A DNA stretch of 64,000 nt, taken from Candidatus Latescibacterota bacterium (lineage in GTDB: Bacteria; Latescibacterota; UBA2968; UBA8231). The stretch's first letter is position 1; every line of letters starts with the position of its first letter. The notes beneath the pieces are model-generated. The model was not told the DNA's origin. It ran no database searches and worked only from the letters and a program-made list of their open reading frames with translations. A program made the translations under genes and the position numbers. Positions 1-64,000 of this stretch are shown here, piece by piece. The DNA lies in assembly GCA_965203355.1 (NCBI GenBank), contig OZ241889.1, positions 832,001 to 896,000 of the forward strand. Direction: 5' to 3'.

Positions 1-722
1 AGCGTCTGAGGCTTTTGGTCGTCGAGGCCGAAATAGGCGCGGACAACTAGACGCTCGCGCCTATCGAGCGCGTCGAGACAGGTCTGCAAGGTGTGCGAGA
101 GGGCGGCGCGTTCATAGCAATCGGCCGGATCAGAGGTAAGAGCCGCGAAGGTAGCTATTAGCGGCTCCCTTTCATTGGGAACGGTTGGCGTGTCCATTGA
201 GACATCAGGTTGGGCCATGCAAAGGGCATTGTACGTTCGCTCCAGCGATAGTCCGGCACTGTTGGCGATTTCCTCGGGCGTGGGATCGCGTCCTAGTTTT
301 TGGGCGAGGGTACGCGTCCACTGCTCGACCTTTTTCAGGTCGTTGATCCGGCTGAGCGGCGGGCGCGCAATTTTGCCGTGTTCGTCTAGGGCGCGGAGAA
401 TGGCTTGGCGAATCCACCACACCGCATAGGTGATGAACTTAAAACCGCGCGTCTCGTCGAAGCGTTGGACCGCTTCGAGCAGCCCGAGGTTGCCCTCGGA
501 AATGAGTTCCATGAAGGAAAGCCCGCGCCCGTGGTATACCCGCGCGATGCGGACGACAAAGCGCAAGTTGGCTTCGACCATCTGGTGCATGGCGTGCTCG
601 TCGCCAGCGCGCACTCTTTGTACCAGCTCCATCTCTCGTTGGCGGCTCAGCGGCTGAAAGTGCTGAATGTCGCGCCAGTAAGACTCGGCCAGACCTAGCG
701 AATCGAGGCTGCTTTTTCCCAT
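1..722 (-). CDS. RNA polymerase sigma-70 family factor (RpoD/RpoS-like, no region 1.1), 3' end outside window
   Basis: Manual translation from ATG 722: ...ANLRFVVRIARVYHGRGLSFMELISEGNLGLLEAVQRFDETRGFKFITYAVWWIRQAI (region 2) ... LDALDRRERLVVRAYFGL (region 4). Absent from the ORF track because it runs off the edge. Confidence 0.92.
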   Translation of the reverse strand, partial: MGKSSLDSLGLAESYWRDIQHFQPLSRQREMELVQRVRAGDEHAMHQMVEANLRFVVRIARVYHGRGLSFMELISEGNLGLLEAVQRFDETRGFKFITYAVWWIRQAILRALDEHGKIARPPLSRINDLKKVEQWTRTLAQKLGRDPTPEEIANSAGLSLERTYNALCMAQPDVSMDTPTVPNEREPLIATFAALTSDPADCYERAALSHTLQTCLDALDRRERLVVRAYFGLDDQKPQT

Positions 723-752
723 AAGTAGCCAAAACGTCAAAAAGAGAAATCC

Positions 753-1030
753 GGTTCTCAAGTAATACGACTGAAAAAGAGTGCGGTTCCTGCTCGGGAT
801 TGGGCCGGGGAAAGTAGCGAGTGGGATCGGTCGTAGGCCGCGTCCCCGGTTCTCAAGACGACTGAAAAAGAGCGCGGTTCCAGCCGGGGTTAGGCCGGGG
901 GAAGTAGCGAGAGGGATCGGTCGTAGGCCGCGTCCGAGGTTCTCAAGTAATACGACTGAAGAAGAGCGCGGTTCCAGCCGGGGTTAGGCCGGGGAAAGTA
1001 GCGGGTGGGATCGGTCGTAGGCCGCGTCCC
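753..1030. repeat. Three imperfect tandem copies of a 90-95 bp unit (starts 753, 848, 938) containing the last codons of the rhamnulokinase gene plus downstream DNA
   Basis: GGTTCTCAAG(TAAT)ACGACTGAA.AAGAG.GCGGTTCC...GGGATCGGTCGTAGGCCGCGTCC seen three times. Confidence 0.95.
766..975 (-). promoter_or_regulatory. Three putative ECF-sigma-type promoters GGAAC-N16-CGT(A/C) at 766-790, 857-881 and 951-975, facing the sigma gene
   Basis: Minus strand: GGAAC cgcactctttttcagt CGTA; GGAAC cgcgctctttttcagt CGTC; GGAAC cgcgctcttcttcagt CGTA. Matches the general ECF -35 AAC / -10 CGT pattern. Confidence 0.5.
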
Positions 1031-2453
1031 AAGCGGCGGTTTGTTCCGGCTCGTACACAACGGGCGCGAATGAGTGGCGCACGACTTGGCGAACTTCGGT
1101 CAGCGAGGCCATCTGGCCTAGACCCATAAGCTGGAGCATTAGATTGCCGATGGCCGTTGCTTCGAGCGGCCCGGCGATGACCGGACGACCGGTAGCCGAA
1201 GCGGTAAACTGGCAGAGCAGGCGGTTTTGGATCCCGCCGCCGACGATGTGGATGCATTCGAGGCGGCGGGCGAGAATGGTCTCTAGCGCGTCGAGTACGT
1301 AGCGGTATTTAAACGCTAGGCTTTCGAGAGCCACGCGCACGACTTGTCCCTCGTCGGCGGGAATGGCTTGGCCCGTCGCTTGGCAATAGGCGCGGATGCT
1401 GGCGGGCATGTCGCCCGGCGCGAGAAAGCACTCGGCGTCTGGATCGACAAAAGCGGTAAAGGGCGCCGCCCTTTGGGCCATGGCCGTCAGCTCGTCGTAG
1501 GAAAAGGTGCGCCCCTCGCGCTGCCACGTGCGCCGGCACTCCTGTATTAGCCATAGCCCCATGATATTTTTCAGGAAGCGGTAGGTCGGCCCGACGCCTC
1601 CTTCGTTGGTGAAATTGTACTGGAATGCTTGGCGGCTGATGAGCGGTTGGTCGAGCTCGACGCCCATCAGCGACCAAGTGCCCGAGCTGATGTAGGCATA
1701 GTCGCGGACTTCGGCGGGCACTGCGGCCACGGCCGCGCCCGTATCGTGAGTGGCTGGAGCGACGACCGGGACCGAGTTGAGCCCTGTTTCAGCGGCAATA
1801 GAAGGCAGGAGCGAACCTAGGCGGGTGCCAGGCTGGACGATCTGGGGCAGAAAATGGGTCGGCAGCCCCAGCCTTTCTAGCAGTTCGATCGACCAAGTGC
1901 CTTGACGCGGATTGTAGAACTGGGTCGTAGTGGCGTTGGAAAACTCGCAGATTTTAGTGCCGGTAAAGTAAAAATTGAAAAGGTCGGCCATCATCAAGAA
2001 GGTCTGCGCCCATTCCAGCAAGGGCGAGTCGCGCAGCGAAAGCAGTTGATACAAGGTGTTGAGCTTCAAAAACTGCACGCCGGTGTGCGCGAAAATTTCC
2101 TCGCGCGGCACTTGGGCGAAGGCTTCCTCCACCATGCCGTCGGTGCGCGGGTCGCGGTAGTTGCGCGGGTTGTCTAAGAGCACGTCCCCGGGCCCGAGGA
2201 GGGCGAAATCAACGCCCCAAGTATCGACGCCGATCGCATCAAGTGCCTTGCCGTGTGTGTGGGCAAACAGGCCGAGGGCTTGTTTCATTTCGGCGAAGAG
2301 GCGCAAAGGATCCCAGTAGAGGCGGTCGAAAACTCGCACCGGACCGTTTGCAAAGCGGTGCAGCTCGTCTAAGGATAGGCGCTCGCCATCGAAATGCCCG
2401 ACGATGGCGCGGCCACTCTCGGCCCCTAAGTCGAAGGCGAGCAGCTTGCTCAT
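984..2453 (-). CDS. rhaB: Rhamnulokinase / L-fuculokinase-type FGGY sugar kinase
   Basis: AFDLGAESGR, GVDTWGVDF, HDTGAAV, YISSGTWSL, TNEGG, KNIMGLW motifs; start MSKLLAFD at 2453. Confidence 0.88.
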   Translation of the reverse strand: MSKLLAFDLGAESGRAIVGHFDGERLSLDELHRFANGPVRVFDRLYWDPLRLFAEMKQALGLFAHTHGKALDAIGVDTWGVDFALLGPGDVLLDNPRNYRDPRTDGMVEEAFAQVPREEIFAHTGVQFLKLNTLYQLLSLRDSPLLEWAQTFLMMADLFNFYFTGTKICEFSNATTTQFYNPRQGTWSIELLERLGLPTHFLPQIVQPGTRLGSLLPSIAAETGLNSVPVVAPATHDTGAAVAAVPAEVRDYAYISSGTWSLMGVELDQPLISRQAFQYNFTNEGGVGPTYRFLKNIMGLWLIQECRRTWQREGRTFSYDELTAMAQRAAPFTAFVDPDAECFLAPGDMPASIRAYCQATGQAIPADEGQVVRVALESLAFKYRYVLDALETILARRLECIHIVGGGIQNRLLCQFTASATGRPVIAGPLEATAIGNLMLQLMGLGQMASLTEVRQVVRHSFAPVVYEPEQTAAWDAAYDRSHPLLSPA

Positions 2454-2728
2454 AGGTAGTTGAGACCGAGCTCGGAAACTAACTCGCGCGTATCGCTGTC
2501 GAGGAGGGCGCAAATCAAGGCGAAGCCCAACTCGCGCTCCATGGCCGCGGCGTACGCGGTGTGTTCGTCGCGAAAATTGATCCGCTGGAAGCCGAGGACG
2601 GCTTCTTTGAAATCCTCGCGCCGCTCGTAGAGTACAACTTGGGCAATGGGCGCGTTGGCAAGTGCCTCGGAGACAAAGGATACGCCGAAAATTTCCTCCA
2701 AGGCGTTTCTGAGCTGGCGGTGTAGCAT
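2450..2728 (-). CDS. Hypothetical protein, 92 aa
   Basis: Stop overlaps the rhaB start (ATGA); host-like codon usage. Confidence 0.7.
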   Translation of the reverse strand: MLHRQLRNALEEIFGVSFVSEALANAPIAQVVLYERREDFKEAVLGFQRINFRDEHTAYAAAMERELGFALICALLDSDTRELVSELGLNYL

Positions 2729-2935
2729 TTAGAAGGGATAGACCTCGTCGAGCCGGTGCTTCAGCGCACTGCTGCGCTGCTCGCTGTCGTCTTCAATCGC
2801 GTACTGGACGATAGGGGCGCGCCGCCAATAGCTCAACAGGGCCTCGAAATTGAGGGTGGGCTGGTGAAACTCCAAGCGGAAGACCAAAAAAGCGCGGAGC
2901 AAGTTTTTGACCATAGCTATCTGATCGCTTTTCAC
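2729..2935 (-). CDS. Hypothetical protein, 68 aa
   Basis: Fills the gap between purC and the next ORF almost exactly; no recognisable motif. Confidence 0.45.
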   Translation of the reverse strand: MKSDQIAMVKNLLRAFLVFRLEFHQPTLNFEALLSYWRRAPIVQYAIEDDSEQRSSALKHRLDEVYPF

Positions 2936-2950
2936 GCCCGGACGGGGTGG

Positions 2951-3919
2951 TTAGCTAAGGTACTCCGCAATCCGCTCCTCAATGCGTTGCAAGACGGGCA
3001 TTGCGCCGAGTTCGGCGTCGAAGTCTGTGCCTGTAACCCGTTGGAAAAGGTCGATATAGCGCTCGGCAACTTGGACGCGGATCTCGTCGTCGAGCGCGGG
3101 GATATTGTCGTCGGAAATGCCCTTGTCGCGGAGCCAGAGGCGCAGAAACTCCTTGTCGAGGCTTTCGGGCTCCTCGCCGCTTGCGTGGCGTTCTGCATAG
3201 GTGTCGCTGATCCAGAAGCGCGACGAATCGGGCGTGTGGATCTCGTCGGCAAGCGTGATGCGCCCGTCCGCATCCAGCCCCATTTCGTATTTGGTATCCA
3301 CGAGGATTAACCCTTGCTTGGCCGCTAGCGCCTCACCGCGCGCAAAAAGCGCGAGGGCGATCTCCTCGACTTGGGCCCAAGTGTCTTCTGGCACGAGACC
3401 TTGGGCGATGATCTCGTCGCGCGAAATCAGCTCGTCGTGGACCTCGTCCTTGGTCGTCGGCGTGATAATCGCCTCGTTGAAGGGCTGGTTTTTGACCATG
3501 CCGTCGGGCAGCGTGTGGCCGCAATAGTGCCGCACGCCTCTGTTGTAATGGGTCCAGATGGCGGTGTCCGAACTGCCCGTCAGATACTTGCGCACCACCA
3601 CCTCGACGGGCAGGATGTCCAACTCGCGGGCGACGGTGACGTTGGCGTCGGGCACTGAGATGATTTGATTGGGGGCGATGTCTTGGGTCTGCTCAAACCA
3701 GTACTGGGCAATGCGGTTGAGCACTTGGCCCTTGAGGGGAATGGTGCCGAGCACGTGGTCGAACGCGCTTTGGCGATCCGTCGTGATTAGTACGCGATGG
3801 TTTTCGAGCAAGTACATATCGCGCACCTTGCCGCGCTTATAGCGCGACTCCCACTGGGGGAATTTGGCCTCCAGCAGACAGTTGTCGAGTTGGGATTGGA
3901 TCTGTTGGCGAGTTACCAT
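2951..3919 (-). CDS. purC: Phosphoribosylaminoimidazole-succinocarboxamide (SAICAR) synthase
   Basis: GKVRD, TDRQSAFD, PVEVVVR.YLTGS, LVDTKYE.G, DEIHTPDSSRFW, DKEFLR. Confidence 0.96.
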   Translation of the reverse strand: MVTRQQIQSQLDNCLLEAKFPQWESRYKRGKVRDMYLLENHRVLITTDRQSAFDHVLGTIPLKGQVLNRIAQYWFEQTQDIAPNQIISVPDANVTVARELDILPVEVVVRKYLTGSSDTAIWTHYNRGVRHYCGHTLPDGMVKNQPFNEAIITPTTKDEVHDELISRDEIIAQGLVPEDTWAQVEEIALALFARGEALAAKQGLILVDTKYEMGLDADGRITLADEIHTPDSSRFWISDTYAERHASGEEPESLDKEFLRLWLRDKGISDDNIPALDDEIRVQVAERYIDLFQRVTGTDFDAELGAMPVLQRIEERIAEYLS

Positions 3920-3963
3920 AGAATAGATGTCCTCAAGCAAGAGAGTAAGGGGCGATAAAATTG

Positions 3964-3992
3964 ATATTATGAGCGCGTACAAACCCCGTCAA
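3964..3992 (-). promoter_or_regulatory. Putative sigma-70 promoter for purC
   Basis: TTGACG-N17-TAATAT on the minus strand. Confidence 0.55.
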
Positions 3993-4014
3993 TAGGGGCC
4001 GACGGAGCGCGTGC

Positions 4015-4043
4015 TTGATTTTCGTCTCTCGGCGGCGTATCTT
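4015..4043 (+). promoter_or_regulatory. Putative sigma-70 promoter for the lipoprotein gene
   Basis: TTGATT-N17-TATCTT. Confidence 0.4.
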
Positions 4044-4094
4044 GAGGCCGACGAAACGGACGAGGACAATCTCACCCCTACAAGGGAGGTCTAT

Positions 4095-4577
4095 ATGTCG
4101 AGGAAACTGGCTGCGTTGGCACTAGCAATAGGTCTGGTCGCCTGTGGTGGCGAGGAGGCAGAGAAGCAGATTCTGGTCGAATATGTCCAGCAGATGCAGA
4201 AACTAGACGACAAAAACAAGCAGATTGTCGAGACCATTGAGCATTTGAGAAAACCGCTCTCCGAGATTTCTGATCAGGACTTGGCCAAAGCGCGCCGACT
4301 CATCAACGACTATGTCACAGAGTTGCAAGGACTCGTGCCAGACGATCTGGACTATAAGGAATTGCGCCTGGCCCACAATCTCTACGTCACGAAGGTCGCG
4401 GACGCAATTCAACTGTCCGGCGACAAAGGCCGCGAGTTGCGGCGCGAAAAGAGCAACGTGGACATCGGCGTACGCCACATCGAGAAGCTGACCATCCGGC
4501 ATTACAAAGCCGTTGACATCTTGTGGTTACAGCGGAAGATCGCGGATTCCTATCCGCTCGCGTGGCCCTCTAGCTAG
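4095..4577 (+). CDS. Hypothetical helical lipoprotein
   Basis: GGAGG RBS before ATG 4095; MSRKLAALALAIGLVA-C lipobox. Confidence 0.8.
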   Translation: MSRKLAALALAIGLVACGGEEAEKQILVEYVQQMQKLDDKNKQIVETIEHLRKPLSEISDQDLAKARRLINDYVTELQGLVPDDLDYKELRLAHNLYVTKVADAIQLSGDKGRELRREKSNVDIGVRHIEKLTIRHYKAVDILWLQRKIADSYPLAWPSS

Positions 4578-4599
4578 CAGCTATAAACACCAACGCGAG

Positions 4600-4636
4600 A
4601 AAAGCCCCTAGGTCGCCATGCGGCCGGGGGCTTTTT
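4600..4636. terminator. Bidirectional intrinsic terminator between convergent genes
   Basis: AAAAGCCCC..GGTCGC-loop-GCGGCC..GGGGCTTTTT hairpin with A and T tails. Confidence 0.75.
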
Positions 4637-4641
4637 GCGTT

Positions 4642-6108
4642 CTATGGCACCCGGTGTAACCAGTGCTGGCTGCTGGAGAGCAAACCGGTGTAGAGAAAGC
4701 CGGCGTGGAACAACAGCAGAAAGGGCATCCCCAAGTAGAGGCCAGCCGCATAGGCGAGGTAGAGCGCGAAGACGAAGTAGAGTGCCATGCCCAGTTCGCC
4801 CAAAGACAGCAGCGGCCAGCGGCTTAGGTACCTGCGCTGCTGGCCTTGGTCTCGGCGTCCGGTAAGCCCGTATTTGGGCGTGCGGTGGAAAGCGGTTTGG
4901 TACCCGACGAGCCCCTCGACTACCGCTCGGGTGTTGTTGATGCAGAGACTCATGCCAATGGCCATCAGCATGGGCAAGTACTTGATCTGTCGTCGCCAAT
5001 CTGGATAGAGTACGCGCTGGGAGGTAATGTAGAAGCCAGAAATGGCCATGGTGGCAAAAGAAAACAGCGGCAGGTCGATGATAAAGAACCGCTCCCAGCC
5101 GAGTTGCGAGCGAATGGAAAGCACCGGAACGGTCAATAAGGCCATCAAGAGCATCATAATGTAGCAGAGATTGGCCGTTAGATGGAAGGTGGCCTCGACC
5201 TTGATCTTAGCTGGGAGCGGAGCGCGCCAAATCCGCGGCAGCACCTTCTTGGCCGTTTGGACCGCGCCCTTGGTCCAGCGGTGCTGTTGCGACTTGAAGG
5301 CATTGATTTCGATGGGGAGCTCGCCGGGCACTTCAATTTCGGGCAGGTAGAGAAACTGCCAGCCTGCCAGTTGGGCGCGGTAGCTCAAGTCGAGGTCTTC
5401 GGTGAGCGTGTCGTGCTGCCAGCCGCCGGCGTCGTAGATGGCCTTTTTGCGCCAAATCCCCCCGGTCCCATTGAAGTTGAAGAAGCGACCCGAGCGGTTG
5501 CGGGCCGTGTGCTCGACGACGAAGTGGCCGTCGAGAAAGATCGACTGGATGCGCGTCAGGAGCGAGTAGGAGCGGTTGAGGTGTCCCCAGCGCATCTGCA
5601 CCATGCCGATGGAATCGTCGGTAAAGTAGTGAATGGCTCGCTGGAGGATGTCGGGAGAGGGCACGAAATCCGCGTCGAGCACCAACACGAATTCGCCTTG
5701 GGCGCACGCTAACCCCGCAGCCAAGGCCCCAGCCTTAAAGCCATGGCGCTTGGTGCGGCCGAGGTACTCGATATCCAGCCCTTGGGCCGCCAGCCGTGCG
5801 ACCCCTTTCCGCGCCCGGTCGCGGGTTTCGTCCTGCGAGTCGTCGAGGACTTGGATTTGCAGGCGATCGCGGGGATAGTCGATCTGACCCACGGCCTCTA
5901 GCAGGCGATCGACCACGTGATATTCGTTGTAGAGCGGTAGCTGGATGGTGACGAAGGGCAGCTCGGCGAAGCGGTCGGGCTGGGGAACTGGAGTTGGGTG
6001 ATGTCGATAAAACAGGCGCAGTAGCTGGTAGCGGTGGAGGCCGTAAACGCCCAGAACGGCGATGATAATGCTGTACGACACCAAACAGAGTACTTCCCAG
6101 AAACTCAT
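4642..6108 (-). CDS. Glycosyltransferase family 2, cellulose-synthase-like (CslA-type) processive GT; alternative GTG start at 6120
   Basis: VLDDS, KAGAL, LDADF, FNGTGG, TEDLDL, QQHRW motifs; N- and C-terminal TM helices. Confidence 0.92.
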   Translation of the reverse strand: MSFWEVLCLVSYSIIIAVLGVYGLHRYQLLRLFYRHHPTPVPQPDRFAELPFVTIQLPLYNEYHVVDRLLEAVGQIDYPRDRLQIQVLDDSQDETRDRARKGVARLAAQGLDIEYLGRTKRHGFKAGALAAGLACAQGEFVLVLDADFVPSPDILQRAIHYFTDDSIGMVQMRWGHLNRSYSLLTRIQSIFLDGHFVVEHTARNRSGRFFNFNGTGGIWRKKAIYDAGGWQHDTLTEDLDLSYRAQLAGWQFLYLPEIEVPGELPIEINAFKSQQHRWTKGAVQTAKKVLPRIWRAPLPAKIKVEATFHLTANLCYIMMLLMALLTVPVLSIRSQLGWERFFIIDLPLFSFATMAISGFYITSQRVLYPDWRRQIKYLPMLMAIGMSLCINNTRAVVEGLVGYQTAFHRTPKYGLTGRRDQGQQRRYLSRWPLLSLGELGMALYFVFALYLAYAAGLYLGMPFLLLFHAGFLYTGLLSSSQHWLHRVP

Positions 6109-6122
6109 ATCGCTTTCCACGC

Positions 6123-9383
<3,261 letters not shown>

Positions 9384-9433
9384 ACTAAATCCTCTTAACT
9401 AGTACCACGCCGCGGCCTCGACACACGGTCAAC

Positions 9434-9901
9434 TCAGACGCTGAGCCCCTTCTGGTGCGCGACGCCGTCGAGGACGCCATTGACGAAAGCATAGGACTTA
9501 TCGGTGCTATAGGACTTGGCTAGCTCGACCGCTTCAAAAATGGAGACCCGGACTGGAATTTCCTCAATAAAGAGCATCTCGGCCAAGGCCAAGCGCAAAA
9601 TCAAGCGATCGATGCGGGCGATGCGCTCCCAGCGCCAGTGCTGGACCCGGGCCGCGGCCAGCGCGTCTAACTCGTCGGCGTGCTCGGCTGTGCGCTGCAA
9701 GAGTTCGGCCGCAAAGGACTGCACCTCTTGCGCCAGACTAAAGCGCGCACAAAGCTGATCCAGCGCGCCGAGGGAGTCGGTTGCTGCACTCTGTTGCCAG
9801 TACAGGGCTTGCAAGGCCACTTGGCGGGCACCGTGGCGATTGTTGGGAGGTGCCTCGTCGGCCGAGGTCCCATCGCCAAAAAAATCGTCCTCGCCGTTCA
9901 T
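9434..9901 (-). CDS. nusB: Transcription antitermination factor NusB
   Basis: [34 protein letters not shown]; follows ribH. Confidence 0.95.
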
Positions 9902-10365
9902 CCTAACTCGGCCATCAAGCTGGCCATTTCAACCGCGTTGAGGGCGGCGTCCCAGCCGCGATTGCCGGCCTTGACGCCCGCGCGCTGCACGGCCTGCTCG
10001 ACCGTGTCAGCGGTGATGACGCCAAAGATCACCGGAATACCGCTGTCGAGGCCGACGCGAGCAATGCCCTTAGCCGACTCGCTGGCCACATAGTCGAAGT
10101 GGGGCGTATCGCTGCGGACGATAGCTCCCAAGCAAATGACGACGTCAAAGCGACCTGTGTCGGCTAGCTTCTTGGCGGCCATGGGCAACTCAAAAGCACC
10201 GGGGACCCAGGCAATCTCTATGTCGCTGCCGTCGCCGCCGTGTCGCTGAATGCAGTCCAATGCGCCGTCGAGGAGCCGGGTGGTCACCAAGTCGTTGAAG
10301 CGGCTGACCGCAATGCCGAACTTGCGGCCTCGGGCGTCGAGCTGTCCTTCATGCACTTTTGGCAT
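9898..10365 (-). CDS. ribH: 6,7-dimethyl-8-ribityllumazine synthase
   Basis: [38 protein letters not shown]. Confidence 0.97.
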
Positions 10366-11599
10366 GCTTTTCGTCCTCGGCGGCTGCGCGCTTGAGCAAG
10401 AGGGCGTGGCCCATCTTGTCGCGCTTGGTTGTTAGGTAGCGGATATTGTGCGGGTTGGGAGCGGCCTCAATGGGCACTTGCTCGACGACGGTCAAGCCGT
10501 AGGCCTCCAAGCCGACCCGCTTCTTGGGATTGTTGGTCAGAAAGCGCACTCGGCGCAATCCCAGATCGTAAAGCACTTGGGCACCGATGCCGTAGTCGCG
10601 CGAGTCCATGGGGTGGCCGAGGGCCTGGTTGGCTTCAATGGTGTCGAGGCCCTGTTGCTGTTGGAGTTCGTATGCCTTGAGCTTGTGCAAAATGCCGATG
10701 CCGCGCCCTTCGTGATGCTGAATATAGACGATGACGCCACACCCCTCTGCGGCAATGAGCTGCATGGATTGCGCTAGTTGTTCGCCGCAGTCGCACAGCA
10801 GCGAGCCAAGCGCGTCGCCGGTCAGGCAACCCGAATGCATGCGCACCAAGGTGTCGCGGCCAGCGGCGATCTCGCCGTACACGAGGGCGAGGTACGGATT
10901 GTCGTCGACCAAGCTGCGGTACGCATAGGCCGTGAATTCGCCGTAGCGGGTTGGCATGGGCGACTGAGCCTCCAGATGAATCAGTTTCTCGGTGCGACGG
11001 CGGTGGGCAATCAGATCGTGGATGGTGGTAATCTTGAGCTCGTGTTCGCGGGCGAAGTTGAGCAGATAAGGCGCGTCGGCCAGCGCACCCCCTTCGTCGA
11101 GGATAGCGGCGATCAAGGCCACGGGCTGGCCGTCGGCCATCTGCGCTAGATCGACGGCGGCTTCAGTGTGGCCGGCGCGGCGCAACACCCCACCCGGTTG
11201 GGCTTGGAGCGGCGTTACGTACCCGGGCTGGACAAAGTCTTCGGGCTTACTGTCAGGATCGGCTAGTTTGCGGATCGTCGTGGCGCGATCTTGAGCCGAG
11301 ACGCCGGTGCCCGCAATGGCGCGGGCATTGACCGAGACCAGGATCGAGGCCTCCATCGGCTCGTGGGCCTTGGAAATGTGCATGTGTAGTTCAAGAGCCT
11401 TGAGGTGTTCTTCAGGGGCGGCGACTACGGGCGGGCTGCTGGTGCAGCGCGTCGTGAAGTTGACCGAGGCGGCGGTGGCTCGCTCGGCGAGCATCACCAG
11501 TACGCCCTCGCCCACGGCTTCGCACTCGTCGACCAGCACGACCATGCGACCGTTCTTCAGGTCCTTGACGATCTCTTCAATGGTATTGAAATCGTGCAT
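10349..11599 (-). CDS. ribA: RibBA-type fusion: GTP cyclohydrolase II with a degenerate N-terminal DHBP synthase domain
   Basis: C-terminal [35 protein letters not shown]; N-terminal RibB fold with [12 protein letters not shown] but several active-site motifs altered. Confidence 0.9.
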
Positions 11600-11602
11600 T
11601 GC

Positions 11603-12232
11603 TCAGTATCCCATATCGCGCAAGTCCTCGAAGCTGACTTGGGGTGGTCCGCCGAGCAAACGCTCGACATAACGGGCAATCACATCGACTTCGAGGTTGA
11701 CGGAATCACCGGGGTGCCGGTGGCTAAGCGTCGTATTGTCAAATGTATGCGGAATGACCGCAATCGTAAAGGCGTCGCCGCTGACCTCGGCCACCGTCAG
11801 GCTGATGCCGTCGAGGGCCACCGAGCCTTTGGCGGCGATGTAGCGGGCGAAGGCGGGCGGCGGCTCGATCTCAAAGCGATGCTCCCCGTCGCGCTCCGTG
11901 CGCCGGCGAATGCGGGCGATGCCATCGACGTGCCCCAAGACGAGGTGGCCGCCGAGCCGCTGATCGGTGCGGAGGGCGCGCTCTAGGTTGACCGCTTGTC
12001 CGATAGCGAGGACGCCCAAGGTCGTGCGGCCGAGCGTTTCAGCGACGGTTTCGACCGCAAAGCCGCGCTCGCCTATGGCCACCACCGTCTGGCAAACCCC
12101 GTCGATGTTGACGCTGTCTCCCTCCTGCAAGTCGCCGAGAATGCGCTCGGCCGCAATCTCCAACTGCTGAAACGCGCCTCGGCGTACGCGCCCGCGCACG
12201 CGCCCGAGTTCCTCTATGAGTCCGGTGAACAA
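11603..12232 (-). CDS. ribE: Riboflavin synthase (alpha subunit)
   Basis: MFTGLIEE N-terminus, VNLERA, GGHLVLGHVDG, KGSVALDGISLTV, VNLEVD. Confidence 0.97.
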   Translation of the reverse strand: MFTGLIEELGRVRGRVRRGAFQQLEIAAERILGDLQEGDSVNIDGVCQTVVAIGERGFAVETVAETLGRTTLGVLAIGQAVNLERALRTDQRLGGHLVLGHVDGIARIRRRTERDGEHRFEIEPPPAFARYIAAKGSVALDGISLTVAEVSGDAFTIAVIPHTFDNTTLSHRHPGDSVNLEVDVIARYVERLLGGPPQVSFEDLRDMGY

Positions 12233-13311
12233 GTGTATTGTACCTCAGCCGTGTAAAGCAGGTCCGGGCCTAGCCGCTGGGTGCGGCTGGACGCCAGGCG
12301 AATGGCCTCGGCTGTGCGCTCGACTCCCAAGTCGCCGATGGCAGCGACCCCCTCGCCCATCAGTCGCGGCGCGATGTAGATCAGGACTTGGTCGACGACG
12401 CGGTCGCCGAGTGCGCTCGCAGCTAGCTGACCGCCGCCTTCGATGATGACGCTGGTCATGCCCTCTTGCGCCATGCGAGCAAGAGGCAAGCGCAGGTCGA
12501 TGCGTCCGGCAGACGCCGGAAAAGTCCAAACCTCGGCCCCTTTGGCTGCATAGGCCCGGCGCTTGTCGGCGGTCGTCTCCTCTGCCGTGACGAGTACGGC
12601 ACCGGGCCGCTGATAGACGTGCGCTTCGGGCGCGGTGCGCAAACGCCCGTCTATGACGATGGGCCGCGGGTCGCGCCCGGGTACGTGGCGCACCGTCAGC
12701 CGGGGATCGTCGGCTTGCACGGTGCCTGCGCCCACGGCCACCGCGTCGACCCAAGAGCGCCAGCGATGGACGTGGCGGCGTGCTTGATCGCCGGTGATCC
12801 AACGTGCGTCGCCGCTGCGTGCCGCAATGCGGCCGTCGAGGGTCTGCGCCAGCTTGAGCAGGACCAAGGGCAGGTTTTGGGTGCGGTGTTTGATGTAGGC
12901 TGCATTGAGACGGCGTGCCTCTTCGGCGCAAAGCCCGAGATCAATGGCGACGCCCTGCTCGCGCAGTGCGGCAATCCCCCGCCCGGCCACGCGCTCATCG
13001 GGATCTTCCATCGCGCAGTAGAGCCGTTTAATGCCAGCGCGCAGCACCGCTTCGGTGCAGGGCGGGGTGCGGCCGTGGAAGGAGCACGGCTCCAGCGTGA
13101 CATAGAGATCGGCCCCCCGCGCCTCGTCGCCAGCCCGGCGCAGGGCGTGGACCTCGGCGTGCGGTCCGCCGACCTTGAGGTGCGTTCCTTCGCCGACGAT
13201 GCAGTCCCCGCGCACCACCACCGCGCCGACCATGGGATTGGGGCTTACTTTGCCGCGCCCTCGCTGCGCCAACCGCAAGGCGCGACGCATGTATTGCGCC
13301 GGCTGGTTCAC
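12214..13311 (-). CDS. ribD: Bifunctional pyrimidine deaminase/reductase RibD
   Basis: PNPMVGAV, HAE, TLEPC..GRTPPC, KLAQTLDG, DDPRLTVR, IEGG. Confidence 0.97.
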   Translation of the reverse strand: MNQPAQYMRRALRLAQRGRGKVSPNPMVGAVVVRGDCIVGEGTHLKVGGPHAEVHALRRAGDEARGADLYVTLEPCSFHGRTPPCTEAVLRAGIKRLYCAMEDPDERVAGRGIAALREQGVAIDLGLCAEEARRLNAAYIKHRTQNLPLVLLKLAQTLDGRIAARSGDARWITGDQARRHVHRWRSWVDAVAVGAGTVQADDPRLTVRHVPGRDPRPIVIDGRLRTAPEAHVYQRPGAVLVTAEETTADKRRAYAAKGAEVWTFPASAGRIDLRLPLARMAQEGMTSVIIEGGGQLAASALGDRVVDQVLIYIAPRLMGEGVAAIGDLGVERTAEAIRLASSRTQRLGPDLLYTAEVQYTCSPDS

Positions 13312-15335
13312 TCGACTTGGACGACGATTTGCCGGACGCCGATGTTGTCGAGGGCGTCGATGGCCCGCACGACAATGACGTGCTCTCCCGCCGCCAGCCC
13401 TTCAACGGCAAAGCGCGCCTTTTCGCTGCGGCTGTCGAAAACGCCGTCTAACGGCGCGATGGGATGCTGTCGCTCGTCGTAGTCAATGGTGTAATAGGCT
13501 TTTTGCACCGCTGAGATGCGGTCGCTAATCGCCACTTCGACGACGGCACCATCGGCGCTGATCTGCGCGTCGAGTACCACGGTTGGCGGGCTGTTGTCAA
13601 TGGCGAAGGGCGCACTTTCGCGCTCGTCGCGCAGGCGTTCGGTCGCTGAATTGTCCATGTGATCGGAGGCTACCAGCTTGAGCTGGGTCCGGCCTTCGGG
13701 CATGGATTCGGTATCCCAGAGAACCGAAGTTTGCGCGATGTTCTCTTCGACCAACTTCCACGCTCGTTGATCCTCGCCCTTGAGATAGAGGTCGTAAACC
13801 AACTCGTCCTCGTTGGGATCGTGGGCTTGCCAGCGCACTAGACGCAGGCTTTTCGTTTGGGGAGGCCGGTTGTTGCGCCGCCCCGGGCCAGCTTGAGGTG
13901 CGCCTTGGGACTGACCGCCGTTACCGGATTGCTGCGGTCGGAAGGGGAAGGTTTGCAGTTCGGTAATGCGGGGTTTGAGGTTGACTTGGACGCCGTGGAC
14001 TTCGATCGAACTGAGCCGGGGCGTGACTCCGTCGCGTTTGGCCTCCATCTCGACCCGATACTGGATAAAGCGAGCGGGGGGGCTGGCGATGGTTTGGCCG
14101 CTCTCGGTCAGCGGCTCAGACCACGCGCTCCAAGTTTTGTCTGGCTCTTCGCTGTTGCCGGTGCGCGTCTGCACGGTTGTGCGGGTATCTGGGGGTTGAC
14201 TACCGCGCCATTCGAGCACCCCCCACCGCGCGTGGATGGCAAAATCCTCGACCGCTGATTCAAAGTACCCCTTGCGGCCGCCCTGCTCGGGCAGGATGGC
14301 GACGGCGGCGTTTTGCGCTCCGCCCAAGTGCAGTGCGCCATCTGGCCCTAACAAGAGGCGGCTGGGGACGAGGCTCTCGAACTGCACGACCAACGACTGC
14401 CGACCATCGGTGCTGAGGCGCAAAAGCCGCGCTGGGTCGGAGGTGCTGAGCAGCAGGTGTTCGCCGGCTGCAACGAGATTGACGAGCTGGACTTCGGCAT
14501 CCGCCCAGATGGGATAGACCGCTCCCTCCGCTCCGACGCGGTACACGGCCGCTGGGGTCTGGGGGGAGTTTTCGCCTTTGCTCGGCGCGGGAATTGCACT
14601 GGCGAAGATCGCTCCGTTGGCACCGGCCACCAAGTTGTGGATTTCTTCTTGCTCGCTTTCAAAGAGCAGCCGCCCGCGGCCCTCGCCATCGATCTCGTAG
14701 ATGCGGCCCTTGCCGGACGTGCCAGCGTACAAGCGGTCGTTGTGGGCGAGCAGCGTTATAACGTGGCGATCTTCCGGCGCAAAGAAGACTTCGTGCGACC
14801 CATCTTTGGCGATTTTGAGTATTCGGCCGGGTTCGCCGGTGGCCGCGTAGAGTTGATCATCAACTAAGGCAAAGTCCCACACGTAATGGCTGCCGGTCTG
14901 GAGCAAGGTTTCCGCCGGTCCCTTGTCATTGAGCGCGTAGATTAGGCCGTCGGGGGCTGATCCTGCGTAGAGCCGCCCATCAGGGCCGGTGATCAGGGTG
15001 TGCAGGACGAGTTCGGGCGAATCGAACCGCAGCGTGGCTTGCCCCGCGTCATCGATGACAAAGAGCCGGCCCGAATCGCCGGTACCCACGTAGAGACCCC
15101 CCTTGGGGTTGGGTGCCATGGACCAGACCCGCTCGGCTTCTAATGAGGCTAGCTCGACGAGCGCGGGAGCTAACTCCAACGCGCCGTCTGCGGCAATAGA
15201 GATGCCTTCGCTCTCGCCTGCGGCAAAGTCGTCGTACGCGTACTGCTGCCAAGTCTTGGCGCGCCCCGCTTCGGTCGCGCTGGCTGCCGACAGTAACCAA
15301 AAAAACAAAAACAAAGCTCGGGTTGGACGCATCAT
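13308..15335 (-). CDS. Secreted beta-propeller repeat protein with C-terminal Ig/FnIII-like modules
   Basis: Signal peptide; repeated LY(V/A)(G/A)T/S..G.(L/I)Y blades; RTGN...PD..WS.WS and SPPARFIQY motifs. Confidence 0.8.
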   Translation of the reverse strand: MMRPTRALFLFFWLLSAASATEAGRAKTWQQYAYDDFAAGESEGISIAADGALELAPALVELASLEAERVWSMAPNPKGGLYVGTGDSGRLFVIDDAGQATLRFDSPELVLHTLITGPDGRLYAGSAPDGLIYALNDKGPAETLLQTGSHYVWDFALVDDQLYAATGEPGRILKIAKDGSHEVFFAPEDRHVITLLAHNDRLYAGTSGKGRIYEIDGEGRGRLLFESEQEEIHNLVAGANGAIFASAIPAPSKGENSPQTPAAVYRVGAEGAVYPIWADAEVQLVNLVAAGEHLLLSTSDPARLLRLSTDGRQSLVVQFESLVPSRLLLGPDGALHLGGAQNAAVAILPEQGGRKGYFESAVEDFAIHARWGVLEWRGSQPPDTRTTVQTRTGNSEEPDKTWSAWSEPLTESGQTIASPPARFIQYRVEMEAKRDGVTPRLSSIEVHGVQVNLKPRITELQTFPFRPQQSGNGGQSQGAPQAGPGRRNNRPPQTKSLRLVRWQAHDPNEDELVYDLYLKGEDQRAWKLVEENIAQTSVLWDTESMPEGRTQLKLVASDHMDNSATERLRDERESAPFAIDNSPPTVVLDAQISADGAVVEVAISDRISAVQKAYYTIDYDERQHPIAPLDGVFDSRSEKARFAVEGLAAGEHVIVVRAIDALDNIGVRQIVVQVE

Positions 15336-15340
15336 TTAGA

Positions 15341-17086
15341 TCAGGGCTTTCTCAAGGTCATGTCGAGGCTTTGCTCGCCGGAGATGACGTAGTCAGTGGT
15401 TATAGTGTGGCGGAGGACGACCTCGCCTTGGACCGGCCCGAGATGCCCGGCCGAACGGTCCGCATTCAGCACGGCCAATGCCGAGGGAGGCAGCCCGGGC
15501 AACTCGCGGCCGTTCACCGTAAAGCCCGGGTCCGCGCGAAACACTTCGACGACCAGTTCGTCGGCCGCACCCGTGCGCTCGAGCAATGCGAGCAAGTCGG
15601 CGGCATTGCGCGGCACAAACGCATCGGGCTGGCGCGCCGCTTCCCAACTCGTGCTGGCCACACCGCTGCCGACGCGCACGACGAAGGGGCCAGGTTCGAG
15701 ATGCGCGGGCAATTCCAGCGCTAGGTGCTCTATAACCGGCGCGGCGCGATAGGGTTGCAAGGTCGCTTGTAGCGCAACTCGCTGCCCAGCCTTGGGTTCG
15801 GGCGGCGACAGCCGCAGGCCTGCGATGCGGGCTTGGGCGAGGGTTTCGCTGATTTTTAGGTCAAAATGCAGCGAGTCTAAAGCCAGCCCGGCGAAGGAAT
15901 TGTTGAGCAACACACGAATCGGCTGCACGGCCTCTAGCGTCGCGCTGATCAGTGCGATTTCACTGCTGTATATTTGCTCGCGCTCAACCACGCGGCCATC
16001 GGCTAGGGCGATGTGGCTGCGCACCCGTAGCGTGGCGTTGCCAAAGAGCTTTTCCGTCGTTTCGAGCGCGTTGAACAAAACCGCGCGGACGAGGGCTGCG
16101 CTGAGTTCGGGGTGGCGCAGAACCTCGCAGCGGAAGGTGTTATCGCCAGCCGCCGACCGCAAGACGACCCGCACGGGCAGCATGTCCGGTGCTTCGCCCA
16201 GCGTCCCGGCAATCGCGGGCAAGCGGTCTTGGCGCACCGCCCCTATTGCGCCGGTTGGCGTCCCCAGTTTGAAGGAGGCGGTCTGAATGGGAATGACTTG
16301 GTGGATATAGGCACCGGTGGCGGGCAGGTTGGTGGCCCCCAGCAAAAACAGCGGATGGCCAAAGCCGACGAAACGCCCGTCTCCGACCCAAGTAAGGGTG
16401 CCGATTGCCGCCGCGCTGTAATCGCCGCGGATCAGTTGCACGGCCAGCGAGGCGCCAGGCGCGATGGGGACCTCTTGGGCGGCCAGCACTTGCCCTGCCG
16501 GGCGGTCCAAAAGCTGAATGCCCGGCAGGGTCAGCGCGTCCCGCAACACTTGCCGCCCCCGCGGACTGAAGCCAGCAACGGCTATGGGCAGCCCCAGCGG
16601 TGCTAAGGTGCTGACGCCCTCGCCACCGAGCAGGCCGGTGGCCTCTTCATCTAGCTCTAAGACTTTTCCGTACTGGCTTGGCGCGAGATGTTCGCGCGTG
16701 GCGACGTCGAGCATGTGGGCGATGGGGGTGATGCCGCCGATGGGCTCCTTGGAAAAGTACCAGCCATAGGCTATGGCGCCGATGAGCCGCCCGTCGATGT
16801 ACACCGGGCTGCCGCTCATGCCCCTTATGAGACCCGTGTGTGCCAATGGACCGCCAGACAGGCGCACGAGGATCATGTCCACGCGCGGCCCCAAGGCCCC
16901 TTTTAGCACCCCCAAAATTTCGACTTGAAAGGTATCGATCTCGGTGCCTTGGAAGGTCGTCAGTCCAAAGCCACTCATGCCTCGGCGCAACTCGCTTGGC
17001 TCCATGAAAGGTTGTGCGCGGAGCGCGGGAGCAGCCAAGAGCAACGACGCTAGTACAACTAGTAGTATGCGAAATGAGGTCTGCAC
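15341..17086 (-). CDS. Secreted SpoIVB-like peptidase S55 domain protein
   Basis: Signal peptide; GLIRGMSGSPVYIDGRLIGAIAY and FGHP motifs. Confidence 0.88.
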   Translation of the reverse strand: MQTSFRILLVVLASLLLAAPALRAQPFMEPSELRRGMSGFGLTTFQGTEIDTFQVEILGVLKGALGPRVDMILVRLSGGPLAHTGLIRGMSGSPVYIDGRLIGAIAYGWYFSKEPIGGITPIAHMLDVATREHLAPSQYGKVLELDEEATGLLGGEGVSTLAPLGLPIAVAGFSPRGRQVLRDALTLPGIQLLDRPAGQVLAAQEVPIAPGASLAVQLIRGDYSAAAIGTLTWVGDGRFVGFGHPLFLLGATNLPATGAYIHQVIPIQTASFKLGTPTGAIGAVRQDRLPAIAGTLGEAPDMLPVRVVLRSAAGDNTFRCEVLRHPELSAALVRAVLFNALETTEKLFGNATLRVRSHIALADGRVVEREQIYSSEIALISATLEAVQPIRVLLNNSFAGLALDSLHFDLKISETLAQARIAGLRLSPPEPKAGQRVALQATLQPYRAAPVIEHLALELPAHLEPGPFVVRVGSGVASTSWEAARQPDAFVPRNAADLLALLERTGAADELVVEVFRADPGFTVNGRELPGLPPSALAVLNADRSAGHLGPVQGEVVLRHTITTDYVISGEQSLDMTLRKP

Positions 17087-17127
17087 GACCTTTTGCTTGC
17101 CTTTCTCATAGAGAAAAGAATCAAAAA

Positions 17128-17156
17128 AAGCTATACTTGAGCTGGGGAAAAGTCAA
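17128..17156 (-). promoter_or_regulatory. Putative sigma-70 promoter of the S55-rib-nusB-secA run
   Basis: TTGACT-N17-TAGCTT on the minus strand. Confidence 0.55.
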
Positions 17157-17193
17157 GGTAAGCCGAGCGACTATAGACGTTGTAACATTTTGT

Positions 17194-17222
17194 TTGACAA
17201 TAAGTTGTCTCTTTTGGAGATT
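17194..17222 (+). promoter_or_regulatory. Putative sigma-70 promoter for the Gfo oxidoreductase
   Basis: TTGACA-N17-GAGATT (weak -10). Confidence 0.4.
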
Positions 17223-17279
17223 TGCGGGTACGCCCTTACTTTGCTTGCGTAATCACCTACGTGCCAATAGGAGAAAATC

Positions 17280-18284
17280 ATGCTGAATATCGGTTTTATC
17301 GGCTGTGGCGGCATTGCCCGTCATCACGCCAGATGCTTGTCCCAAATCCGGGGTGTGCGCATTGTCGCGGCCGCGGATGTCGTCGCCGATGCGGCCGCGG
17401 CTTTCGCCCGCGACTTTGGAGCTGAACACCACTTCGCGGACTTCCGAGCGCTGCTCGATTTGCCCGAAATCGACGCGGTGTGGGTCTGCACCCCGACCTT
17501 TCAGCACCCCGCGCCGGTCATCGCTGCAGCCAAAGCTGGCAAGCACGTGTTCTGCGAGAAGCCCATGGCGCTGAAGATGGCTGATGCGCGGCGCATGGCC
17601 AGTGCCTGTGCCCAAGCCGACGTGCGGCTGACCATTGGCTTTGTGCGCCGCTTTGACGCGCAGTGGGGCAAGCTGAAGGAGATCGTCCAATCCGGTGCCC
17701 TTGGCTCGCCGGTCATCTGGCGCTTTGCTGCGGGAGGCCGCCCGGCCCGCCCGTGGTTCCGCGACGAGAACAAAGGCGGTGGCCCGCTGATGGACGGTGC
17801 CGTACACAACTACGATTTCGCCTTGCAGATTTTCGGCCCCGCCGCTTCGGCGCAAGCCTCTTCCCGGCAATTTGATCCCACCAGCGTCGGCGCTGACACC
17901 GCCAGCGTCATCATCAACTTTGCCAGCGGCGACCAGCACTCCTTGATCTGGTCGTGGGGCGTGGCCGCTGGCGCGTCCGTGGCGAGCCTCAACGACGTGA
18001 TTGGCCCGGCTGGCACGCTGCAATTCGGCATGACCGCGCAAAAGGCCCCGGCGCGTTTCAACCCGCAAAGAAGCGGTGCCTTTACGCTCAAGACGGGCAA
18101 AGGCCGCGAACAGGTGTACTCCTATCCGCTCAAGGACATGTTCGCCGAACAGGCCAAACACGTGGTCAAGTGCTTTGCCAACGGCGACCAGCCTTTAGTG
18201 ACTGGGGAAGATGGGATCGCCGCCTTGGAGGTTGCGACGGCTGTGTTGAGAGCTGGGAAGGGGCAGCGGACGGTGAAGATCTGA
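17280..18284 (+). CDS. Gfo/Idh/MocA family oxidoreductase
   Basis: IGCGGIA, GKHVFCEKP, GFVRRF, GGGPLMD..VH. Confidence 0.93.
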   Translation: MLNIGFIGCGGIARHHARCLSQIRGVRIVAAADVVADAAAAFARDFGAEHHFADFRALLDLPEIDAVWVCTPTFQHPAPVIAAAKAGKHVFCEKPMALKMADARRMASACAQADVRLTIGFVRRFDAQWGKLKEIVQSGALGSPVIWRFAAGGRPARPWFRDENKGGGPLMDGAVHNYDFALQIFGPAASAQASSRQFDPTSVGADTASVIINFASGDQHSLIWSWGVAAGASVASLNDVIGPAGTLQFGMTAQKAPARFNPQRSGAFTLKTGKGREQVYSYPLKDMFAEQAKHVVKCFANGDQPLVTGEDGIAALEVATAVLRAGKGQRTVKI

Positions 18285-18318
18285 GGCGAGGATTTCTGCG
18301 CCACCCGGCAAAGGAGGA

Positions 18319-18657
18319 TTATGGCTTTGCCGGAGAGGTTTCTTTGTCCAAGGTTGCAATACTAGTCAGGGTGATGGGCGGACGGTCGGGAAATTCTACA
18401 ACCAAGCTCAACTTTCCACCCATCGCTTCGACGTAGCCGCTGAGCGTGGATAGCATCAGATCGCTACGCTTTTCGATGCGGGATACATTTTCTTGATTAA
18501 TTCCAAGTTGCTGGGCTATACGCGCCTGCGTCTGTTTTCGGGCCTTGCGCAAGTCCTGTAGTGACATCTCTTCGGCGATCAGTGCCTTGGCCCGTTCCTC
18601 CACCTTCTGCCGACGTACCTCAGGCAGCTTATTCATTCTCTCTGCGAGTGGTGTCAT
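18319..18657 (-). CDS. XRE-family HTH antitoxin (HigA-like), orphaned
   Basis: LQDLRKARKQTQ..IA..LGI.QE.VSRIEKRSDL.LSTL..YVEAMGG.L pattern; AGGAGG RBS. Confidence 0.88.
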   Translation of the reverse strand: MTPLAERMNKLPEVRRQKVEERAKALIAEEMSLQDLRKARKQTQARIAQQLGINQENVSRIEKRSDLMLSTLSGYVEAMGGKLSLVVEFPDRPPITLTSIATLDKETSPAKP

Positions 18658-19160
18658 CTTGACCTCCTATCCTTTTTCAGCCGATCCAGATGTGTATCGA
18701 ACCGTTCGCCTGCCTCGAACACCATTGGACGCAATTCTTCGTTTTCGGCGGCTTCTATCAGATGGAAGAGTTCGTAGGCTCCGCCTAGACGTACAGAGTC
18801 CGATTCATGCCCCAAGTGTTCAATGGCATTTTTCAGACGATCCTGCCGCTGGCCCTGCTCGGTTTTCAGTACAGCGTCGGCCTGCGCTTGCGCGGTATCC
18901 TCCATCGCCTTAGCGCGTTTGTAAGACATCAGGGCTTGCAGGGCGACTAATACGCCACCCATGCCTATGCCCAGAAATTTCAGAGCCTCGTATTTTGGTT
19001 CCCCGCTCTTAGCTATTCCTAAAAGGTTGAAAATCCAATTGGGATTTTCACAGTACATGACGACTACAAAAATTCCCACCAAGGAGAGGAGCAGGACGAT
19101 AAGAGTGATTTGAAAGATCGAAAAAATATTATTCCAGATCTTTCGGACTAAGTGGCTCAA
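18654..19160 (-). pseudogene. Chimeric ORF: membrane-anchored N-terminus typical of pentapeptide-repeat proteins fused to the last ~19 codons of a RelE/HigB-type toxin
   Basis: EQGQRQDRLKNAIEHLG.....RLGGAYEL followed abruptly by AGERFDTHLDRLKK, whose stop overlaps the antitoxin start (ATGA). Confidence 0.65.
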
Positions 19161-19196
19161 TTTAAAAAAGAGATTCCTCTTCCCACAGTAGTCGTG

Positions 19197-19520
19197 TTAC
19201 GATGCTCCGATGTGGACGACCTGCCCGCGTTGCAAGTTCTGCAAGGCTTCCAGTACTCGGGGAACTAGAGGCTCTAGGTAATCTATGCGATTTCTTCTTG
19301 CGATGAGTACGATGATTGGAATATCCCGTTCAGTTATATTCTGTTGATATTCCAGATTCCGGTCGAGCGTGATGAAGGCGTCGAATTCGTCTCGGACCAG
19401 TGCCAAGAGTTCGCCATTACTCTTGCTGCTCCAGCCCATGTGTCTTACTGTCGAAACATCATGATCGACGAACAGACTTCTTAGTTGCATTGGCACGGAT
19501 TCATCGAGCAGTAGTCTCAT
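19197..19520 (-). CDS. DUF5615 / PIN-like toxin (VapC45-like)
   Basis: MRLLLDESVP, HDV.TV, GW....NGELL, FITLDRNL.YQQN. Confidence 0.88.
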   Translation of the reverse strand: MRLLLDESVPMQLRSLFVDHDVSTVRHMGWSSKSNGELLALVRDEFDAFITLDRNLEYQQNITERDIPIIVLIARRNRIDYLEPLVPRVLEALQNLQRGQVVHIGAS

Positions 19521-19761
19521 AAGCAATACTCTCCAAGGCTTCCCTCGCCATATCAATCGTCCTTATTGCCTGTTCACTGCTTACACTCGGGAAGTCGTCC
19601 AGAAATTCGTCCAGACTGTGCCCTCCCGCCAGATAATCAAATAGGTTCTTTATTGGTACGCGGGTCCCCACGAAAATGGGTGTGCCACTCACAAAGCCCT
19701 CTTTACTGTGAAACACGCCGTTCTCGGTTGTGAGTGCTGCGTTTTCAGTTATCTGTGCCAT
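19501..19761 (-). CDS. DUF433 antitoxin
   Basis: GTPIF.GTRVPI..LFDYL..G.SLDEFLDDFPSV; GGAGG RBS; overlaps the toxin start. Confidence 0.9.
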   Translation of the reverse strand: MAQITENAALTTENGVFHSKEGFVSGTPIFVGTRVPIKNLFDYLAGGHSLDEFLDDFPSVSSEQAIRTIDMAREALESIAYETTAR

Positions 19762-19795
19762 AGTGTTCCTCCGGTTGGTGTGCCTTCTCGCCAGC

Positions 19796-20920
19796 CTACC
19801 AGTCCACGACCGCTCCGTCGTCGGGATCAAAGCGAACGCGATAGGGACTCGGTTCGCCGACTTGGTCCATGAGCTTGTCTTCGTCGATGGTGATGCCGAG
19901 GCCGGGATCCGTGGGTAGGGGGCGGTGGCCGTTGGCGACGGACGGCAAGGGTTTGGCGAGCAGGTCCGCGTATTCGTTGTCGCCGCGCTCTTGGATGAGA
20001 AAGTTGGGAATGGAAGCGGCGACCTGCAGACTCGCGGCGAGCGAACAGGGCCCTTGGGGATTGTGCGGGGCCAGCGGCGAGTAGTAGGCCTCGGCCATGC
20101 CGGCGATGATCTTCAATTCGGTGATGCCGCCGGCATAGCAAATGTCCGGCTGGAGGATGTGGGCGGCGCGCTTTTCGAGAATCTCCTTGAACCCCCACTT
20201 GGTAAAAATGCGCTCGCCAGTGGCAATGGGGATGTGAGTCTTTTCGGCGAGTTCGGCCATGACATCGACGTTGAGGGCCTGCGCGATTTCCTCGTAGAAC
20301 CACGGATGATACGGTTCGAGCGCTTTGATGAGCAGCATGGCGGTGGGAGGTTGCACGGCACCGTGAAAGTCAATGGCAATATCGACGCCCGGGCCGTGTT
20401 GTGCGCGAAGTGCCTTGAAACGCTCGACGACCTCATCGACGAATCTCTGCCCTTCAATGTATTTGAAGGGTGCCCGCGACGTGCCCGGCCCCACCTTCAT
20501 GGCGTTGACGCCGGTTTCCTCGCTCACTTTGCCGTAAACCCGAATCCGCTCGCGCGTGGGGCCGCCGAGCAGTTTGTACACGGGTACGCCATAGCACTTG
20601 CCGGTGATGTCCCAAAGGGCCATGTCAATGCCGGAGGAAATCGCTGTTTTGATTGGGCCGCCGCGATAGAAGGCGCCGCGATGAATGGCCTGCCAGTGGT
20701 GAGTGACCGGACGGGGATCCTTGCCCACCAGATAGTCGGCGACTTCGAGTGCGCCGGCGGCACAGGCCCGGGCGTCGTCCTTGAGCATCTCGCCCCAACC
20801 GGTGATGCCCGCGTCCGTCGAGATCTTGACGAAGACCCAGGAGTTTTTGAGAACAAACGCTTCGATCTTGGTGACTTTAATCGCATCATTGGGCCCGATG
20901 GGGGCTTCAGGGACCGGCAT
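19796..20920 (-). CDS. Galactonate dehydratase-like enolase-superfamily (MR/MLE) enzyme
   Basis: ITGWGE, SGIDMALWDI.GK, IDFHG, EE, IATGER, QPD, APHNPQGP; start MPVPEAP after AAGGA RBS. Confidence 0.88.
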   Translation of the reverse strand: MPVPEAPIGPNDAIKVTKIEAFVLKNSWVFVKISTDAGITGWGEMLKDDARACAAGALEVADYLVGKDPRPVTHHWQAIHRGAFYRGGPIKTAISSGIDMALWDITGKCYGVPVYKLLGGPTRERIRVYGKVSEETGVNAMKVGPGTSRAPFKYIEGQRFVDEVVERFKALRAQHGPGVDIAIDFHGAVQPPTAMLLIKALEPYHPWFYEEIAQALNVDVMAELAEKTHIPIATGERIFTKWGFKEILEKRAAHILQPDICYAGGITELKIIAGMAEAYYSPLAPHNPQGPCSLAASLQVAASIPNFLIQERGDNEYADLLAKPLPSVANGHRPLPTDPGLGITIDEDKLMDQVGEPSPYRVRFDPDDGAVVDW

Positions 20921-20982
20921 GGCGGCATTCCTTATGGTTGCGGGGTAATCGCTTACTTTGTGGACTTTGGGAAAACATCGAT

Positions 20983-21780
20983 CTACTGCTTGCGCCGAGC
21001 ACCTTGGCGACCAACCCGATAGGTACTCGCCGTATAGGTCAACGTCTGCCCCGGCAGCATTTCTACTACTTTCGTGTTCGGCGAGAGGAATTGTACCGCT
21101 TCGCTCAACGCGCCGATGTCGGCTGGCTGATTCACAATCGGCCCGTAGTGGCAGGGAATGACGATATCGGGGCGGATCAGACTTGCCGCCCGCGCGGCCT
21201 CGCGGATCCCCATGGTGTACTGTCCGCCCACTGGCATAATCGCGATCTGCGGTCCGTACATCTGGCCGATGAGCTGCATATCGCTGAACAGACAGGTGTC
21301 GCCCGTGTCGTATATGGAGATGCCATTTTTGTACGCCACGACGAAGCCATTGACCGCGCTGTCGGGATGGAAGAGCAATCCCGCCGGCAACTCGCCGCCG
21401 ATGACGTGCGACGATAGTGACTGCGAGTGGTGGCCCTGCACCATGGTGATCGCGGCGTCTTTGACCTTGACGGTGCCGCCGGGATTCATCGACAGCGCCC
21501 GCGAGCCCATCTTGAGCCCATGCACGGCCTCGGCGACCGAGCACAGCTCGTAGTTGCCGATGAACTTGGCCTTGGTGCGCTTGCAGATCGCATACGAGTC
21601 GCCGATGTGGTCGCTGTGGCCGTGGGTGGCGATGACGATGTCGGCTTCTTTGACTTGGCTGAGCTTCATCTTGGCGGTGGGATTGTTGTCGAGCCAAGGG
21701 TCGAAGTAAGTGACGGAGCCTTTGTCGGACTCAAAGCGGAAAGAAGCGTGGCCGATAAAGGTGATTTGCACAGATGCCAT
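20983..21780 (-). CDS. Metallo-beta-lactamase-fold metal-dependent hydrolase (UPF0173-like)
   Basis: GHASF, DPW, THGHSDH, GDT, IPCHY. Confidence 0.9.
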   Translation of the reverse strand: MASVQITFIGHASFRFESDKGSVTYFDPWLDNNPTAKMKLSQVKEADIVIATHGHSDHIGDSYAICKRTKAKFIGNYELCSVAEAVHGLKMGSRALSMNPGGTVKVKDAAITMVQGHHSQSLSSHVIGGELPAGLLFHPDSAVNGFVVAYKNGISIYDTGDTCLFSDMQLIGQMYGPQIAIMPVGGQYTMGIREAARAASLIRPDIVIPCHYGPIVNQPADIGALSEAVQFLSPNTKVVEMLPGQTLTYTASTYRVGRQGARRKQ

Positions 21781-21852
21781 AAGGATGGTCCTTTCTGTTA
21801 GCGTTGGCTTAGATCGCCGCCGAGGTACTGCAAATAGAGATTTTTCAGATGC

Positions 21853-22224
21853 TCATTTTTCGCGGTGAAAAAGTTGCAGGTTCAGTTGGTTCGGCCCCTC
21901 GAAAAAAGCGAGCCGAATGCCGGTTCCTCCGCCCACATCAAAAGGCTCTTTGGCGATGGCGATCCCCTTGTCGTGCAACGCCTGTGCGCTGTCATCGACG
22001 CTATCGACCTCAAAGGAGATGTGGTGGAAACCAGGGGCCTGCCCCATAGTCTTTTGCGGCATGAGTTCCAATAGGATACCGCCGGCGTCGAGGAAGACAT
22101 AATCCTCGTCGTCGTCGTTGTGAAAGCGCTCTACCACGGTCAGCCCTAGTTTCTGCGTGTAGAACGCTACGGCTCCTTCGATGTCGTCGGTTACAACCGC
22201 GATTTTGTGGATTTTGTGTACCAT
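21853..22224 (-). CDS. VOC/glyoxalase family protein
   Basis: AVAFY...LGL, LEL, HHISFEV, AFFEGP. Confidence 0.88.
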   Translation of the reverse strand: MVHKIHKIAVVTDDIEGAVAFYTQKLGLTVVERFHNDDDEDYVFLDAGGILLELMPQKTMGQAPGFHHISFEVDSVDDSAQALHDKGIAIAKEPFDVGGGTGIRLAFFEGPNQLNLQLFHREK

Positions 22225-22478
22225 CGAAGTTCTCCTTGTGGTTAGCTAATCTGCTCGTGGTCGAAGTGCTTGCGCCGATTGGGTGTTTGGCGTCTTGAAA
22301 AGTATGGCTTTGATGCGATTTCCGATTCCTCGACTCCGCCTAGTGCGCCAGTTTGCTGCGGCGAAAATTGCGGCAGCAAATATAGAGCGGGCGAACAAAT
22401 TGCCGCAAGCTTCCGCCGGGCTTGGCCGCTGCTAGCCGTGCCCCTATGTTCTGAGCCAAATAAAAGCAGGAGGCTGTC

Positions 22479-23306
22479 ATGTCCCATCCGATTTTCGATC
22501 TGTCCAACCGCGTCGCCTTGGTCTCTGGTGCGGCTAGCGGCCTCGGCAAAGCCATGGCCACCGGCTTTGCCGAAGCCGGAGCTGACCTCGTTTTGGCCGA
22601 CATCAACGCCGACGGTTTGGCCACGGTGGCCCGCGAAATGGAAGCCTTGAATCGCCGCGTCCTGCCGGTGACGTGCGACATGTCGCAACCCGATCAGATT
22701 CGCACCATGTTTGCATTAATCGATACAGAATACGGACGCATCGACATCGTCGGCAATGTCGCCGGCAATGCGCGGCGCAACACCCCGCTCGACCTGACGC
22801 CCGAGGAGGTCGAGTTTACCCTGCAAAATCTCGTCGTCGGTCGCTTGGTCTGTTGCCAAGAAGCAGGTCGGCGCATGATGGCTTCGGGCCATGGCGGCAG
22901 CATCATCAACCTCGTGTCGATCGCCGGCATCAACGCGCTCGGTCGCAGTCACCTCTCGTACAGCATGGGCATGGGTGCGGCCGCGCAGATGACCCGCGAG
23001 CTGAGCACGGAGTGGGCCGCCAAGGGCGTGCGCGTCAACGCCATTGTCTGCGCTCAGCTAATGAACGCCGACCTAAAGGAACGCATCGCCGCGGATCCCG
23101 CACTGGGCGAAACCTATTTGCGCGGCCTCCCTATGGGCCGCCTCGGCGATTCCAACGACATCAAGGGCGCGGCGATTTTCCTCGCCTCGGACGCTTCGGC
23201 TTGGATCACCGGTGCCATGCTGCCGCTAGATGGCGGCAACCTCGCCAAGAACGCCGGCGGCTCGCATCCGGGCATGCCCAATGCGCCCACCGAACAGATC
23301 GTCTAG
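22479..23306 (+). CDS. Short-chain dehydrogenase/reductase (atypical YxxxM)
   Basis: SGAASGLG, NVAG, VRVNAI, ITG...LDGG; catalytic motif reads YSMGM. Confidence 0.9.
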   Translation: MSHPIFDLSNRVALVSGAASGLGKAMATGFAEAGADLVLADINADGLATVAREMEALNRRVLPVTCDMSQPDQIRTMFALIDTEYGRIDIVGNVAGNARRNTPLDLTPEEVEFTLQNLVVGRLVCCQEAGRRMMASGHGGSIINLVSIAGINALGRSHLSYSMGMGAAAQMTRELSTEWAAKGVRVNAIVCAQLMNADLKERIAADPALGETYLRGLPMGRLGDSNDIKGAAIFLASDASAWITGAMLPLDGGNLAKNAGGSHPGMPNAPTEQIV

Positions 23307-23311
23307 GCCGT

Positions 23312-23380
23312 TTACGCTCCCAACACTTCCCAGGCCACTCTGAGGATGTTGCCGCCGAGGATTTTGCGGATGTTTTGGGA
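23312..23380 (-). pseudogene. C-terminal stub resembling membrane dipeptidase (M19)/amidohydrolase
   Basis: IRKILGGNILRV..EV followed by stop; nothing recognisable upstream in frame. Confidence 0.5.
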
Positions 23381-23624
23381 GCATTTCATTTTGCTTTTTA
23401 TTAGAGCGGAAGGATAAGACATGACAGAAAAACGATACGAAGCCGATTTTCCGTGTGCCGAGGACATCCTCGACCAAACCGCAAAGTGGTACGGCGCGGC
23501 CTTTGCTACTACTTCCACCAGCCGGTTGAAAACGCTGGATAGCGATTGTTGCGACTAATCGAGAATACGCCGCGCAAATTGAACAGGTAGAGGCCCTCGT
23601 TCACAACACATGAGGAGGAGAAAA

Positions 23625-25523
23625 ATGGTAAGAGTCGAAGGGAACATACCGTTTGTCGAGCCGCCCCAATGGGCCGTTCTCGAACGCAGCTTAATCGACC
23701 TGATGGACGCCTCCGTCCATCCGCTCATGGAGCGCTACGTGCGCCCGGATGGCTCGGTGCTGTGGCCAACCACAGACGATTTCAGCAGCATTGACGGCCT
23801 TGATGACGCGTACGAGAGCTTCCACAACTGGCCGCTCTTTTACTTGATGGGTGGCGGCGCGCACGTGCTCGAATATTCCCACCGCACTTGGGAGGGCATC
23901 ACCCGACAATTCGCTCGGTACGACACCGGCCACGGCCACCCCATGGTCGTCAAAGAATACGAGCAAGGCTACGACTGGATGCACCAAGGCGAGGGGTACT
24001 TGTTTTTTTATCTGCTATGTCTCGCCGACCCAACGCACCAAAAGAACGTCGAGCGCGCCAAGCGCTATGCGGGATTTTATCTCAACGAAGACCCCCAAGC
24101 CCCTAATTACGACGCCGAGAAAAAGCTCATCCGCTGCGCCCACAACGGCAGTATGGGACCAGCGCACCGCAATTTTGCCAAACACTACACGGTCTATCGC
24201 TACGCTCAGTGGAAACCTTGGCCCTTGCCCTTTCACGACATTCCCGGCATTGAGACGGTCGAGGATTTGCAAAAGCCGGGCATGGAAGAGAAGATGGGCC
24301 AAACCCTCGTCGAGCGCATGAGTCGCGGCGACGTGGCCTGTAACCTCGCCGCGACTAGCATGGTGACCAACGCCTATCTGTGCAGCGGCGACGATAAGTA
24401 CCGAGCTTGGGTTGAGGAATACACCAACGCGTGGATCGAGCGCACCCGGCAAAACAACGGCATCCTGCCCGACAACGTCGGCCTTTCGGGGCAGATCGGC
24501 GAATATATGAACGGCAAGTGGTACGGCGGCTACTACGGCTGGACGTGGCCACACGGCTGGCACCATTTGAGCGACGCCTGCATTGCGGCCGCGGAAAACG
24601 CGGCTTTGCTCTCTGGCGACTTGCGCTACCTGGACTTTCCGCGCTCGCAGATCGACGTGCTGATGCAGCAGGGGGAAAGGCGGGGGCAGACGCTGTTTGC
24701 GCCGCACTTCTACCACGACAAAGGCTGGGACGGGTACAGCCCCATGCAAGCTCATCCCACGACGCATCTCTGGTGCATGAGCATGCAGCAAGAGGACCTG
24801 GCGCGGCTCAAACAGCAGCGCAACCACGACAGCGATAACTGGCGGCAGGTAAGCTCGCACTTTTCCAAGCACGGCGGTGGCCACGAGGCCGCTTGGACCG
24901 CGTATCTCGAAGGCGAATACCCAGAGTACCCGGTGGACATCCTGCGGCACAATCACGCGCAAGTACATCAGCGCTTGGCCTTCATGCGCGACGACCAGCA
25001 AGACCCCGCTACGTATGGCGACTGGTACCTGCAAGTGCGCAATCCCATCACGGTCGAGGGTTTGGTGCAACTGACGATGGGTGCGCCGCTCTTCATGTAC
25101 AACGGCGGCCTGCTCATGGCCCGCCTGCGCTATTTCGATCCGCAACGCCGCCGGCCAGGCTTGCCGCTAGACGTGGCCGCCTTGGTGGAATCGCTGGCAG
25201 ACGAGCGAGCCGTTCTGCACTTGGTCAATCTGCATCCGACGGAAGAGCGGGAGGTTTTGCTCCAGGCCGGTGCTTTTGGCGAGCACAACTTCACCCGCGT
25301 GGCCTATCAGCAGCGTCGGCCCATCTCGGCTGAAGAAGCCGGTGCTGGGCACACGCACGCCGATCACTATCAGCAGATCGTGCAGGAGCAGTTAGAGGAC
25401 AAAACGGCCACCGTGCAGGGCGGCCATTTCACTGTCTGCCTTCAGCCTGGGTCGGCGATTCGGCTCGACTTGGGGATGGAGCGTTTCGTCAATAAGCCCT
25501 CGTACGGCCTGCCGTGGAATTGA
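23625..25523 (+). CDS. Hypothetical protein, 632 aa, aromatic-rich, probable alpha/alpha-toroid enzyme
   Basis: GAGGAGGAG RBS; DGLDDAYESFHNWP, DWMHQGEG, PDNVG, WYGGYYGW.WPHG; host-like codon usage. Confidence 0.85.
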   Translation: MVRVEGNIPFVEPPQWAVLERSLIDLMDASVHPLMERYVRPDGSVLWPTTDDFSSIDGLDDAYESFHNWPLFYLMGGGAHVLEYSHRTWEGITRQFARYDTGHGHPMVVKEYEQGYDWMHQGEGYLFFYLLCLADPTHQKNVERAKRYAGFYLNEDPQAPNYDAEKKLIRCAHNGSMGPAHRNFAKHYTVYRYAQWKPWPLPFHDIPGIETVEDLQKPGMEEKMGQTLVERMSRGDVACNLAATSMVTNAYLCSGDDKYRAWVEEYTNAWIERTRQNNGILPDNVGLSGQIGEYMNGKWYGGYYGWTWPHGWHHLSDACIAAAENAALLSGDLRYLDFPRSQIDVLMQQGERRGQTLFAPHFYHDKGWDGYSPMQAHPTTHLWCMSMQQEDLARLKQQRNHDSDNWRQVSSHFSKHGGGHEAAWTAYLEGEYPEYPVDILRHNHAQVHQRLAFMRDDQQDPATYGDWYLQVRNPITVEGLVQLTMGAPLFMYNGGLLMARLRYFDPQRRRPGLPLDVAALVESLADERAVLHLVNLHPTEEREVLLQAGAFGEHNFTRVAYQQRRPISAEEAGAGHTHADHYQQIVQEQLEDKTATVQGGHFTVCLQPGSAIRLDLGMERFVNKPSYGLPWN

Positions 25524-25576
25524 GAATGGACACAGATATGGGATGATTTGCTTGCGCCCGCACCAAAGATGCGATG

Positions 25577-25632
25577 TTTTTACGGTTGTTCCGTACATTT
25601 TCGTTGTTTTTTTACGGTTGTTCCGTACATTT
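25577..25632. promoter_or_regulatory. Two identical 24-bp direct repeats (32-bp period), each with the dyad TACGG-N5-CCGTA; putative operators
   Basis: TTTTTACGGTTGTTCCGTACATTT at 25577-25600 and 25609-25632, directly before the ATPase start. Confidence 0.6.
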
Positions 25633-25637
25633 GCAAT

Positions 25638-26819
25638 ATGCAAAATTCCTCAAGGCAGCGTCTGCTTGAATTGCCCGAGTGCTCCTTTTTTCTTTTTGGT
25701 CCGCGCGGGGTGGGCAAAAGCACTTGGCTGCGCCAAGTCTTGCCCAAGGCCGCCTTCTTTGATTTGCTCGATGCGGCTCTTTATCTACAGTTATCAAGTA
25801 ACCCCCATGACCTAGAGGCACTAGTCGGCGATAGGGTGGCGGATTCGTGGGTCGTACTCGACGAAATCCAGAAAGTACCCGCCCTCTTAGACGAGGTGCA
25901 TCGCCTGCTAGAAACGCGGCGTTGGCGTTTTGCCCTGTGTGGTTCATCGGCACGCACATTGCGGCGCGGCGGCGTCAACCTCCTTGGTGGACGTGCGTTG
26001 ACTCGCTTTATGGCTCCGTTTTCCCGGCCGGAGTTGGGCGCCGATTTTGACGCTGAGTTCTCCCTGCAATGGGGCCTTTTGCCTCTCGTGCAAGCGGACC
26101 GACGGTACACCGCCGACCTGCTACAGGCTTACGTTCACACGTATATAAAGGAAGAAATCAGCGAGGAGGGTTTGGTGCGCCGGCTACCCCCTTTTCTCCG
26201 CTTTCTAGAAGTCGCTGGTCTACTTAACGCCCAAGTCGTCAACGGCCTAAACATCGCCCGCGATGCCGCCATTCCGCGCAGCAGTGTTGATGGATATTTC
26301 GCTGTCCTCCAAGATACCTTGCTCGGCCACTTCTTGCCGGCCTACCGCCCTCAGCTCAAAGTGCGGGAAAAGGCTCGGCCTAAATTCTACTGGTTCGACG
26401 CTGGGGTGGCCCGGGCCGCCGCTGGCCTCGCCTATGACCCGCCGGATCGCCTGTGGCTGGGCGCGGCCCTAGAGACTTTGGTCTATCACGAATTGCGCGT
26501 CTATAATCACGTGTACAACAAGCACCGTCCCATCGCCTTTTACCGCACTCCCGCTGGCGCGGAAATCGACTTTGTCATCGAAACGCGCAAACGCACGGTT
26601 TCTTCGCGGCCGCACGTCGTCTGTTTGGAAATCAAGTTGGCGGAAAAGTGGAACCGGAGCTGGGAGCGGTCCATGCGCTCCTTGTACGAGACAGAGGGCA
26701 TTGAGGTGGAGCGCATGATCGGCGTCTATGTTGGCGAGCGAGTCTATCGCTACGACGGCCTAGACGTGTGGCCGCTGGAGGAGTTTTTGCGCCGACTGTA
26801 CGAGGGTGAGGTCTTTTAG
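25638..26819 (+). CDS. AAA_14 ATPase with DUF4143 / C-terminal PD-(D/E)XK-like domain
   Basis: GPRGVGKST, LDEIQK, LCGSS, KFYWFDAGV, EIDFVI...LEIK. Confidence 0.9.
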   Translation: MQNSSRQRLLELPECSFFLFGPRGVGKSTWLRQVLPKAAFFDLLDAALYLQLSSNPHDLEALVGDRVADSWVVLDEIQKVPALLDEVHRLLETRRWRFALCGSSARTLRRGGVNLLGGRALTRFMAPFSRPELGADFDAEFSLQWGLLPLVQADRRYTADLLQAYVHTYIKEEISEEGLVRRLPPFLRFLEVAGLLNAQVVNGLNIARDAAIPRSSVDGYFAVLQDTLLGHFLPAYRPQLKVREKARPKFYWFDAGVARAAAGLAYDPPDRLWLGAALETLVYHELRVYNHVYNKHRPIAFYRTPAGAEIDFVIETRKRTVSSRPHVVCLEIKLAEKWNRSWERSMRSLYETEGIEVERMIGVYVGERVYRYDGLDVWPLEEFLRRLYEGEVF

Positions 26820-26858
26820 TATCCCAACTGCGTCAGCAAGAAAGCGCCCGCGCTCGCC

Positions 26859-27872
26859 TCAAGCCGCGACGGGCGTGGGCAGTTTTGGTACGTATTCGTA
26901 GTCTGGCTCGGCCTTTTGCCGCTTGAGGATGGTGGCGATCTCCGTCCACGCCTCGTACAGCCCCTGCGGACAGTGCGGCAAGTCGCTTTTGATTGCCGCG
27001 TGTAGTTTGCCGAGCCGGTAGCACGGTACGCCGGCGTACATGTGGTGTTCAATGTGGTAGTTCATGTGCCAGTAGAGGAAGCGGAAAAACGGATTCAAGA
27101 TGACCGTGCGGGTGCAGAGCCGAAAATCCGGCACGTCGTCCTGTAAGCCGATGTGCTGGGTGTTGTTGCACAAAAACAGCAACCAGCCACCGTAGAACGG
27201 AGCCAGCGTAACGAGCACTGGCACCAACCACAGGCCGAAGTACAAGGATACTATCGCGATTAGGCCGTGCCCCACCAGCAAGAAGCGGTCCCAGCGGATG
27301 AGCCGGCGCCGCTTGTCTGGTTCTGACTCGGGGAAGAGTGCCAACTCCCATTCGCCCTCTAATGTACCGCGGGCGCGCCGCCAAGTCGTCTTGTAGCGGC
27401 CGTAAAAGCCCCACGGATTTACAATGGCACTCTTGAGAAAATCCACCAATCGCAAGCGGGTCGGCAGCACCACTTCGAGATCGTCGGGTGGATGCAGAGT
27501 GTATTTGTGGTGCTCGGTGTGACTGGTCCAGAAGTGGATGTGGTTGTACCCGCCGAGAAAGCTGAATACGCGCAGGAAGAAGTAGTTGAGGAACTTGCTT
27601 TTGAAAACCGTGGAGTGACACAATTCGTGAAAGCCGTTGAGCAAAAAGGCGTAGAACGTCCCGTGGAAGAAGAGGATCAGCAGCAACCACGGCAGGGCCA
27701 AGTGCTCGGCCGCGTACCAAGCGGCCGCGCCCGTCGCCGCCAGCAACCCCAGATGCCCCAGCGTTTGCAGTAGCCCCCAAAAGTTGCTGCGCTGATTGAG
27801 CGCGGCGAGCGTCTCGCGCGGCAGGGGACACCGATACCAGTTTATCTTGCGCTGGTTTTTTGTCATTTCCAT
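26859..27872 (-). CDS. Fatty acid desaturase family di-iron membrane protein
   Basis: His boxes HELCH, HTEHH, HIEHH; TM segments. Confidence 0.92.
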   Translation of the reverse strand: MEMTKNQRKINWYRCPLPRETLAALNQRSNFWGLLQTLGHLGLLAATGAAAWYAAEHLALPWLLLILFFHGTFYAFLLNGFHELCHSTVFKSKFLNYFFLRVFSFLGGYNHIHFWTSHTEHHKYTLHPPDDLEVVLPTRLRLVDFLKSAIVNPWGFYGRYKTTWRRARGTLEGEWELALFPESEPDKRRRLIRWDRFLLVGHGLIAIVSLYFGLWLVPVLVTLAPFYGGWLLFLCNNTQHIGLQDDVPDFRLCTRTVILNPFFRFLYWHMNYHIEHHMYAGVPCYRLGKLHAAIKSDLPHCPQGLYEAWTEIATILKRQKAEPDYEYVPKLPTPVAA

Positions 27873-27959
27873 TGGCGTATTCTCCTCTAAAAAAGCGAAC
27901 CTTACGGTCGCAATTTTGCGCTAGGCGGGCAAGCTGTATTTGCGACTTACAGGTGCCCT

Positions 27960-28820
27960 TTAGTTCCCCCAGCGATCTGGATTGATGCCCGGTGCGTCGC
28001 GCTGCATACCTTCGGGTTTGTGGACTTGTTTCCACGCCTTGCCGGTGGTGTTGCGGCTTTGGAGAAAAGGTTTGGCCGCGGCCGGCGCGTTTGCCACCCA
28101 TTCCGCGTCCCACTCGTCCATTGGCTGAACGGGCCCGGCCCAAGCCGGCCGGTAGCCAAACTGGATCAGTTCCCGAGGGGCTGAGTCCTTGTTGGGATGG
28201 GTGCCGTGGAAGAGGAGGGCCGGTATCATTACTACCGAACCGGCCTTGGCGCAGAGCGTGATTTCCTGCGGGTGCGAGACATAGCGCACGTACGGATTGG
28301 CTTGGGCGTGGAACGAGAGATGAGAACGCGGGATGAGCCGGAAGGGGGCGCGCTCGGGCGGCAGGTCGTCGAGGTAGTAGAGCACTCGCAAAAGGCGTGG
28401 CGACGAGCCTTCGTAGCCAAAGATCGACGAGCCAAATGGTTGGCCGTCCGTGTGCATTGAAATGCCCGGCGAGCCAGACAGCGTACGCGTAAAAAGCCCG
28501 TGCGTAAACACGATGTCTGGCCCCATCAGCGCTTTGAGGAATTCCGCAATCGGCGGATAGCCGATCAATTCGGCCACTAACCGGCTCGTGCATTGAGGCT
28601 CATGGTGGACGGTTTGGGCTTTGCTGTAGTCCTTGTGCGTCATTGGCAGGTTCTTCAACTCGGCCTTCAGCGCGGCCAGGTGCTCGGCGTTGAGCACCTC
28701 CGGCATGAGCACATAGCCTTCCACTTCGAGATGGCGGATCTGCTGGCTCAGGGAGAACGCGGCAAAATCCGTCTCATCAACCGTCATAAAGCCGATTTCT
28801 TCTTTGGGGTCGGTTTCCAC
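27960..28820 (-). CDS. Phytanoyl-CoA dioxygenase (PhyH) family Fe(II)/2OG enzyme
   Basis: EGYV, HTD, YYLDD, PRSH, HG...N...R; AGGAGG RBS before GTG. Confidence 0.9.
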   Translation of the reverse strand: METDPKEEIGFMTVDETDFAAFSLSQQIRHLEVEGYVLMPEVLNAEHLAALKAELKNLPMTHKDYSKAQTVHHEPQCTSRLVAELIGYPPIAEFLKALMGPDIVFTHGLFTRTLSGSPGISMHTDGQPFGSSIFGYEGSSPRLLRVLYYLDDLPPERAPFRLIPRSHLSFHAQANPYVRYVSHPQEITLCAKAGSVVMIPALLFHGTHPNKDSAPRELIQFGYRPAWAGPVQPMDEWDAEWVANAPAAAKPFLQSRNTTGKAWKQVHKPEGMQRDAPGINPDRWGN

Positions 28821-28829
28821 GATGTCCTC

Positions 28830-29492
28830 CTAGGCGCGGGATGCTCGCCACTTGGCGAGGGAAAAGTCGTCTGAATCGTACAGGGCAAAAACTTTCGCTT
28901 CCTGGTCCCGAACTTCGGCGGCCAATTCCAACACTTCCTCGGCATGCTCCAGCGGGATGCGCACACAACCGTCGCTGTCGCCGAAGATCAGGTCTCCCGG
29001 TCGAATCCGCACGGAGCCTACGGTAATCGGCGCGTTGACTCGCGTCGCGTTGAATACGCCGTGCCCTGGCACCGTCCCCCAAGCGAAGATCGGCAGCCCG
29101 ACCCGACGGATTCCCGCCAAGTCGCGCACCGTGCCATCGACAATGGCTCCCACGGCACCTAGCCGCTGGTGTAGCCGCGCCATGCCATCGCCAAAACTGG
29201 CCCCGCGCCCGGGACGCGAATCCACGTCCTTCATCACCGCGAATACAGGTCCCGCCATAGCGTCGATTGCTTCGTAGTACCCTTCCCAAGGGACTGCCGC
29301 CGAGTCCGGGTCGTTGGTCGTTACTTCCGCGGTCACTGCATAGCCGATGACCGGCCCCAATTCCGGCAGCAGATAGCGAATCCGATGGTCGGTGTACTCT
29401 TCGTTGGGCAGGCCGCACTTTAACACGATGGCATTGAAAATCGTCGGCGAGTCGAATCCCTTAAAAGCGTCTAGTATTGCGGGTTTGACCAT
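28830..29492 (-). CDS. RraA-family protein (HMG aldolase-like)
   Basis: GYAVT, FGDGMA, VDGTVRD, PGDLIFGDSDG; AAGGAG RBS before MVKP. Confidence 0.9.
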   Translation of the reverse strand: MVKPAILDAFKGFDSPTIFNAIVLKCGLPNEEYTDHRIRYLLPELGPVIGYAVTAEVTTNDPDSAAVPWEGYYEAIDAMAGPVFAVMKDVDSRPGRGASFGDGMARLHQRLGAVGAIVDGTVRDLAGIRRVGLPIFAWGTVPGHGVFNATRVNAPITVGSVRIRPGDLIFGDSDGCVRIPLEHAEEVLELAAEVRDQEAKVFALYDSDDFSLAKWRASRA

Positions 29493-29715
29493 AGAAAACT
29501 TGCTCCTTTTTGCAGTGGCGCGATTAACCGCCGATGCCGAACAGAAATGTCGTCTTTGGCCTCGGCGGGCTCCACCAGAGGGAATAGAGCGCATTCGCAG
29601 GGCGGCTGTCAAACCGCTTGGATCGGCAGCGGCGCGTTGGCTCTGGATTGACGCCCGCGCAAGACCTATACTTTGCGCTGTTCCCTGACGCCCGCTTAGC
29701 AAACCGGAGGATTGC

Positions 29716-29805
29716 ATGACTGCATCATTCGTATCAAAAGTTTCCAACTTATCCAACCTTGCCTTGGAACAGGGAGCGGCTTGGACCGCTAACCCGCTGA
29801 ACTGA
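29716..29805 (+). pseudogene. 29-codon stub homologous to the N-terminus of the downstream GH32 gene; its stop overlaps the next start (TGATG)
   Basis: MTASFVSKVSNLSNLALEQGAAWTANPLN vs GH32 MAPPDYTSKVPYHTFPDTLAEQEEELAANPLM; RBS CCGGAGGATTGCATG vs CCGGAGGATTCCATG. Confidence 0.75.
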
Positions 29806-30971
29806 TGAAGTCCCCTCCTATTCCTTCTCCCGATTCATATTGGGAGGCATCAGATCATCATTGGACTGAAGTCGAGGACGAAAAAGTCTTCGATCCGTGG
29901 GAGACCGAAGGCACGACGGGAGCAGACGAGAATACAGTAGCCAATAAAAAAGAAAAGGCATGGAGGGTAGATACGAAGGACGGCGTTCGTGATTCTGTAC
30001 CTGAAGAAGTGAGTCCGTCAAAACCTGATGAGCCACAAGATATACCCGCCAGCGAAGACAAATTCGGACCAGCGAGGATATCCACGGTAGATGAAGTCGT
30101 TCCGATGGAGTCTGAAAACAAGGAAGCTAGGAATGCCCTTGAGAAGGCGACAGATGACATGGTCTGCGCCGATGTCGAGCCAATGGAGTTGGAGGATGAT
30201 GGTAGTTGGCTGGACGACGATCTGCTCTATGAGACAGAGGACGATGGATCTGAAGACAGTGATTCTGACGATTCGATAAACGAAGATTCAGATATCTTCT
30301 TCGACGACATTCCCGAATTTGATGAGAATGCTCGGCAAGTACCATGGGAGATTAAACCTGAAGAAGAGGGCACCCGGCGCGCCCGCGATAAGGCAGCGGA
30401 CATAGCGAGCTTACTCTATTTGACGAGCCGCGATGATCAAGAGAGCACTCTGACCTACTTGATAGATTTGTTTGAGCATCCAGATCATTCTCATTCAAGT
30501 ACCTTTTACGCGATAAAAAGAATAGCATCGCAAGGACTGGATCTTGAAACCCTAAAGGCGATGGTAGAGTTGCGAAGTATTTGGAGACAGCGAACGGACT
30601 GGTGGAAAGGACGTTATAGTTATAGATACAGAGTCAGAAGGCTTGCCAACGGCGCGACGGCTTTTACGTGGGTAGCAGCGCATCGCGTGTGTCTGGAGCG
30701 AAAGGATTACCCCCCAGAAATGATGATCGATGACGATTGGGTCGACGAGTGGCTTATGTTGCCACCTTGGTCCTCCAGTGACTACTACATGAATTTCTCC
30801 TCCTATATAGCAGTGAAAGTCCAAAATCTCGATGCCGAACTTTTGGATTACGGCTTGAGTCAGCCGCAGCAATGTGAGAAAGGTATCGATGTATTTGAAC
30901 GTACTACTGCGACTGCGGCCCACTCGGTTCCAGAGATAGACTTATGGCGAGGGAAAGGAAAACGGCAATGA
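29805..30971 (+). CDS. Hypothetical protein: very acidic low-complexity N-half, Trp-rich helical C-half
   Basis: 388-aa ORF, visibly lower GC than flanks; stop overlaps the helicase ATG. Confidence 0.85.
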   Translation: MKSPPIPSPDSYWEASDHHWTEVEDEKVFDPWETEGTTGADENTVANKKEKAWRVDTKDGVRDSVPEEVSPSKPDEPQDIPASEDKFGPARISTVDEVVPMESENKEARNALEKATDDMVCADVEPMELEDDGSWLDDDLLYETEDDGSEDSDSDDSINEDSDIFFDDIPEFDENARQVPWEIKPEEEGTRRARDKAADIASLLYLTSRDDQESTLTYLIDLFEHPDHSHSSTFYAIKRIASQGLDLETLKAMVELRSIWRQRTDWWKGRYSYRYRVRRLANGATAFTWVAAHRVCLERKDYPPEMMIDDDWVDEWLMLPPWSSSDYYMNFSSYIAVKVQNLDAELLDYGLSQPQQCEKGIDVFERTTATAAHSVPEIDLWRGKGKRQ

Positions 30972-33823
30972 CCACAGATGTTAGGCTTCCGGTTGAAGGA
31001 TGTTGGGTTCGGCGGCGCGGTACTACGAGGAGTCCGTCGGGGATAGTAGTGAAAAAACCCATAGAAAAAAGCTCATTAAAGGTCAAAGTTAAGTGGCCTG
31101 ACCATCGGGAAGAGTGGATAGATGTTGGGAGCTTGGAATCGGGTTTTCAATCGGGCTGGACCGTTCAGGATGTGCCAATCTCGGCAACACGCAAGTCGCG
31201 AGGACGGGGAATAATCGTTAGCCAACGCAAAATAGCTCAACATGATCAGTACCTCGTGCAATTCGACGAAGACGGACGTTCAGATTGGTTGCCATACGAG
31301 AATCTACGTCGAATCAAATCAGTGAAAATGCGTTACGAGCGTACCGAAACGGGTATCGAAGACCACGCCGAGAGATTCCGGCTTCGACTTTTGGCACACG
31401 CACTCGAAAACTGGAATCACCTGACTGGTTCGCTAGATCGCTTGGATGTCGACCCGCTACCGCATCAGATCCAACTCGTCCACCGGATTTTGAGTTCTGG
31501 AAACTACAACTGGTTAATAGCCGATGACGTCGGACTAGGCAAAACCATCGAGGTCGGATTACTTCTTGCAGCTCTCAAGCGCAAAGGACAAGCACGTCGT
31601 GTGCTGGTAGTTTCGCCGGCTGGCCTAACTCGACAATGGCAGGACGAGCTCAAGTACAAGTTTGACCAAACATTTATGATATACGGACGTGATTTCAATA
31701 TTCACGATCACGATCACTGGAAACGCTACGACCATGTAATTGTCTCCATTGATCTCGCCAAGCGGGAAAATCACCTGGATATATTTCGGCAGGCCGATGG
31801 ATGGGACATCGTTGTATTCGACGAAGGCCACAAGCTCACCCGACATGCCAGTGGCGATCGAGCAGATCGCTATAAATTGGCAGAAATGCTGCGGCCGATG
31901 TCCGATAGTTTTTTTCTTTTAAGTGGTACCCCTCATCAAGGTTATGTGGATCGATTTATATCGATCTTGGAGCTCGTACGGCCGGATCTAAGCCGACAGA
32001 TACACACACTCAGATTAAATCCAGAAATCGTGAGCGAACTGATTCTGAGAAATCGCAAAAGCGAGGTTACTGACGCCGATGGTCAATTCATTTTTAAAGG
32101 GCAAGACATACATCGGATTCCGGTGAAGCCATCAAGAGAAACGATCAAATTCCAGACATTACTGGACGGTTATCTACGACACGGTTATAGATCAGGAGAA
32201 AGGGGAGGGAATACCGGTCGTGCCATCGGATTCGTTATGACAACATATCGAAAACTCGCCTCGTCTAGCATTGCAGCCATCGAACGCTCCCTCCAGTTGA
32301 GGCTAGAAAAGTTATCTGGCGAATCGGATGAAGACAAAGCAAATAGTCGCGATAGAGAATTGACGCTAGACGACCTGTCCGAGGGAGGAGATGACCAAGA
32401 CGATCTTGCAATGAGTATGTCGAGTACTGGGACTAGGGAATTTTTCGCTCACGAACGGGAGATGATCGAAGGCTTGCTTGAGGCAGCAAAGGTCGTGTAT
32501 CAGAATGACGAGAAGCTACAAATATTTCTCAATAAAGTTGTTGCACCGCTTGTTGAGAAAGGCGAGAAGCTATTGGTCTTTACGGAATACCGGGGAACAC
32601 AATCTTACCTCAAGGAAGCACTTGAGAATAAATTTCCCGAAGTAGGAGAGATTGAACTTATAAATGGCTCAATGGGATTGGACGAGAAACTAGAGGCCAT
32701 TAGTGCTTTCAATGAGTCGGCGCAGTTTATGGTTTCAACGGAAGCTGGCGGCGAGGGCATCAATCTACATGAGTCGTGTCACGTGATGGTAAACTACGAT
32801 CTACCATGGAATCCGTCTCGGTTGGTCCAGCGTATTGGCCGATTATACCGATATGGTCAAAAGGAGAAAGTCGTTGTCTTTAACCTACACGCCCGCGATA
32901 GTTTCGATAACTCTGCGATTGATTTGATGCTTCAACGTATAACTAATATCGTGCAGGACATGGCGCCGGTAGGAGAAGAGTACAATGAAAGACTTGATGC
33001 CGAGATTTTAGGCGAAATTTTGGAGAATATGGACCTAGCCTCAATTCTGAGATCGGCAACGGACATGAACACCAAGCGCACACAAGAAGAGATCGATAAA
33101 GCACTGAAGCGAGCTCAAGAAGCTAAAAAATTGCAAGATGAGGTTTTTACTCACGTTGCAGGCTACGACCCGAACGCTTTAGGAGGTACTATTGGCTTTA
33201 CGATGCAGCACGTTGATCTATTCATTCGCAATATGTTGCCGATCGCTGGGATTGGCCTGCAAACGACTCTATACGATGGAGAAGTTTTGGAAATCCGCCT
33301 ACCCAAAGACCTGCAAGGCGAGTTCCCTGAATTTGGCCGACGAACGGTAGTGAGAGTCACAACGAATCGACGACTTTCGCACCGACTCCGAGATGTCGTG
33401 TTACTCGATTTTGAAACGCAGTTTTTTCAGCATTTGATCAAGTTGGCAAAATCACAAGAATTTGATGGTCTGTACGCTTCGGCCTTATCGAATGTAGGAG
33501 AGCCGGGGATACTTGCCGCATTTAAGCTGCGCTGGCAGAATGATCAAGGAAAGGCATTGACTGAGGAGTTCGTCCCACTGTTTGCTACCGCTGATGGGAA
33601 GGTTTCAGAGAATCCACCATTCCTTGCCGAGTGGCTAATGTCTCAGATTAAGTCTGTGCCGGTGCCCAACTCTGACAGGGCAATTCGCGGTGAGGCTTAC
33701 AATGGTCTGATAGAGGAGGCTGACAGGATCCTTGATTCCAAAAGTACGCGATTCAAATATCCAAACGGCCGGGTAGATCTCGCAGCGGCGGATTGCAGGC
33801 CACGAAAGAGTAACATTGATTAG
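30968..33823 (+). CDS. SNF2-family (RapA/HepA-like) SF2 helicase/ATPase
   Basis: PLPHQ, IADDVGLGKTIE, DEGH, LSGTPHQG, STEAGGEGINL, NYDLPWNPSRLVQRIGRLYRYGQ; ATGA overlap with the upstream gene. Confidence 0.95.
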   Translation: MTTDVRLPVEGCWVRRRGTTRSPSGIVVKKPIEKSSLKVKVKWPDHREEWIDVGSLESGFQSGWTVQDVPISATRKSRGRGIIVSQRKIAQHDQYLVQFDEDGRSDWLPYENLRRIKSVKMRYERTETGIEDHAERFRLRLLAHALENWNHLTGSLDRLDVDPLPHQIQLVHRILSSGNYNWLIADDVGLGKTIEVGLLLAALKRKGQARRVLVVSPAGLTRQWQDELKYKFDQTFMIYGRDFNIHDHDHWKRYDHVIVSIDLAKRENHLDIFRQADGWDIVVFDEGHKLTRHASGDRADRYKLAEMLRPMSDSFFLLSGTPHQGYVDRFISILELVRPDLSRQIHTLRLNPEIVSELILRNRKSEVTDADGQFIFKGQDIHRIPVKPSRETIKFQTLLDGYLRHGYRSGERGGNTGRAIGFVMTTYRKLASSSIAAIERSLQLRLEKLSGESDEDKANSRDRELTLDDLSEGGDDQDDLAMSMSSTGTREFFAHEREMIEGLLEAAKVVYQNDEKLQIFLNKVVAPLVEKGEKLLVFTEYRGTQSYLKEALENKFPEVGEIELINGSMGLDEKLEAISAFNESAQFMVSTEAGGEGINLHESCHVMVNYDLPWNPSRLVQRIGRLYRYGQKEKVVVFNLHARDSFDNSAIDLMLQRITNIVQDMAPVGEEYNERLDAEILGEILENMDLASILRSATDMNTKRTQEEIDKALKRAQEAKKLQDEVFTHVAGYDPNALGGTIGFTMQHVDLFIRNMLPIAGIGLQTTLYDGEVLEIRLPKDLQGEFPEFGRRTVVRVTTNRRLSHRLRDVVLLDFETQFFQHLIKLAKSQEFDGLYASALSNVGEPGILAAFKLRWQNDQGKALTEEFVPLFATADGKVSENPPFLAEWLMSQIKSVPVPNSDRAIRGEAYNGLIEEADRILDSKSTRFKYPNGRVDLAAADCRPRKSNID

Positions 33824-33892
33824 ATCATTATGAAATTGTGCATTGTACAGATCGAATCCGATCACCCAACCCCCTGAACGCCGGAGGATTCC

Positions 33893-35437
33893 ATGGCCCC
33901 CCCCGATTACACGTCAAAGGTCCCCTACCACACCTTCCCCGACACCTTGGCCGAACAAGAGGAAGAACTGGCCGCCAATCCGCTGATGCAGCGCCTGCTC
34001 GAAGCGCGCCGCTCGTACGCCGGCGATCCGCATCGTCCCATCTACCACTACATCAACCCCGAGGCCAATCTCAACGACCCCAACGGGCTTTGCTGCTGGC
34101 AGGGCCGCTACCATCTCTTCTACCAAGCCTATCCACCGGAGGATACCCGCCAGCACTGGGGCCACGCCATAAGCGACGACCTCGTCCACTGGCGCGACCT
34201 GCCGTACTGCATTTATCCGCACCCAGAGCGCTGCTGTTTTTCAGGGGCCACGCTGGTCGAAGAAGACCGCGTCATTGCCATGTACCACGGCACCGAGGTC
34301 GGCAACATGGTCGCCACTTCGGCGGACCCGCTCCTGCTCAACTGGAAAAAGGTCGCCAACAAGGCCGTGATCCCCATTCAGCCCGGCCAGCCCTACCGAG
34401 TCTTCGACCCCTGCATCTGGAAGCAAGGCGACGCGTACTACTCGCTGTCGGCGGGCACCAAACCCGAAGGTCCGGCCAACAAGCCCGTCCGCGCCAACTT
34501 TCTCTTCAGGTCGAGCGATCTCGAACACTGGGAGTACCTCCACCCTTTTGTCGAGGACGATGGATACACGCTAGTCGGCGACGACGGAGCCTGCCCCTAC
34601 TTCTGGCCGATCGGCGACCGCCACATCCTCCTCTTCTTCAGCCATAGAAGCGGCGGCCAGTACCTGCTTGGCGACTACGACACTGAGCGCGACAAGTTCG
34701 TCGTAACCTATGGGGCCAAGTTCAACTTTGGCGCGGCCGGGCCGTCGGGCGTCCACGCTCCCTCGGCGACCCCCGATGGCCAGGGCGGCGTCTTGGTCCT
34801 CTTCAACATGAACCCCGGCAAGCCGACTAAGAACTGGAACCAGATTATGACCTTGCCTCGCCGACTGACTGGGGTCGGCGACGCTTTGGCCATGGAGCCG
34901 GCCGGCGACCTTGAGTCGCTCCGGCGCGACCACCAGCACATCGGCAAAACCACTCTCCCCGCCAACAAAGAACTCGTCCTCGATGAAGTCCGGGGCAATG
35001 CCATGGAAATCGTCGTCGAGCTGGATCCCCAAGACGCGCCCATGGTCGAACTCAATGTCCTGCGCGCGCCCGGCAAGGAGGAGCACACGCGCATCGCCTT
35101 TTTCAAAAACCGGGGCTTCAGCAACCGCGTCTTTGGCAGCGACCGCCACCAGAGCCTAATCTCGCTCGACACCTCGTATGCTTCGGTCGCGCCCGATGTC
35201 CTCTCTCGCGCTCCAGAAACCGCCCCGGTCATCCTCGCCCCAGGCGAGACGCTCAAGCTGCGGGTTTTTGTCGATAAGAGCGTCGTCGAAGTTTTTGCCA
35301 ATGGCCAGCAATGCGTGGCCGCCCGGGTCTATCCCGACCGCGCCGACAGCCTTGGGGTCTCGTTGCGCGCACAGGGCCAGCGCGCCGAATTGGTCTCGCT
35401 CGACGCCTATCAGATGCAGAACATCTACGCTCAATAG
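33893..35437 (+). CDS. Glycoside hydrolase family 32-like protein (non-canonical acid/base motif)
   Basis: NDPNG, YHLFYQ, WGHA.S.DLVHW, FSG, FDP, LPRRL, FVDKSVVEVF. Confidence 0.92.
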   Translation: MAPPDYTSKVPYHTFPDTLAEQEEELAANPLMQRLLEARRSYAGDPHRPIYHYINPEANLNDPNGLCCWQGRYHLFYQAYPPEDTRQHWGHAISDDLVHWRDLPYCIYPHPERCCFSGATLVEEDRVIAMYHGTEVGNMVATSADPLLLNWKKVANKAVIPIQPGQPYRVFDPCIWKQGDAYYSLSAGTKPEGPANKPVRANFLFRSSDLEHWEYLHPFVEDDGYTLVGDDGACPYFWPIGDRHILLFFSHRSGGQYLLGDYDTERDKFVVTYGAKFNFGAAGPSGVHAPSATPDGQGGVLVLFNMNPGKPTKNWNQIMTLPRRLTGVGDALAMEPAGDLESLRRDHQHIGKTTLPANKELVLDEVRGNAMEIVVELDPQDAPMVELNVLRAPGKEEHTRIAFFKNRGFSNRVFGSDRHQSLISLDTSYASVAPDVLSRAPETAPVILAPGETLKLRVFVDKSVVEVFANGQQCVAARVYPDRADSLGVSLRAQGQRAELVSLDAYQMQNIYAQ

Positions 35438-35450
35438 AAAGGAGCACACC

Positions 35451-36185
35451 ATGAACGAAGAAGAAAAATTCGCCTTTGACCTAGCGGGTTATCTGGTCAT
35501 CAAAGACGTCCTCAGCCCGCCGGAACTGGACGATCTCAACGCGCTGGTCGCCCGGCACATCGACGGCTGGGATAACCACCCTCGCAACGATTTGAACAAA
35601 GTCAGTAGCTGGAGCCAAGCCACCAAAAGCCTGATTGACCATCCCAAAATCCTGCCCTACTTAATCGAACTCATCGGCCCCAAGGTCCGCATTGACCACG
35701 ACTACGCCATTATCATGAATCGCGGGGACTCCCGCGGCGGTCTCCACGGCGGTCCGAGCCAAGACACCGACCACTGGTTCAGTTACCGCGACGGCCAGAT
35801 GCGCAATGGCCTGAGCGTGGTGACCTTTTTTCTCGCCGATGCCAATGAGGGCGACGGCGGCTTTGCCTGTGTGCCGGGCAGCCACAAAACCAATTATCCC
35901 CGCAATCTGCCCCAAGATGTCAGGCATTTCGAGCGCGACGCGCATTACGTGGTCCAACCGACGGCTAAGGCCGGGGACGCGCTGTTTTTTACCGAGGCCC
36001 TCATCCACGGCACCATGCCGTGGTGCGCCGAGCATCAACGCCGCACCTTGCTCTACAAGTACAGCCCCGGCTACTCAACGTGGGCCAAGGAGTTTTACAA
36101 CCTCGAGGAGTACGGCGCGCTGACCGAACGACAGAAGCGCATCATGGCCCCCCCTTCGATGCACGACCACCCCGAGATCGTTTAG
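35451..36185 (+). CDS. PhyH family dioxygenase
   Basis: AAGGAG RBS; GYLVI, LHGG, GGFACVPGSHK, FTEALIHGT..W....RR.LLYKY. Confidence 0.9.
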   Translation: MNEEEKFAFDLAGYLVIKDVLSPPELDDLNALVARHIDGWDNHPRNDLNKVSSWSQATKSLIDHPKILPYLIELIGPKVRIDHDYAIIMNRGDSRGGLHGGPSQDTDHWFSYRDGQMRNGLSVVTFFLADANEGDGGFACVPGSHKTNYPRNLPQDVRHFERDAHYVVQPTAKAGDALFFTEALIHGTMPWCAEHQRRTLLYKYSPGYSTWAKEFYNLEEYGALTERQKRIMAPPSMHDHPEIV

Positions 36186-36205
36186 GTCAGGAGCGCATCC
36201 ATGCT

Positions 36206-36253
36206 ATGTCCGCCCGCTTGCTAAGCGAAAAGAAAGCCTTTGTCACCGGCGGC
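36206..36253 (+). pseudogene. N-terminal stub of an SDR
   Basis: AGGAG RBS then MSARLLSEKKAFVTGG, after which similarity stops. Confidence 0.5.
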
Positions 36254-36269
36254 GTCCTTGCGTTAGCTG

Positions 36270-36614
36270 TATTACCGGGGCGTCCCCGAAAACAACTACG
36301 CCGAACTGTTCTACGACTTTATCCCCGCGTGGATCGCGCCGCAGGACTTAGAGGCCGTCAAGATACTACGCTATCCGATGGTTCAGCTACCGCAGAGTAT
36401 GATCGAGAAGGACGCTGGCGCGTGTGTGGCTTCTTTCTTTAAGGACCAGCGGATGTGGTTGGGGTTTGCCGTGCCGTTCATCTTGCTCAGTCTCAACGCC
36501 CTCAACCAATACTTCCCGTTCGTACCCGGTCCGGTTTTCCTTCTTAAAACATACCTTTGTTTGGCAGATCGAATCGCGTACTTCGCCGATGGGTACTGGC
36601 TGACGAATATGTGA
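36270..36614 (+). pseudogene. Internally deleted remnant of a DUF6785/DUF6784-like multi-pass membrane protein
   Basis: PENNYAELFYDFIPAWIAPQD / LRYPMVQLP / MWLGFAVP..L.SLNAL..YFP / WLTNM-stop: motifs normally far apart are juxtaposed. Confidence 0.6.
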
Positions 36615-36747
36615 TATTTTGCGCGGATGCACCGCGGTAATGTCATTGTTTGTCAGGTGTCTGGAGCTTTGCTTTGGATAGTCCGATTATTTATAATTTG
36701 AGAACACTGAGATCGTTATAGTACATCGGCGTAAATAGGTTCACAAA

Positions 36748-37934
36748 ATGTCTACGATTACGTCACGACCCAAGATACAACGCTACCATTCGCTTGACTG
36801 CTTGCGAGCCGTCATGATGTTACTGGGTTTGGTTTTTCATTCTTCATTGCATTATTTTCCGGTTCCATACCTCAGGAATCAGATTTATTTGGACACAAAG
36901 ACGAGTGTTTACTTTCAGCACATATTTAGTTTCATCCACAGCTTCCGTATGCCAGCCTTTTTCTTGATTGCCGGGTTCTTCGCGGCCTTTCTGTGCGACA
37001 CGCGCGGGACAAGGACGTTCTTGAAACACCGCCTAAACCGCATAGGTATCCCACTCGCCTGTTTCATGCCCATTCTAACTCCGATAGTCGGTTTATGCGT
37101 ATACTATGCACAACTTTTCACGGTCGGCCCCTTATTTCCCGACCCCAGTTTCAGCTCGATATTTAATGGCCTGTTTATGCATCTCTGGTTCCTGTACCAT
37201 TTGCTAATTCTCTCTGTTGTTGCCGTCCCTGTCAGGAGTCTCATCCGTCGTCTGCGTGCGGATTTACGCGACCGCATACTCAACACCTTCGCACGAATGC
37301 TCTGCCGTCCTTATGGTCTAGTTCTACTAGCCGCAATAAGCGGTTTGACGCTATACCGCATGAAGTATTGGACACTTGACTATACAGGTTCTCCTCTCCC
37401 GCCCCTGCATATTTTAGCTACATACGCAGTATTTTTTATTGTTGGGTGGCTAATTTTCAAACGCCGCGAAGTTCTCGAGGGTTTTAAATCGCGTGCTTGG
37501 GAACATTTTGTCATTGGCCTTGTGTGCCATGGGCTATACCAGTTCTTTTATTTTCAAGGGTATGGAGATGATACCGCAGTTCGCGCTCATGTCCTAGCAA
37601 TGGCCTGTCTGGCCCTGTCGATATGGGCGTTGATTTATGGCTTCCTCGGGTTGTTCTTGCGTTATCTCGACAAACCGAGCCGCTACTGGCGCTACGTGTC
37701 TGACGCTTCGTACTGGATGTATATCATTCATTTTCCAGTAACCATCGCCTTGCCGCCCTCTTTACAGACCTTCCCCTTCCCTCAGGCATCAAGTTCAGCC
37801 TCACACTCATTGGGACAACGGCCATCACGCTGGTCACGTACCATTATTGGGTTCGCGGAACCTTTATCGGCGAAAGGCTCAACGGACGACGCTATCCGAG
37901 GGTGGTGCCGTGGCGAGAAGTCCCTACCACCTGA
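36748..37934 (+). pseudogene. Acyltransferase-3 (OpgC/MdoC-like) membrane protein with a frameshift near 37755
   Basis: RYHSLDCLRA.MM.LG..FH, IHSFRMPAFF, DASYW.YI.H; canonical tail KFSLTL...YHYWVRGTFIGERLNGRR is in another frame ending at TGA 37934. Confidence 0.8.
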
Positions 37935-38335
37935 ATCTGTCGCTGATCAAGTGGGCTGGTGCCCACGGCTGGCCGTACATCGGCCCGACCATTCTCGACC
38001 AGCCCGAAGCCAACATGCGCGGTTGGCTCTTTAAGGGGATTGGCGCGGCCGTGGAGGGCTTTTTAATGTGGGCGCAGCACCGATGGTTTTGGTGGCCTTT
38101 TCACCCGATCGGCTTTGCCATTGCCGTGGGCTGGCTGACGAGTCAGATCTGGTTCTCGGCGCTGATCGCTTGGCTTCTGAAACTGGTCATCCTGCGCTTT
38201 GGCGGGGTGCGTTTGTTTCAGAATGCCAAGCCGTTTTTTCTGGGGTTGATTTTGGGCGAGGTGTCCGTGTCGGGCGTGTGGGGCGCGATCTATGCGATGA
38301 CCGCGGAAAAGGGGCGCTGGCTGACGAATATGTGA
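37931..38335 (+). pseudogene. C-terminal fragment of a DUF6784-like membrane protein
   Basis: WWPFHPIGF, WFS..IAW..K..ILRFGG, PFFLGLILGE; no start codon or RBS. Confidence 0.75.
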
Positions 38336-38424
38336 TTTGTGGTTTTATACGGATGCGGCGCGGCTCGTTCGCGCTGGCTACCGAAACGCATTGGGTCGCA
38401 CAGACCGCTAAACGGAGCGACGCT

Positions 38425-38715
38425 TCACATCGCTCCGATTGCGGTGGCCCGCTCTCGGCGCGCCTGGGCAAGTTCATAGCTCGCCTGCATCCGCATCCAG
38501 TGCTCGGCGGTGCCCCAGCCGATGTGCTCCAATGCCAGTGCCATGTTTGCGGACACGCCGGCTTTGCCGTTCAGGAGGCGCGAAATCGTCCCGCGTTCGC
38601 AGCCGAGGTGGGCCGCTGTCTCGGTGACGTTCCAGCCGACCTCTTCCATGTTTTCGCGGATCAGTTCTCCTAGGTGCGGTGGGTTCAGCATGGGTCCAAT
38701 TCGTTCGCTGCTCAT
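38425..38715 (-). CDS. higA: HigA-family antitoxin
   Basis: PPHLGELIRE, A..LG..R..ISRLLNGK..VS..MAL, W.RMQ..Y.L. Confidence 0.92.
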   Translation of the reverse strand: MSSERIGPMLNPPHLGELIRENMEEVGWNVTETAAHLGCERGTISRLLNGKAGVSANMALALEHIGWGTAEHWMRMQASYELAQARRERATAIGAM

Positions 38716-38734
38716 AGTCGCTCTTCCTTTCCAA

Positions 38735-39007
38735 TCAGTGATAGTCGATTAGGTCCACATCTACGGCCTCGCCGTCCTCGAAGCGGAACACCACGCGCCA
38801 GTTGCTGGATACGCGCACACTCCACTTGCCTACCTGATCCCCCTTCAACGGATGTAGCCGGAAGCCTGGCGAGTCTGCGCTGCCGGGATGTGTTGCCTCT
38901 TGCAGCCGAAACAGGATGCGCCGGAGACGTGGTACCAAGCCTGCTGGCAGCCGTGCCGGGTCGTCCCACTCGTGCAGTGCCCGCAGTCCTTTGTGTCTAA
39001 TCTTCAT
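38735..39007 (-). CDS. higB: HigB/RelE-family toxin (killer protein type)
   Basis: HKGL, PGFRLHPLKGD..G.WSVRVS.NWR..F.F...DVDLIDYH. Confidence 0.93.
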   Translation of the reverse strand: MKIRHKGLRALHEWDDPARLPAGLVPRLRRILFRLQEATHPGSADSPGFRLHPLKGDQVGKWSVRVSSNWRVVFRFEDGEAVDVDLIDYH

Positions 39008-39015
39008 GGACCTTG

Positions 39016-39044
39016 AATGTGGCGCACAGCGTTACACGCCGCAA
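39016..39044 (-). promoter_or_regulatory. higBA promoter with an imperfect inverted-repeat operator
   Basis: TTGCGG-N17-CACATT on the minus strand; TGTGGCGC-N3-GCGTTACA dyad at 39018-39036. Confidence 0.55.
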
Positions 39045-39229
39045 GTAGGCGATTTGGAGTGCTGCGGTTAGAAGCAGGCGACAGCAGGTCTAGTGTCGTC
39101 ATTTTATCTCTACACTGCTTGGCCGTCTAATTGGGAATAGTTTTTGAATGGGCGCACACATCTCTATATCTTTTTAAATTATTCCGGCAGCGTTGCCGAC
39201 GTGCAGAAATTTCAAAGAAAGGTACGCCC

Positions 39230-41014
39230 ATGAGAACCTTTTCGAGACTTCTATGCCTTTGCCTCGTCTGCGCCGCGTTTACCGCGACTGGCGTTTGGGC
39301 TGAGCCCCCTGCCGACGATGGGGAGGTCGGCAGCCGGAAAATGCCTACGCCAGGTATGGGTGCTATTGTGGAGAGTTCGCCTAGTCTTACGCTACAGGCC
39401 ATGCAGGCGGAATTGACCCGCTCCTTCAGTCTGCTCCAAGAGCAGCCGGTCCCGCCCTACTACCTCAGCTACGAAATCACCGAGACCGAGGCGGTCCACG
39501 TTGGAGCTTCCTTTGGCGCACTGACCTACAGCAACAAATCGCGTCGTCGCCAGCTCGACATTGATCTGCGCGTAGGGGACTATGCTTTTGACAATACGCA
39601 TCAGGTGCGCGGCGTTCCTAGCGATTTCTCCGAACATTATTCAATGATCGAAGTTCCCATTGAGGACGATCCAGACGCCATCCGCAGCGTACTCTGGTAT
39701 CACACGGACAAAAAATACAAGCGCGCCATCGAACAACTGACTACGGTCAAGACCAACGTCCAAGTCAAGGTGGAAGAGGAAGACCAGTCGGACGATTTCT
39801 CCAAAGAGCCAGTCGAGCGCTACGTGGAAGCCCTCGCCTCCTTTGACATCTCCCCCGCCGAATGGGAGACCAAACTCAAAAAATACACAGCGCCCTTCGC
39901 CCCATACGGCGACATTTACGAAGCCGACGCCATGCTCTCGGCCCATGTCTTGACTCGCCAGTACGTCAACAGCGAGGGCAGCGAAATCCAGACCTCGCAG
40001 GTGCTCTATCGCCTGTTCATCTACGCCTTCACCAAGGCCGACGACGGCATGGAACTGCCGCGCTACGAATCCTTCTCGGCCTTTGCCCCGGAGGGCTTGC
40101 CCAGCGACGATGCGGTTCTCGTCTTGGTGGATCGCATGATCGACGACTTGGACGCCCTGCGCACGGCCCCGATAGTGGCTCCCTACACCGGTCCGGCGAT
40201 TCTCTCGGGCCGCGCCAGCGGCGTTCTGTTCCACGAAATTTTCGGCCACCGCATCGAGGGCCACCGCCAGAAGCGCGAGGACGATGGCCAGACCTTTAAG
40301 AAAAAAGTAGGCGAGCAAGTTCTACCCGAGACCTTCTCGGTTTACTTCGATCCCACCCAGACGAGCAGTGCCGACAAGGATCTGGTGGGAGCCTATGCGT
40401 ACGACAATCAAGGGGTTAAAGGGCAACGGGTGGCGGTCATCGAGAACGGGGTTTTCCGCCGTTTCCTCATGTCGCGTTCGCCGATTGAGAATTTCCCCAA
40501 CTCCAACGGCCACGGACGCAAGGAGCCGGGCTACACCCCGGTGGCGCGCCAGTCCAACCTCATCGTCGAGACTTCGGAGCCGCTGCCCCGAGATCAGCTC
40601 AAAGAAATGCTCATTGAACAGTGCCGCATGGAGGACAAGGAGTTCGGGCTCTACTTTGAGGACATCCAAGGGGGCTTCACCATCACGGGCCGCACCATAC
40701 CCAACGCCTTCAACGTGCTGCCCATCATGGTGTACCGCATTTACACCGATGGACGCGAAGAACTGGTGCGCGGCGTTGACCTGATCGGCACGCCGCTCAT
40801 CGCCTTCAGTCAGATCGCCGCGGCTGACGATCAGCCCGACGTGTTCAACGGCATCTGCGGTGCCGAGTCGGGAGGCGTACCCGTGTCGGCGGTCTCGCCT
40901 GGCATTTTCATCTCGCAGATTGAAGTGCAGAAGAAGGAGAAATCCCAAGAGCGCCGACCCATCCTCGAAGCCCCTTTTTCCGAGTCGGCTGAAGAAGCCG
41001 ACGGCCTCCTTTGA
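39230..41014 (+). CDS. TldD-like metalloprotease with signal peptide
   Basis: Signal peptide; FHEIFGHRIEG (HExxxH), YDNQGV, SNGHGR, RQSNL, CGAESG..PVS. Confidence 0.9.
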   Translation: MRTFSRLLCLCLVCAAFTATGVWAEPPADDGEVGSRKMPTPGMGAIVESSPSLTLQAMQAELTRSFSLLQEQPVPPYYLSYEITETEAVHVGASFGALTYSNKSRRRQLDIDLRVGDYAFDNTHQVRGVPSDFSEHYSMIEVPIEDDPDAIRSVLWYHTDKKYKRAIEQLTTVKTNVQVKVEEEDQSDDFSKEPVERYVEALASFDISPAEWETKLKKYTAPFAPYGDIYEADAMLSAHVLTRQYVNSEGSEIQTSQVLYRLFIYAFTKADDGMELPRYESFSAFAPEGLPSDDAVLVLVDRMIDDLDALRTAPIVAPYTGPAILSGRASGVLFHEIFGHRIEGHRQKREDDGQTFKKKVGEQVLPETFSVYFDPTQTSSADKDLVGAYAYDNQGVKGQRVAVIENGVFRRFLMSRSPIENFPNSNGHGRKEPGYTPVARQSNLIVETSEPLPRDQLKEMLIEQCRMEDKEFGLYFEDIQGGFTITGRTIPNAFNVLPIMVYRIYTDGREELVRGVDLIGTPLIAFSQIAAADDQPDVFNGICGAESGGVPVSAVSPGIFISQIEVQKKEKSQERRPILEAPFSESAEEADGLL

Positions 41015-41043
41015 GTCCTCTCCCATCTGGCAGGAGCTATCCC

Positions 41044-42801
41044 ATGTGCAAAAGGTCTTTTATCTGCGTTCTGATGATAGCGTTTTCCGCAGCCCACGCC
41101 GAAGACGACGTTTTGCAGCGCGCCCTGCGCGATGAATTGGTGCGCTCAATGCAGCAACTCCAGCTCGAAGAGCTAGAGCAGCCCTGTTTCATTTCTTACC
41201 TCGTGCGCGAAGTAAAGTCCAAGAGCAGTTCGGCGACCTTCGGCAGCTTGCTCAGCAGCGACGAGGTACACGTGCGCGAACTCAGCGTTGAAGTGCGGGT
41301 CGGCGACTACGCGCTCGACCATACTAGTTTCCGCCCGTTTTCCTTCGACGGTACGGGTGTGGTGCGGATGTATGGGGGCGTTATGCAACTGCCCCTTGAG
41401 GACGACTACGACGAGTTGCGGCGCAAGATCTGGTTGGCTACCGACGGTGCCTACAAGAAGGCACTCGAAGATTTGGCGAGGAATCGCGCTACTTTGAAGG
41501 ACAAACCCTGCACCGAGGGAATGCTCGATTTCAGCAAAGAGGAGCCAGCCACCCAAGTAGAAGAAATGGCGCCCGTCGTCTTGGAGCTCGACGCGCTGGG
41601 GCAGCGTATGCGCCAGCTCTCGGGCCTGTTCCGCGAGATGCCTGACATCTACACGTCGCGAGTCCGGATCAACGGGTCCAACACTTCGATCCGCTACCTC
41701 AATAGCGAAGGCTCTTCCTTCTCCCGCACGAGTTCGGCGTTGACCTTCACCGCGGTCGCCGCTACCCAAGCTGCCGATGGGATGCCGCTGGAGGATTTTG
41801 TCGCGGTGTACGCCCGTTCACCGGAAGACCTGCCCAGCGACAGCGAGCTGGCCGTGCGGATCCATGCCATGGGCGATCGTCTGAAGCAGCTACGCCAGGC
41901 ACCGCTGGTTGAGCGCTATACTGGCCCGGTGATTTTCTCGGGCCAAGCGGTTACGGAACTGTTCAACCAGGGATTTGTGCCGTCCCTGCTGGCGACGCGC
42001 CGAGTGCTGTTCGGCGATCCGCTATACGAATACTACCCGCAGAGGAAGGAAAATCCGTTCCTCGACAAAGTTGGCGTGCGCGTCCTGCCCGAATTTCTCA
42101 GCGTGCGTGCCGCGCCGCTCATGGATGCTTATAAAGATCAGCCCTTGTTCGGCGGCTACCGAGTTGATGACGAAGGCGTTCCGGCGCGCCCGGTTCACTT
42201 GGTGCAAGAGGGTGTTTTGGAGACCTTGCTGACGACGCGTACGCCTGTGCGCGGCATTGACCAGAGCACGGGCAGCCGCCGCGGTCCGGGCGTCGCTCCC
42301 AGCAACATTTTGGTCGAGGCGGAGAAGGGCCTGAGCGAAAAGGATATACGCAAGGAATTTTTCAAGCTGATCAAACGGCAGCAAAAACAGTACGGCTATG
42401 TCGTTACTCGTATTGCCAACTCGTCGTACGAGGTTGCTGACTCTGAGGTTATGTATTTTTTTCCCGACACCGACCCCGACGAGGGCAAGCTGGCAAACGC
42501 GATCTCCGTCTATAAAGTCTATCTCGATGGCCGCCAGGAACTAGTGCGTAACGCGGAATTTGCGGGCATTGGTCTCTACACTTTCAAGGACATTGTGAAG
42601 GTGTCCAATACGCATGAGGTCAACACTGTTCCCTTTCGCTCGGAGGACAATTTTTCGCCTTTTTACGGCGATCCGGGAAGCGAAATTCCCGTGAGTATTG
42701 TCGCACCTCGCATGGTCTTGTTTGAGGATATTACGCTCAAGCCGCCGAGCGGCGAGATTCCCAAAGCGCCCGTGTCCGTGCATCCCTATTTTGACCAGTG
42801 A
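41044..42801 (+). CDS. TldE/PmbA-like partner (no HExxxH) with signal peptide
   Basis: Paralogous to the upstream gene (RVGDY..D, YTGPV, DDEGV, SNI, ELVR); zinc motif absent. Confidence 0.85.
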   Translation: MCKRSFICVLMIAFSAAHAEDDVLQRALRDELVRSMQQLQLEELEQPCFISYLVREVKSKSSSATFGSLLSSDEVHVRELSVEVRVGDYALDHTSFRPFSFDGTGVVRMYGGVMQLPLEDDYDELRRKIWLATDGAYKKALEDLARNRATLKDKPCTEGMLDFSKEEPATQVEEMAPVVLELDALGQRMRQLSGLFREMPDIYTSRVRINGSNTSIRYLNSEGSSFSRTSSALTFTAVAATQAADGMPLEDFVAVYARSPEDLPSDSELAVRIHAMGDRLKQLRQAPLVERYTGPVIFSGQAVTELFNQGFVPSLLATRRVLFGDPLYEYYPQRKENPFLDKVGVRVLPEFLSVRAAPLMDAYKDQPLFGGYRVDDEGVPARPVHLVQEGVLETLLTTRTPVRGIDQSTGSRRGPGVAPSNILVEAEKGLSEKDIRKEFFKLIKRQQKQYGYVVTRIANSSYEVADSEVMYFFPDTDPDEGKLANAISVYKVYLDGRQELVRNAEFAGIGLYTFKDIVKVSNTHEVNTVPFRSEDNFSPFYGDPGSEIPVSIVAPRMVLFEDITLKPPSGEIPKAPVSVHPYFDQ

Positions 42802-43184
42802 GCAGGCCCGGAATGTTTATGCAGCGGTCCCAATTTATTAGAGGCACAACCACGATTTTTGGTGAGTGCGTCCGGGTCGGTGGAAAAACGCCTAAAGTAG
42901 CCCTCGCGTTGCCTAATCGAAGCCGACTTATTCGCTGTGAAACAACAAGAGAAATTGCGATTAGCCTGTCTCGTAGTCTATACAAAAATGTAGCTCTACA
43001 CGGACAAGCTCTGTGGGATTCTCGTACTTTGGAACTAGTCGAGTTCAAGGCGACACAAATCGCCAACCAGACATATTATTCGCCGGTGAAAGCCCTCGAA
43101 GAGATTTCTGAATTAGTAGGAGATCTATGGAAAGACACCGACGTCATTGACTTTGTTAATGAGATTCGTTCGGAAGGTACTTAG
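42798..43184 (+). CDS. Hypothetical protein, probably the C-terminal part of a longer gene
   Basis: 128-aa low-GC ORF whose GTG overlaps the previous stop. Confidence 0.5.
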   Translation: MSRPGMFMQRSQFIRGTTTIFGECVRVGGKTPKVALALPNRSRLIRCETTREIAISLSRSLYKNVALHGQALWDSRTLELVEFKATQIANQTYYSPVKALEEISELVGDLWKDTDVIDFVNEIRSEGT

Positions 43185-43240
43185 GTTGTGGTTTGTCTGG
43201 GGCATTAAAGAGGAAGCAACATCGGGCTGGGAAGGATTTT

Positions 43241-44548
43241 TTAGGCTGGGTTGAAGTCTTTTATCGTCAGTCCATCGTGTCTTTGGGCGGACAAGCCAAC
43301 GTTATTACACAGATCGAGGTTAAACAAGTTTAGGACGCGAATAATCTCGTCGCTGCTGCCAAGTGAGTATCTGGGAAATCGAGTGGAATCCATCGGGTTG
43401 CCTTGTAGGAAATCTATAGTTTGATCTGGCACAATTAGGAACGGCAAAGGCTCTCCGTAAATGTACACTTCCAACTCCAAAGCATATTCGGCGACCGGGG
43501 CTCCAGCATGATTCCTGAGTTTATCAATCCAGACCATCAAATTGGCAAACATGGTTATTAGCTCTCTGGCATATAGGTATCCTCCGGCGTGGCCCGGTTG
43601 AAATCGTAGCCAGCCTTCTGAACGGGAAGTAACCATACCTAGTTCAACGAGTCCGCTACAGTATATTTCTTGGTACGATTTTGTTGTCCCTCTTGCAATC
43701 TTTTCCATCCTTGCCCCGCGTAAAATCGGTCGGTACATCGGTTGCAAGCCGTACGTTGAAGAAGTTCTAAAGCCTCCACCTTCTAACTCGTAGGAATCAT
43801 CGCCTGAGTGTACCATAACGCTGTGCCAAGACAAATCATCGCTCAACGCCTTATGGCCGGGGTCAAACCATATTTCGTCGCCCAAAGGTGCAGCAGTTGC
43901 CCGGATGCCTATTGCATCCTGTTGCCAATTATCAAGGACATGGAATTCCTCCTTAAATCGTTTTGACCGTTCAGTAAGCAACGTATCGAGTTTTTCTGTT
44001 CCTCTTGCAAGATTGAGTACAAGGTCTTGGATTTCACGCATGGTCATTTTCTCGCATCGATCCGATCGTCGGATGGGACAAACAAGGCTAGGTTTGACGC
44101 GGTGTGGAGCCAGCCTTGAACGGCTAACACGAATTATGATGGCGCCGGCATCGCCTTGTGTTTCTATGTGGATGATTTCAATTCCCGGAATGTGTGGTTC
44201 TACGCAATCGCGGAATATCAACCCTAGGCGGTTTGCTAAGTCGGCGCAACGGGGAATGGGGGAAATTTTGTTGGCAACCCCCGGGCCATTTTCAGACTTT
44301 TCCTCGTCTATGCCCAGTATGAGAGCACCGCCGAAAGCGTTTGCAAAAGCGACAGATTCCTCAAGAATTTTGCTTTTCGCTTTCTTGCCTAGATTTCCAC
44401 TCTCATACCAAGAATCTTCTTGTCCCTTTTCTGCTGATAAATCCCTCTTGAATTCAATCCGCTCGTCTTCCTGTACACGCGAGTCAATCAATGCTTTCAG
44501 ATCATCAACGTCCAACTGGTAGGCAGGTTTGGTGAGTATGTCTATCAT
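43241..44548 (-). CDS. Schlafen/AlbA_2 domain protein
   Basis: QEDERIEFKR, AFANAFGGALILGIDE, PH.V....IRR...C..M; low GC. Confidence 0.88.
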   Translation of the reverse strand: MIDILTKPAYQLDVDDLKALIDSRVQEDERIEFKRDLSAEKGQEDSWYESGNLGKKAKSKILEESVAFANAFGGALILGIDEEKSENGPGVANKISPIPRCADLANRLGLIFRDCVEPHIPGIEIIHIETQGDAGAIIIRVSRSRLAPHRVKPSLVCPIRRSDRCEKMTMREIQDLVLNLARGTEKLDTLLTERSKRFKEEFHVLDNWQQDAIGIRATAAPLGDEIWFDPGHKALSDDLSWHSVMVHSGDDSYELEGGGFRTSSTYGLQPMYRPILRGARMEKIARGTTKSYQEIYCSGLVELGMVTSRSEGWLRFQPGHAGGYLYARELITMFANLMVWIDKLRNHAGAPVAEYALELEVYIYGEPLPFLIVPDQTIDFLQGNPMDSTRFPRYSLGSSDEIIRVLNLFNLDLCNNVGLSAQRHDGLTIKDFNPA

Positions 44549-44588
44549 GGGTCAGGTTTGTTCCTTTGTTGTCATTCTAGTTTCTCGG

Positions 44589-47500
44589 CTAGGAAACCGT
44601 GCGTCCAGCCATTTCAACCCACTCCGGTTCTGGCAAATCTCCGACGATGCGGTTGGTTTCCATGCTGACGCGGATGACGCAGGCGAGGAGTTTTAGCGGA
44701 TAGGATGGGTCGCCGATGGTTTCGGTGGCGTAGCAGTTGGCGTCGTTGACGATGCCGCTGGCTTTGTCGGTGGATACGGCCTGTCGATCCATGATCCATT
44801 TGAGGGCAGGTTTGCCGTTGACTTCGTAGTCCCAAGCGGCGGCGGGAATGTTGGTAACGGTAATGTTGCTGTTGTAGATGATCGTCGTGCGGTCGGGTGC
44901 TTTTTGGGAGCCGCCGAGTTTCATCTTTTGGACGCGGAAATAGGTTGTTGGATCGGTTCCGGCTGGCGCGTCCCAACTGCCGTTAGCAAATTCGAGCGGC
45001 CACGGGTCAACGCGGTCGAAGCCGACGTGTAGATCGCCTAATTCGCGTCCGGCCGCGGCGAGGGCGGTGAAGTGATCGGCGGCGGCGGCGAGCGGAATGC
45101 GCGGCAGTTCTTTGGCGAGATTGTTGGCGAAACGCTGGCGGTAGGATGGGAGGTGGAGCAGGCCGTAGATGTAGTGGAAAATGTCGCGTTTGGAAACGGC
45201 GTTTCCGTAAGCGGTGCGGAATTTGGCGAGTGCGTCGTCGGTGATGGCGTCTCGGCGGGTGTAGCCGTCGGTTGTGTCAGATTGTTGATTGAACAGGCCG
45301 GCGTCGTTGGTGGGTTTTTCGTAGAGGTAGAAAGGGAAGCATTGGGCTCCTGCTTCTAATAAGTTCAAATTGGGATGTCTATCAATCATCAGTACCGAGA
45401 AGGACCGTGAACCCACGCCTGTCACGCAGATCAGGCGATTTTCCACTCGGCTATGCGGGAAAATCTGCGGTATCTGATAAACCCGTTCGTTTAGACGCTG
45501 GCTGAAATATAGCCATTGTCGAGTGAATGGCCGGTAGATGGATGGTACGGTCTGTCCTTCGTCGAACTTCAACAATTTTCCACGGGCGAGCTCAGACTTG
45601 AGATTATCTGACCAACTAATTTTTTTGGGATCGTTGTTGATGAACCTGTTAATGAAGTCCTTACCGCTACTGGGACTTTCGGATTGAAACCGTTCGATCT
45701 CGGAATTATAGAAGCTGATCATTGACCGAATGTTCGCTTCGAGATTACTTGACGAAAAATTGCAACACCAAGCGTCGCGATTGGTGCCAACACCAAGTGA
45801 ATAGTTTACGAAAAATCGCGCTTTCGCTAGATCCGCTTCCTTTTTGCTTCCGATCACCGTAAAACGGACAAATTCCGTATCCCCTTGACCCAGCCAATCA
45901 TAATTTGCATCTGGCCTTATCCGAGTATAGCCATCCGATTGCGTGATACCGCGAATGCTACCGAATTGCCGGATCTTTTTGAGTTTCTCCTCTTGATCTA
46001 GGTAATCACCGATGTCGTGGAACAGAATACGCCCGTACTCTGTCGCCTCGGGATTTTTAACGAAGATAGTGATGGCGACTGGCGCACGAGATCCCGAGCC
46101 GAATACTTTGCCACCTTCTCGGCGAGATTGTTCACCCTGAGTCCGCTGATTACCCCGCAGATGGAATACGTAAAGGCTTGAGAACTCCTCGGCCAGACAC
46201 TTCCGCATTCCGTCCATCGAATTGCTATCAATCCAGCCCGCATTGGTCACGAATCCGATCACGCCGCTCTTGCCGATCCGATCACTCGCCCAACGAATGG
46301 CGCGAATGTAACTATCGTTTAGAAAGCGTTTTGTTTGAGCACGGGAATATCTTGCATAGCTTTCTTCGATGCGTCCATCCAATCCCGGATACTTCCTGTT
46401 TGCGGCGTTGTCATTCGCGCTTCGCTGCCCCGCCGACCACGGCGGATTCCCCACAATCACGCGAATATCCGTTTCTTTCTGTCGCGTCCGCCGCCCCGAA
46501 TTATCCGGCATGATCTGCGCCAGCAAATCGTCGCCTTCCTGCATTTCAAAGGTGTCGGTCAAACAAATGCCTTCAAACGGTTTGTAGTCCCCGCCAGCCA
46601 CATCGTGATAGGCCGTTTCGATATTCACCGCCGCAATGTAATAGGCCAGCAAAACGATCTCATTAGCGTGAATTTCGTGCGCGTACTTGCGCGGCAAATC
46701 CTCGGGCGCAATCAAACCCTGCTGCAACAGCCGCGTAACAAATGTGCCCGTGCCCGTGAATGGATCGAGAATGTGAACGCCCGCAGAACCCAACGTTTGG
46801 CCGAACTCGTCCTGCAAAACATCGTTCACCGAGCGAATGATGAAATCGACAATTTCCACGGGCGTATAAACGATACCCAACCGCTGCGTCGTACTGGGAA
46901 AAGCGGTGCGGAAGAACTTGTCGTATAGCTCGACGACGATCTTCTGCTTGGCCTCGTCCGTCGCCGCCCCGGCAACCCGCCGCCGGACGCTGGCGTAAAA
47001 CTCGTCGAGATTAGCCGTTTCCGCGCTGATATTCGCTGGCTTGAGCACATCCAACACATCTTGGATGCCTTGGCTAACCGGATTGCGCGAAACGAACTCG
47101 GCATCGCCAAACAGCGCGTCAAACACCGGCCCGGAGACCAAATGCTGCGCCAGCATTTCAATCGCGTCCGCGTCGGTGATGCCCTCGTTTAGATCGTCGC
47201 GCAACTCGGAGACGAACTCTTGGAAAATCTCCCGCTCGGCGTCGCCGGATTCAACGAGAGCCGCGATGCGCTCAATATGCCGCCGGGCAATGTCCGCCAC
47301 ATCGCCAGCCCATTCGTCCCAATACTTCCGGTCGCCGCATTTCTCAACGATTTTCGCCCGAATCGCCGCCGGCAATCCGTCGAACAAGGTCTGTTGCCGA
47401 TCCTCCGGTTGGATGCTCATTGCATCGGGATCCATCGCGGCCCCGCGCCCAATGCCCGGCCCATCCCCGGCCTGAGTCGCGGCTGGCCCCCAATCGGCTA

Positions 47501-49523
47501 GGGTGATGAGGCCGAGGCGGTCGCCCGGTTCGCCTAGTTCAATGCGGTTTATCATCCCCTCAAATCGCTCGTCATGGCTGCGAATCGCATTCAGCGTCTG
47601 CCAGACCACTTCAAACGCCTTGTTGTCGTTGAGCGCGGTTTCCGGCGGAACGCCCGACGGCACGACCACCGGCAGCACGACATAGCCCATCTGTTTGTTA
47701 GGTGCTCTACGCATGACCCGCCCCACCGCCTGCACCACGTCGATTTGACTCTTGCGCGGGTGCATGAAAAAAATCGCGTCCAACGCCGGCACATCGACCC
47801 CTTCGGAAAGGCAGCGGGCGTTGGTGAGCACCCGACAGCCGCCGTCCCGGTCGGCCTCGTCCAACCAGTTCAACGCGGCCGAACGCCGTATGGCGTTGAA
47901 GGTGCCATCGACATGCTGAGCCGCAACCGGATATTCCGCCAAATGCGTCCCCTCCTGCGCGCGGTATTCCTCGGCGACGCGGGCAAAGAGCCGCTCCACT
48001 TGCTGCGAGGATTTGATGTCGCGGCAAAAGGCAATGGCGCGGCGCATCCCGGCGCGGTCGTTTGCCGGGAACTGATCGGCGTCCACTTTGGCCAAGGCCC
48101 GCCAGCAGCCGAGCAGTTTGGCCCCGTCGTCGAGTTTCAATTCGCCGTCCTCGGCCAAGCTGCGCTGAATGGCCCGGGCCGCGGCGTCCTCCGGGACCGT
48201 CAGCACGATCACTTTGTAATCTGCTAGCAGACCCTGCTCCACAGCCGCGCCGAAAGTGAGTTCGTAGAGCAGCGGCCCGTAATGTTGCTCGTCTTCCATG
48301 GAGCATAGGGCGGCGGCCAGTTTGCCGGCTCGGGTCCGGGCACTGGCGGCATAGACCTTTGGCGTTGCCGTCATGTAAAGCCGTCGCGCGCAGCGGATGT
48401 GCTCGTCGCGGTGAATGCGCACGAAATGCGACGGGTCTTCGCCCTCGATCAAGGCTCCAGCCGTGCGGTGCGCTTCATCGCAGATCGCGAGGTCGAAAGC
48501 GGGCACTCCGTGTGCTTGCTGTGCTTGCTCGATTACCGGGCAAGATTGGTAGGTGGCAAAGACGACGGTCAAAGCATCCGGGGCGGGCGGGCTGCAACGG
48601 TCCGCGAGGCGGGCCGCATTCGTGGTGGCTGGAAACGCCAGATCCAGCGCGTCCATGTCGATGAGATCGTCGCGGCGGCGGCGGCGCTTGCCGACTTGTG
48701 AGTCGGAGCAAACCGCGAACGAGCGCAGCGGAATGGTTGCATCGCACGCCCATTCGCGCACTGTCTGCGCCATCAGGGCCAGACTAGGCACGAGATAGAG
48801 CACCCGCCCGCCCGTACCGGCAAGCTGTTCGGCGATGCGGAGGGATGTCAGGGTTTTGCCCGTGCCGCAGGCCATGATCATTTTGCCGCGACGGCCCAGC
48901 TCGGCTAAGCCGCCAGTGACTTTTTCCACGGCCTCGCGCTGATGCGGACGCAGGGCGCGTTGGTCGGCGACGCGGATTTCGCCGCTAGTCGCAAAGTCCT
49001 GCCAACGGATTGGGCTGGCCTGCAATTCCTGTAGGCCGATTCGCCGGACCGGCACGGCTTGGCTCCGCAGCATCTCCTCGGCTTGGGTGCTCCACTCGCG
49101 GCCAGTCGTGTCGATGATAAGCCGCTGCCGGAAATCCTTGCGGCCCGAAGCGGCCAAGAAGGAATCGATCTCGGCCTTGGCGATGCGGTGGCCCGCTGCA
49201 TGGAACTTGCACTGAATGGCGCACCAGCCCTCCTCGTCGCGCAGCTTGGCGACCAAGTCGATGCCGAGGTCTTGCGCCGACTGCTCGGGCTCGGCGTAGA
49301 ATCCCAAAGGCTCGGCCACCCGGTCGTTGCGCCGCGCCCAGTCCGAGTAGAGCAAGGGCGGCTCGTATTGCCGCGCTTGGAGCGGATCGTGCTGTAGGTA
49401 GGCCAAGCAAAGATGCTCAAAGGCGGTTCCCTTGTCGCGTTCGCGGCGGAACCCAGTCGCGGCGGCTTGTCGGCGCCAATCGGCGAGCAGTTCGTCCAAG
49501 GCGGTGATGTTGTCCTGTGTCAT
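44589..49523 (-). CDS. Type ISP restriction-modification enzyme (Mrr-like nuclease, SF2 helicase, N6-adenine MTase, TRD; LlaGI/LlaBIII-like)
   Basis: GIDLVA...AIQCKF, MACGTGKT, DEAH, QAVGRVMR, LDPFTGTGTF, GNPPW, LRGNQR, LPRIP, VNGKPA..W; ATG 49523 overlaps the upstream stop. Confidence 0.95.
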   Translation of the reverse strand: MTQDNITALDELLADWRRQAAATGFRRERDKGTAFEHLCLAYLQHDPLQARQYEPPLLYSDWARRNDRVAEPLGFYAEPEQSAQDLGIDLVAKLRDEEGWCAIQCKFHAAGHRIAKAEIDSFLAASGRKDFRQRLIIDTTGREWSTQAEEMLRSQAVPVRRIGLQELQASPIRWQDFATSGEIRVADQRALRPHQREAVEKVTGGLAELGRRGKMIMACGTGKTLTSLRIAEQLAGTGGRVLYLVPSLALMAQTVREWACDATIPLRSFAVCSDSQVGKRRRRRDDLIDMDALDLAFPATTNAARLADRCSPPAPDALTVVFATYQSCPVIEQAQQAHGVPAFDLAICDEAHRTAGALIEGEDPSHFVRIHRDEHIRCARRLYMTATPKVYAASARTRAGKLAAALCSMEDEQHYGPLLYELTFGAAVEQGLLADYKVIVLTVPEDAAARAIQRSLAEDGELKLDDGAKLLGCWRALAKVDADQFPANDRAGMRRAIAFCRDIKSSQQVERLFARVAEEYRAQEGTHLAEYPVAAQHVDGTFNAIRRSAALNWLDEADRDGGCRVLTNARCLSEGVDVPALDAIFFMHPRKSQIDVVQAVGRVMRRAPNKQMGYVVLPVVVPSGVPPETALNDNKAFEVVWQTLNAIRSHDERFEGMINRIELGEPGDRLGLITLADWGPAATQAGDGPGIGRGAAMDPDAMSIQPEDRQQTLFDGLPAAIRAKIVEKCGDRKYWDEWAGDVADIARRHIERIAALVESGDAEREIFQEFVSELRDDLNEGITDADAIEMLAQHLVSGPVFDALFGDAEFVSRNPVSQGIQDVLDVLKPANISAETANLDEFYASVRRRVAGAATDEAKQKIVVELYDKFFRTAFPSTTQRLGIVYTPVEIVDFIIRSVNDVLQDEFGQTLGSAGVHILDPFTGTGTFVTRLLQQGLIAPEDLPRKYAHEIHANEIVLLAYYIAAVNIETAYHDVAGGDYKPFEGICLTDTFEMQEGDDLLAQIMPDNSGRRTRQKETDIRVIVGNPPWSAGQRSANDNAANRKYPGLDGRIEESYARYSRAQTKRFLNDSYIRAIRWASDRIGKSGVIGFVTNAGWIDSNSMDGMRKCLAEEFSSLYVFHLRGNQRTQGEQSRREGGKVFGSGSRAPVAITIFVKNPEATEYGRILFHDIGDYLDQEEKLKKIRQFGSIRGITQSDGYTRIRPDANYDWLGQGDTEFVRFTVIGSKKEADLAKARFFVNYSLGVGTNRDAWCCNFSSSNLEANIRSMISFYNSEIERFQSESPSSGKDFINRFINNDPKKISWSDNLKSELARGKLLKFDEGQTVPSIYRPFTRQWLYFSQRLNERVYQIPQIFPHSRVENRLICVTGVGSRSFSVLMIDRHPNLNLLEAGAQCFPFYLYEKPTNDAGLFNQQSDTTDGYTRRDAITDDALAKFRTAYGNAVSKRDIFHYIYGLLHLPSYRQRFANNLAKELPRIPLAAAADHFTALAAAGRELGDLHVGFDRVDPWPLEFANGSWDAPAGTDPTTYFRVQKMKLGGSQKAPDRTTIIYNSNITVTNIPAAAWDYEVNGKPALKWIMDRQAVSTDKASGIVNDANCYATETIGDPSYPLKLLACVIRVSMETNRIVGDLPEPEWVEMAGRTVS

Positions 49524-51619
49524 TGTTGCGTTCCTTTGCGGTGTTTTAACGCGCTTAGCACCATCTGCCCAACCTCGTCCACGCGCACTTGATACTGGGG
49601 ATGGACGACGGTGGTTGAATCGAGCTCCTCGACGATGGCCGGCCCTTGCACCACCGCGCCAGCACCCAGCGCATAGCGGTCGTACACCGGGCAATCGACA
49701 AATCCCGCGCGCTCGGCGAAATACACCGGGCGATGTCCTTTGGCCGCTGCTTCCTCGGTTGCCTTTGCCAGCGGTGCCAGCGCAGGTTTGGCGATCTGGC
49801 CGATGGCCGCAAGCCGCACGCTGACCAATTCGACGGCCTCGCCCGGCGCGCTAAAGCCATAGGCGCGTTCGTGTGTGCGGTGGAACTGCTCCAATAGCTG
49901 CGCTAACTGCGCCGGGCCTGCCAACGGCAGCGTCAGTTCGTGGCTCTGCCCAACGTAGCGCAGATCCGCTTGGCGTCTGAAGGCCATCGCCGCTTCGGCC
50001 ATCCCCTCGCGCTCCAGCGTTTCCCGCCCTTGCGCCTCCAACGCGCGGAAGGTCTGCTCCAAGGCTTGGGGCGCTACTTGGTCCAGCGGCTGGATGAGGG
50101 TGGTCGCGTAATCGTGTTTTAAGTCGGTCACTAAAAGCCCCAAGGCCGAAGCGGTACCCGGACTTTGGGGAATGATCGCCACGGGAATCTCGGTCAGGGC
50201 GGCGAGGCGGTTGGCGTGGGCTGGCCCGGCCCCGCCAAAGGCTACCAGCGCGAAGTCGCGCGGGTCGTAGCCGCGTTGGACGGAGACGAGCCGCAGGGCG
50301 TTGACCATGGCGGTGTTGGCGATCTCGATGATGCCGTGGGCCGCCTCGACGAGGCCCATGCCCAGCGGCTGGGCGCAGTGTTGGTTGATGGCGCGTTGGG
50401 CAGCGGTTGGGTCGAGCGCGATCGCGCCGCCGAGGAAATAGCTCGGGTTGAGCCGCCCCAAGACGAGGTTGGCGTCCGTGACGGTGGGTTGCGTCCCGCC
50501 CCGGCCATAGCAGGCCGGCCCGGGGTCGGCCCCGGCACTTTGGGGGCCGACCCGGAGGATACCACCGGGATCCACCCAGGCCATGGACCCGCCCCCGGCG
50601 CCGATTTCCACGAGGTCGATTACTGGGGTGCGGATTGGATACCCGGCGCCGCGCGTTGCCCCGACGCCCGCTTGCGCCGTGGTCCCAACTTCGTAGTCCT
50701 TGGTCACGCTGGGCGCACCGCCTTGAATCAGACCGGCTTTGGCGGTCGTCCCGCCCATGTCGAAGGAAATCACTTGGTCGTAGCCCCGCGCCTGCCCCAA
50801 ATGCGCGGCTGCAATCACCCCGGCGGCCGGCCCGGACTCGACCATGTACACTGGCTTTTGCCGCGCGGCCGCAAAGGGGTACACCCCGCCGCTGCTCTGC
50901 ATTACGAGCAACTCAGCGGCGATGCCAGCTTGGGCCAACCGATCTTCAATCCGCTGCAAATAGCGCGCGACCACCGGACGGATGCAACTGTTGATCACGG
51001 TCGTGCTGGCCCGCAAGTACTCGCGAAACTCGGGCGCAACTTCTGCGGACAGCGAGACGACGGCGGCTGGAAAAACCTCGGCGAGAATCGCCCCGGCCCG
51101 CCGCTCGTGGACGGGATTGGCGTAGGCGTGCAAAAAGCAGATGGCAATGGATTCGACGCCTTCGTCGCGCAGCTTGTCGGCTACTTGGCGCAGGGCGTCT
51201 TCGTCGAGCGGTGTCAGCTCGGTACCGCTGGCATCGAGCCGCTCGGGTACGCCAAAACAGCGGTGGCGCGGCACGAGCGGCCGCGGCTTTTCAAACTGCA
51301 AGTCGTAGAGCGTGGGGCGAATCTGGCGGGCGATTTCCAGCATGTCGCGGAAGCCCTCGGTGGTGATAAAGCCGGTCGGCGCGACCTTGCCTTCGATGAT
51401 GGCGTTGGTGGCGACCGTGGTGCCGTGGACGATGTAAGCCACGTCTTGGGCGGCGATCTGCTGCTTGGCGAGCAGCCGCTGCACGGCCTCCATAAATCCG
51501 CCGGATGGGTCTTGGGGCGTCGAAGAAACCTTGTCGGTATGGATTTGTCCGGTCGCTTCGTCAATGAGCGCAATGTCGGTAAAGGTGCCGCCAATATCGA
51601 CGCCGAGTCTATAGGCCAT
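49520..51619 (-). CDS. Hydantoinase/oxoprolinase A subunit
   Basis: DIGGTFTD, HGTTVATNA, ESGPAAG, DMGGTT, GAGGGS, GPQSAGADPGP, TDAN. Confidence 0.95.
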   Translation of the reverse strand: MAYRLGVDIGGTFTDIALIDEATGQIHTDKVSSTPQDPSGGFMEAVQRLLAKQQIAAQDVAYIVHGTTVATNAIIEGKVAPTGFITTEGFRDMLEIARQIRPTLYDLQFEKPRPLVPRHRCFGVPERLDASGTELTPLDEDALRQVADKLRDEGVESIAICFLHAYANPVHERRAGAILAEVFPAAVVSLSAEVAPEFREYLRASTTVINSCIRPVVARYLQRIEDRLAQAGIAAELLVMQSSGGVYPFAAARQKPVYMVESGPAAGVIAAAHLGQARGYDQVISFDMGGTTAKAGLIQGGAPSVTKDYEVGTTAQAGVGATRGAGYPIRTPVIDLVEIGAGGGSMAWVDPGGILRVGPQSAGADPGPACYGRGGTQPTVTDANLVLGRLNPSYFLGGAIALDPTAAQRAINQHCAQPLGMGLVEAAHGIIEIANTAMVNALRLVSVQRGYDPRDFALVAFGGAGPAHANRLAALTEIPVAIIPQSPGTASALGLLVTDLKHDYATTLIQPLDQVAPQALEQTFRALEAQGRETLEREGMAEAAMAFRRQADLRYVGQSHELTLPLAGPAQLAQLLEQFHRTHERAYGFSAPGEAVELVSVRLAAIGQIAKPALAPLAKATEEAAAKGHRPVYFAERAGFVDCPVYDRYALGAGAVVQGPAIVEELDSTTVVHPQYQVRVDEVGQMVLSALKHRKGTQQ

Positions 51620-53345
51620 CGCTTGCCATCTCCTGCCGCCGCGCTTGGGTCGCGGCCTGATCGACTTGTCCAGTGGTGCTGTTGATGACTACACCGTACT
51701 CGTCTCGCGCCCGCTCCGCGCTCACCTTGCCCTCGCGCACATCCGCGGCCACCGCTTGGGGATTGCGGCGATGGGGCGGGCCATAGCCGCCGCCGCCGCA
51801 AGTGCGGTAGCTGAAGACCGTATTAGCCGCCAGCGCGACCGTCGTTTTGGACCCCAATTCGACGGGCTGCCCTTCCGGGTCGAGGATATAACGCGCTTTG
51901 CCGCCTGCTCGGCCCCCAGCCAGCCCTTCCGGCCCCCAGCGGTCTCGGTCCGATAGCACGGTGAAGGACACTTCGTGATCGATAAATCGGTAGTCGCGCC
52001 GCAGCCCCAAGCCGCCGCGGTACTGACCGGCGCCCTCTGAGTTCTCTATCAGCTCATAGCGGTCGATCCGCAGCGGGTAGTTGATCTCGATTTCCTCAAT
52101 CGGCGCGTTCTCGGTATTTTGGCCGTGGCACTGCACGGCGTCCGGCCCGTCCTTGCTGCTGCGCCCCCCGTAGCCGCCGGCCATGGTCTCGTAATAGGAA
52201 TAAAGCTGCCCGGTGCGCGGGTCGGTGCCGCCGAAGCCGACTTGGCACATCGTCCCCTTGGTCGCGGCCGGGATCGTATCGGGCAGGGCCGGATGCAGGG
52301 CCCTGAGAATGATGTCGGAGAGCCGCACCTGAGTCTCCCAACCTCCGACCACCGGCGAGGGTGCCGTGCAGTTGACAACGGTCCCCGCGGGAGCTACGAG
52401 CCGCACCTGTTCGTAAAATCCAGCGTTGACCGGTACGTCTTGGTCGATCAGACACTTGAGCACGTAGGCGCAGGCCGCAAAAGTCTGGGCGTAGGTGGAA
52501 TTGACCGGCGCTCGGCGCTGGGGATCGCACCCCGTCAGGTCGAAGAGCACCCCTTCGTCGTCAATGGCGACGCGGACTTGGAGCCGCACCGGCTCATCGG
52601 TAAAGCCGTCGTTATCGACGACGCCTGTGGCCGCAAACTCCCCTTTGGGCAACCGGGCCACCTCGGCTAGCGTCCGCTCCTTGGTGTAGTTGATGAGCCG
52701 ATCCATGTAAAAGGATGCCTGCGCCAACCCCACCTGCTCGACGAGTCCGTTGAGCCGGCGAATCCCCGAATTATTGGCCGCTATTTGGGCGCGAAAGTCG
52801 CCTCGCGTCTCGCGCTTGGAGCGGATTTGGGCGATGACCAGTTCAAAGACATCGGTCGCAATCTCCCCGCCGCGCACCAGCTTTACCGGCGGGATGATGA
52901 TGCCTTCTTGATACACCTGCTGAAAGGCTCCAATGCTGGCCGGCGCGCCGCCACCGACATCGACGTGATGCGCGAGATTGGCCACATAGCCAAAGAGTTC
53001 CTTGCCGCAATAGACGGGCGAAATCAGCGTGATGTCGTTGAGGTGAACCCCGCCGCGATAGGGGTCGTTGACGAGGATAGCGTCTCCGGCCTGCAAGTTT
53101 TCTGGGCCGTATTCGGCTACCGCCCGAGGCGTGAGGATCGTCAGCGATCCGAGATGTACCGGCTGGGTAAAAGCCTGGGCGACGGGCCGCAACTGGCGGT
53201 CGAAAAAGGCGCAGGAGAAATCGGCGCGGGTTTTGATGTTGGTTGAATACGCACTGCGCCGAAGGGCAATGGCCATCTCCTCGGTGGCTTCGATCAGGGC
53301 GTTGCGAATGACCTCGAATTGGATGGGATCGATCTGGTTGGGCAT
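51609..53345 (-). CDS. Hydantoinase B/oxoprolinase subunit
   Basis: DFSCA, PVHLG, NDPY.GG.HLND, HHVDVGG, EG...PP, GAGQYRGG.G, GGGGYG; start MPNQIDP. Confidence 0.95.
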   Translation of the reverse strand: MPNQIDPIQFEVIRNALIEATEEMAIALRRSAYSTNIKTRADFSCAFFDRQLRPVAQAFTQPVHLGSLTILTPRAVAEYGPENLQAGDAILVNDPYRGGVHLNDITLISPVYCGKELFGYVANLAHHVDVGGGAPASIGAFQQVYQEGIIIPPVKLVRGGEIATDVFELVIAQIRSKRETRGDFRAQIAANNSGIRRLNGLVEQVGLAQASFYMDRLINYTKERTLAEVARLPKGEFAATGVVDNDGFTDEPVRLQVRVAIDDEGVLFDLTGCDPQRRAPVNSTYAQTFAACAYVLKCLIDQDVPVNAGFYEQVRLVAPAGTVVNCTAPSPVVGGWETQVRLSDIILRALHPALPDTIPAATKGTMCQVGFGGTDPRTGQLYSYYETMAGGYGGRSSKDGPDAVQCHGQNTENAPIEEIEINYPLRIDRYELIENSEGAGQYRGGLGLRRDYRFIDHEVSFTVLSDRDRWGPEGLAGGRAGGKARYILDPEGQPVELGSKTTVALAANTVFSYRTCGGGGYGPPHRRNPQAVAADVREGKVSAERARDEYGVVINSTTGQVDQAATQARRQEMASDGL

Positions 53346-53499
53346 GGCTTCTCGCGGAGGATGATTGGGGAGGTGTTGACATCTCAGTAGTACAAAAAAA
53401 GTACATACGCCGATAGGGACAAGACAAGGGTGCCATCGTGGTTTTCTTTTTCGGCGGGGCCGTACAAGCAGCTTGACCGATCGAGAGTTCGTATTGATT

Positions 53500-53592
53500 T
53501 TCAACAAATACGTGATTGGAGCGGCGAAGTTTCTTAAAGATTACAATATTATGAGTGCGCTTGTATTACGAGAATTTCTATATCAAATATAA
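53500..53592 (+). pseudogene. Internally deleted relic of a Tsp45I/NmuCI-family type II restriction endonuclease
   Basis: FNKYVIGAAKFL joined directly to KDYNIMSALVLREFLYQI-stop, just ahead of the MTase RBS. Confidence 0.6.
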
Positions 53593-53608
53593 GAAGGAGA
53601 TGTTACTG

Positions 53609-54670
53609 ATGAATCTGCTAATTAAAGGTGACAATATAGAAGGCTTAAATTATCTTATACACAATAGAAATCTCCAGCAAAAAATAGACTTAGTGTACAT
53701 TGATCCTCCCTTCGCTACTGGCAGTGATTTTACTGTCACCAAGGATCGCACCGCGACCGTGAGCCATTCGCGTAGCGGTTCTGTCGCGTACTCTGATCGA
53801 CTTAAAGGAGCCGAATTTGTCGAATTCTTGCGAAAGAGATTGATTTTGTTAAGGGAACTTTTATCGGCGAGAGGATCTATCTATTTACACATTGACTACA
53901 AAATAGGGCACTATATCAAAATTATGATGGACGAAGTGTTTGGTACGGACAACTTTCGCAACGATATAACAAGGATAAAATGCAATCCTAAAAACTTTAA
54001 TAGGGTTGGCTACGGTAACATAAAAGACTTGATCCTTTTTTATAGCAAAACATCGGACCCTATATGGAATGAACCAAGAGAAAGGTACTCGGAGAAAGAT
54101 ATTGAAAGGCTATTTCCAAAGACGGATCGGCAAGGGAGACGCTATACTACTGTACCTATTCACGCTCCAGGAGAAACTGAACGAGGCAACTCCAATCGAC
54201 CATTTAGAGGTATGAGGCCGCCCAAGGGCCGCCATTGGCGAACGGATGTAGAGACGCTGGAGCAATGGGACAGAGATGGGCTGATAGAATGGTCGGCCAC
54301 GGGCAATCCGCGAAAAGTAGTATTTGCAGATGAAAGAGAAGGTAAGAGAGTACAAGACATTTGGGAATACAAGGATCCTCAATATCCTATGTATCCAACG
54401 GAAAAAAATAGTAAGTTGTTAGACCTGATTATTCGCACTTCTTCTAATCAGGAGAGCATTGTGCTGGACTGTTTCTGCGGCTCGGGAACGACGCTAAAAT
54501 CCGCCCAGCAACTCAACAGAAACTGGATCGGCATCGATCAATCAGAACACGCTATCAGAGCGACAATCAAAAAAATCGAAAACACCGAAGGGAGTCTTTT
54601 TGTCGGCGGTTTAGAGTACGAGATCGTACAACTTGCCACGGAAAATCGCGGCTGCTCAGCCCAAGGCTAG
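53609..54670 (+). CDS. Beta-class N6-adenine DNA methyltransferase, M.Tsp45I-like (GTSAC family)
   Basis: YIDPPF (motif IV) N-terminal, DCFCGSGTT (motif I) C-terminal, RIKCNPKNF, HAPGET, YPTEKN; AAGGAG RBS; AT-rich. Confidence 0.9.
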   Translation: MNLLIKGDNIEGLNYLIHNRNLQQKIDLVYIDPPFATGSDFTVTKDRTATVSHSRSGSVAYSDRLKGAEFVEFLRKRLILLRELLSARGSIYLHIDYKIGHYIKIMMDEVFGTDNFRNDITRIKCNPKNFNRVGYGNIKDLILFYSKTSDPIWNEPRERYSEKDIERLFPKTDRQGRRYTTVPIHAPGETERGNSNRPFRGMRPPKGRHWRTDVETLEQWDRDGLIEWSATGNPRKVVFADEREGKRVQDIWEYKDPQYPMYPTEKNSKLLDLIIRTSSNQESIVLDCFCGSGTTLKSAQQLNRNWIGIDQSEHAIRATIKKIENTEGSLFVGGLEYEIVQLATENRGCSAQG

Positions 54671-55732
54671 GTTGAAGTCCGCCGGGTCGAGGCCACTGTC
54701 TTCGGCTAGTCCCCGCAGGCTGATCAAGACATCCTCGGGCATGACAATTCCCTCGGCTAGCGCTTGTTCCCGCTTGTTCCACTCGATCTCGCCCGGCAGG
54801 AAGATGGTCCCGCCTTTGGCTGGAGAAGCACTCTTGATCTCTTTGCACAGGACGTCCATGCGGGCGTGAAATTCCGCCAGCGGCATCATCGCGCCGACGT
54901 CAATGGCGATAAAGGCGTGACCTTGGTTGGAGGGCGCGTCTGTGTCCGCCACCCAGCTTTGGACGCCGCTCATCATGGCCGCGCCGCTCAGGGTAGCTGT
55001 CAGCAGTTCCACTAGCACGGCCAATCCGTACCCTTTGTGCCCGGCCATGGGCAACTGCGCTCCTTTTTCTGGAAACTCGGTGGGATCGGTCGTTGGAATG
55101 CCGTCTTCATCTACCAGCCAAGTGTCGGGAATGCTGCGCCCTTCGTTTTTGGCCGCAAATATTTTAGTGGCCGCCACCGCGCTGGTGGCAATGTCGAGCA
55201 TGACGGTGCGGCGGGTGCCGGTGGGGGCGGCGTAGGCGATCGGGTTGGTCCCCAGCACTCTGCTCTTGCCGCCCGGCACGGTCATGCAGGGTTCCACATT
55301 GCACATGGAAAGACCGATCATGTCGTTTTCGGCGATCATGTTGGCGTAAAACCCGGCGGCACCGTAGTGGCTGCTGCCCCGGATGCCGATGTAGCACATG
55401 CCGCTTTGGCGCGCTTTGGCAACGGCCAACGCTACGGCGCGGCAGGAGATGGCGGGCGGCATGCCGTCGCAGGCGTCGATAACGGCCCAAGATGGCCCTT
55501 GGGCGACGATTTTCTCTTTTGCGGTCGCGACCAAACGGCCGCGCCGCGCATTCTGCATCAGGCCGCGAATCTGTCGGGTGCCGTGCGTGAAGGTGCCCCA
55601 AGTATCGGTGGTGACGAAGACGTGGGCACTCAGTTCGGCGTCTTCTTGGCTGAGGCCGGCTTTGACCATGGCGGCCGTGCAAAAGTTCTTCAGGTCGTCC
55701 GGCCGGATGCTTTGGCGGGTAGATTCAGTCAA
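54656..55732 (-). CDS. Ldh_2 family oxidoreductase (malate/L-lactate/ureidoglycolate dehydrogenase-like)
   Basis: THG, SHYGAAG, GTNPIA, LDIATS, GHKGYGL, LPGE. Confidence 0.93.
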   Translation of the reverse strand: MTESTRQSIRPDDLKNFCTAAMVKAGLSQEDAELSAHVFVTTDTWGTFTHGTRQIRGLMQNARRGRLVATAKEKIVAQGPSWAVIDACDGMPPAISCRAVALAVAKARQSGMCYIGIRGSSHYGAAGFYANMIAENDMIGLSMCNVEPCMTVPGGKSRVLGTNPIAYAAPTGTRRTVMLDIATSAVAATKIFAAKNEGRSIPDTWLVDEDGIPTTDPTEFPEKGAQLPMAGHKGYGLAVLVELLTATLSGAAMMSGVQSWVADTDAPSNQGHAFIAIDVGAMMPLAEFHARMDVLCKEIKSASPAKGGTIFLPGEIEWNKREQALAEGIVMPEDVLISLRGLAEDSGLDPADFNLALG

Positions 55733-55847
55733 TGGACTGGCTCCTTTTTCGCTGATGCGTGGTTGGTGCTATGGATAAAGAGATTTTTTGCGGCCCAGTC
55801 AAGGAGGGATGCCGTTTGTGGGCGCTGAGTCGCAATGGAGCCGCTCC

Positions 55848-55876
55848 TTGACTAGCGTCCAAAAGGGCCTTTTAAT
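55848..55876 (+). promoter_or_regulatory. Putative sigma-70 promoter
   Basis: TTGACT-N17-TTTAAT. Confidence 0.55.
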
Positions 55877-55917
55877 GCCTGCATCCATGCGCTGTCCGCA
55901 ACAGAAGCAAACACACC

Positions 55918-57501
55918 ATGCGTTTTTTTAACACAGCGGGGCCCATCATCGCGGCGGATCACTATCACATCCCGCCGCTGGAACGGCTGCGCCTCGACGA
56001 AGTCCTGCTGCTGATTCAGCAAAAGCGGTACTTTGTACTACACGCCCCTAGGCAGACGGGTAAAACGTCCACGCTGCTGGCGCTGATGGACGAGTTGAAT
56101 AGCATTGGGCATTATCGCTGCCTGTACATCAACGTCGAGATCGGCCAGTCGGCGCGGGAGGATGTGGGAGCGGCTATGCAGGCCATACTGGGGCAATTAG
56201 CTTCGAGGGCGGAACGTCTCTTGGGTGAGCGGATCGTGGCGGAAGTCTGGCGCGAGTCCCTGGCGGACTTAGGCCCCCACAGCGCGTTGCAAAATGTGCT
56301 GAGTCGCTGGTCGGCGGCCGACGACCGACCGCTGGTGCTGCTGATCGACGAAATTGACGCGCTGATCGGCGACACGCTCTTAGCCGTGCTCAGGCAACTG
56401 CGCGCCGGCTATCCCGACCGGCCGCAGCACTACCCGCAGACCGTCGTCCTGTGCGGTGTGCGCGATGTGCGCGACTACCGCATCCGATCGGCCACCGGAA
56501 ATGCCATTATTGCCGGCGGCAGCGCGTTCAATGTCCGCGCCGAATCCCTGCGCTTGGGCGATTTTTCACCAGATGAAGTGCAGGCACTGTTGGCGCAACA
56601 CACCGAGACCACCGGGCAGGTGTTTGCCGAGGACGCACAAGACGAGGTTTGGCAATGGACGCAAGGACAGCCTTGGCTGGTGAATGCTTTGGCTTACGAA
56701 GCGTGCTTTAGGAACAAGGCCGGACGCGATCGCAGTCGCGCCATCACGGCCGAGGCGATAAGCGATGCCCGCGAGCAACTCATTCTGCGACGCGAGACCC
56801 ACCTTGACCAACTCACTGACAAACTGCAAGAAGAACGGGTGCGGCGCGTGATCGAGCCGCTATTGAGTGGTGCCGAATCCACCGCGGCCATTCCCCAAGA
56901 CGATGTGGAATACGTGCGCGATTTGGGCCTGATTGCCCGCCGCGCTCCCATCGCCATTGCCAATCCGATCTATCAAGAGGTTATCCCCCGCGACTTGACC
57001 TACACCACGCAGGCATACCTCGTTCAGGACCCGGCCTGGTACGTGGACGCGGCCGGGCGGCTGCGCCTCGACGACTTGCTGACCGCGTTCCAAGTATTCT
57101 TCCGCGAACATTCGGAGCACTGGGTTGAGCGGTTCCAATACAAGGAAGCTGGTCCCCAGTTGCTCTTGCAAGCGTTTCTCCAGCGCATTGTCAACAGCGG
57201 CGGGCGGATTGAGCGCGAGTATGGCTTGGGCCGGATGCGCACGGACTTGCTGGTCGTGTGGCCAGTGCCCGGAGATGTTGCGTTGCAGCGGGTGGTGATC
57301 GAATGCAAACTACTGTACAAGAGCTTAGAACAGACCATCGTTGCGGGCCTCGACCAGACCCGCGCCTACATGGACCGCTGTGCCGCCAGCGAAGGGCATC
57401 TGGTGATTTTTGACCGCACGGCCGGCGTATCGTGGGATGACAAGATATTCCGCCGCGAGGAAGGCATGGGCGCGGAGAAGGTCGTCGTGTGGGGTATGTG
57501 A
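55918..57501 (+). CDS. AAA-like ATPase with C-terminal PD-(D/E)XK-type domain
   Basis: FFNTAGP, HAPRQTGKTS, LIDEID, QGQPWLVN, EREYGLGRMRTDL...VIECK. Confidence 0.9.
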   Translation: MRFFNTAGPIIAADHYHIPPLERLRLDEVLLLIQQKRYFVLHAPRQTGKTSTLLALMDELNSIGHYRCLYINVEIGQSAREDVGAAMQAILGQLASRAERLLGERIVAEVWRESLADLGPHSALQNVLSRWSAADDRPLVLLIDEIDALIGDTLLAVLRQLRAGYPDRPQHYPQTVVLCGVRDVRDYRIRSATGNAIIAGGSAFNVRAESLRLGDFSPDEVQALLAQHTETTGQVFAEDAQDEVWQWTQGQPWLVNALAYEACFRNKAGRDRSRAITAEAISDAREQLILRRETHLDQLTDKLQEERVRRVIEPLLSGAESTAAIPQDDVEYVRDLGLIARRAPIAIANPIYQEVIPRDLTYTTQAYLVQDPAWYVDAAGRLRLDDLLTAFQVFFREHSEHWVERFQYKEAGPQLLLQAFLQRIVNSGGRIEREYGLGRMRTDLLVVWPVPGDVALQRVVIECKLLYKSLEQTIVAGLDQTRAYMDRCAASEGHLVIFDRTAGVSWDDKIFRREEGMGAEKVVVWGM

Positions 57502-57556
57502 AGATTCGGCGGATGGAGCGAAAAACCCGCAAACAAATCAGAGGAGACATAGCGTT

Positions 57557-58342
57557 ATGAACGGTAGTACTGGACTTGAGCAGTACGTGACGATGGAAGA
57601 ATATCTCAAGGGTCGGCGCTGCATTATCACCGGCTCCAGTGGGACGATTGGCAAGCTCTTTGCGACCTTTATTGCCTCGCGCGGCGGAATCCCCATTCTG
57701 GTGGATGTGGTGCCGCAGGACGCCACGGTGGCGGCGGTTGAGTCCTGCGGTGGCGAGTACAGCGTCCATCGCGTGGACCTCAGCGATGTTGCCCAAATCA
57801 AATCCTTCTACGCTGAAATCGCCGAACAGTACGACGGCCTCGATGTGCTCATCAATAACGCCGGGCTGCTCAGCGAGGTAAAGTTGCTCGACATGACCGA
57901 GAGCGACTGGGATCGCGTCCTCAATGTAAATGCAAAAGGCGCGGCCTTTATGAGCCAGGGCGCGGTCGGCCTGATGCAGCATGGCAGCGGCGATCGACAA
58001 ATCATCAACATTGTGTCGCTGGCCGCGCTGGTGGGCGGGCTTTACGTGGGCGCACCCTATGTTTGCAGCAAGGCGGCCCTGCTCGGTCTCAGCCGCAACT
58101 ATACGGTGCAGGCAGGTAAGGAATTCGGCATCCGCGTCAATTCCATCAGCCCGGTTATTGTCAGCGGCCAGATGATTTCCAACACGCCGCGCGAAGCCAT
58201 TGACGGGGTCAAAGACCTAATGAAAGTGTGGAAGCAGGAAGTCCCCTCCATACATTTGCTTTATGTCTTTGAAATGCTGTGCAGAACCCCGTCGATGACG
58301 GGCAAGAATATCGTTCTCGATGGCGGCATTCTGCTGGAGTAA
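57557..58342 (+). CDS. Short-chain dehydrogenase/reductase
   Basis: TGSSGTIG, NNAG, YVCSK, RVNSISP, LDGG; GAGGAG RBS. Confidence 0.88.
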   Translation: MNGSTGLEQYVTMEEYLKGRRCIITGSSGTIGKLFATFIASRGGIPILVDVVPQDATVAAVESCGGEYSVHRVDLSDVAQIKSFYAEIAEQYDGLDVLINNAGLLSEVKLLDMTESDWDRVLNVNAKGAAFMSQGAVGLMQHGSGDRQIINIVSLAALVGGLYVGAPYVCSKAALLGLSRNYTVQAGKEFGIRVNSISPVIVSGQMISNTPREAIDGVKDLMKVWKQEVPSIHLLYVFEMLCRTPSMTGKNIVLDGGILLE

Positions 58343-58483
58343 GCGCTTGGTGCCAAAGCGTCTGCGACTCGGTGCCCGACGGCGCGTGCGCGGCGGGCTG
58401 GCCGGGCCGAGGTCCCATGCTCGAACAATCCTTCCGCCGCATCAGCCGACAAGACGCGCTCGCTCGCCTAAAGGAAGCTCGCC

Positions 58484-59272
58484 ATGACCGTTCTCCACGC
58501 CTCTGAGCTAAGTGCCGACGAACTCGACCAGTTTCACGAGCAGGGCTACGTGCGTCTCGGCCACGTCGCTCCCCGCGAGGAAATTGACGCCCTCTGCCAG
58601 CGCATTGACCAGATCATGCTCGGCGAAGTGCGCTACGACAACATGCTCATGCAGCTATGCCCTTCGGCCGGCAATCCCGACCTGTCGCGGCAAACCAAGG
58701 CGTTTAAGGGTTCCTCGCTCAAGTACCGCAAAATTCAGGATCTGGAGCAGGATCCGCTGTTCTTGGACTACATGCAAAAGCCGCTTTTCCGCGACCTAAC
58801 CGCTAAGGTCATCGGCGCGGAGGTTGCGATTTTTCGCGCCATGTTTTTCAACAAGCCCGCCGAGCAGGGGGTCGTGATCAACTGGCACCAGGACGGCGCT
58901 GGCGGCTGGCACCTGAGCATTCCCCCCAAAGTCACGATGTGGACCGCGCTCGACGCTACGTGCGTTGCCAACGGTTGCTTGCAGATCATCCCCAGTTCGC
59001 ACCACACCATGATCCCCGAGACCGGCGACCAACTCTCGGCGGACGAGCGTGCGCTACACGCACCGGATGAGAAGCGGCTGTATTTGGAAATGGAAAAAGG
59101 CGAGGTGGTGCTTTTGCACAACTGGACCTTGCACCGCTCGGAGACGAATAGCACCAATCGCCCGCGCCGTGCGTTCAGCGTCTGCTACATTGACGCGGCT
59201 ACTCGCCAAAAGACTACAGGTTGCGCCTTTCCCCGCGTCTTCCCGACCTACCAGCCTATTGGGAACAGCTGA
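58484..59272 (+). CDS. PhyH family dioxygenase
   Basis: EQGYV, FNKP, WHQD, NGCL..IP.SH, LHRS..N...RRA. Confidence 0.92.
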   Translation: MTVLHASELSADELDQFHEQGYVRLGHVAPREEIDALCQRIDQIMLGEVRYDNMLMQLCPSAGNPDLSRQTKAFKGSSLKYRKIQDLEQDPLFLDYMQKPLFRDLTAKVIGAEVAIFRAMFFNKPAEQGVVINWHQDGAGGWHLSIPPKVTMWTALDATCVANGCLQIIPSSHHTMIPETGDQLSADERALHAPDEKRLYLEMEKGEVVLLHNWTLHRSETNSTNRPRRAFSVCYIDAATRQKTTGCAFPRVFPTYQPIGNS

Positions 59273-59342
59273 CCCCATCTCTGTACCCTTTCCGTTACAC
59301 GCTCCGTCCCTCACAGCCCGCGGCCCCTCTGAGCCGCTGTCT

Positions 59343-59357
59343 TGGCACGATTTTTGC
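59343..59357 (+). promoter_or_regulatory. Sigma-54 (-24/-12) promoter
   Basis: TGGCACG-ATTT-TTGC, an exact match to TGGCACG-N4-TTGC, ending 42 nt before the Rpn ATG. Confidence 0.65.
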
Positions 59358-59399
59358 CTCTTGCCGGTGCCACCGCACCCGCAACCCAAGGCATCGCTC

Positions 59400-60311
59400 A
59401 TGGCCGAATTCGATACCATCGCCAAACACCTCATCCACACCTATCCCCGAGACTTCGCCCGCTTCGCCCTCCAACAAGACGACCTCGAAGTCCTCGACAT
59501 CCTCGACACCGAACAACCCACCGTTGAAGCCCACCGCACCGACAGCCTCATCCGCGTGCGCGTCCACGACGAGGAGGCCCTCATCCATCACGAATTTCAA
59601 ACCACCGACAGCAACCCCCCCATGCCGCAGCGCATGGCCGGTTACATCGGCCGCAGCATCGAACAGCACGGCCTGCCCATCTATGCCAACGTCATCTATC
59701 TGCGGCCCGACGCCGGCCGGCGCGACCCGGGGTATTATCTCCAAGCGCGGCGCGGCTTCCGCGTGTTGGTGCAATACCAAGTGATTCGGCTGAGTGAGCT
59801 AGACGGCCAACAGACGCTCGATGCGGGGGATGCGGGTTTGCTTCCGTTTGCGCCGTTGATGCAGCGGCCGACGGGTGTGGATGCGGCAGCATGGCTGCGC
59901 CGGTGTGTGAATCGGGCGCAACAGATGCCCATGGCCGCGCTCGCCAAGGCCGATTATCTGGTCCATCTTGCGATTTTGAGCGGGTTGGTGTATAAATCAG
60001 AAACGATTATGACCATCATCTCGGAGGCGACCATGTACGAATCGTCGGTAGTGCAGTATTTCACGGAAAAGGCACTTGAGCAAGGCATTGAGCAAGGCAT
60101 CGAGCAAGGCATTGAGCAAGGCGGCCGAGAACGCGCGATTGAATACCTGCTCGACGTGCTGGCGCTTCGCTTTGGGCTGGCCGCGTCGGCTCCATTGGCC
60201 GTCCGCTTGGGGTCTATTGACGATGTGCAGGACCTCAAGCAGTTGCATCGAGCGGCCATACAGGTGCCCAGTCTCGAAGCCTTTAGGCACTTGCTAGACG
60301 GCCTCGAGTAA
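59400..60311 (+). CDS. Rpn-family (recombination-promoting nuclease / putative transposase) PD-(D/E)XK protein
   Basis: FD..AK.L, TDSL, HHEFQT, MP.RM..Y, VIYL, VIRL.E, LLPFAPL, EQG repeats, L..RFG tail. Confidence 0.88.
   Translation: MAEFDTIAKHLIHTYPRDFARFALQQDDLEVLDILDTEQPTVEAHRTDSLIRVRVHDEEALIHHEFQTTDSNPPMPQRMAGYIGRSIEQHGLPIYANVIYLRPDAGRRDPGYYLQARRGFRVLVQYQVIRLSELDGQQTLDAGDAGLLPFAPLMQRPTGVDAAAWLRRCVNRAQQMPMAALAKADYLVHLAILSGLVYKSETIMTIISEATMYESSVVQYFTEKALEQGIEQGIEQGIEQGGRERAIEYLLDVLALRFGLAASAPLAVRLGSIDDVQDLKQLHRAAIQVPSLEAFRHLLDGLE
60033..60311 (+). CDS. Putative internally translated C-terminal small protein (RpnS-like, 92 aa)
   Basis: In-frame ATG 60033 preceded by GGAGG (60023-60027) at 5-nt spacing. 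Confidence 0.6.
   Translation: MYESSVVQYFTEKALEQGIEQGIEQGIEQGGRERAIEYLLDVLALRFGLAASAPLAVRLGSIDDVQDLKQLHRAAIQVPSLEAFRHLLDGLE
60078..60122 (+). repeat. 12-bp coding tandem repeat (EQGI x3 + EQG)
   Basis: GAGCAAGGCAT(T/C) repeated. Confidence 0.9.
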
Positions 60312-60326
60312 AGGTGCTGTGCAACG

Positions 60327-60428
60327 TCAGTGATAATTGATAAAGGCGACCTTGTGCTCGGTGAAAAACTCGGTTCTGGTGTCGCCTGATTCCGGGATCC
60401 CATGCCCGGAGGCCTTCACCTCGCCCCC
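60327..60428 (-). pseudogene. C-terminal stub resembling aldehyde dehydrogenase
   Basis: GG.VKASGHGIPESG....EFFTEHKVAFINY-stop resembles the ALDH tail FGG.K.SG.G.E.G...F.E.K. Confidence 0.55.
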
Positions 60429-60517
60429 ATATCCACGCGCATTTGCTTGACGTGCGCTAGCGCCCTGTCGGTGAACCTCGCGCTCGGCGTCATGTAGCTC
60501 CCGTGAAATGCTGCGGC

Positions 60518-61678
60518 TCAAGACCACAGCGGCACCCCGGCAGGCAGCGCGGCGGCGATGGCTTCTTCGTCTAGCTCGACGCCCAAGCCAGGGCCGTCGG
60601 GCACGGCGATATAACCTTGCTGAATGGGGTTCTTAATGTCGAGCATGGTGCTCCACAGCGGAATGTTGCGCGAGTGATGCTCTAAGGCGAGGAAATTGGG
60701 CAAGGTGGAACAGATGTGTACTGCGGCCATGCCCGTAATTGCGCTCCGCATGTAGTGGGGAGCTATGGACATGTGGTACATCTCGGCCAGTTCGGCGATG
60801 CGGCGGATTTCAATGGCACCGCCGCTGTGGGGAATGTCCGGCTCCAGCAGGTCGCAGGCCTGTTGTTCCATCAACTCGCGGAACATCTTAGCTCCGTAAA
60901 AAATCTCTCCAGTGCAGATCGGCGTCTCGGTCTGCTGACAGATCTTGGCCAAGGCGGCGACATTGCCCCACTCCCAGCGGATGGGATCCTCCAACCACAG
61001 CAGGTCGAGGTGCTCCACGTCTTTGCAGATGCGCAGCGCGTCGGCTAGGTTGAAGGAACCGTGCAAGTCGATGGACAAGTCGATGTAAGGGCCGATCGCT
61101 TGGCGCAGACTTTCGATGGTGGTGACGATGTGGTGGTGCTGCCGGCGGCTGATAGAGCGGTCGTACGCGTCGAGTTTCCAGGGGTTGGGTACATCGAGGT
61201 CGAACTTGATCGCGGTGTACCCTTCGGCTACCACCTCTTGGGCCATGGACACGTAGGCACTGGTTTCGTACACCGGGTCTAATTGCCCGCTGGCCCGCGT
61301 CTCCTGCCAGCGTCGCTCGGAGTCTTCCCGCGTCCAGTGTGCGCCCGAGTGGCAGTCGCAGTACACGCGGATGCGGTCGCGCAGTTTGCCGCCCAGCAGT
61401 TCGTGCATGGGTGCGTTTAGCTGCTTGCCGCGGATGTCCCACAGGGCAATTTCCACGCCAGCACCGCGGCCCTGCATCTGCCACAGGTGGTCGTAGTGCA
61501 GCCGGTTGATGTGGGTTGGGTCGCGGCCAATGAGCATTTGTTTGAGCAGCCCGATAGGCCCCCCAACAGTCCACTCGCCGAGGCCGACAATGCCTTCATC
61601 GGTGAAGATTTTCAGCAAGGACCAGTGGCGATTTGCCGCGCCGAGGGAAGGCGTAACTTTGATGTCGGTGATCTTCAT
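60518..61678 (-). CDS. Mandelate racemase/muconate lactonizing enzyme family (enolase superfamily) dehydratase
   Basis: GLGE, EIALWDI.GK, YTAIKFD, IDLH, WLEDP, CTGE, EPD, APH, LEH, PGLG. Confidence 0.92.
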   Translation of the reverse strand: MKITDIKVTPSLGAANRHWSLLKIFTDEGIVGLGEWTVGGPIGLLKQMLIGRDPTHINRLHYDHLWQMQGRGAGVEIALWDIRGKQLNAPMHELLGGKLRDRIRVYCDCHSGAHWTREDSERRWQETRASGQLDPVYETSAYVSMAQEVVAEGYTAIKFDLDVPNPWKLDAYDRSISRRQHHHIVTTIESLRQAIGPYIDLSIDLHGSFNLADALRICKDVEHLDLLWLEDPIRWEWGNVAALAKICQQTETPICTGEIFYGAKMFRELMEQQACDLLEPDIPHSGGAIEIRRIAELAEMYHMSIAPHYMRSAITGMAAVHICSTLPNFLALEHHSRNIPLWSTMLDIKNPIQQGYIAVPDGPGLGVELDEEAIAAALPAGVPLWS

Positions 61679-62082
61679 GTGCTCGCTTTCTTTGGCTTAA
61701 AATCAACTTAGTGGACCGAATAGTACTAGTGGGGGCGATCTAGATCTAGGCGTTCCTTTTAGCCGATTTTATAATAGCTCTGTTTTATCGCATCGACAAT
61801 CAGGGATAGAATACTTGGGGTCGCGGTCAAGTAGAAGAAGCACTCCTTGACGTGCGCGCCGCCGAAACAGCACCCGGTGCGGTGCGTACTCGAGCATCGT
61901 CCCGGCATGTTCGGGCTGGAGCCGCGGCGCAGTCAGTCGCCCGACTTCTTGACCGGCCTCTTGAAGAACCGCAGTTTGGAAGACGATTTTACGCGCCGCG
62001 CACTGTCGCGGCCCTTGTCGATCTGTACGCCAATGAATTCTAACAATCCGCCGTCGCCGATGGCCTCCTCTGAAGACCGAGG

Positions 62083-64000
62083 ATGAAACGCCCTAAAGAG
62101 CTACGTTTCATCTCGCTGAAGTACGCCGGACGCTGCCGATCGTGCGCCATGAGGATCGAGGTAGGCCAGCGCGCCCACTGGTCACCATCGTCAAAAGAGG
62201 TCTGGTGTATTGACTGCACAAGTGGCGAGGGTTCCGCGGTCCAAGTTACATCGGATAACGTAGCGGGCGATTCGCGGAATGCGGCAACGAACGCAACTCC
62301 CAGCCGTTCAAGCTCTTCAAAGCCTACTGCCAACAGCGGGCAAACTCCTTGGCAGCAATTATGCAATTATGCGCAGCGGTGCATTGAAGCGGAAGCAGCC
62401 AAATCACTGGTCCCATACGTCCAAAAGGACTCTCTGTGGTTCTTACACTCTGGGGAAGAAGAAATGGTGGTCGGGCAAAGCGATTCAACTTCGGCATCTG
62501 GAGCACTCCCCGATAAACTGAGGTCTCGCACCGGGTCGATCCTCTACGGCTGGCCGACTGTCGTCGTAACCGACCGCGATCACAGACCCAAGGTTACGCC
62601 CCTTTTCGCTGTTCAGACCGAGCCGGAACAAGGCCCCAACTACCAGTGGAAACTCCACGCTACTATGGAGCCAGAGTTCAACTTGGCCATCACGGCAAGC
62701 GGTATCTTCGACCCTTCGATTACTGAAGACATCAGCGACCTGTTAAGTCGCGGCTTGCCATTCGGAGATGCCGATGCTTTTGGCACCCTCGCCGGACGAA
62801 CCGCCGACCTGCTCGGGCTCGAGATCCGGTCGCCTCTCAACGCTAGAATCCTCGAATCGAACATAGACCGCAAACAAGGCGTCTATAACGCCGCGATCTC
62901 GGTCGTGACCGAGCGGTCTGGATACACCAGCACTCTGCTCGAAGAACTGCGACAACTCCAGACCCGAGAAGACTGGTCGACTACGGCTGCGGCACATCTT
63001 CTTCCCAACGGTTTCGCACAGCAGAAAAACAAGCGCCCCCTATCTGGGCTTCTTGCGGCACCACTTGTATGCAACCAATCACAGGAGGAAACACTCGAGC
63101 GTCTCCGCCGAGAATCTCTGACGATCGCGACCGGCCCACCTGGGACCGGCAAGACGCAACTCGTAGTCAACGCGGTTGCGAACGCGTGGCTGGACGGCGA
63201 CAAAGTCTTGGTGACCTCGACCAACAATGGTGCGGTTGACGTGGCCGTAGATCGTGCGGAAAAGGACGTGAGTAGCGGCTTGTTAGTCCGCACCGGCAAT
63301 CGCGACATGCACGAGCAGGTTTCGGATCGCATTATCGCGGCATCGGCTCAGGCGGCAGCGCAGCGCGGCAACCAAGCCGTAGCGCGTGCCCAATTGAAGC
63401 GAGTCGCCACTGAGCGCACCCAGCTAATGGAGAAATTGGCTCGGCTGGACGAACTGGATGTGGAACTGTTGCATTTTGTAGAGAAACAAGCGGAACTCCG
63501 GCAAGCCTTGAAAGATGTGGCGCGAGTACTCTGGCCTAATGCAAGTCCTCCTAAGCTACCGGTCAGTTCCCGCAAAATAGAGCGCCGAGCTAGCCAGTTG
63601 TTGAGGGTGTGGTTGTTCCGTCGCTTCCGTGCGCGTCGTTTCTGTCAGCGGCTCGGTTGCTGTGAAACCGCTCCATTGGAGCAACTCGTCACTTGGGCTC
63701 GGATTGATCAGCGCCTAGCAGAGCTGACCTCTCAATTGGAAATTGGACGAGCGGAACGTCGACAACTGAAATCCGAAGTGGGCGATCCGTCGAGCAGTGT
63801 GCGCGAAGCAGACCAGAAATGGGCCGATGCAAGCCTCTACGCAATTCGCGTGGACACGGCAACGCGAGTCTCTTCCGGTGCTGACCGTCTAGCAGCTTTC
63901 GGCACAATACCTGCCAACGGCGACCGCTTTAAAAGAGCAATTAGCAATTCGTTTCAACACTTGCGAGGCTGGGCCTGCACGGCATTAACAGCCCATTCTA
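62083..64000 (+). CDS. Upf1/DNA2-like superfamily 1 helicase (AAA_11/12) with N-terminal CxxC..CxxC finger; runs off window
   Basis: Manual translation: MKRPKELRFISLKYAGRCRSC...WCIDC...NQSQ...TGPPGTGKTQ...LVTSTNNGAVD...GWACT; frame checked at start, Walker A and window end. Confidence 0.88.
   Translation, partial: MKRPKELRFISLKYAGRCRSCAMRIEVGQRAHWSPSSKEVWCIDCTSGEGSAVQVTSDNVAGDSRNAATNATPSRSSSSKPTANSGQTPWQQLCNYAQRCIEAEAAKSLVPYVQKDSLWFLHSGEEEMVVGQSDSTSASGALPDKLRSRTGSILYGWPTVVVTDRDHRPKVTPLFAVQTEPEQGPNYQWKLHATMEPEFNLAITASGIFDPSITEDISDLLSRGLPFGDADAFGTLAGRTADLLGLEIRSPLNARILESNIDRKQGVYNAAISVVTERSGYTSTLLEELRQLQTREDWSTTAAAHLLPNGFAQQKNKRPLSGLLAAPLVCNQSQEETLERLRRESLTIATGPPGTGKTQLVVNAVANAWLDGDKVLVTSTNNGAVDVAVDRAEKDVSSGLLVRTGNRDMHEQVSDRIIAASAQAAAQRGNQAVARAQLKRVATERTQLMEKLARLDELDVELLHFVEKQAELRQALKDVARVLWPNASPPKLPVSSRKIERRASQLLRVWLFRRFRARRFCQRLGCCETAPLEQLVTWARIDQRLAELTSQLEIGRAERRQLKSEVGDPSSSVREADQKWADASLYAIRVDTATRVSSGADRLAAFGTIPANGDRFKRAISNSFQHLRGWACTALTAHS

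Follow-up and report, generated by a model that had tools for sequence, protein, structure and literature searches.

How can a foreign, promoterless pair of genes come to lie inside the 5' end of a host gene, gain expression there and yet leave that gene whole? The question is raised by a locus of a Candidatus Latescibacterota bacterium (assembly GCA_965203355.1, contig OZ241889.1, positions 832,001-896,000, forward strand), where we analysed a stretch of 64,000 nt; this entire 64-kb stretch is called the window, and coordinates count from its first letter. In it, two copies of the GH32 5'UTR and first ~30 codons, at 29683-29800 and 33872-33986, bracket a cassette that contains only two genes, a partner gene encoding an orphan 388-aa protein and an SNF2 ATPase gene (RapA/DrmD-like). 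The original prediction had proposed that two diverged copies of the GH32 5' end flank this cassette, that a small circle had integrated by a single crossover, and that the truncated left copy, the stub, is used for expression. We consider it probable that an old duplicative insertion of a promoterless module duplicated the GH32 5' end and left the stub as a leader. The features are as follows:

28830-29492, minus strand: RraA-like gene, the divergent upstream neighbour in filled and empty alleles (Pfam RraA-like, E 1e-24)
29581-29682, plus strand: conserved upstream block, GGAATAGAGCGCATTCGCA ... GGATTGACGCCCGCGCAAGACCTATACT, the presumed GH32 promoter
29683-29800, plus strand: left repeat copy, with GH32 5'UTR, SD, ATG and ~28 decayed codons, from alignments
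29716-29805, plus strand: stub ORF (putative leader) of 29 codons, whose TGA overlaps the next ATG as TGATG
29805-30971, plus strand: partner gene, 388 aa, without an SD of its own
30968-33823, plus strand: SNF2-family ATPase (RapA/DrmD/BrxH-like), from Pfam, PADLOC and PDB matches
33824-33871, plus strand: spacer from the SNF2 stop to the right copy, kept among the five filled alleles
33872-33986, plus strand: right repeat copy, with shortened UTR, SD, ATG and the first 31 GH32 codons, from alignments
33893-35437, plus strand: intact GH32 gene, 514 aa (Pfam Glyco_hydro_32N 1.4e-37, 32C 2.4e-24)

The neighbouring genes at the locus are RraA, PhyH and GH32. RraA-like orthologues with 90-96% identity adjoin the locus in 22 related loci, where GH32 orthologues are 91-95% identical, and the GH32 gene of the window has an open 514-aa frame that passes the Pfam cut-offs (Glyco_hydro_32N 130.3 bits, 32C 86.6 bits). 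With an SD and a complete GH32 gene in the right copy, the host gene has survived, in agreement with the earlier claim that it had been restored. The cassette is low in GC, 0.48 compared with 0.63 in the GH32 gene; set against the host value of 0.62 it has not shifted towards the host despite a dS of ~0.44, a point against the explanation favoured below. The originally reported lack of an integrase, tRNA or transposase nearby was borne out: a search of the 64-kb window gave no tRNA, and the 19 ORFs scanned between 13.3 and 44.5 kb include no member of an integrase or transposase family. The ends of the cassette are not paired by terminal inverted repeats, and Rfam gave no match at E <= 0.1 over 28500-36500.

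The repeats are ~115-118 bp long and diverged, unlike a short identical core. Their RBS/start regions, CCGGAGGATTGCATG (29704-29718) and CCGGAGGATTCCATG (33881-33895), are identical at 14 of 15 positions, and the stub ORF, which translates as MTASFVSKVSNLSNLALEQGAAWTANPLN followed by a stop, has SKV, EQ and ANPL in common with the GH32 N-terminus; both similarities had been noted before and were found again, as was the overlap of the stub TGA (29803-29805) with the ATG of the 388-aa ORF (29805-29807). When 29679-29810 was aligned locally with 33860-33995 at the DNA level, the score had a z of 6.8-8.4 under three scoring schemes and was reached by none of 3000 shuffled controls, so the predicted homology was not refuted; among 4178 tiles of the window, just 1-2 equalled it. 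Under a stricter scheme the alignment shrank to two blocks, that of the RBS (equalled by 8 of 2000 shuffles) and that of ANPL (by 23 of 2000), and the peptide alignment of the copies alone is weak (82 of 5000). The homology is nevertheless settled by the stubs of four other genomes, which are intermediates; the stub of L013, for instance, reads MTAAPDYTSKASNLSDIALEQEAALAANLLS. The repeat starts slightly further upstream than first claimed, at CCCTGAC (29683) and CCCTGAAC (33872), and a ~12-nt indel precedes the RBS between the two copies.

The comparison set comprised five filled alleles, namely that of the window (WIN) and those of L005, L011, L013 and L079, as well as 18 close empty loci. 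The order stub, partner, SNF2, spacer, GH32 recurs at these four related Latescibacterota MAG loci, and the 18 empty loci have the arrangement rraA-promoter-GH32, in which the promoter block runs directly into GH32. All 18, like the outgroup L020, have a single GH32 start and nothing stub-like between rraA and GH32; decay of a tandem paralogue, by which cassette-free relatives would carry both stub and full gene, thus failed as a refutation of the original prediction. The stub is a real GH32 5' remnant, as had been claimed, still joined to the ancestral upstream block in the filled alleles. All stubs have a common 6-nt deletion relative to GH32 as well as identical junctions, and therefore go back to one insertion event; since the dS of SNF2 (0.28-0.61) is about equal to that of the flanks (0.29-0.53), this single event was an old one. 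On the flank tree the positions of the filled alleles are scattered and imply 4-5 changes, and linkage with flank variants is lost within 100 bp. The spacer is conserved among the five filled alleles and is not common to the cassette copy of G090, described below, or to L113. Judged by these sequence comparisons, the duplication, its single origin and the empty alleles can be regarded as established, and how the duplication arose is what we infer.

The two copies resemble the host alleles in complementary parts. The left-copy UTR is orthologous to that of the empty alleles (p 0.27, versus 0.20 among the empties) and its coding sequence is diverged (0.43-0.48). In the right copy the UTR is diverged (0.54) and retains the host-clade non-coding sequence CCCTAACGAC, and the coding sequence is host-like (0.13). 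A 3-nt deletion is common to four of the five right copies. Upstream of the right-copy ATG the homology reaches only ~20-35 nt, with no second promoter block, and on the left side no GH32 remnant was found past codon ~31.

The original prediction took both copies to be under coding selection and likened them to orthologous starts of different lineages, a view that the evidence does not support. The stub-to-stub p-distance is 0.15-0.31, compared with a synonymous p-distance of 0.24-0.38 in the flanking genes, two of the five stubs have a frameshift near the 3' end, and the Y/F-x-F motif, kept by nearly all of the 77 GH32 N-termini listed, is absent from all five. By these distances the coding part of the stub is decaying at about the neutral rate, and since the motifs of the GH32 start are lost as well, the divergence looks like decay after insertion rather than orthology. 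Foreign GH32 lineages were considered as donors of the stub, and none matches it better than the host clade. The alignments also place gene conversion between the copies among the points we regard as established, since in L013 the stub begins with ~29 nt that are identical to its own GH32 start. As the right-copy RBS regions differ in the other four filled alleles, the 14/15 identity is peculiar to the window and looks like the product of later gene conversion or recombination. A possible 5-nt duplication (CTGAA/CTGAT), by which a GH32-partner fusion once in frame would have become the TGATG overlap, involves too few bases to be claimed.

In the explanation that we favour, one old duplicative insertion would have put the two-gene module ~95 nt into the GH32 reading frame and left it flanked on either side by the same ~120 bp of GH32 (about -35 to codon ~31); the left copy would have remained attached to the conserved upstream block while its coding part decayed. 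In the 18 close empty loci this block precedes the GH32 ATG, and in all five filled alleles it precedes the stub; upstream of the right copy it is missing. It contains TATACT, a -10-like hexamer, at 29667-29672, and the candidates for a -35 element are TTGACG, only 13 nt from TATACT, and the weaker TGGATT at 17 nt. A consensus scan for promoters and terminators passed over the conserved block, and between SNF2 and GH32, in the spacer (33824-33871), it found neither a promoter nor a plus-strand terminator; with neither region called, the scan does not discriminate here. The cassette would be transcribed from the host promoter, and GH32 probably depends on read-through from that promoter, while an internal GH32 promoter may lie within the conserved spacer.

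At the level of translation, the stub SD (GGAGG) and ATG are retained in all five filled alleles, and GGAG/GAGG is absent from the 20 nt before the partner ATG in the four alleles in which the two are not fused. The stub stop overlaps the partner ATG in WIN, L011 and L013 and lies 4 nt upstream of it in L005, and in L079 stub and partner form one continuous reading frame; two of five alleles have thus lost the exact overlap of stop and start, and the form of coupling is not strictly conserved. The partner TGA in turn overlaps the SNF2 ATG (ATGA) in WIN, L005 and L011. The cassette thus appears to borrow the stub's translation start in every filled allele, and the comparison of alleles makes expression capture by the stub a well supported reading. 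With its SD and ATG retained and its stop at or close to the partner ATG, the stub could act as a leader ORF, from which ribosomes would be handed on to the partner gene by termination-reinitiation. The features of such a putative leader that can be read in the sequence (stub SD and ATG, partner without SD, stop at or near its start) are present. Of the claim that the cassette uses the stub for expression, the retained SD and ATG stood in five of five alleles and the partner without an SD in the four unfused ones, and the host promoter and the coupling are the parts that we infer.

In the partner protein the N-terminal half is acidic and disordered, and residues 187-350 make up a helical C-terminal domain; the AF2 pLDDT is ~85-92 over 187-350 and below 50 over 1-186. 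It has no match in Pfam, NCBIfam or PADLOC, a Foldseek search of its fold against the PDB gave nothing at E <= 0.001, and a protein atlas search gave no usable match; a wide match by VIA-align (best Z 5.6, calpain domain IV and clamp-loader delta) was discarded as too low for a helical domain. The family comprises 218 representative clusters by profile search, and it is conserved and belongs to no described family. The SNF2 gene likely starts at ATG 30968, within a longest ORF beginning at 30944. Its core domains exceed the Pfam gathering cut-offs (SNF2-rel_dom 66.5 bits against 24.9, Helicase_C 70.5 bits against 23.5), and its dN/dS of 0.14-0.19 indicates that it is under purifying selection. 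In PADLOC it matches BrxHI (9.8e-99, core residues 168-731 only), DrmD (7.5e-89) and HmaA (2.4e-75), and its best solved relative is RapA (PDB, 6e-29), which is of similar length. The likeness to DISARM DrmD, BREX BrxHI/BrxHII, Hma HmaA and RapA is one of the SNF2 core, whereas the companion genes of DISARM, BREX and Hma are absent at the locus and all NCBIfam equivalog cut-offs are missed. Membership in DISARM was rejected (NF038317, DrmD, 328.7 bits against a cut-off of 610; neighbours RraA, PhyH and GH32), as were a RapA equivalog (NF003426, 161.3 bits against 576) and membership in BREX (no brx-like gene among the ORFs scanned, 13.3-44.5 kb). A defence-type role of the module may be suspected from these similarities.

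The same pair, with an SNF2 69% identical, occurs in G090 in a gap of 7-9 nt between nuoD and nuoH, with its own AAGGAGG, and the module is promoterless there too. Its flanks contain no long duplication, only a doubtful ~9-nt AACGCAAAA-like match. Metagenome loci were recovered by an SNF2-based scan, and none of the 20 with enough flank has a flanking repeat above z 3; 8 further loci, with flanks too short or an SNF2 ORF that was not separate, were left out. Neither in G090 nor in these 20 loci does the module carry a GH32 fragment (all z below 3). A metagenome scan with the partner alignment gave 600 pattern matches, of which 0 were confirmed. In other environments, metagenome copies of the pair adjoin Type III-like methyltransferases, MkoA-like helicases and PDC-S68, along with other defence genes, and in L113 a Type III-like methylase is a neighbour. 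The non-coding ends of the cassette have nothing conserved in common with the G090 copy or L113. Foreign genes wedged inside operons are frequent in these genomes.

As to how the duplication arose, the Campbell-type event of the original prediction, in which a small circle with the cassette and a GH32 5' fragment of another lineage entered by one homologous crossover, so that the copies were already diverged, is in our view possible but tentative. It fits the layout, as does any duplicative insertion: the left copy truncated at the fragment end and the right copy without promoter match the topology of a single crossover, the UTR/coding mosaic of both copies fits a crossover near the ATG, and there is no recombinase, tRNA or terminal inverted repeat. 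The same mosaic, however, arises from selection after an in-place duplication, the decay of the stub speaks for divergence after insertion, and the host-clade sequence in the right UTR makes the donor a close relative, from which a nearly identical coding start would be expected; the module, moreover, brings neither GH32 fragment nor flanking repeat in G090 and the 20 metagenome loci. The stretch or part of it is present, as contigs, in six runs, of which two contain it whole on one contig and may be its source. No circle, empty-allele or deletion joints were found in the contigs of four runs, which says little because contigs drop rare variants. In run X5, depth was higher over the GH32 part than over the cassette, and a single loose end after 29680 leads into another UTR type, which hints only at other strains. 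A microhomology-mediated illegitimate event in place, with a template switch into foreign DNA and back ~120 bp upstream and with copies identical at the start, is likewise conceivable, although we hold it with some doubt. Time alone is compatible with the divergence (stub-stub p ~0.26, stub to own GH32 start ~0.45), which would date the event to about three crown depths, within the long stem that leads to L020; the lack of conserved non-coding cassette ends is expected for captured bare ORFs, and the frequent wedging of foreign genes into operons agrees with it. Yet it has left no direct trace, the junction microhomology being too decayed for reading, and G090 has no long duplication, so that duplication is not a regular feature of the module's arrival.

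Two tandem GH32 genes, of which the upstream one decayed to a stub while the cassette replaced the rest, would also leave a stub followed by a full copy, but this origin is very unlikely given the single GH32 start without stub-like sequence in all 18 close cassette-free loci and L020, the missing second promoter block, the absence of a left remnant beyond codon ~31, and the fact that none of the 80 loci examined has two full or half-decayed GH32 genes. The direct repeats around the insert might equally suggest a site-specific or transposon-like element with an unusually long target duplication; with no integrase or transposase family in the scanned ORFs, no tRNA, no pairing terminal inverted repeats, and a module in the narrow gap of G090 without long duplication, we regard it as extremely improbable. 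A recombinase-free mobile module, whose repeats recombine (RecA-type) to give a circle with one repeat that re-enters empty GH32 alleles by Campbell crossover, would explain the scatter of filled alleles on the flank tree, but we think it improbable: none of the 18 empty alleles looks like a repeat-by-repeat excision product of present filled alleles, and codons 2-8 of the stub type and the 3-nt deletion of the right copies are missing from all of them. Since excision-like empties and contig joints are lacking and linkage is lost over such short distances, ordinary allelic exchange through the flanks is a likelier cause of the scatter than circle cycling.

An old duplicative insertion with capture by the stub, the reading that we prefer, is an event of a known kind, promoter capture, and provides a clean example from nature in which a foreign promoterless pair sits within the 5' end of a host gene without destroying it: the short duplication would keep the gene whole while the decaying stub still supplies promoter and ribosome entry. 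It also draws attention to an undescribed conserved pair, an orphan partner family with a RapA/DrmD-like SNF2 ATPase, embedded in housekeeping operons of Latescibacterota (GH32 here, the nuoD/nuoH gap in G090). Should the pair serve in defence, such embedding would be an unusual way of securing expression. In the laboratory, Campbell insertion-duplication with a suicide vector gives a promoter with a truncated 5' fragment, the insert, and a promoterless complete gene. The layout here is alike, but that integration is a laboratory procedure, and at this locus no natural circle, vector or junction was seen; a literature search gave no natural example of Campbell-type insertion-duplication. In E. 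coli, insertion of e14/phage 21 in icd leaves an icdC pseudogene fragment, and recombination between the copies gives chimeras, according to PMC13626634. As there described, the insert likewise lies between a host gene, which stays functional, and a displaced piece of the same gene end that has diverged from it, but there the 3' end is concerned, and the element is a prophage that encodes a site-specific integrase and brings the replacement piece along. Here it is the 5' end, without recombinase, and the displaced copy appears to have an expression role; an e14-like prophage or integrative element was rejected, as only the partner and SNF2 genes lie inside and the ~115-118 bp repeats are diverged. 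An integron gene cassette was rejected as well, given no integrase in the scanned ORFs, no inverted repeat at the 3' end and a spacer not conserved in G090. The stub itself resembles ORF-11, ORF-17 and ORF-18 in attI1 of class 1 integrons, where the leader drives the first cassette by termination-reinitiation and its amino-acid sequence is of little importance, according to PMC8876359. Both are short ORFs with SD and ATG that precede a promoterless gene without a translation initiation region and end at or near its start; this locus has no integron integrase, attI or attC, and its leader would instead be a decayed piece of the host gene.

The SNF2 cassette, a gene for a 388-residue partner protein followed by that of the SNF2-family ATPase, lies between a stub and an intact GH32 gene, in the following arrangement:

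27960-28820, minus strand, PhyH-family gene
28830-29492, minus strand, RraA-like gene
29716-29805, plus strand, stub ORF of 29 codons
29805-30971, plus strand, partner ORF of 388 aa
30944-33823, plus strand, SNF2-family ORF of 959 aa (30944 being the start of the longest ORF)
33893-35437, plus strand, GH32 gene, intact
downstream of GH32, plus strand, second PhyH gene

The flanks have a GC content of about 0.60, which drops to 0.45-0.51 across 29.8-33.8 kb; the cassette has 0.482 and GH32 0.626. The 64-kb window contains no tRNA, the 19 scanned ORFs from 13.3 to 44.5 kb include no member of an integrase or transposase family, and no inverted repeat pairs the cassette ends. A second patch of low GC (0.43-0.50, window 36400-37800) covers an Acyl_transf_3 gene (36748-38034), which follows directly on the GH32-PhyH pair and may likewise have been acquired. 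Within 10 kb, one on each side, lie a DUF4143/AAA_14 ATPase gene (25548-26819) and a Schlafen AlbA_2-domain gene (43241-44548), families that are frequent in defence neighbourhoods.

The original prediction that the GH32 start is duplicated around the cassette is confirmed by alignment against shuffled controls and by relatives. Using scoring suited to diverged DNA, 29679-29810 aligns to 33860-33995 with z = 6.8-8.4, a score reached by none of 3000 shuffles and by only 1-2 of 4178 window tiles. A strict scheme aligned just two short blocks (8/2000 and 23/2000 shuffles as high), and the stub and GH32 peptides alone gave a weak match (82 of 5000 shuffles as high). The repeat runs from CCCTGAC (29683) in the left copy and CCCTGAAC (33872) in the right to CCGCTGA (29800 and 33986), the copies differing by an indel of about 12 nt in the UTR and a two-codon gap.

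Scanning species-representative genomes for GH32 yielded 80 loci, 22 of which have an RraA-like gene as upstream neighbour; all of these are Latescibacterota-type MAGs with a GH32 identity of 91-95%. Eighteen are empty alleles, in which rraA and GH32 are separated by an intergenic region of 183-244 nt, or more in L002, L015 and L018, where additional sequence precedes the conserved block. In these loci the conserved block, the presumed GH32 promoter (29581-29682 in the window), ends in GACCTATACT, with GGAGG and ATG ACT GCC GCG CCC GAC TAC no more than about 45 nt beyond it. None of the 18 has a stub or any second GH32-start-like sequence between rraA and GH32, the stub-versus-intergenic scores being at background (56-113, versus 126-176 for stub against GH32 start). 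The outgroup, L020 (GH32 80%), is also empty. The four remaining loci, L005, L011, L013 and L079, carry the partner and SNF2 genes at the identical site, each with a stub following the conserved block and with the UTR of GH32 shortened. All five filled alleles, including that of the window, have identical junctions and share a 6-nt deletion in the stub relative to GH32, and so descend from one event.

The stretch between rraA and the conserved block also varies among relatives, with an Amidohydro_2 gene in L011 (2610-3587) and L015 (6848-7843) and part of one in L079 (about 3005-3800), a solute-binding protein gene in L013 (2368-3471), and a small XhlA-like ORF in L018 (6248-6553). L002 has an element of about 165 bp with terminal inverted repeats (about 7790-7960) that separates the -10-like hexamer from the UTR.

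Among the five filled alleles the dS of SNF2 is 0.28-0.61 (mean 0.44), close to that of three flanking genes (0.29-0.53, mean 0.40), with a dN/dS of 0.14-0.19; the cassette is therefore about as old as the crown of the clade, and under purifying selection. The filled alleles are scattered on the tree of the flanking genes, requiring 4-5 changes (the empty L001 is the sister of the window, and the empty L019 that of L011), and filled status is no longer associated with flank variants 100 bp away from GH32; allelic exchange through the flanks is the simplest reading of this. Simple repeat-by-repeat excision from today's filled alleles is ruled out as the source of the empties, since none of the 18 has stub-type codons or the 3-nt deletion at codon 2 common to four of the five right copies.

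Both copies had been thought to be shaped by coding selection, as orthologous starts from different lineages, and here the comparison speaks against the prediction. The coding parts of the stubs differ from one another by p-distances of 0.15-0.31, about the synonymous p-distance of flanking genes in the same genomes (0.24-0.38), and two of the five are frameshifted by 1-nt deletions near the 3' end (L005 and L079). Of 77 GH32 N-termini displayed, from many phyla, nearly all keep the motif SKVP-x-[YF]-x-F...L-x-EQE...NP; its [YF]-x-F part is lost in all five stubs, and no foreign lineage resembles the stubs more closely than the host clade does. On these sequences, the stub is best described as a decaying remnant rather than a selected orthologous GH32 start. 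It differs from its own GH32 start by p = 0.43-0.48 (0.32 in L013) and, by our own arithmetic, which assumes a neutral stub and a constrained GH32 start, the duplication would date to roughly three crown depths, somewhere along the long stem towards L020, so that time alone would explain the divergence of the copies.

The two copies are mosaic. In the left copy the UTR is host-like (p 0.27 from the empties, which differ by 0.20 among themselves), whereas the coding part has diverged; in the right copy it is the UTR that has diverged (0.54), the coding part being host-like (0.13). Recombination with a diverged fragment, crossing over close to the ATG, would produce such a pattern, which thus fits the proposed Campbell-type integration of a circle carrying the cassette and a GH32 5' fragment. 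However, duplication in place yields the identical mosaic if selection later preserved the UTR and start of the left copy, for the cassette, and the coding part of the right copy, for GH32. Host-clade non-coding sequence, CCCT(T)AACGAC, moreover persists in the right UTR, and any donor must therefore have been a close relative, with a coding start that would then have been almost identical. Origin from a circle is conceivable, though we regard it as rather doubtful; no circle junction appeared in the contigs compared from four sequencing runs, which carry little weight on this point. Left and right copies still interact: the first 29 nt or so of the L013 stub equal its own GH32 start, and the right-copy RBS of the window, GGAGGATTCC, matches the left/empty type. 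As those of the other filled alleles differ (GGAGAAC-AAGATC in L011, L013 and L079; GGAGGCCCATCTC in L005), the 14/15 identity of the two RBS/start blocks in the window probably reflects later conversion or recombination.

Of 167 genomes in the phylum, 5 gave a partner match, four of them at the GH32 site and one, G090, with the pair between nuoD and nuoH (SNF2 69%, partner 46% over the C-terminal half), a gap of 7-9 nt in 8 of 13 relatives of G090. The G090 pair comes with its own AAGGAGG; it lacks a long flanking repeat and shares no non-coding ends with the window. The empty-allele genome G005 has no close cassette copy elsewhere (best 32%). The nuoD/nuoH junction (L087, from G090, 6516-10673; L090-L102) is an operon-internal insertion hotspot among these relatives, with WD40-repeat genes in L097 and L101, a PQQ-like beta-propeller gene in L092 and other DNA in L096 and L102.

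Partner relatives number 29 by word-based search and 218 representative clusters by profile search (166 at E <= 1e-10), with no Pfam family in 13 members scanned and no PADLOC match in three. The partner model combines an N-terminal half that is acidic and disordered with a helical domain that is predicted confidently and for which no fold clearly matched. Of solved structures RapA is the nearest to the SNF2 protein, and of defence models BrxHI/DrmD/HmaA; it falls short of every NCBIfam equivalog cut-off. In a metagenome scan for SNF2, 30 of 80 loci had a partner-family gene directly upstream on the same strand at E <= 1 (28 at E < 0.001). Neighbours of the pair at these loci include RNaseH-like and SF1 helicases (MkoA-like), PDC-S68, NERD-kinase and, in L113 and L129, a Type III-like methyltransferase of about 1000 aa (PADLOC PDLC03632, E = 0, in L113). 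In the closest out-of-clade relatives, L113 (1425-8853), L129 and L154, pair and methyltransferase form an apparent three-gene unit, a candidate for an undescribed restriction-modification-like system.

That the cassette uses the stub for its expression is well supported by sequence comparison. The stub SD is kept in all five filled alleles, and GGAG/GAGG is absent from the 20 nt before the partner ATG in all four unfused ones. The stub stop and this ATG overlap as TGATG or TAATG in three alleles (window, L011 and L013), and in L005 the stop comes 4 nt before the ATG; L079 has a deletion that joins the stub in frame to partner residue ~21, giving a 404-aa protein that begins at the GH32 start codon. 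In L013 the partner gene (3820-5055) contains WRQRTDWW twice through an internal tandem duplication; its search match is split in two with a stop inside, and the gene may be decaying. The partner TGA in turn overlaps an in-frame SNF2 ATG (ATGA, 30968-30971) preceded by AAGGAAA, so 30968 is likely the true start and 30944 probably not real. Neither promoter nor plus-strand terminator was called between the SNF2 stop and GH32, by a scan of little weight that also missed the conserved upstream block. The arrangement would work like the ORF-11 leader of class 1 integrons, where the leader's initiation region matters and the peptide does not (PMC8876359).
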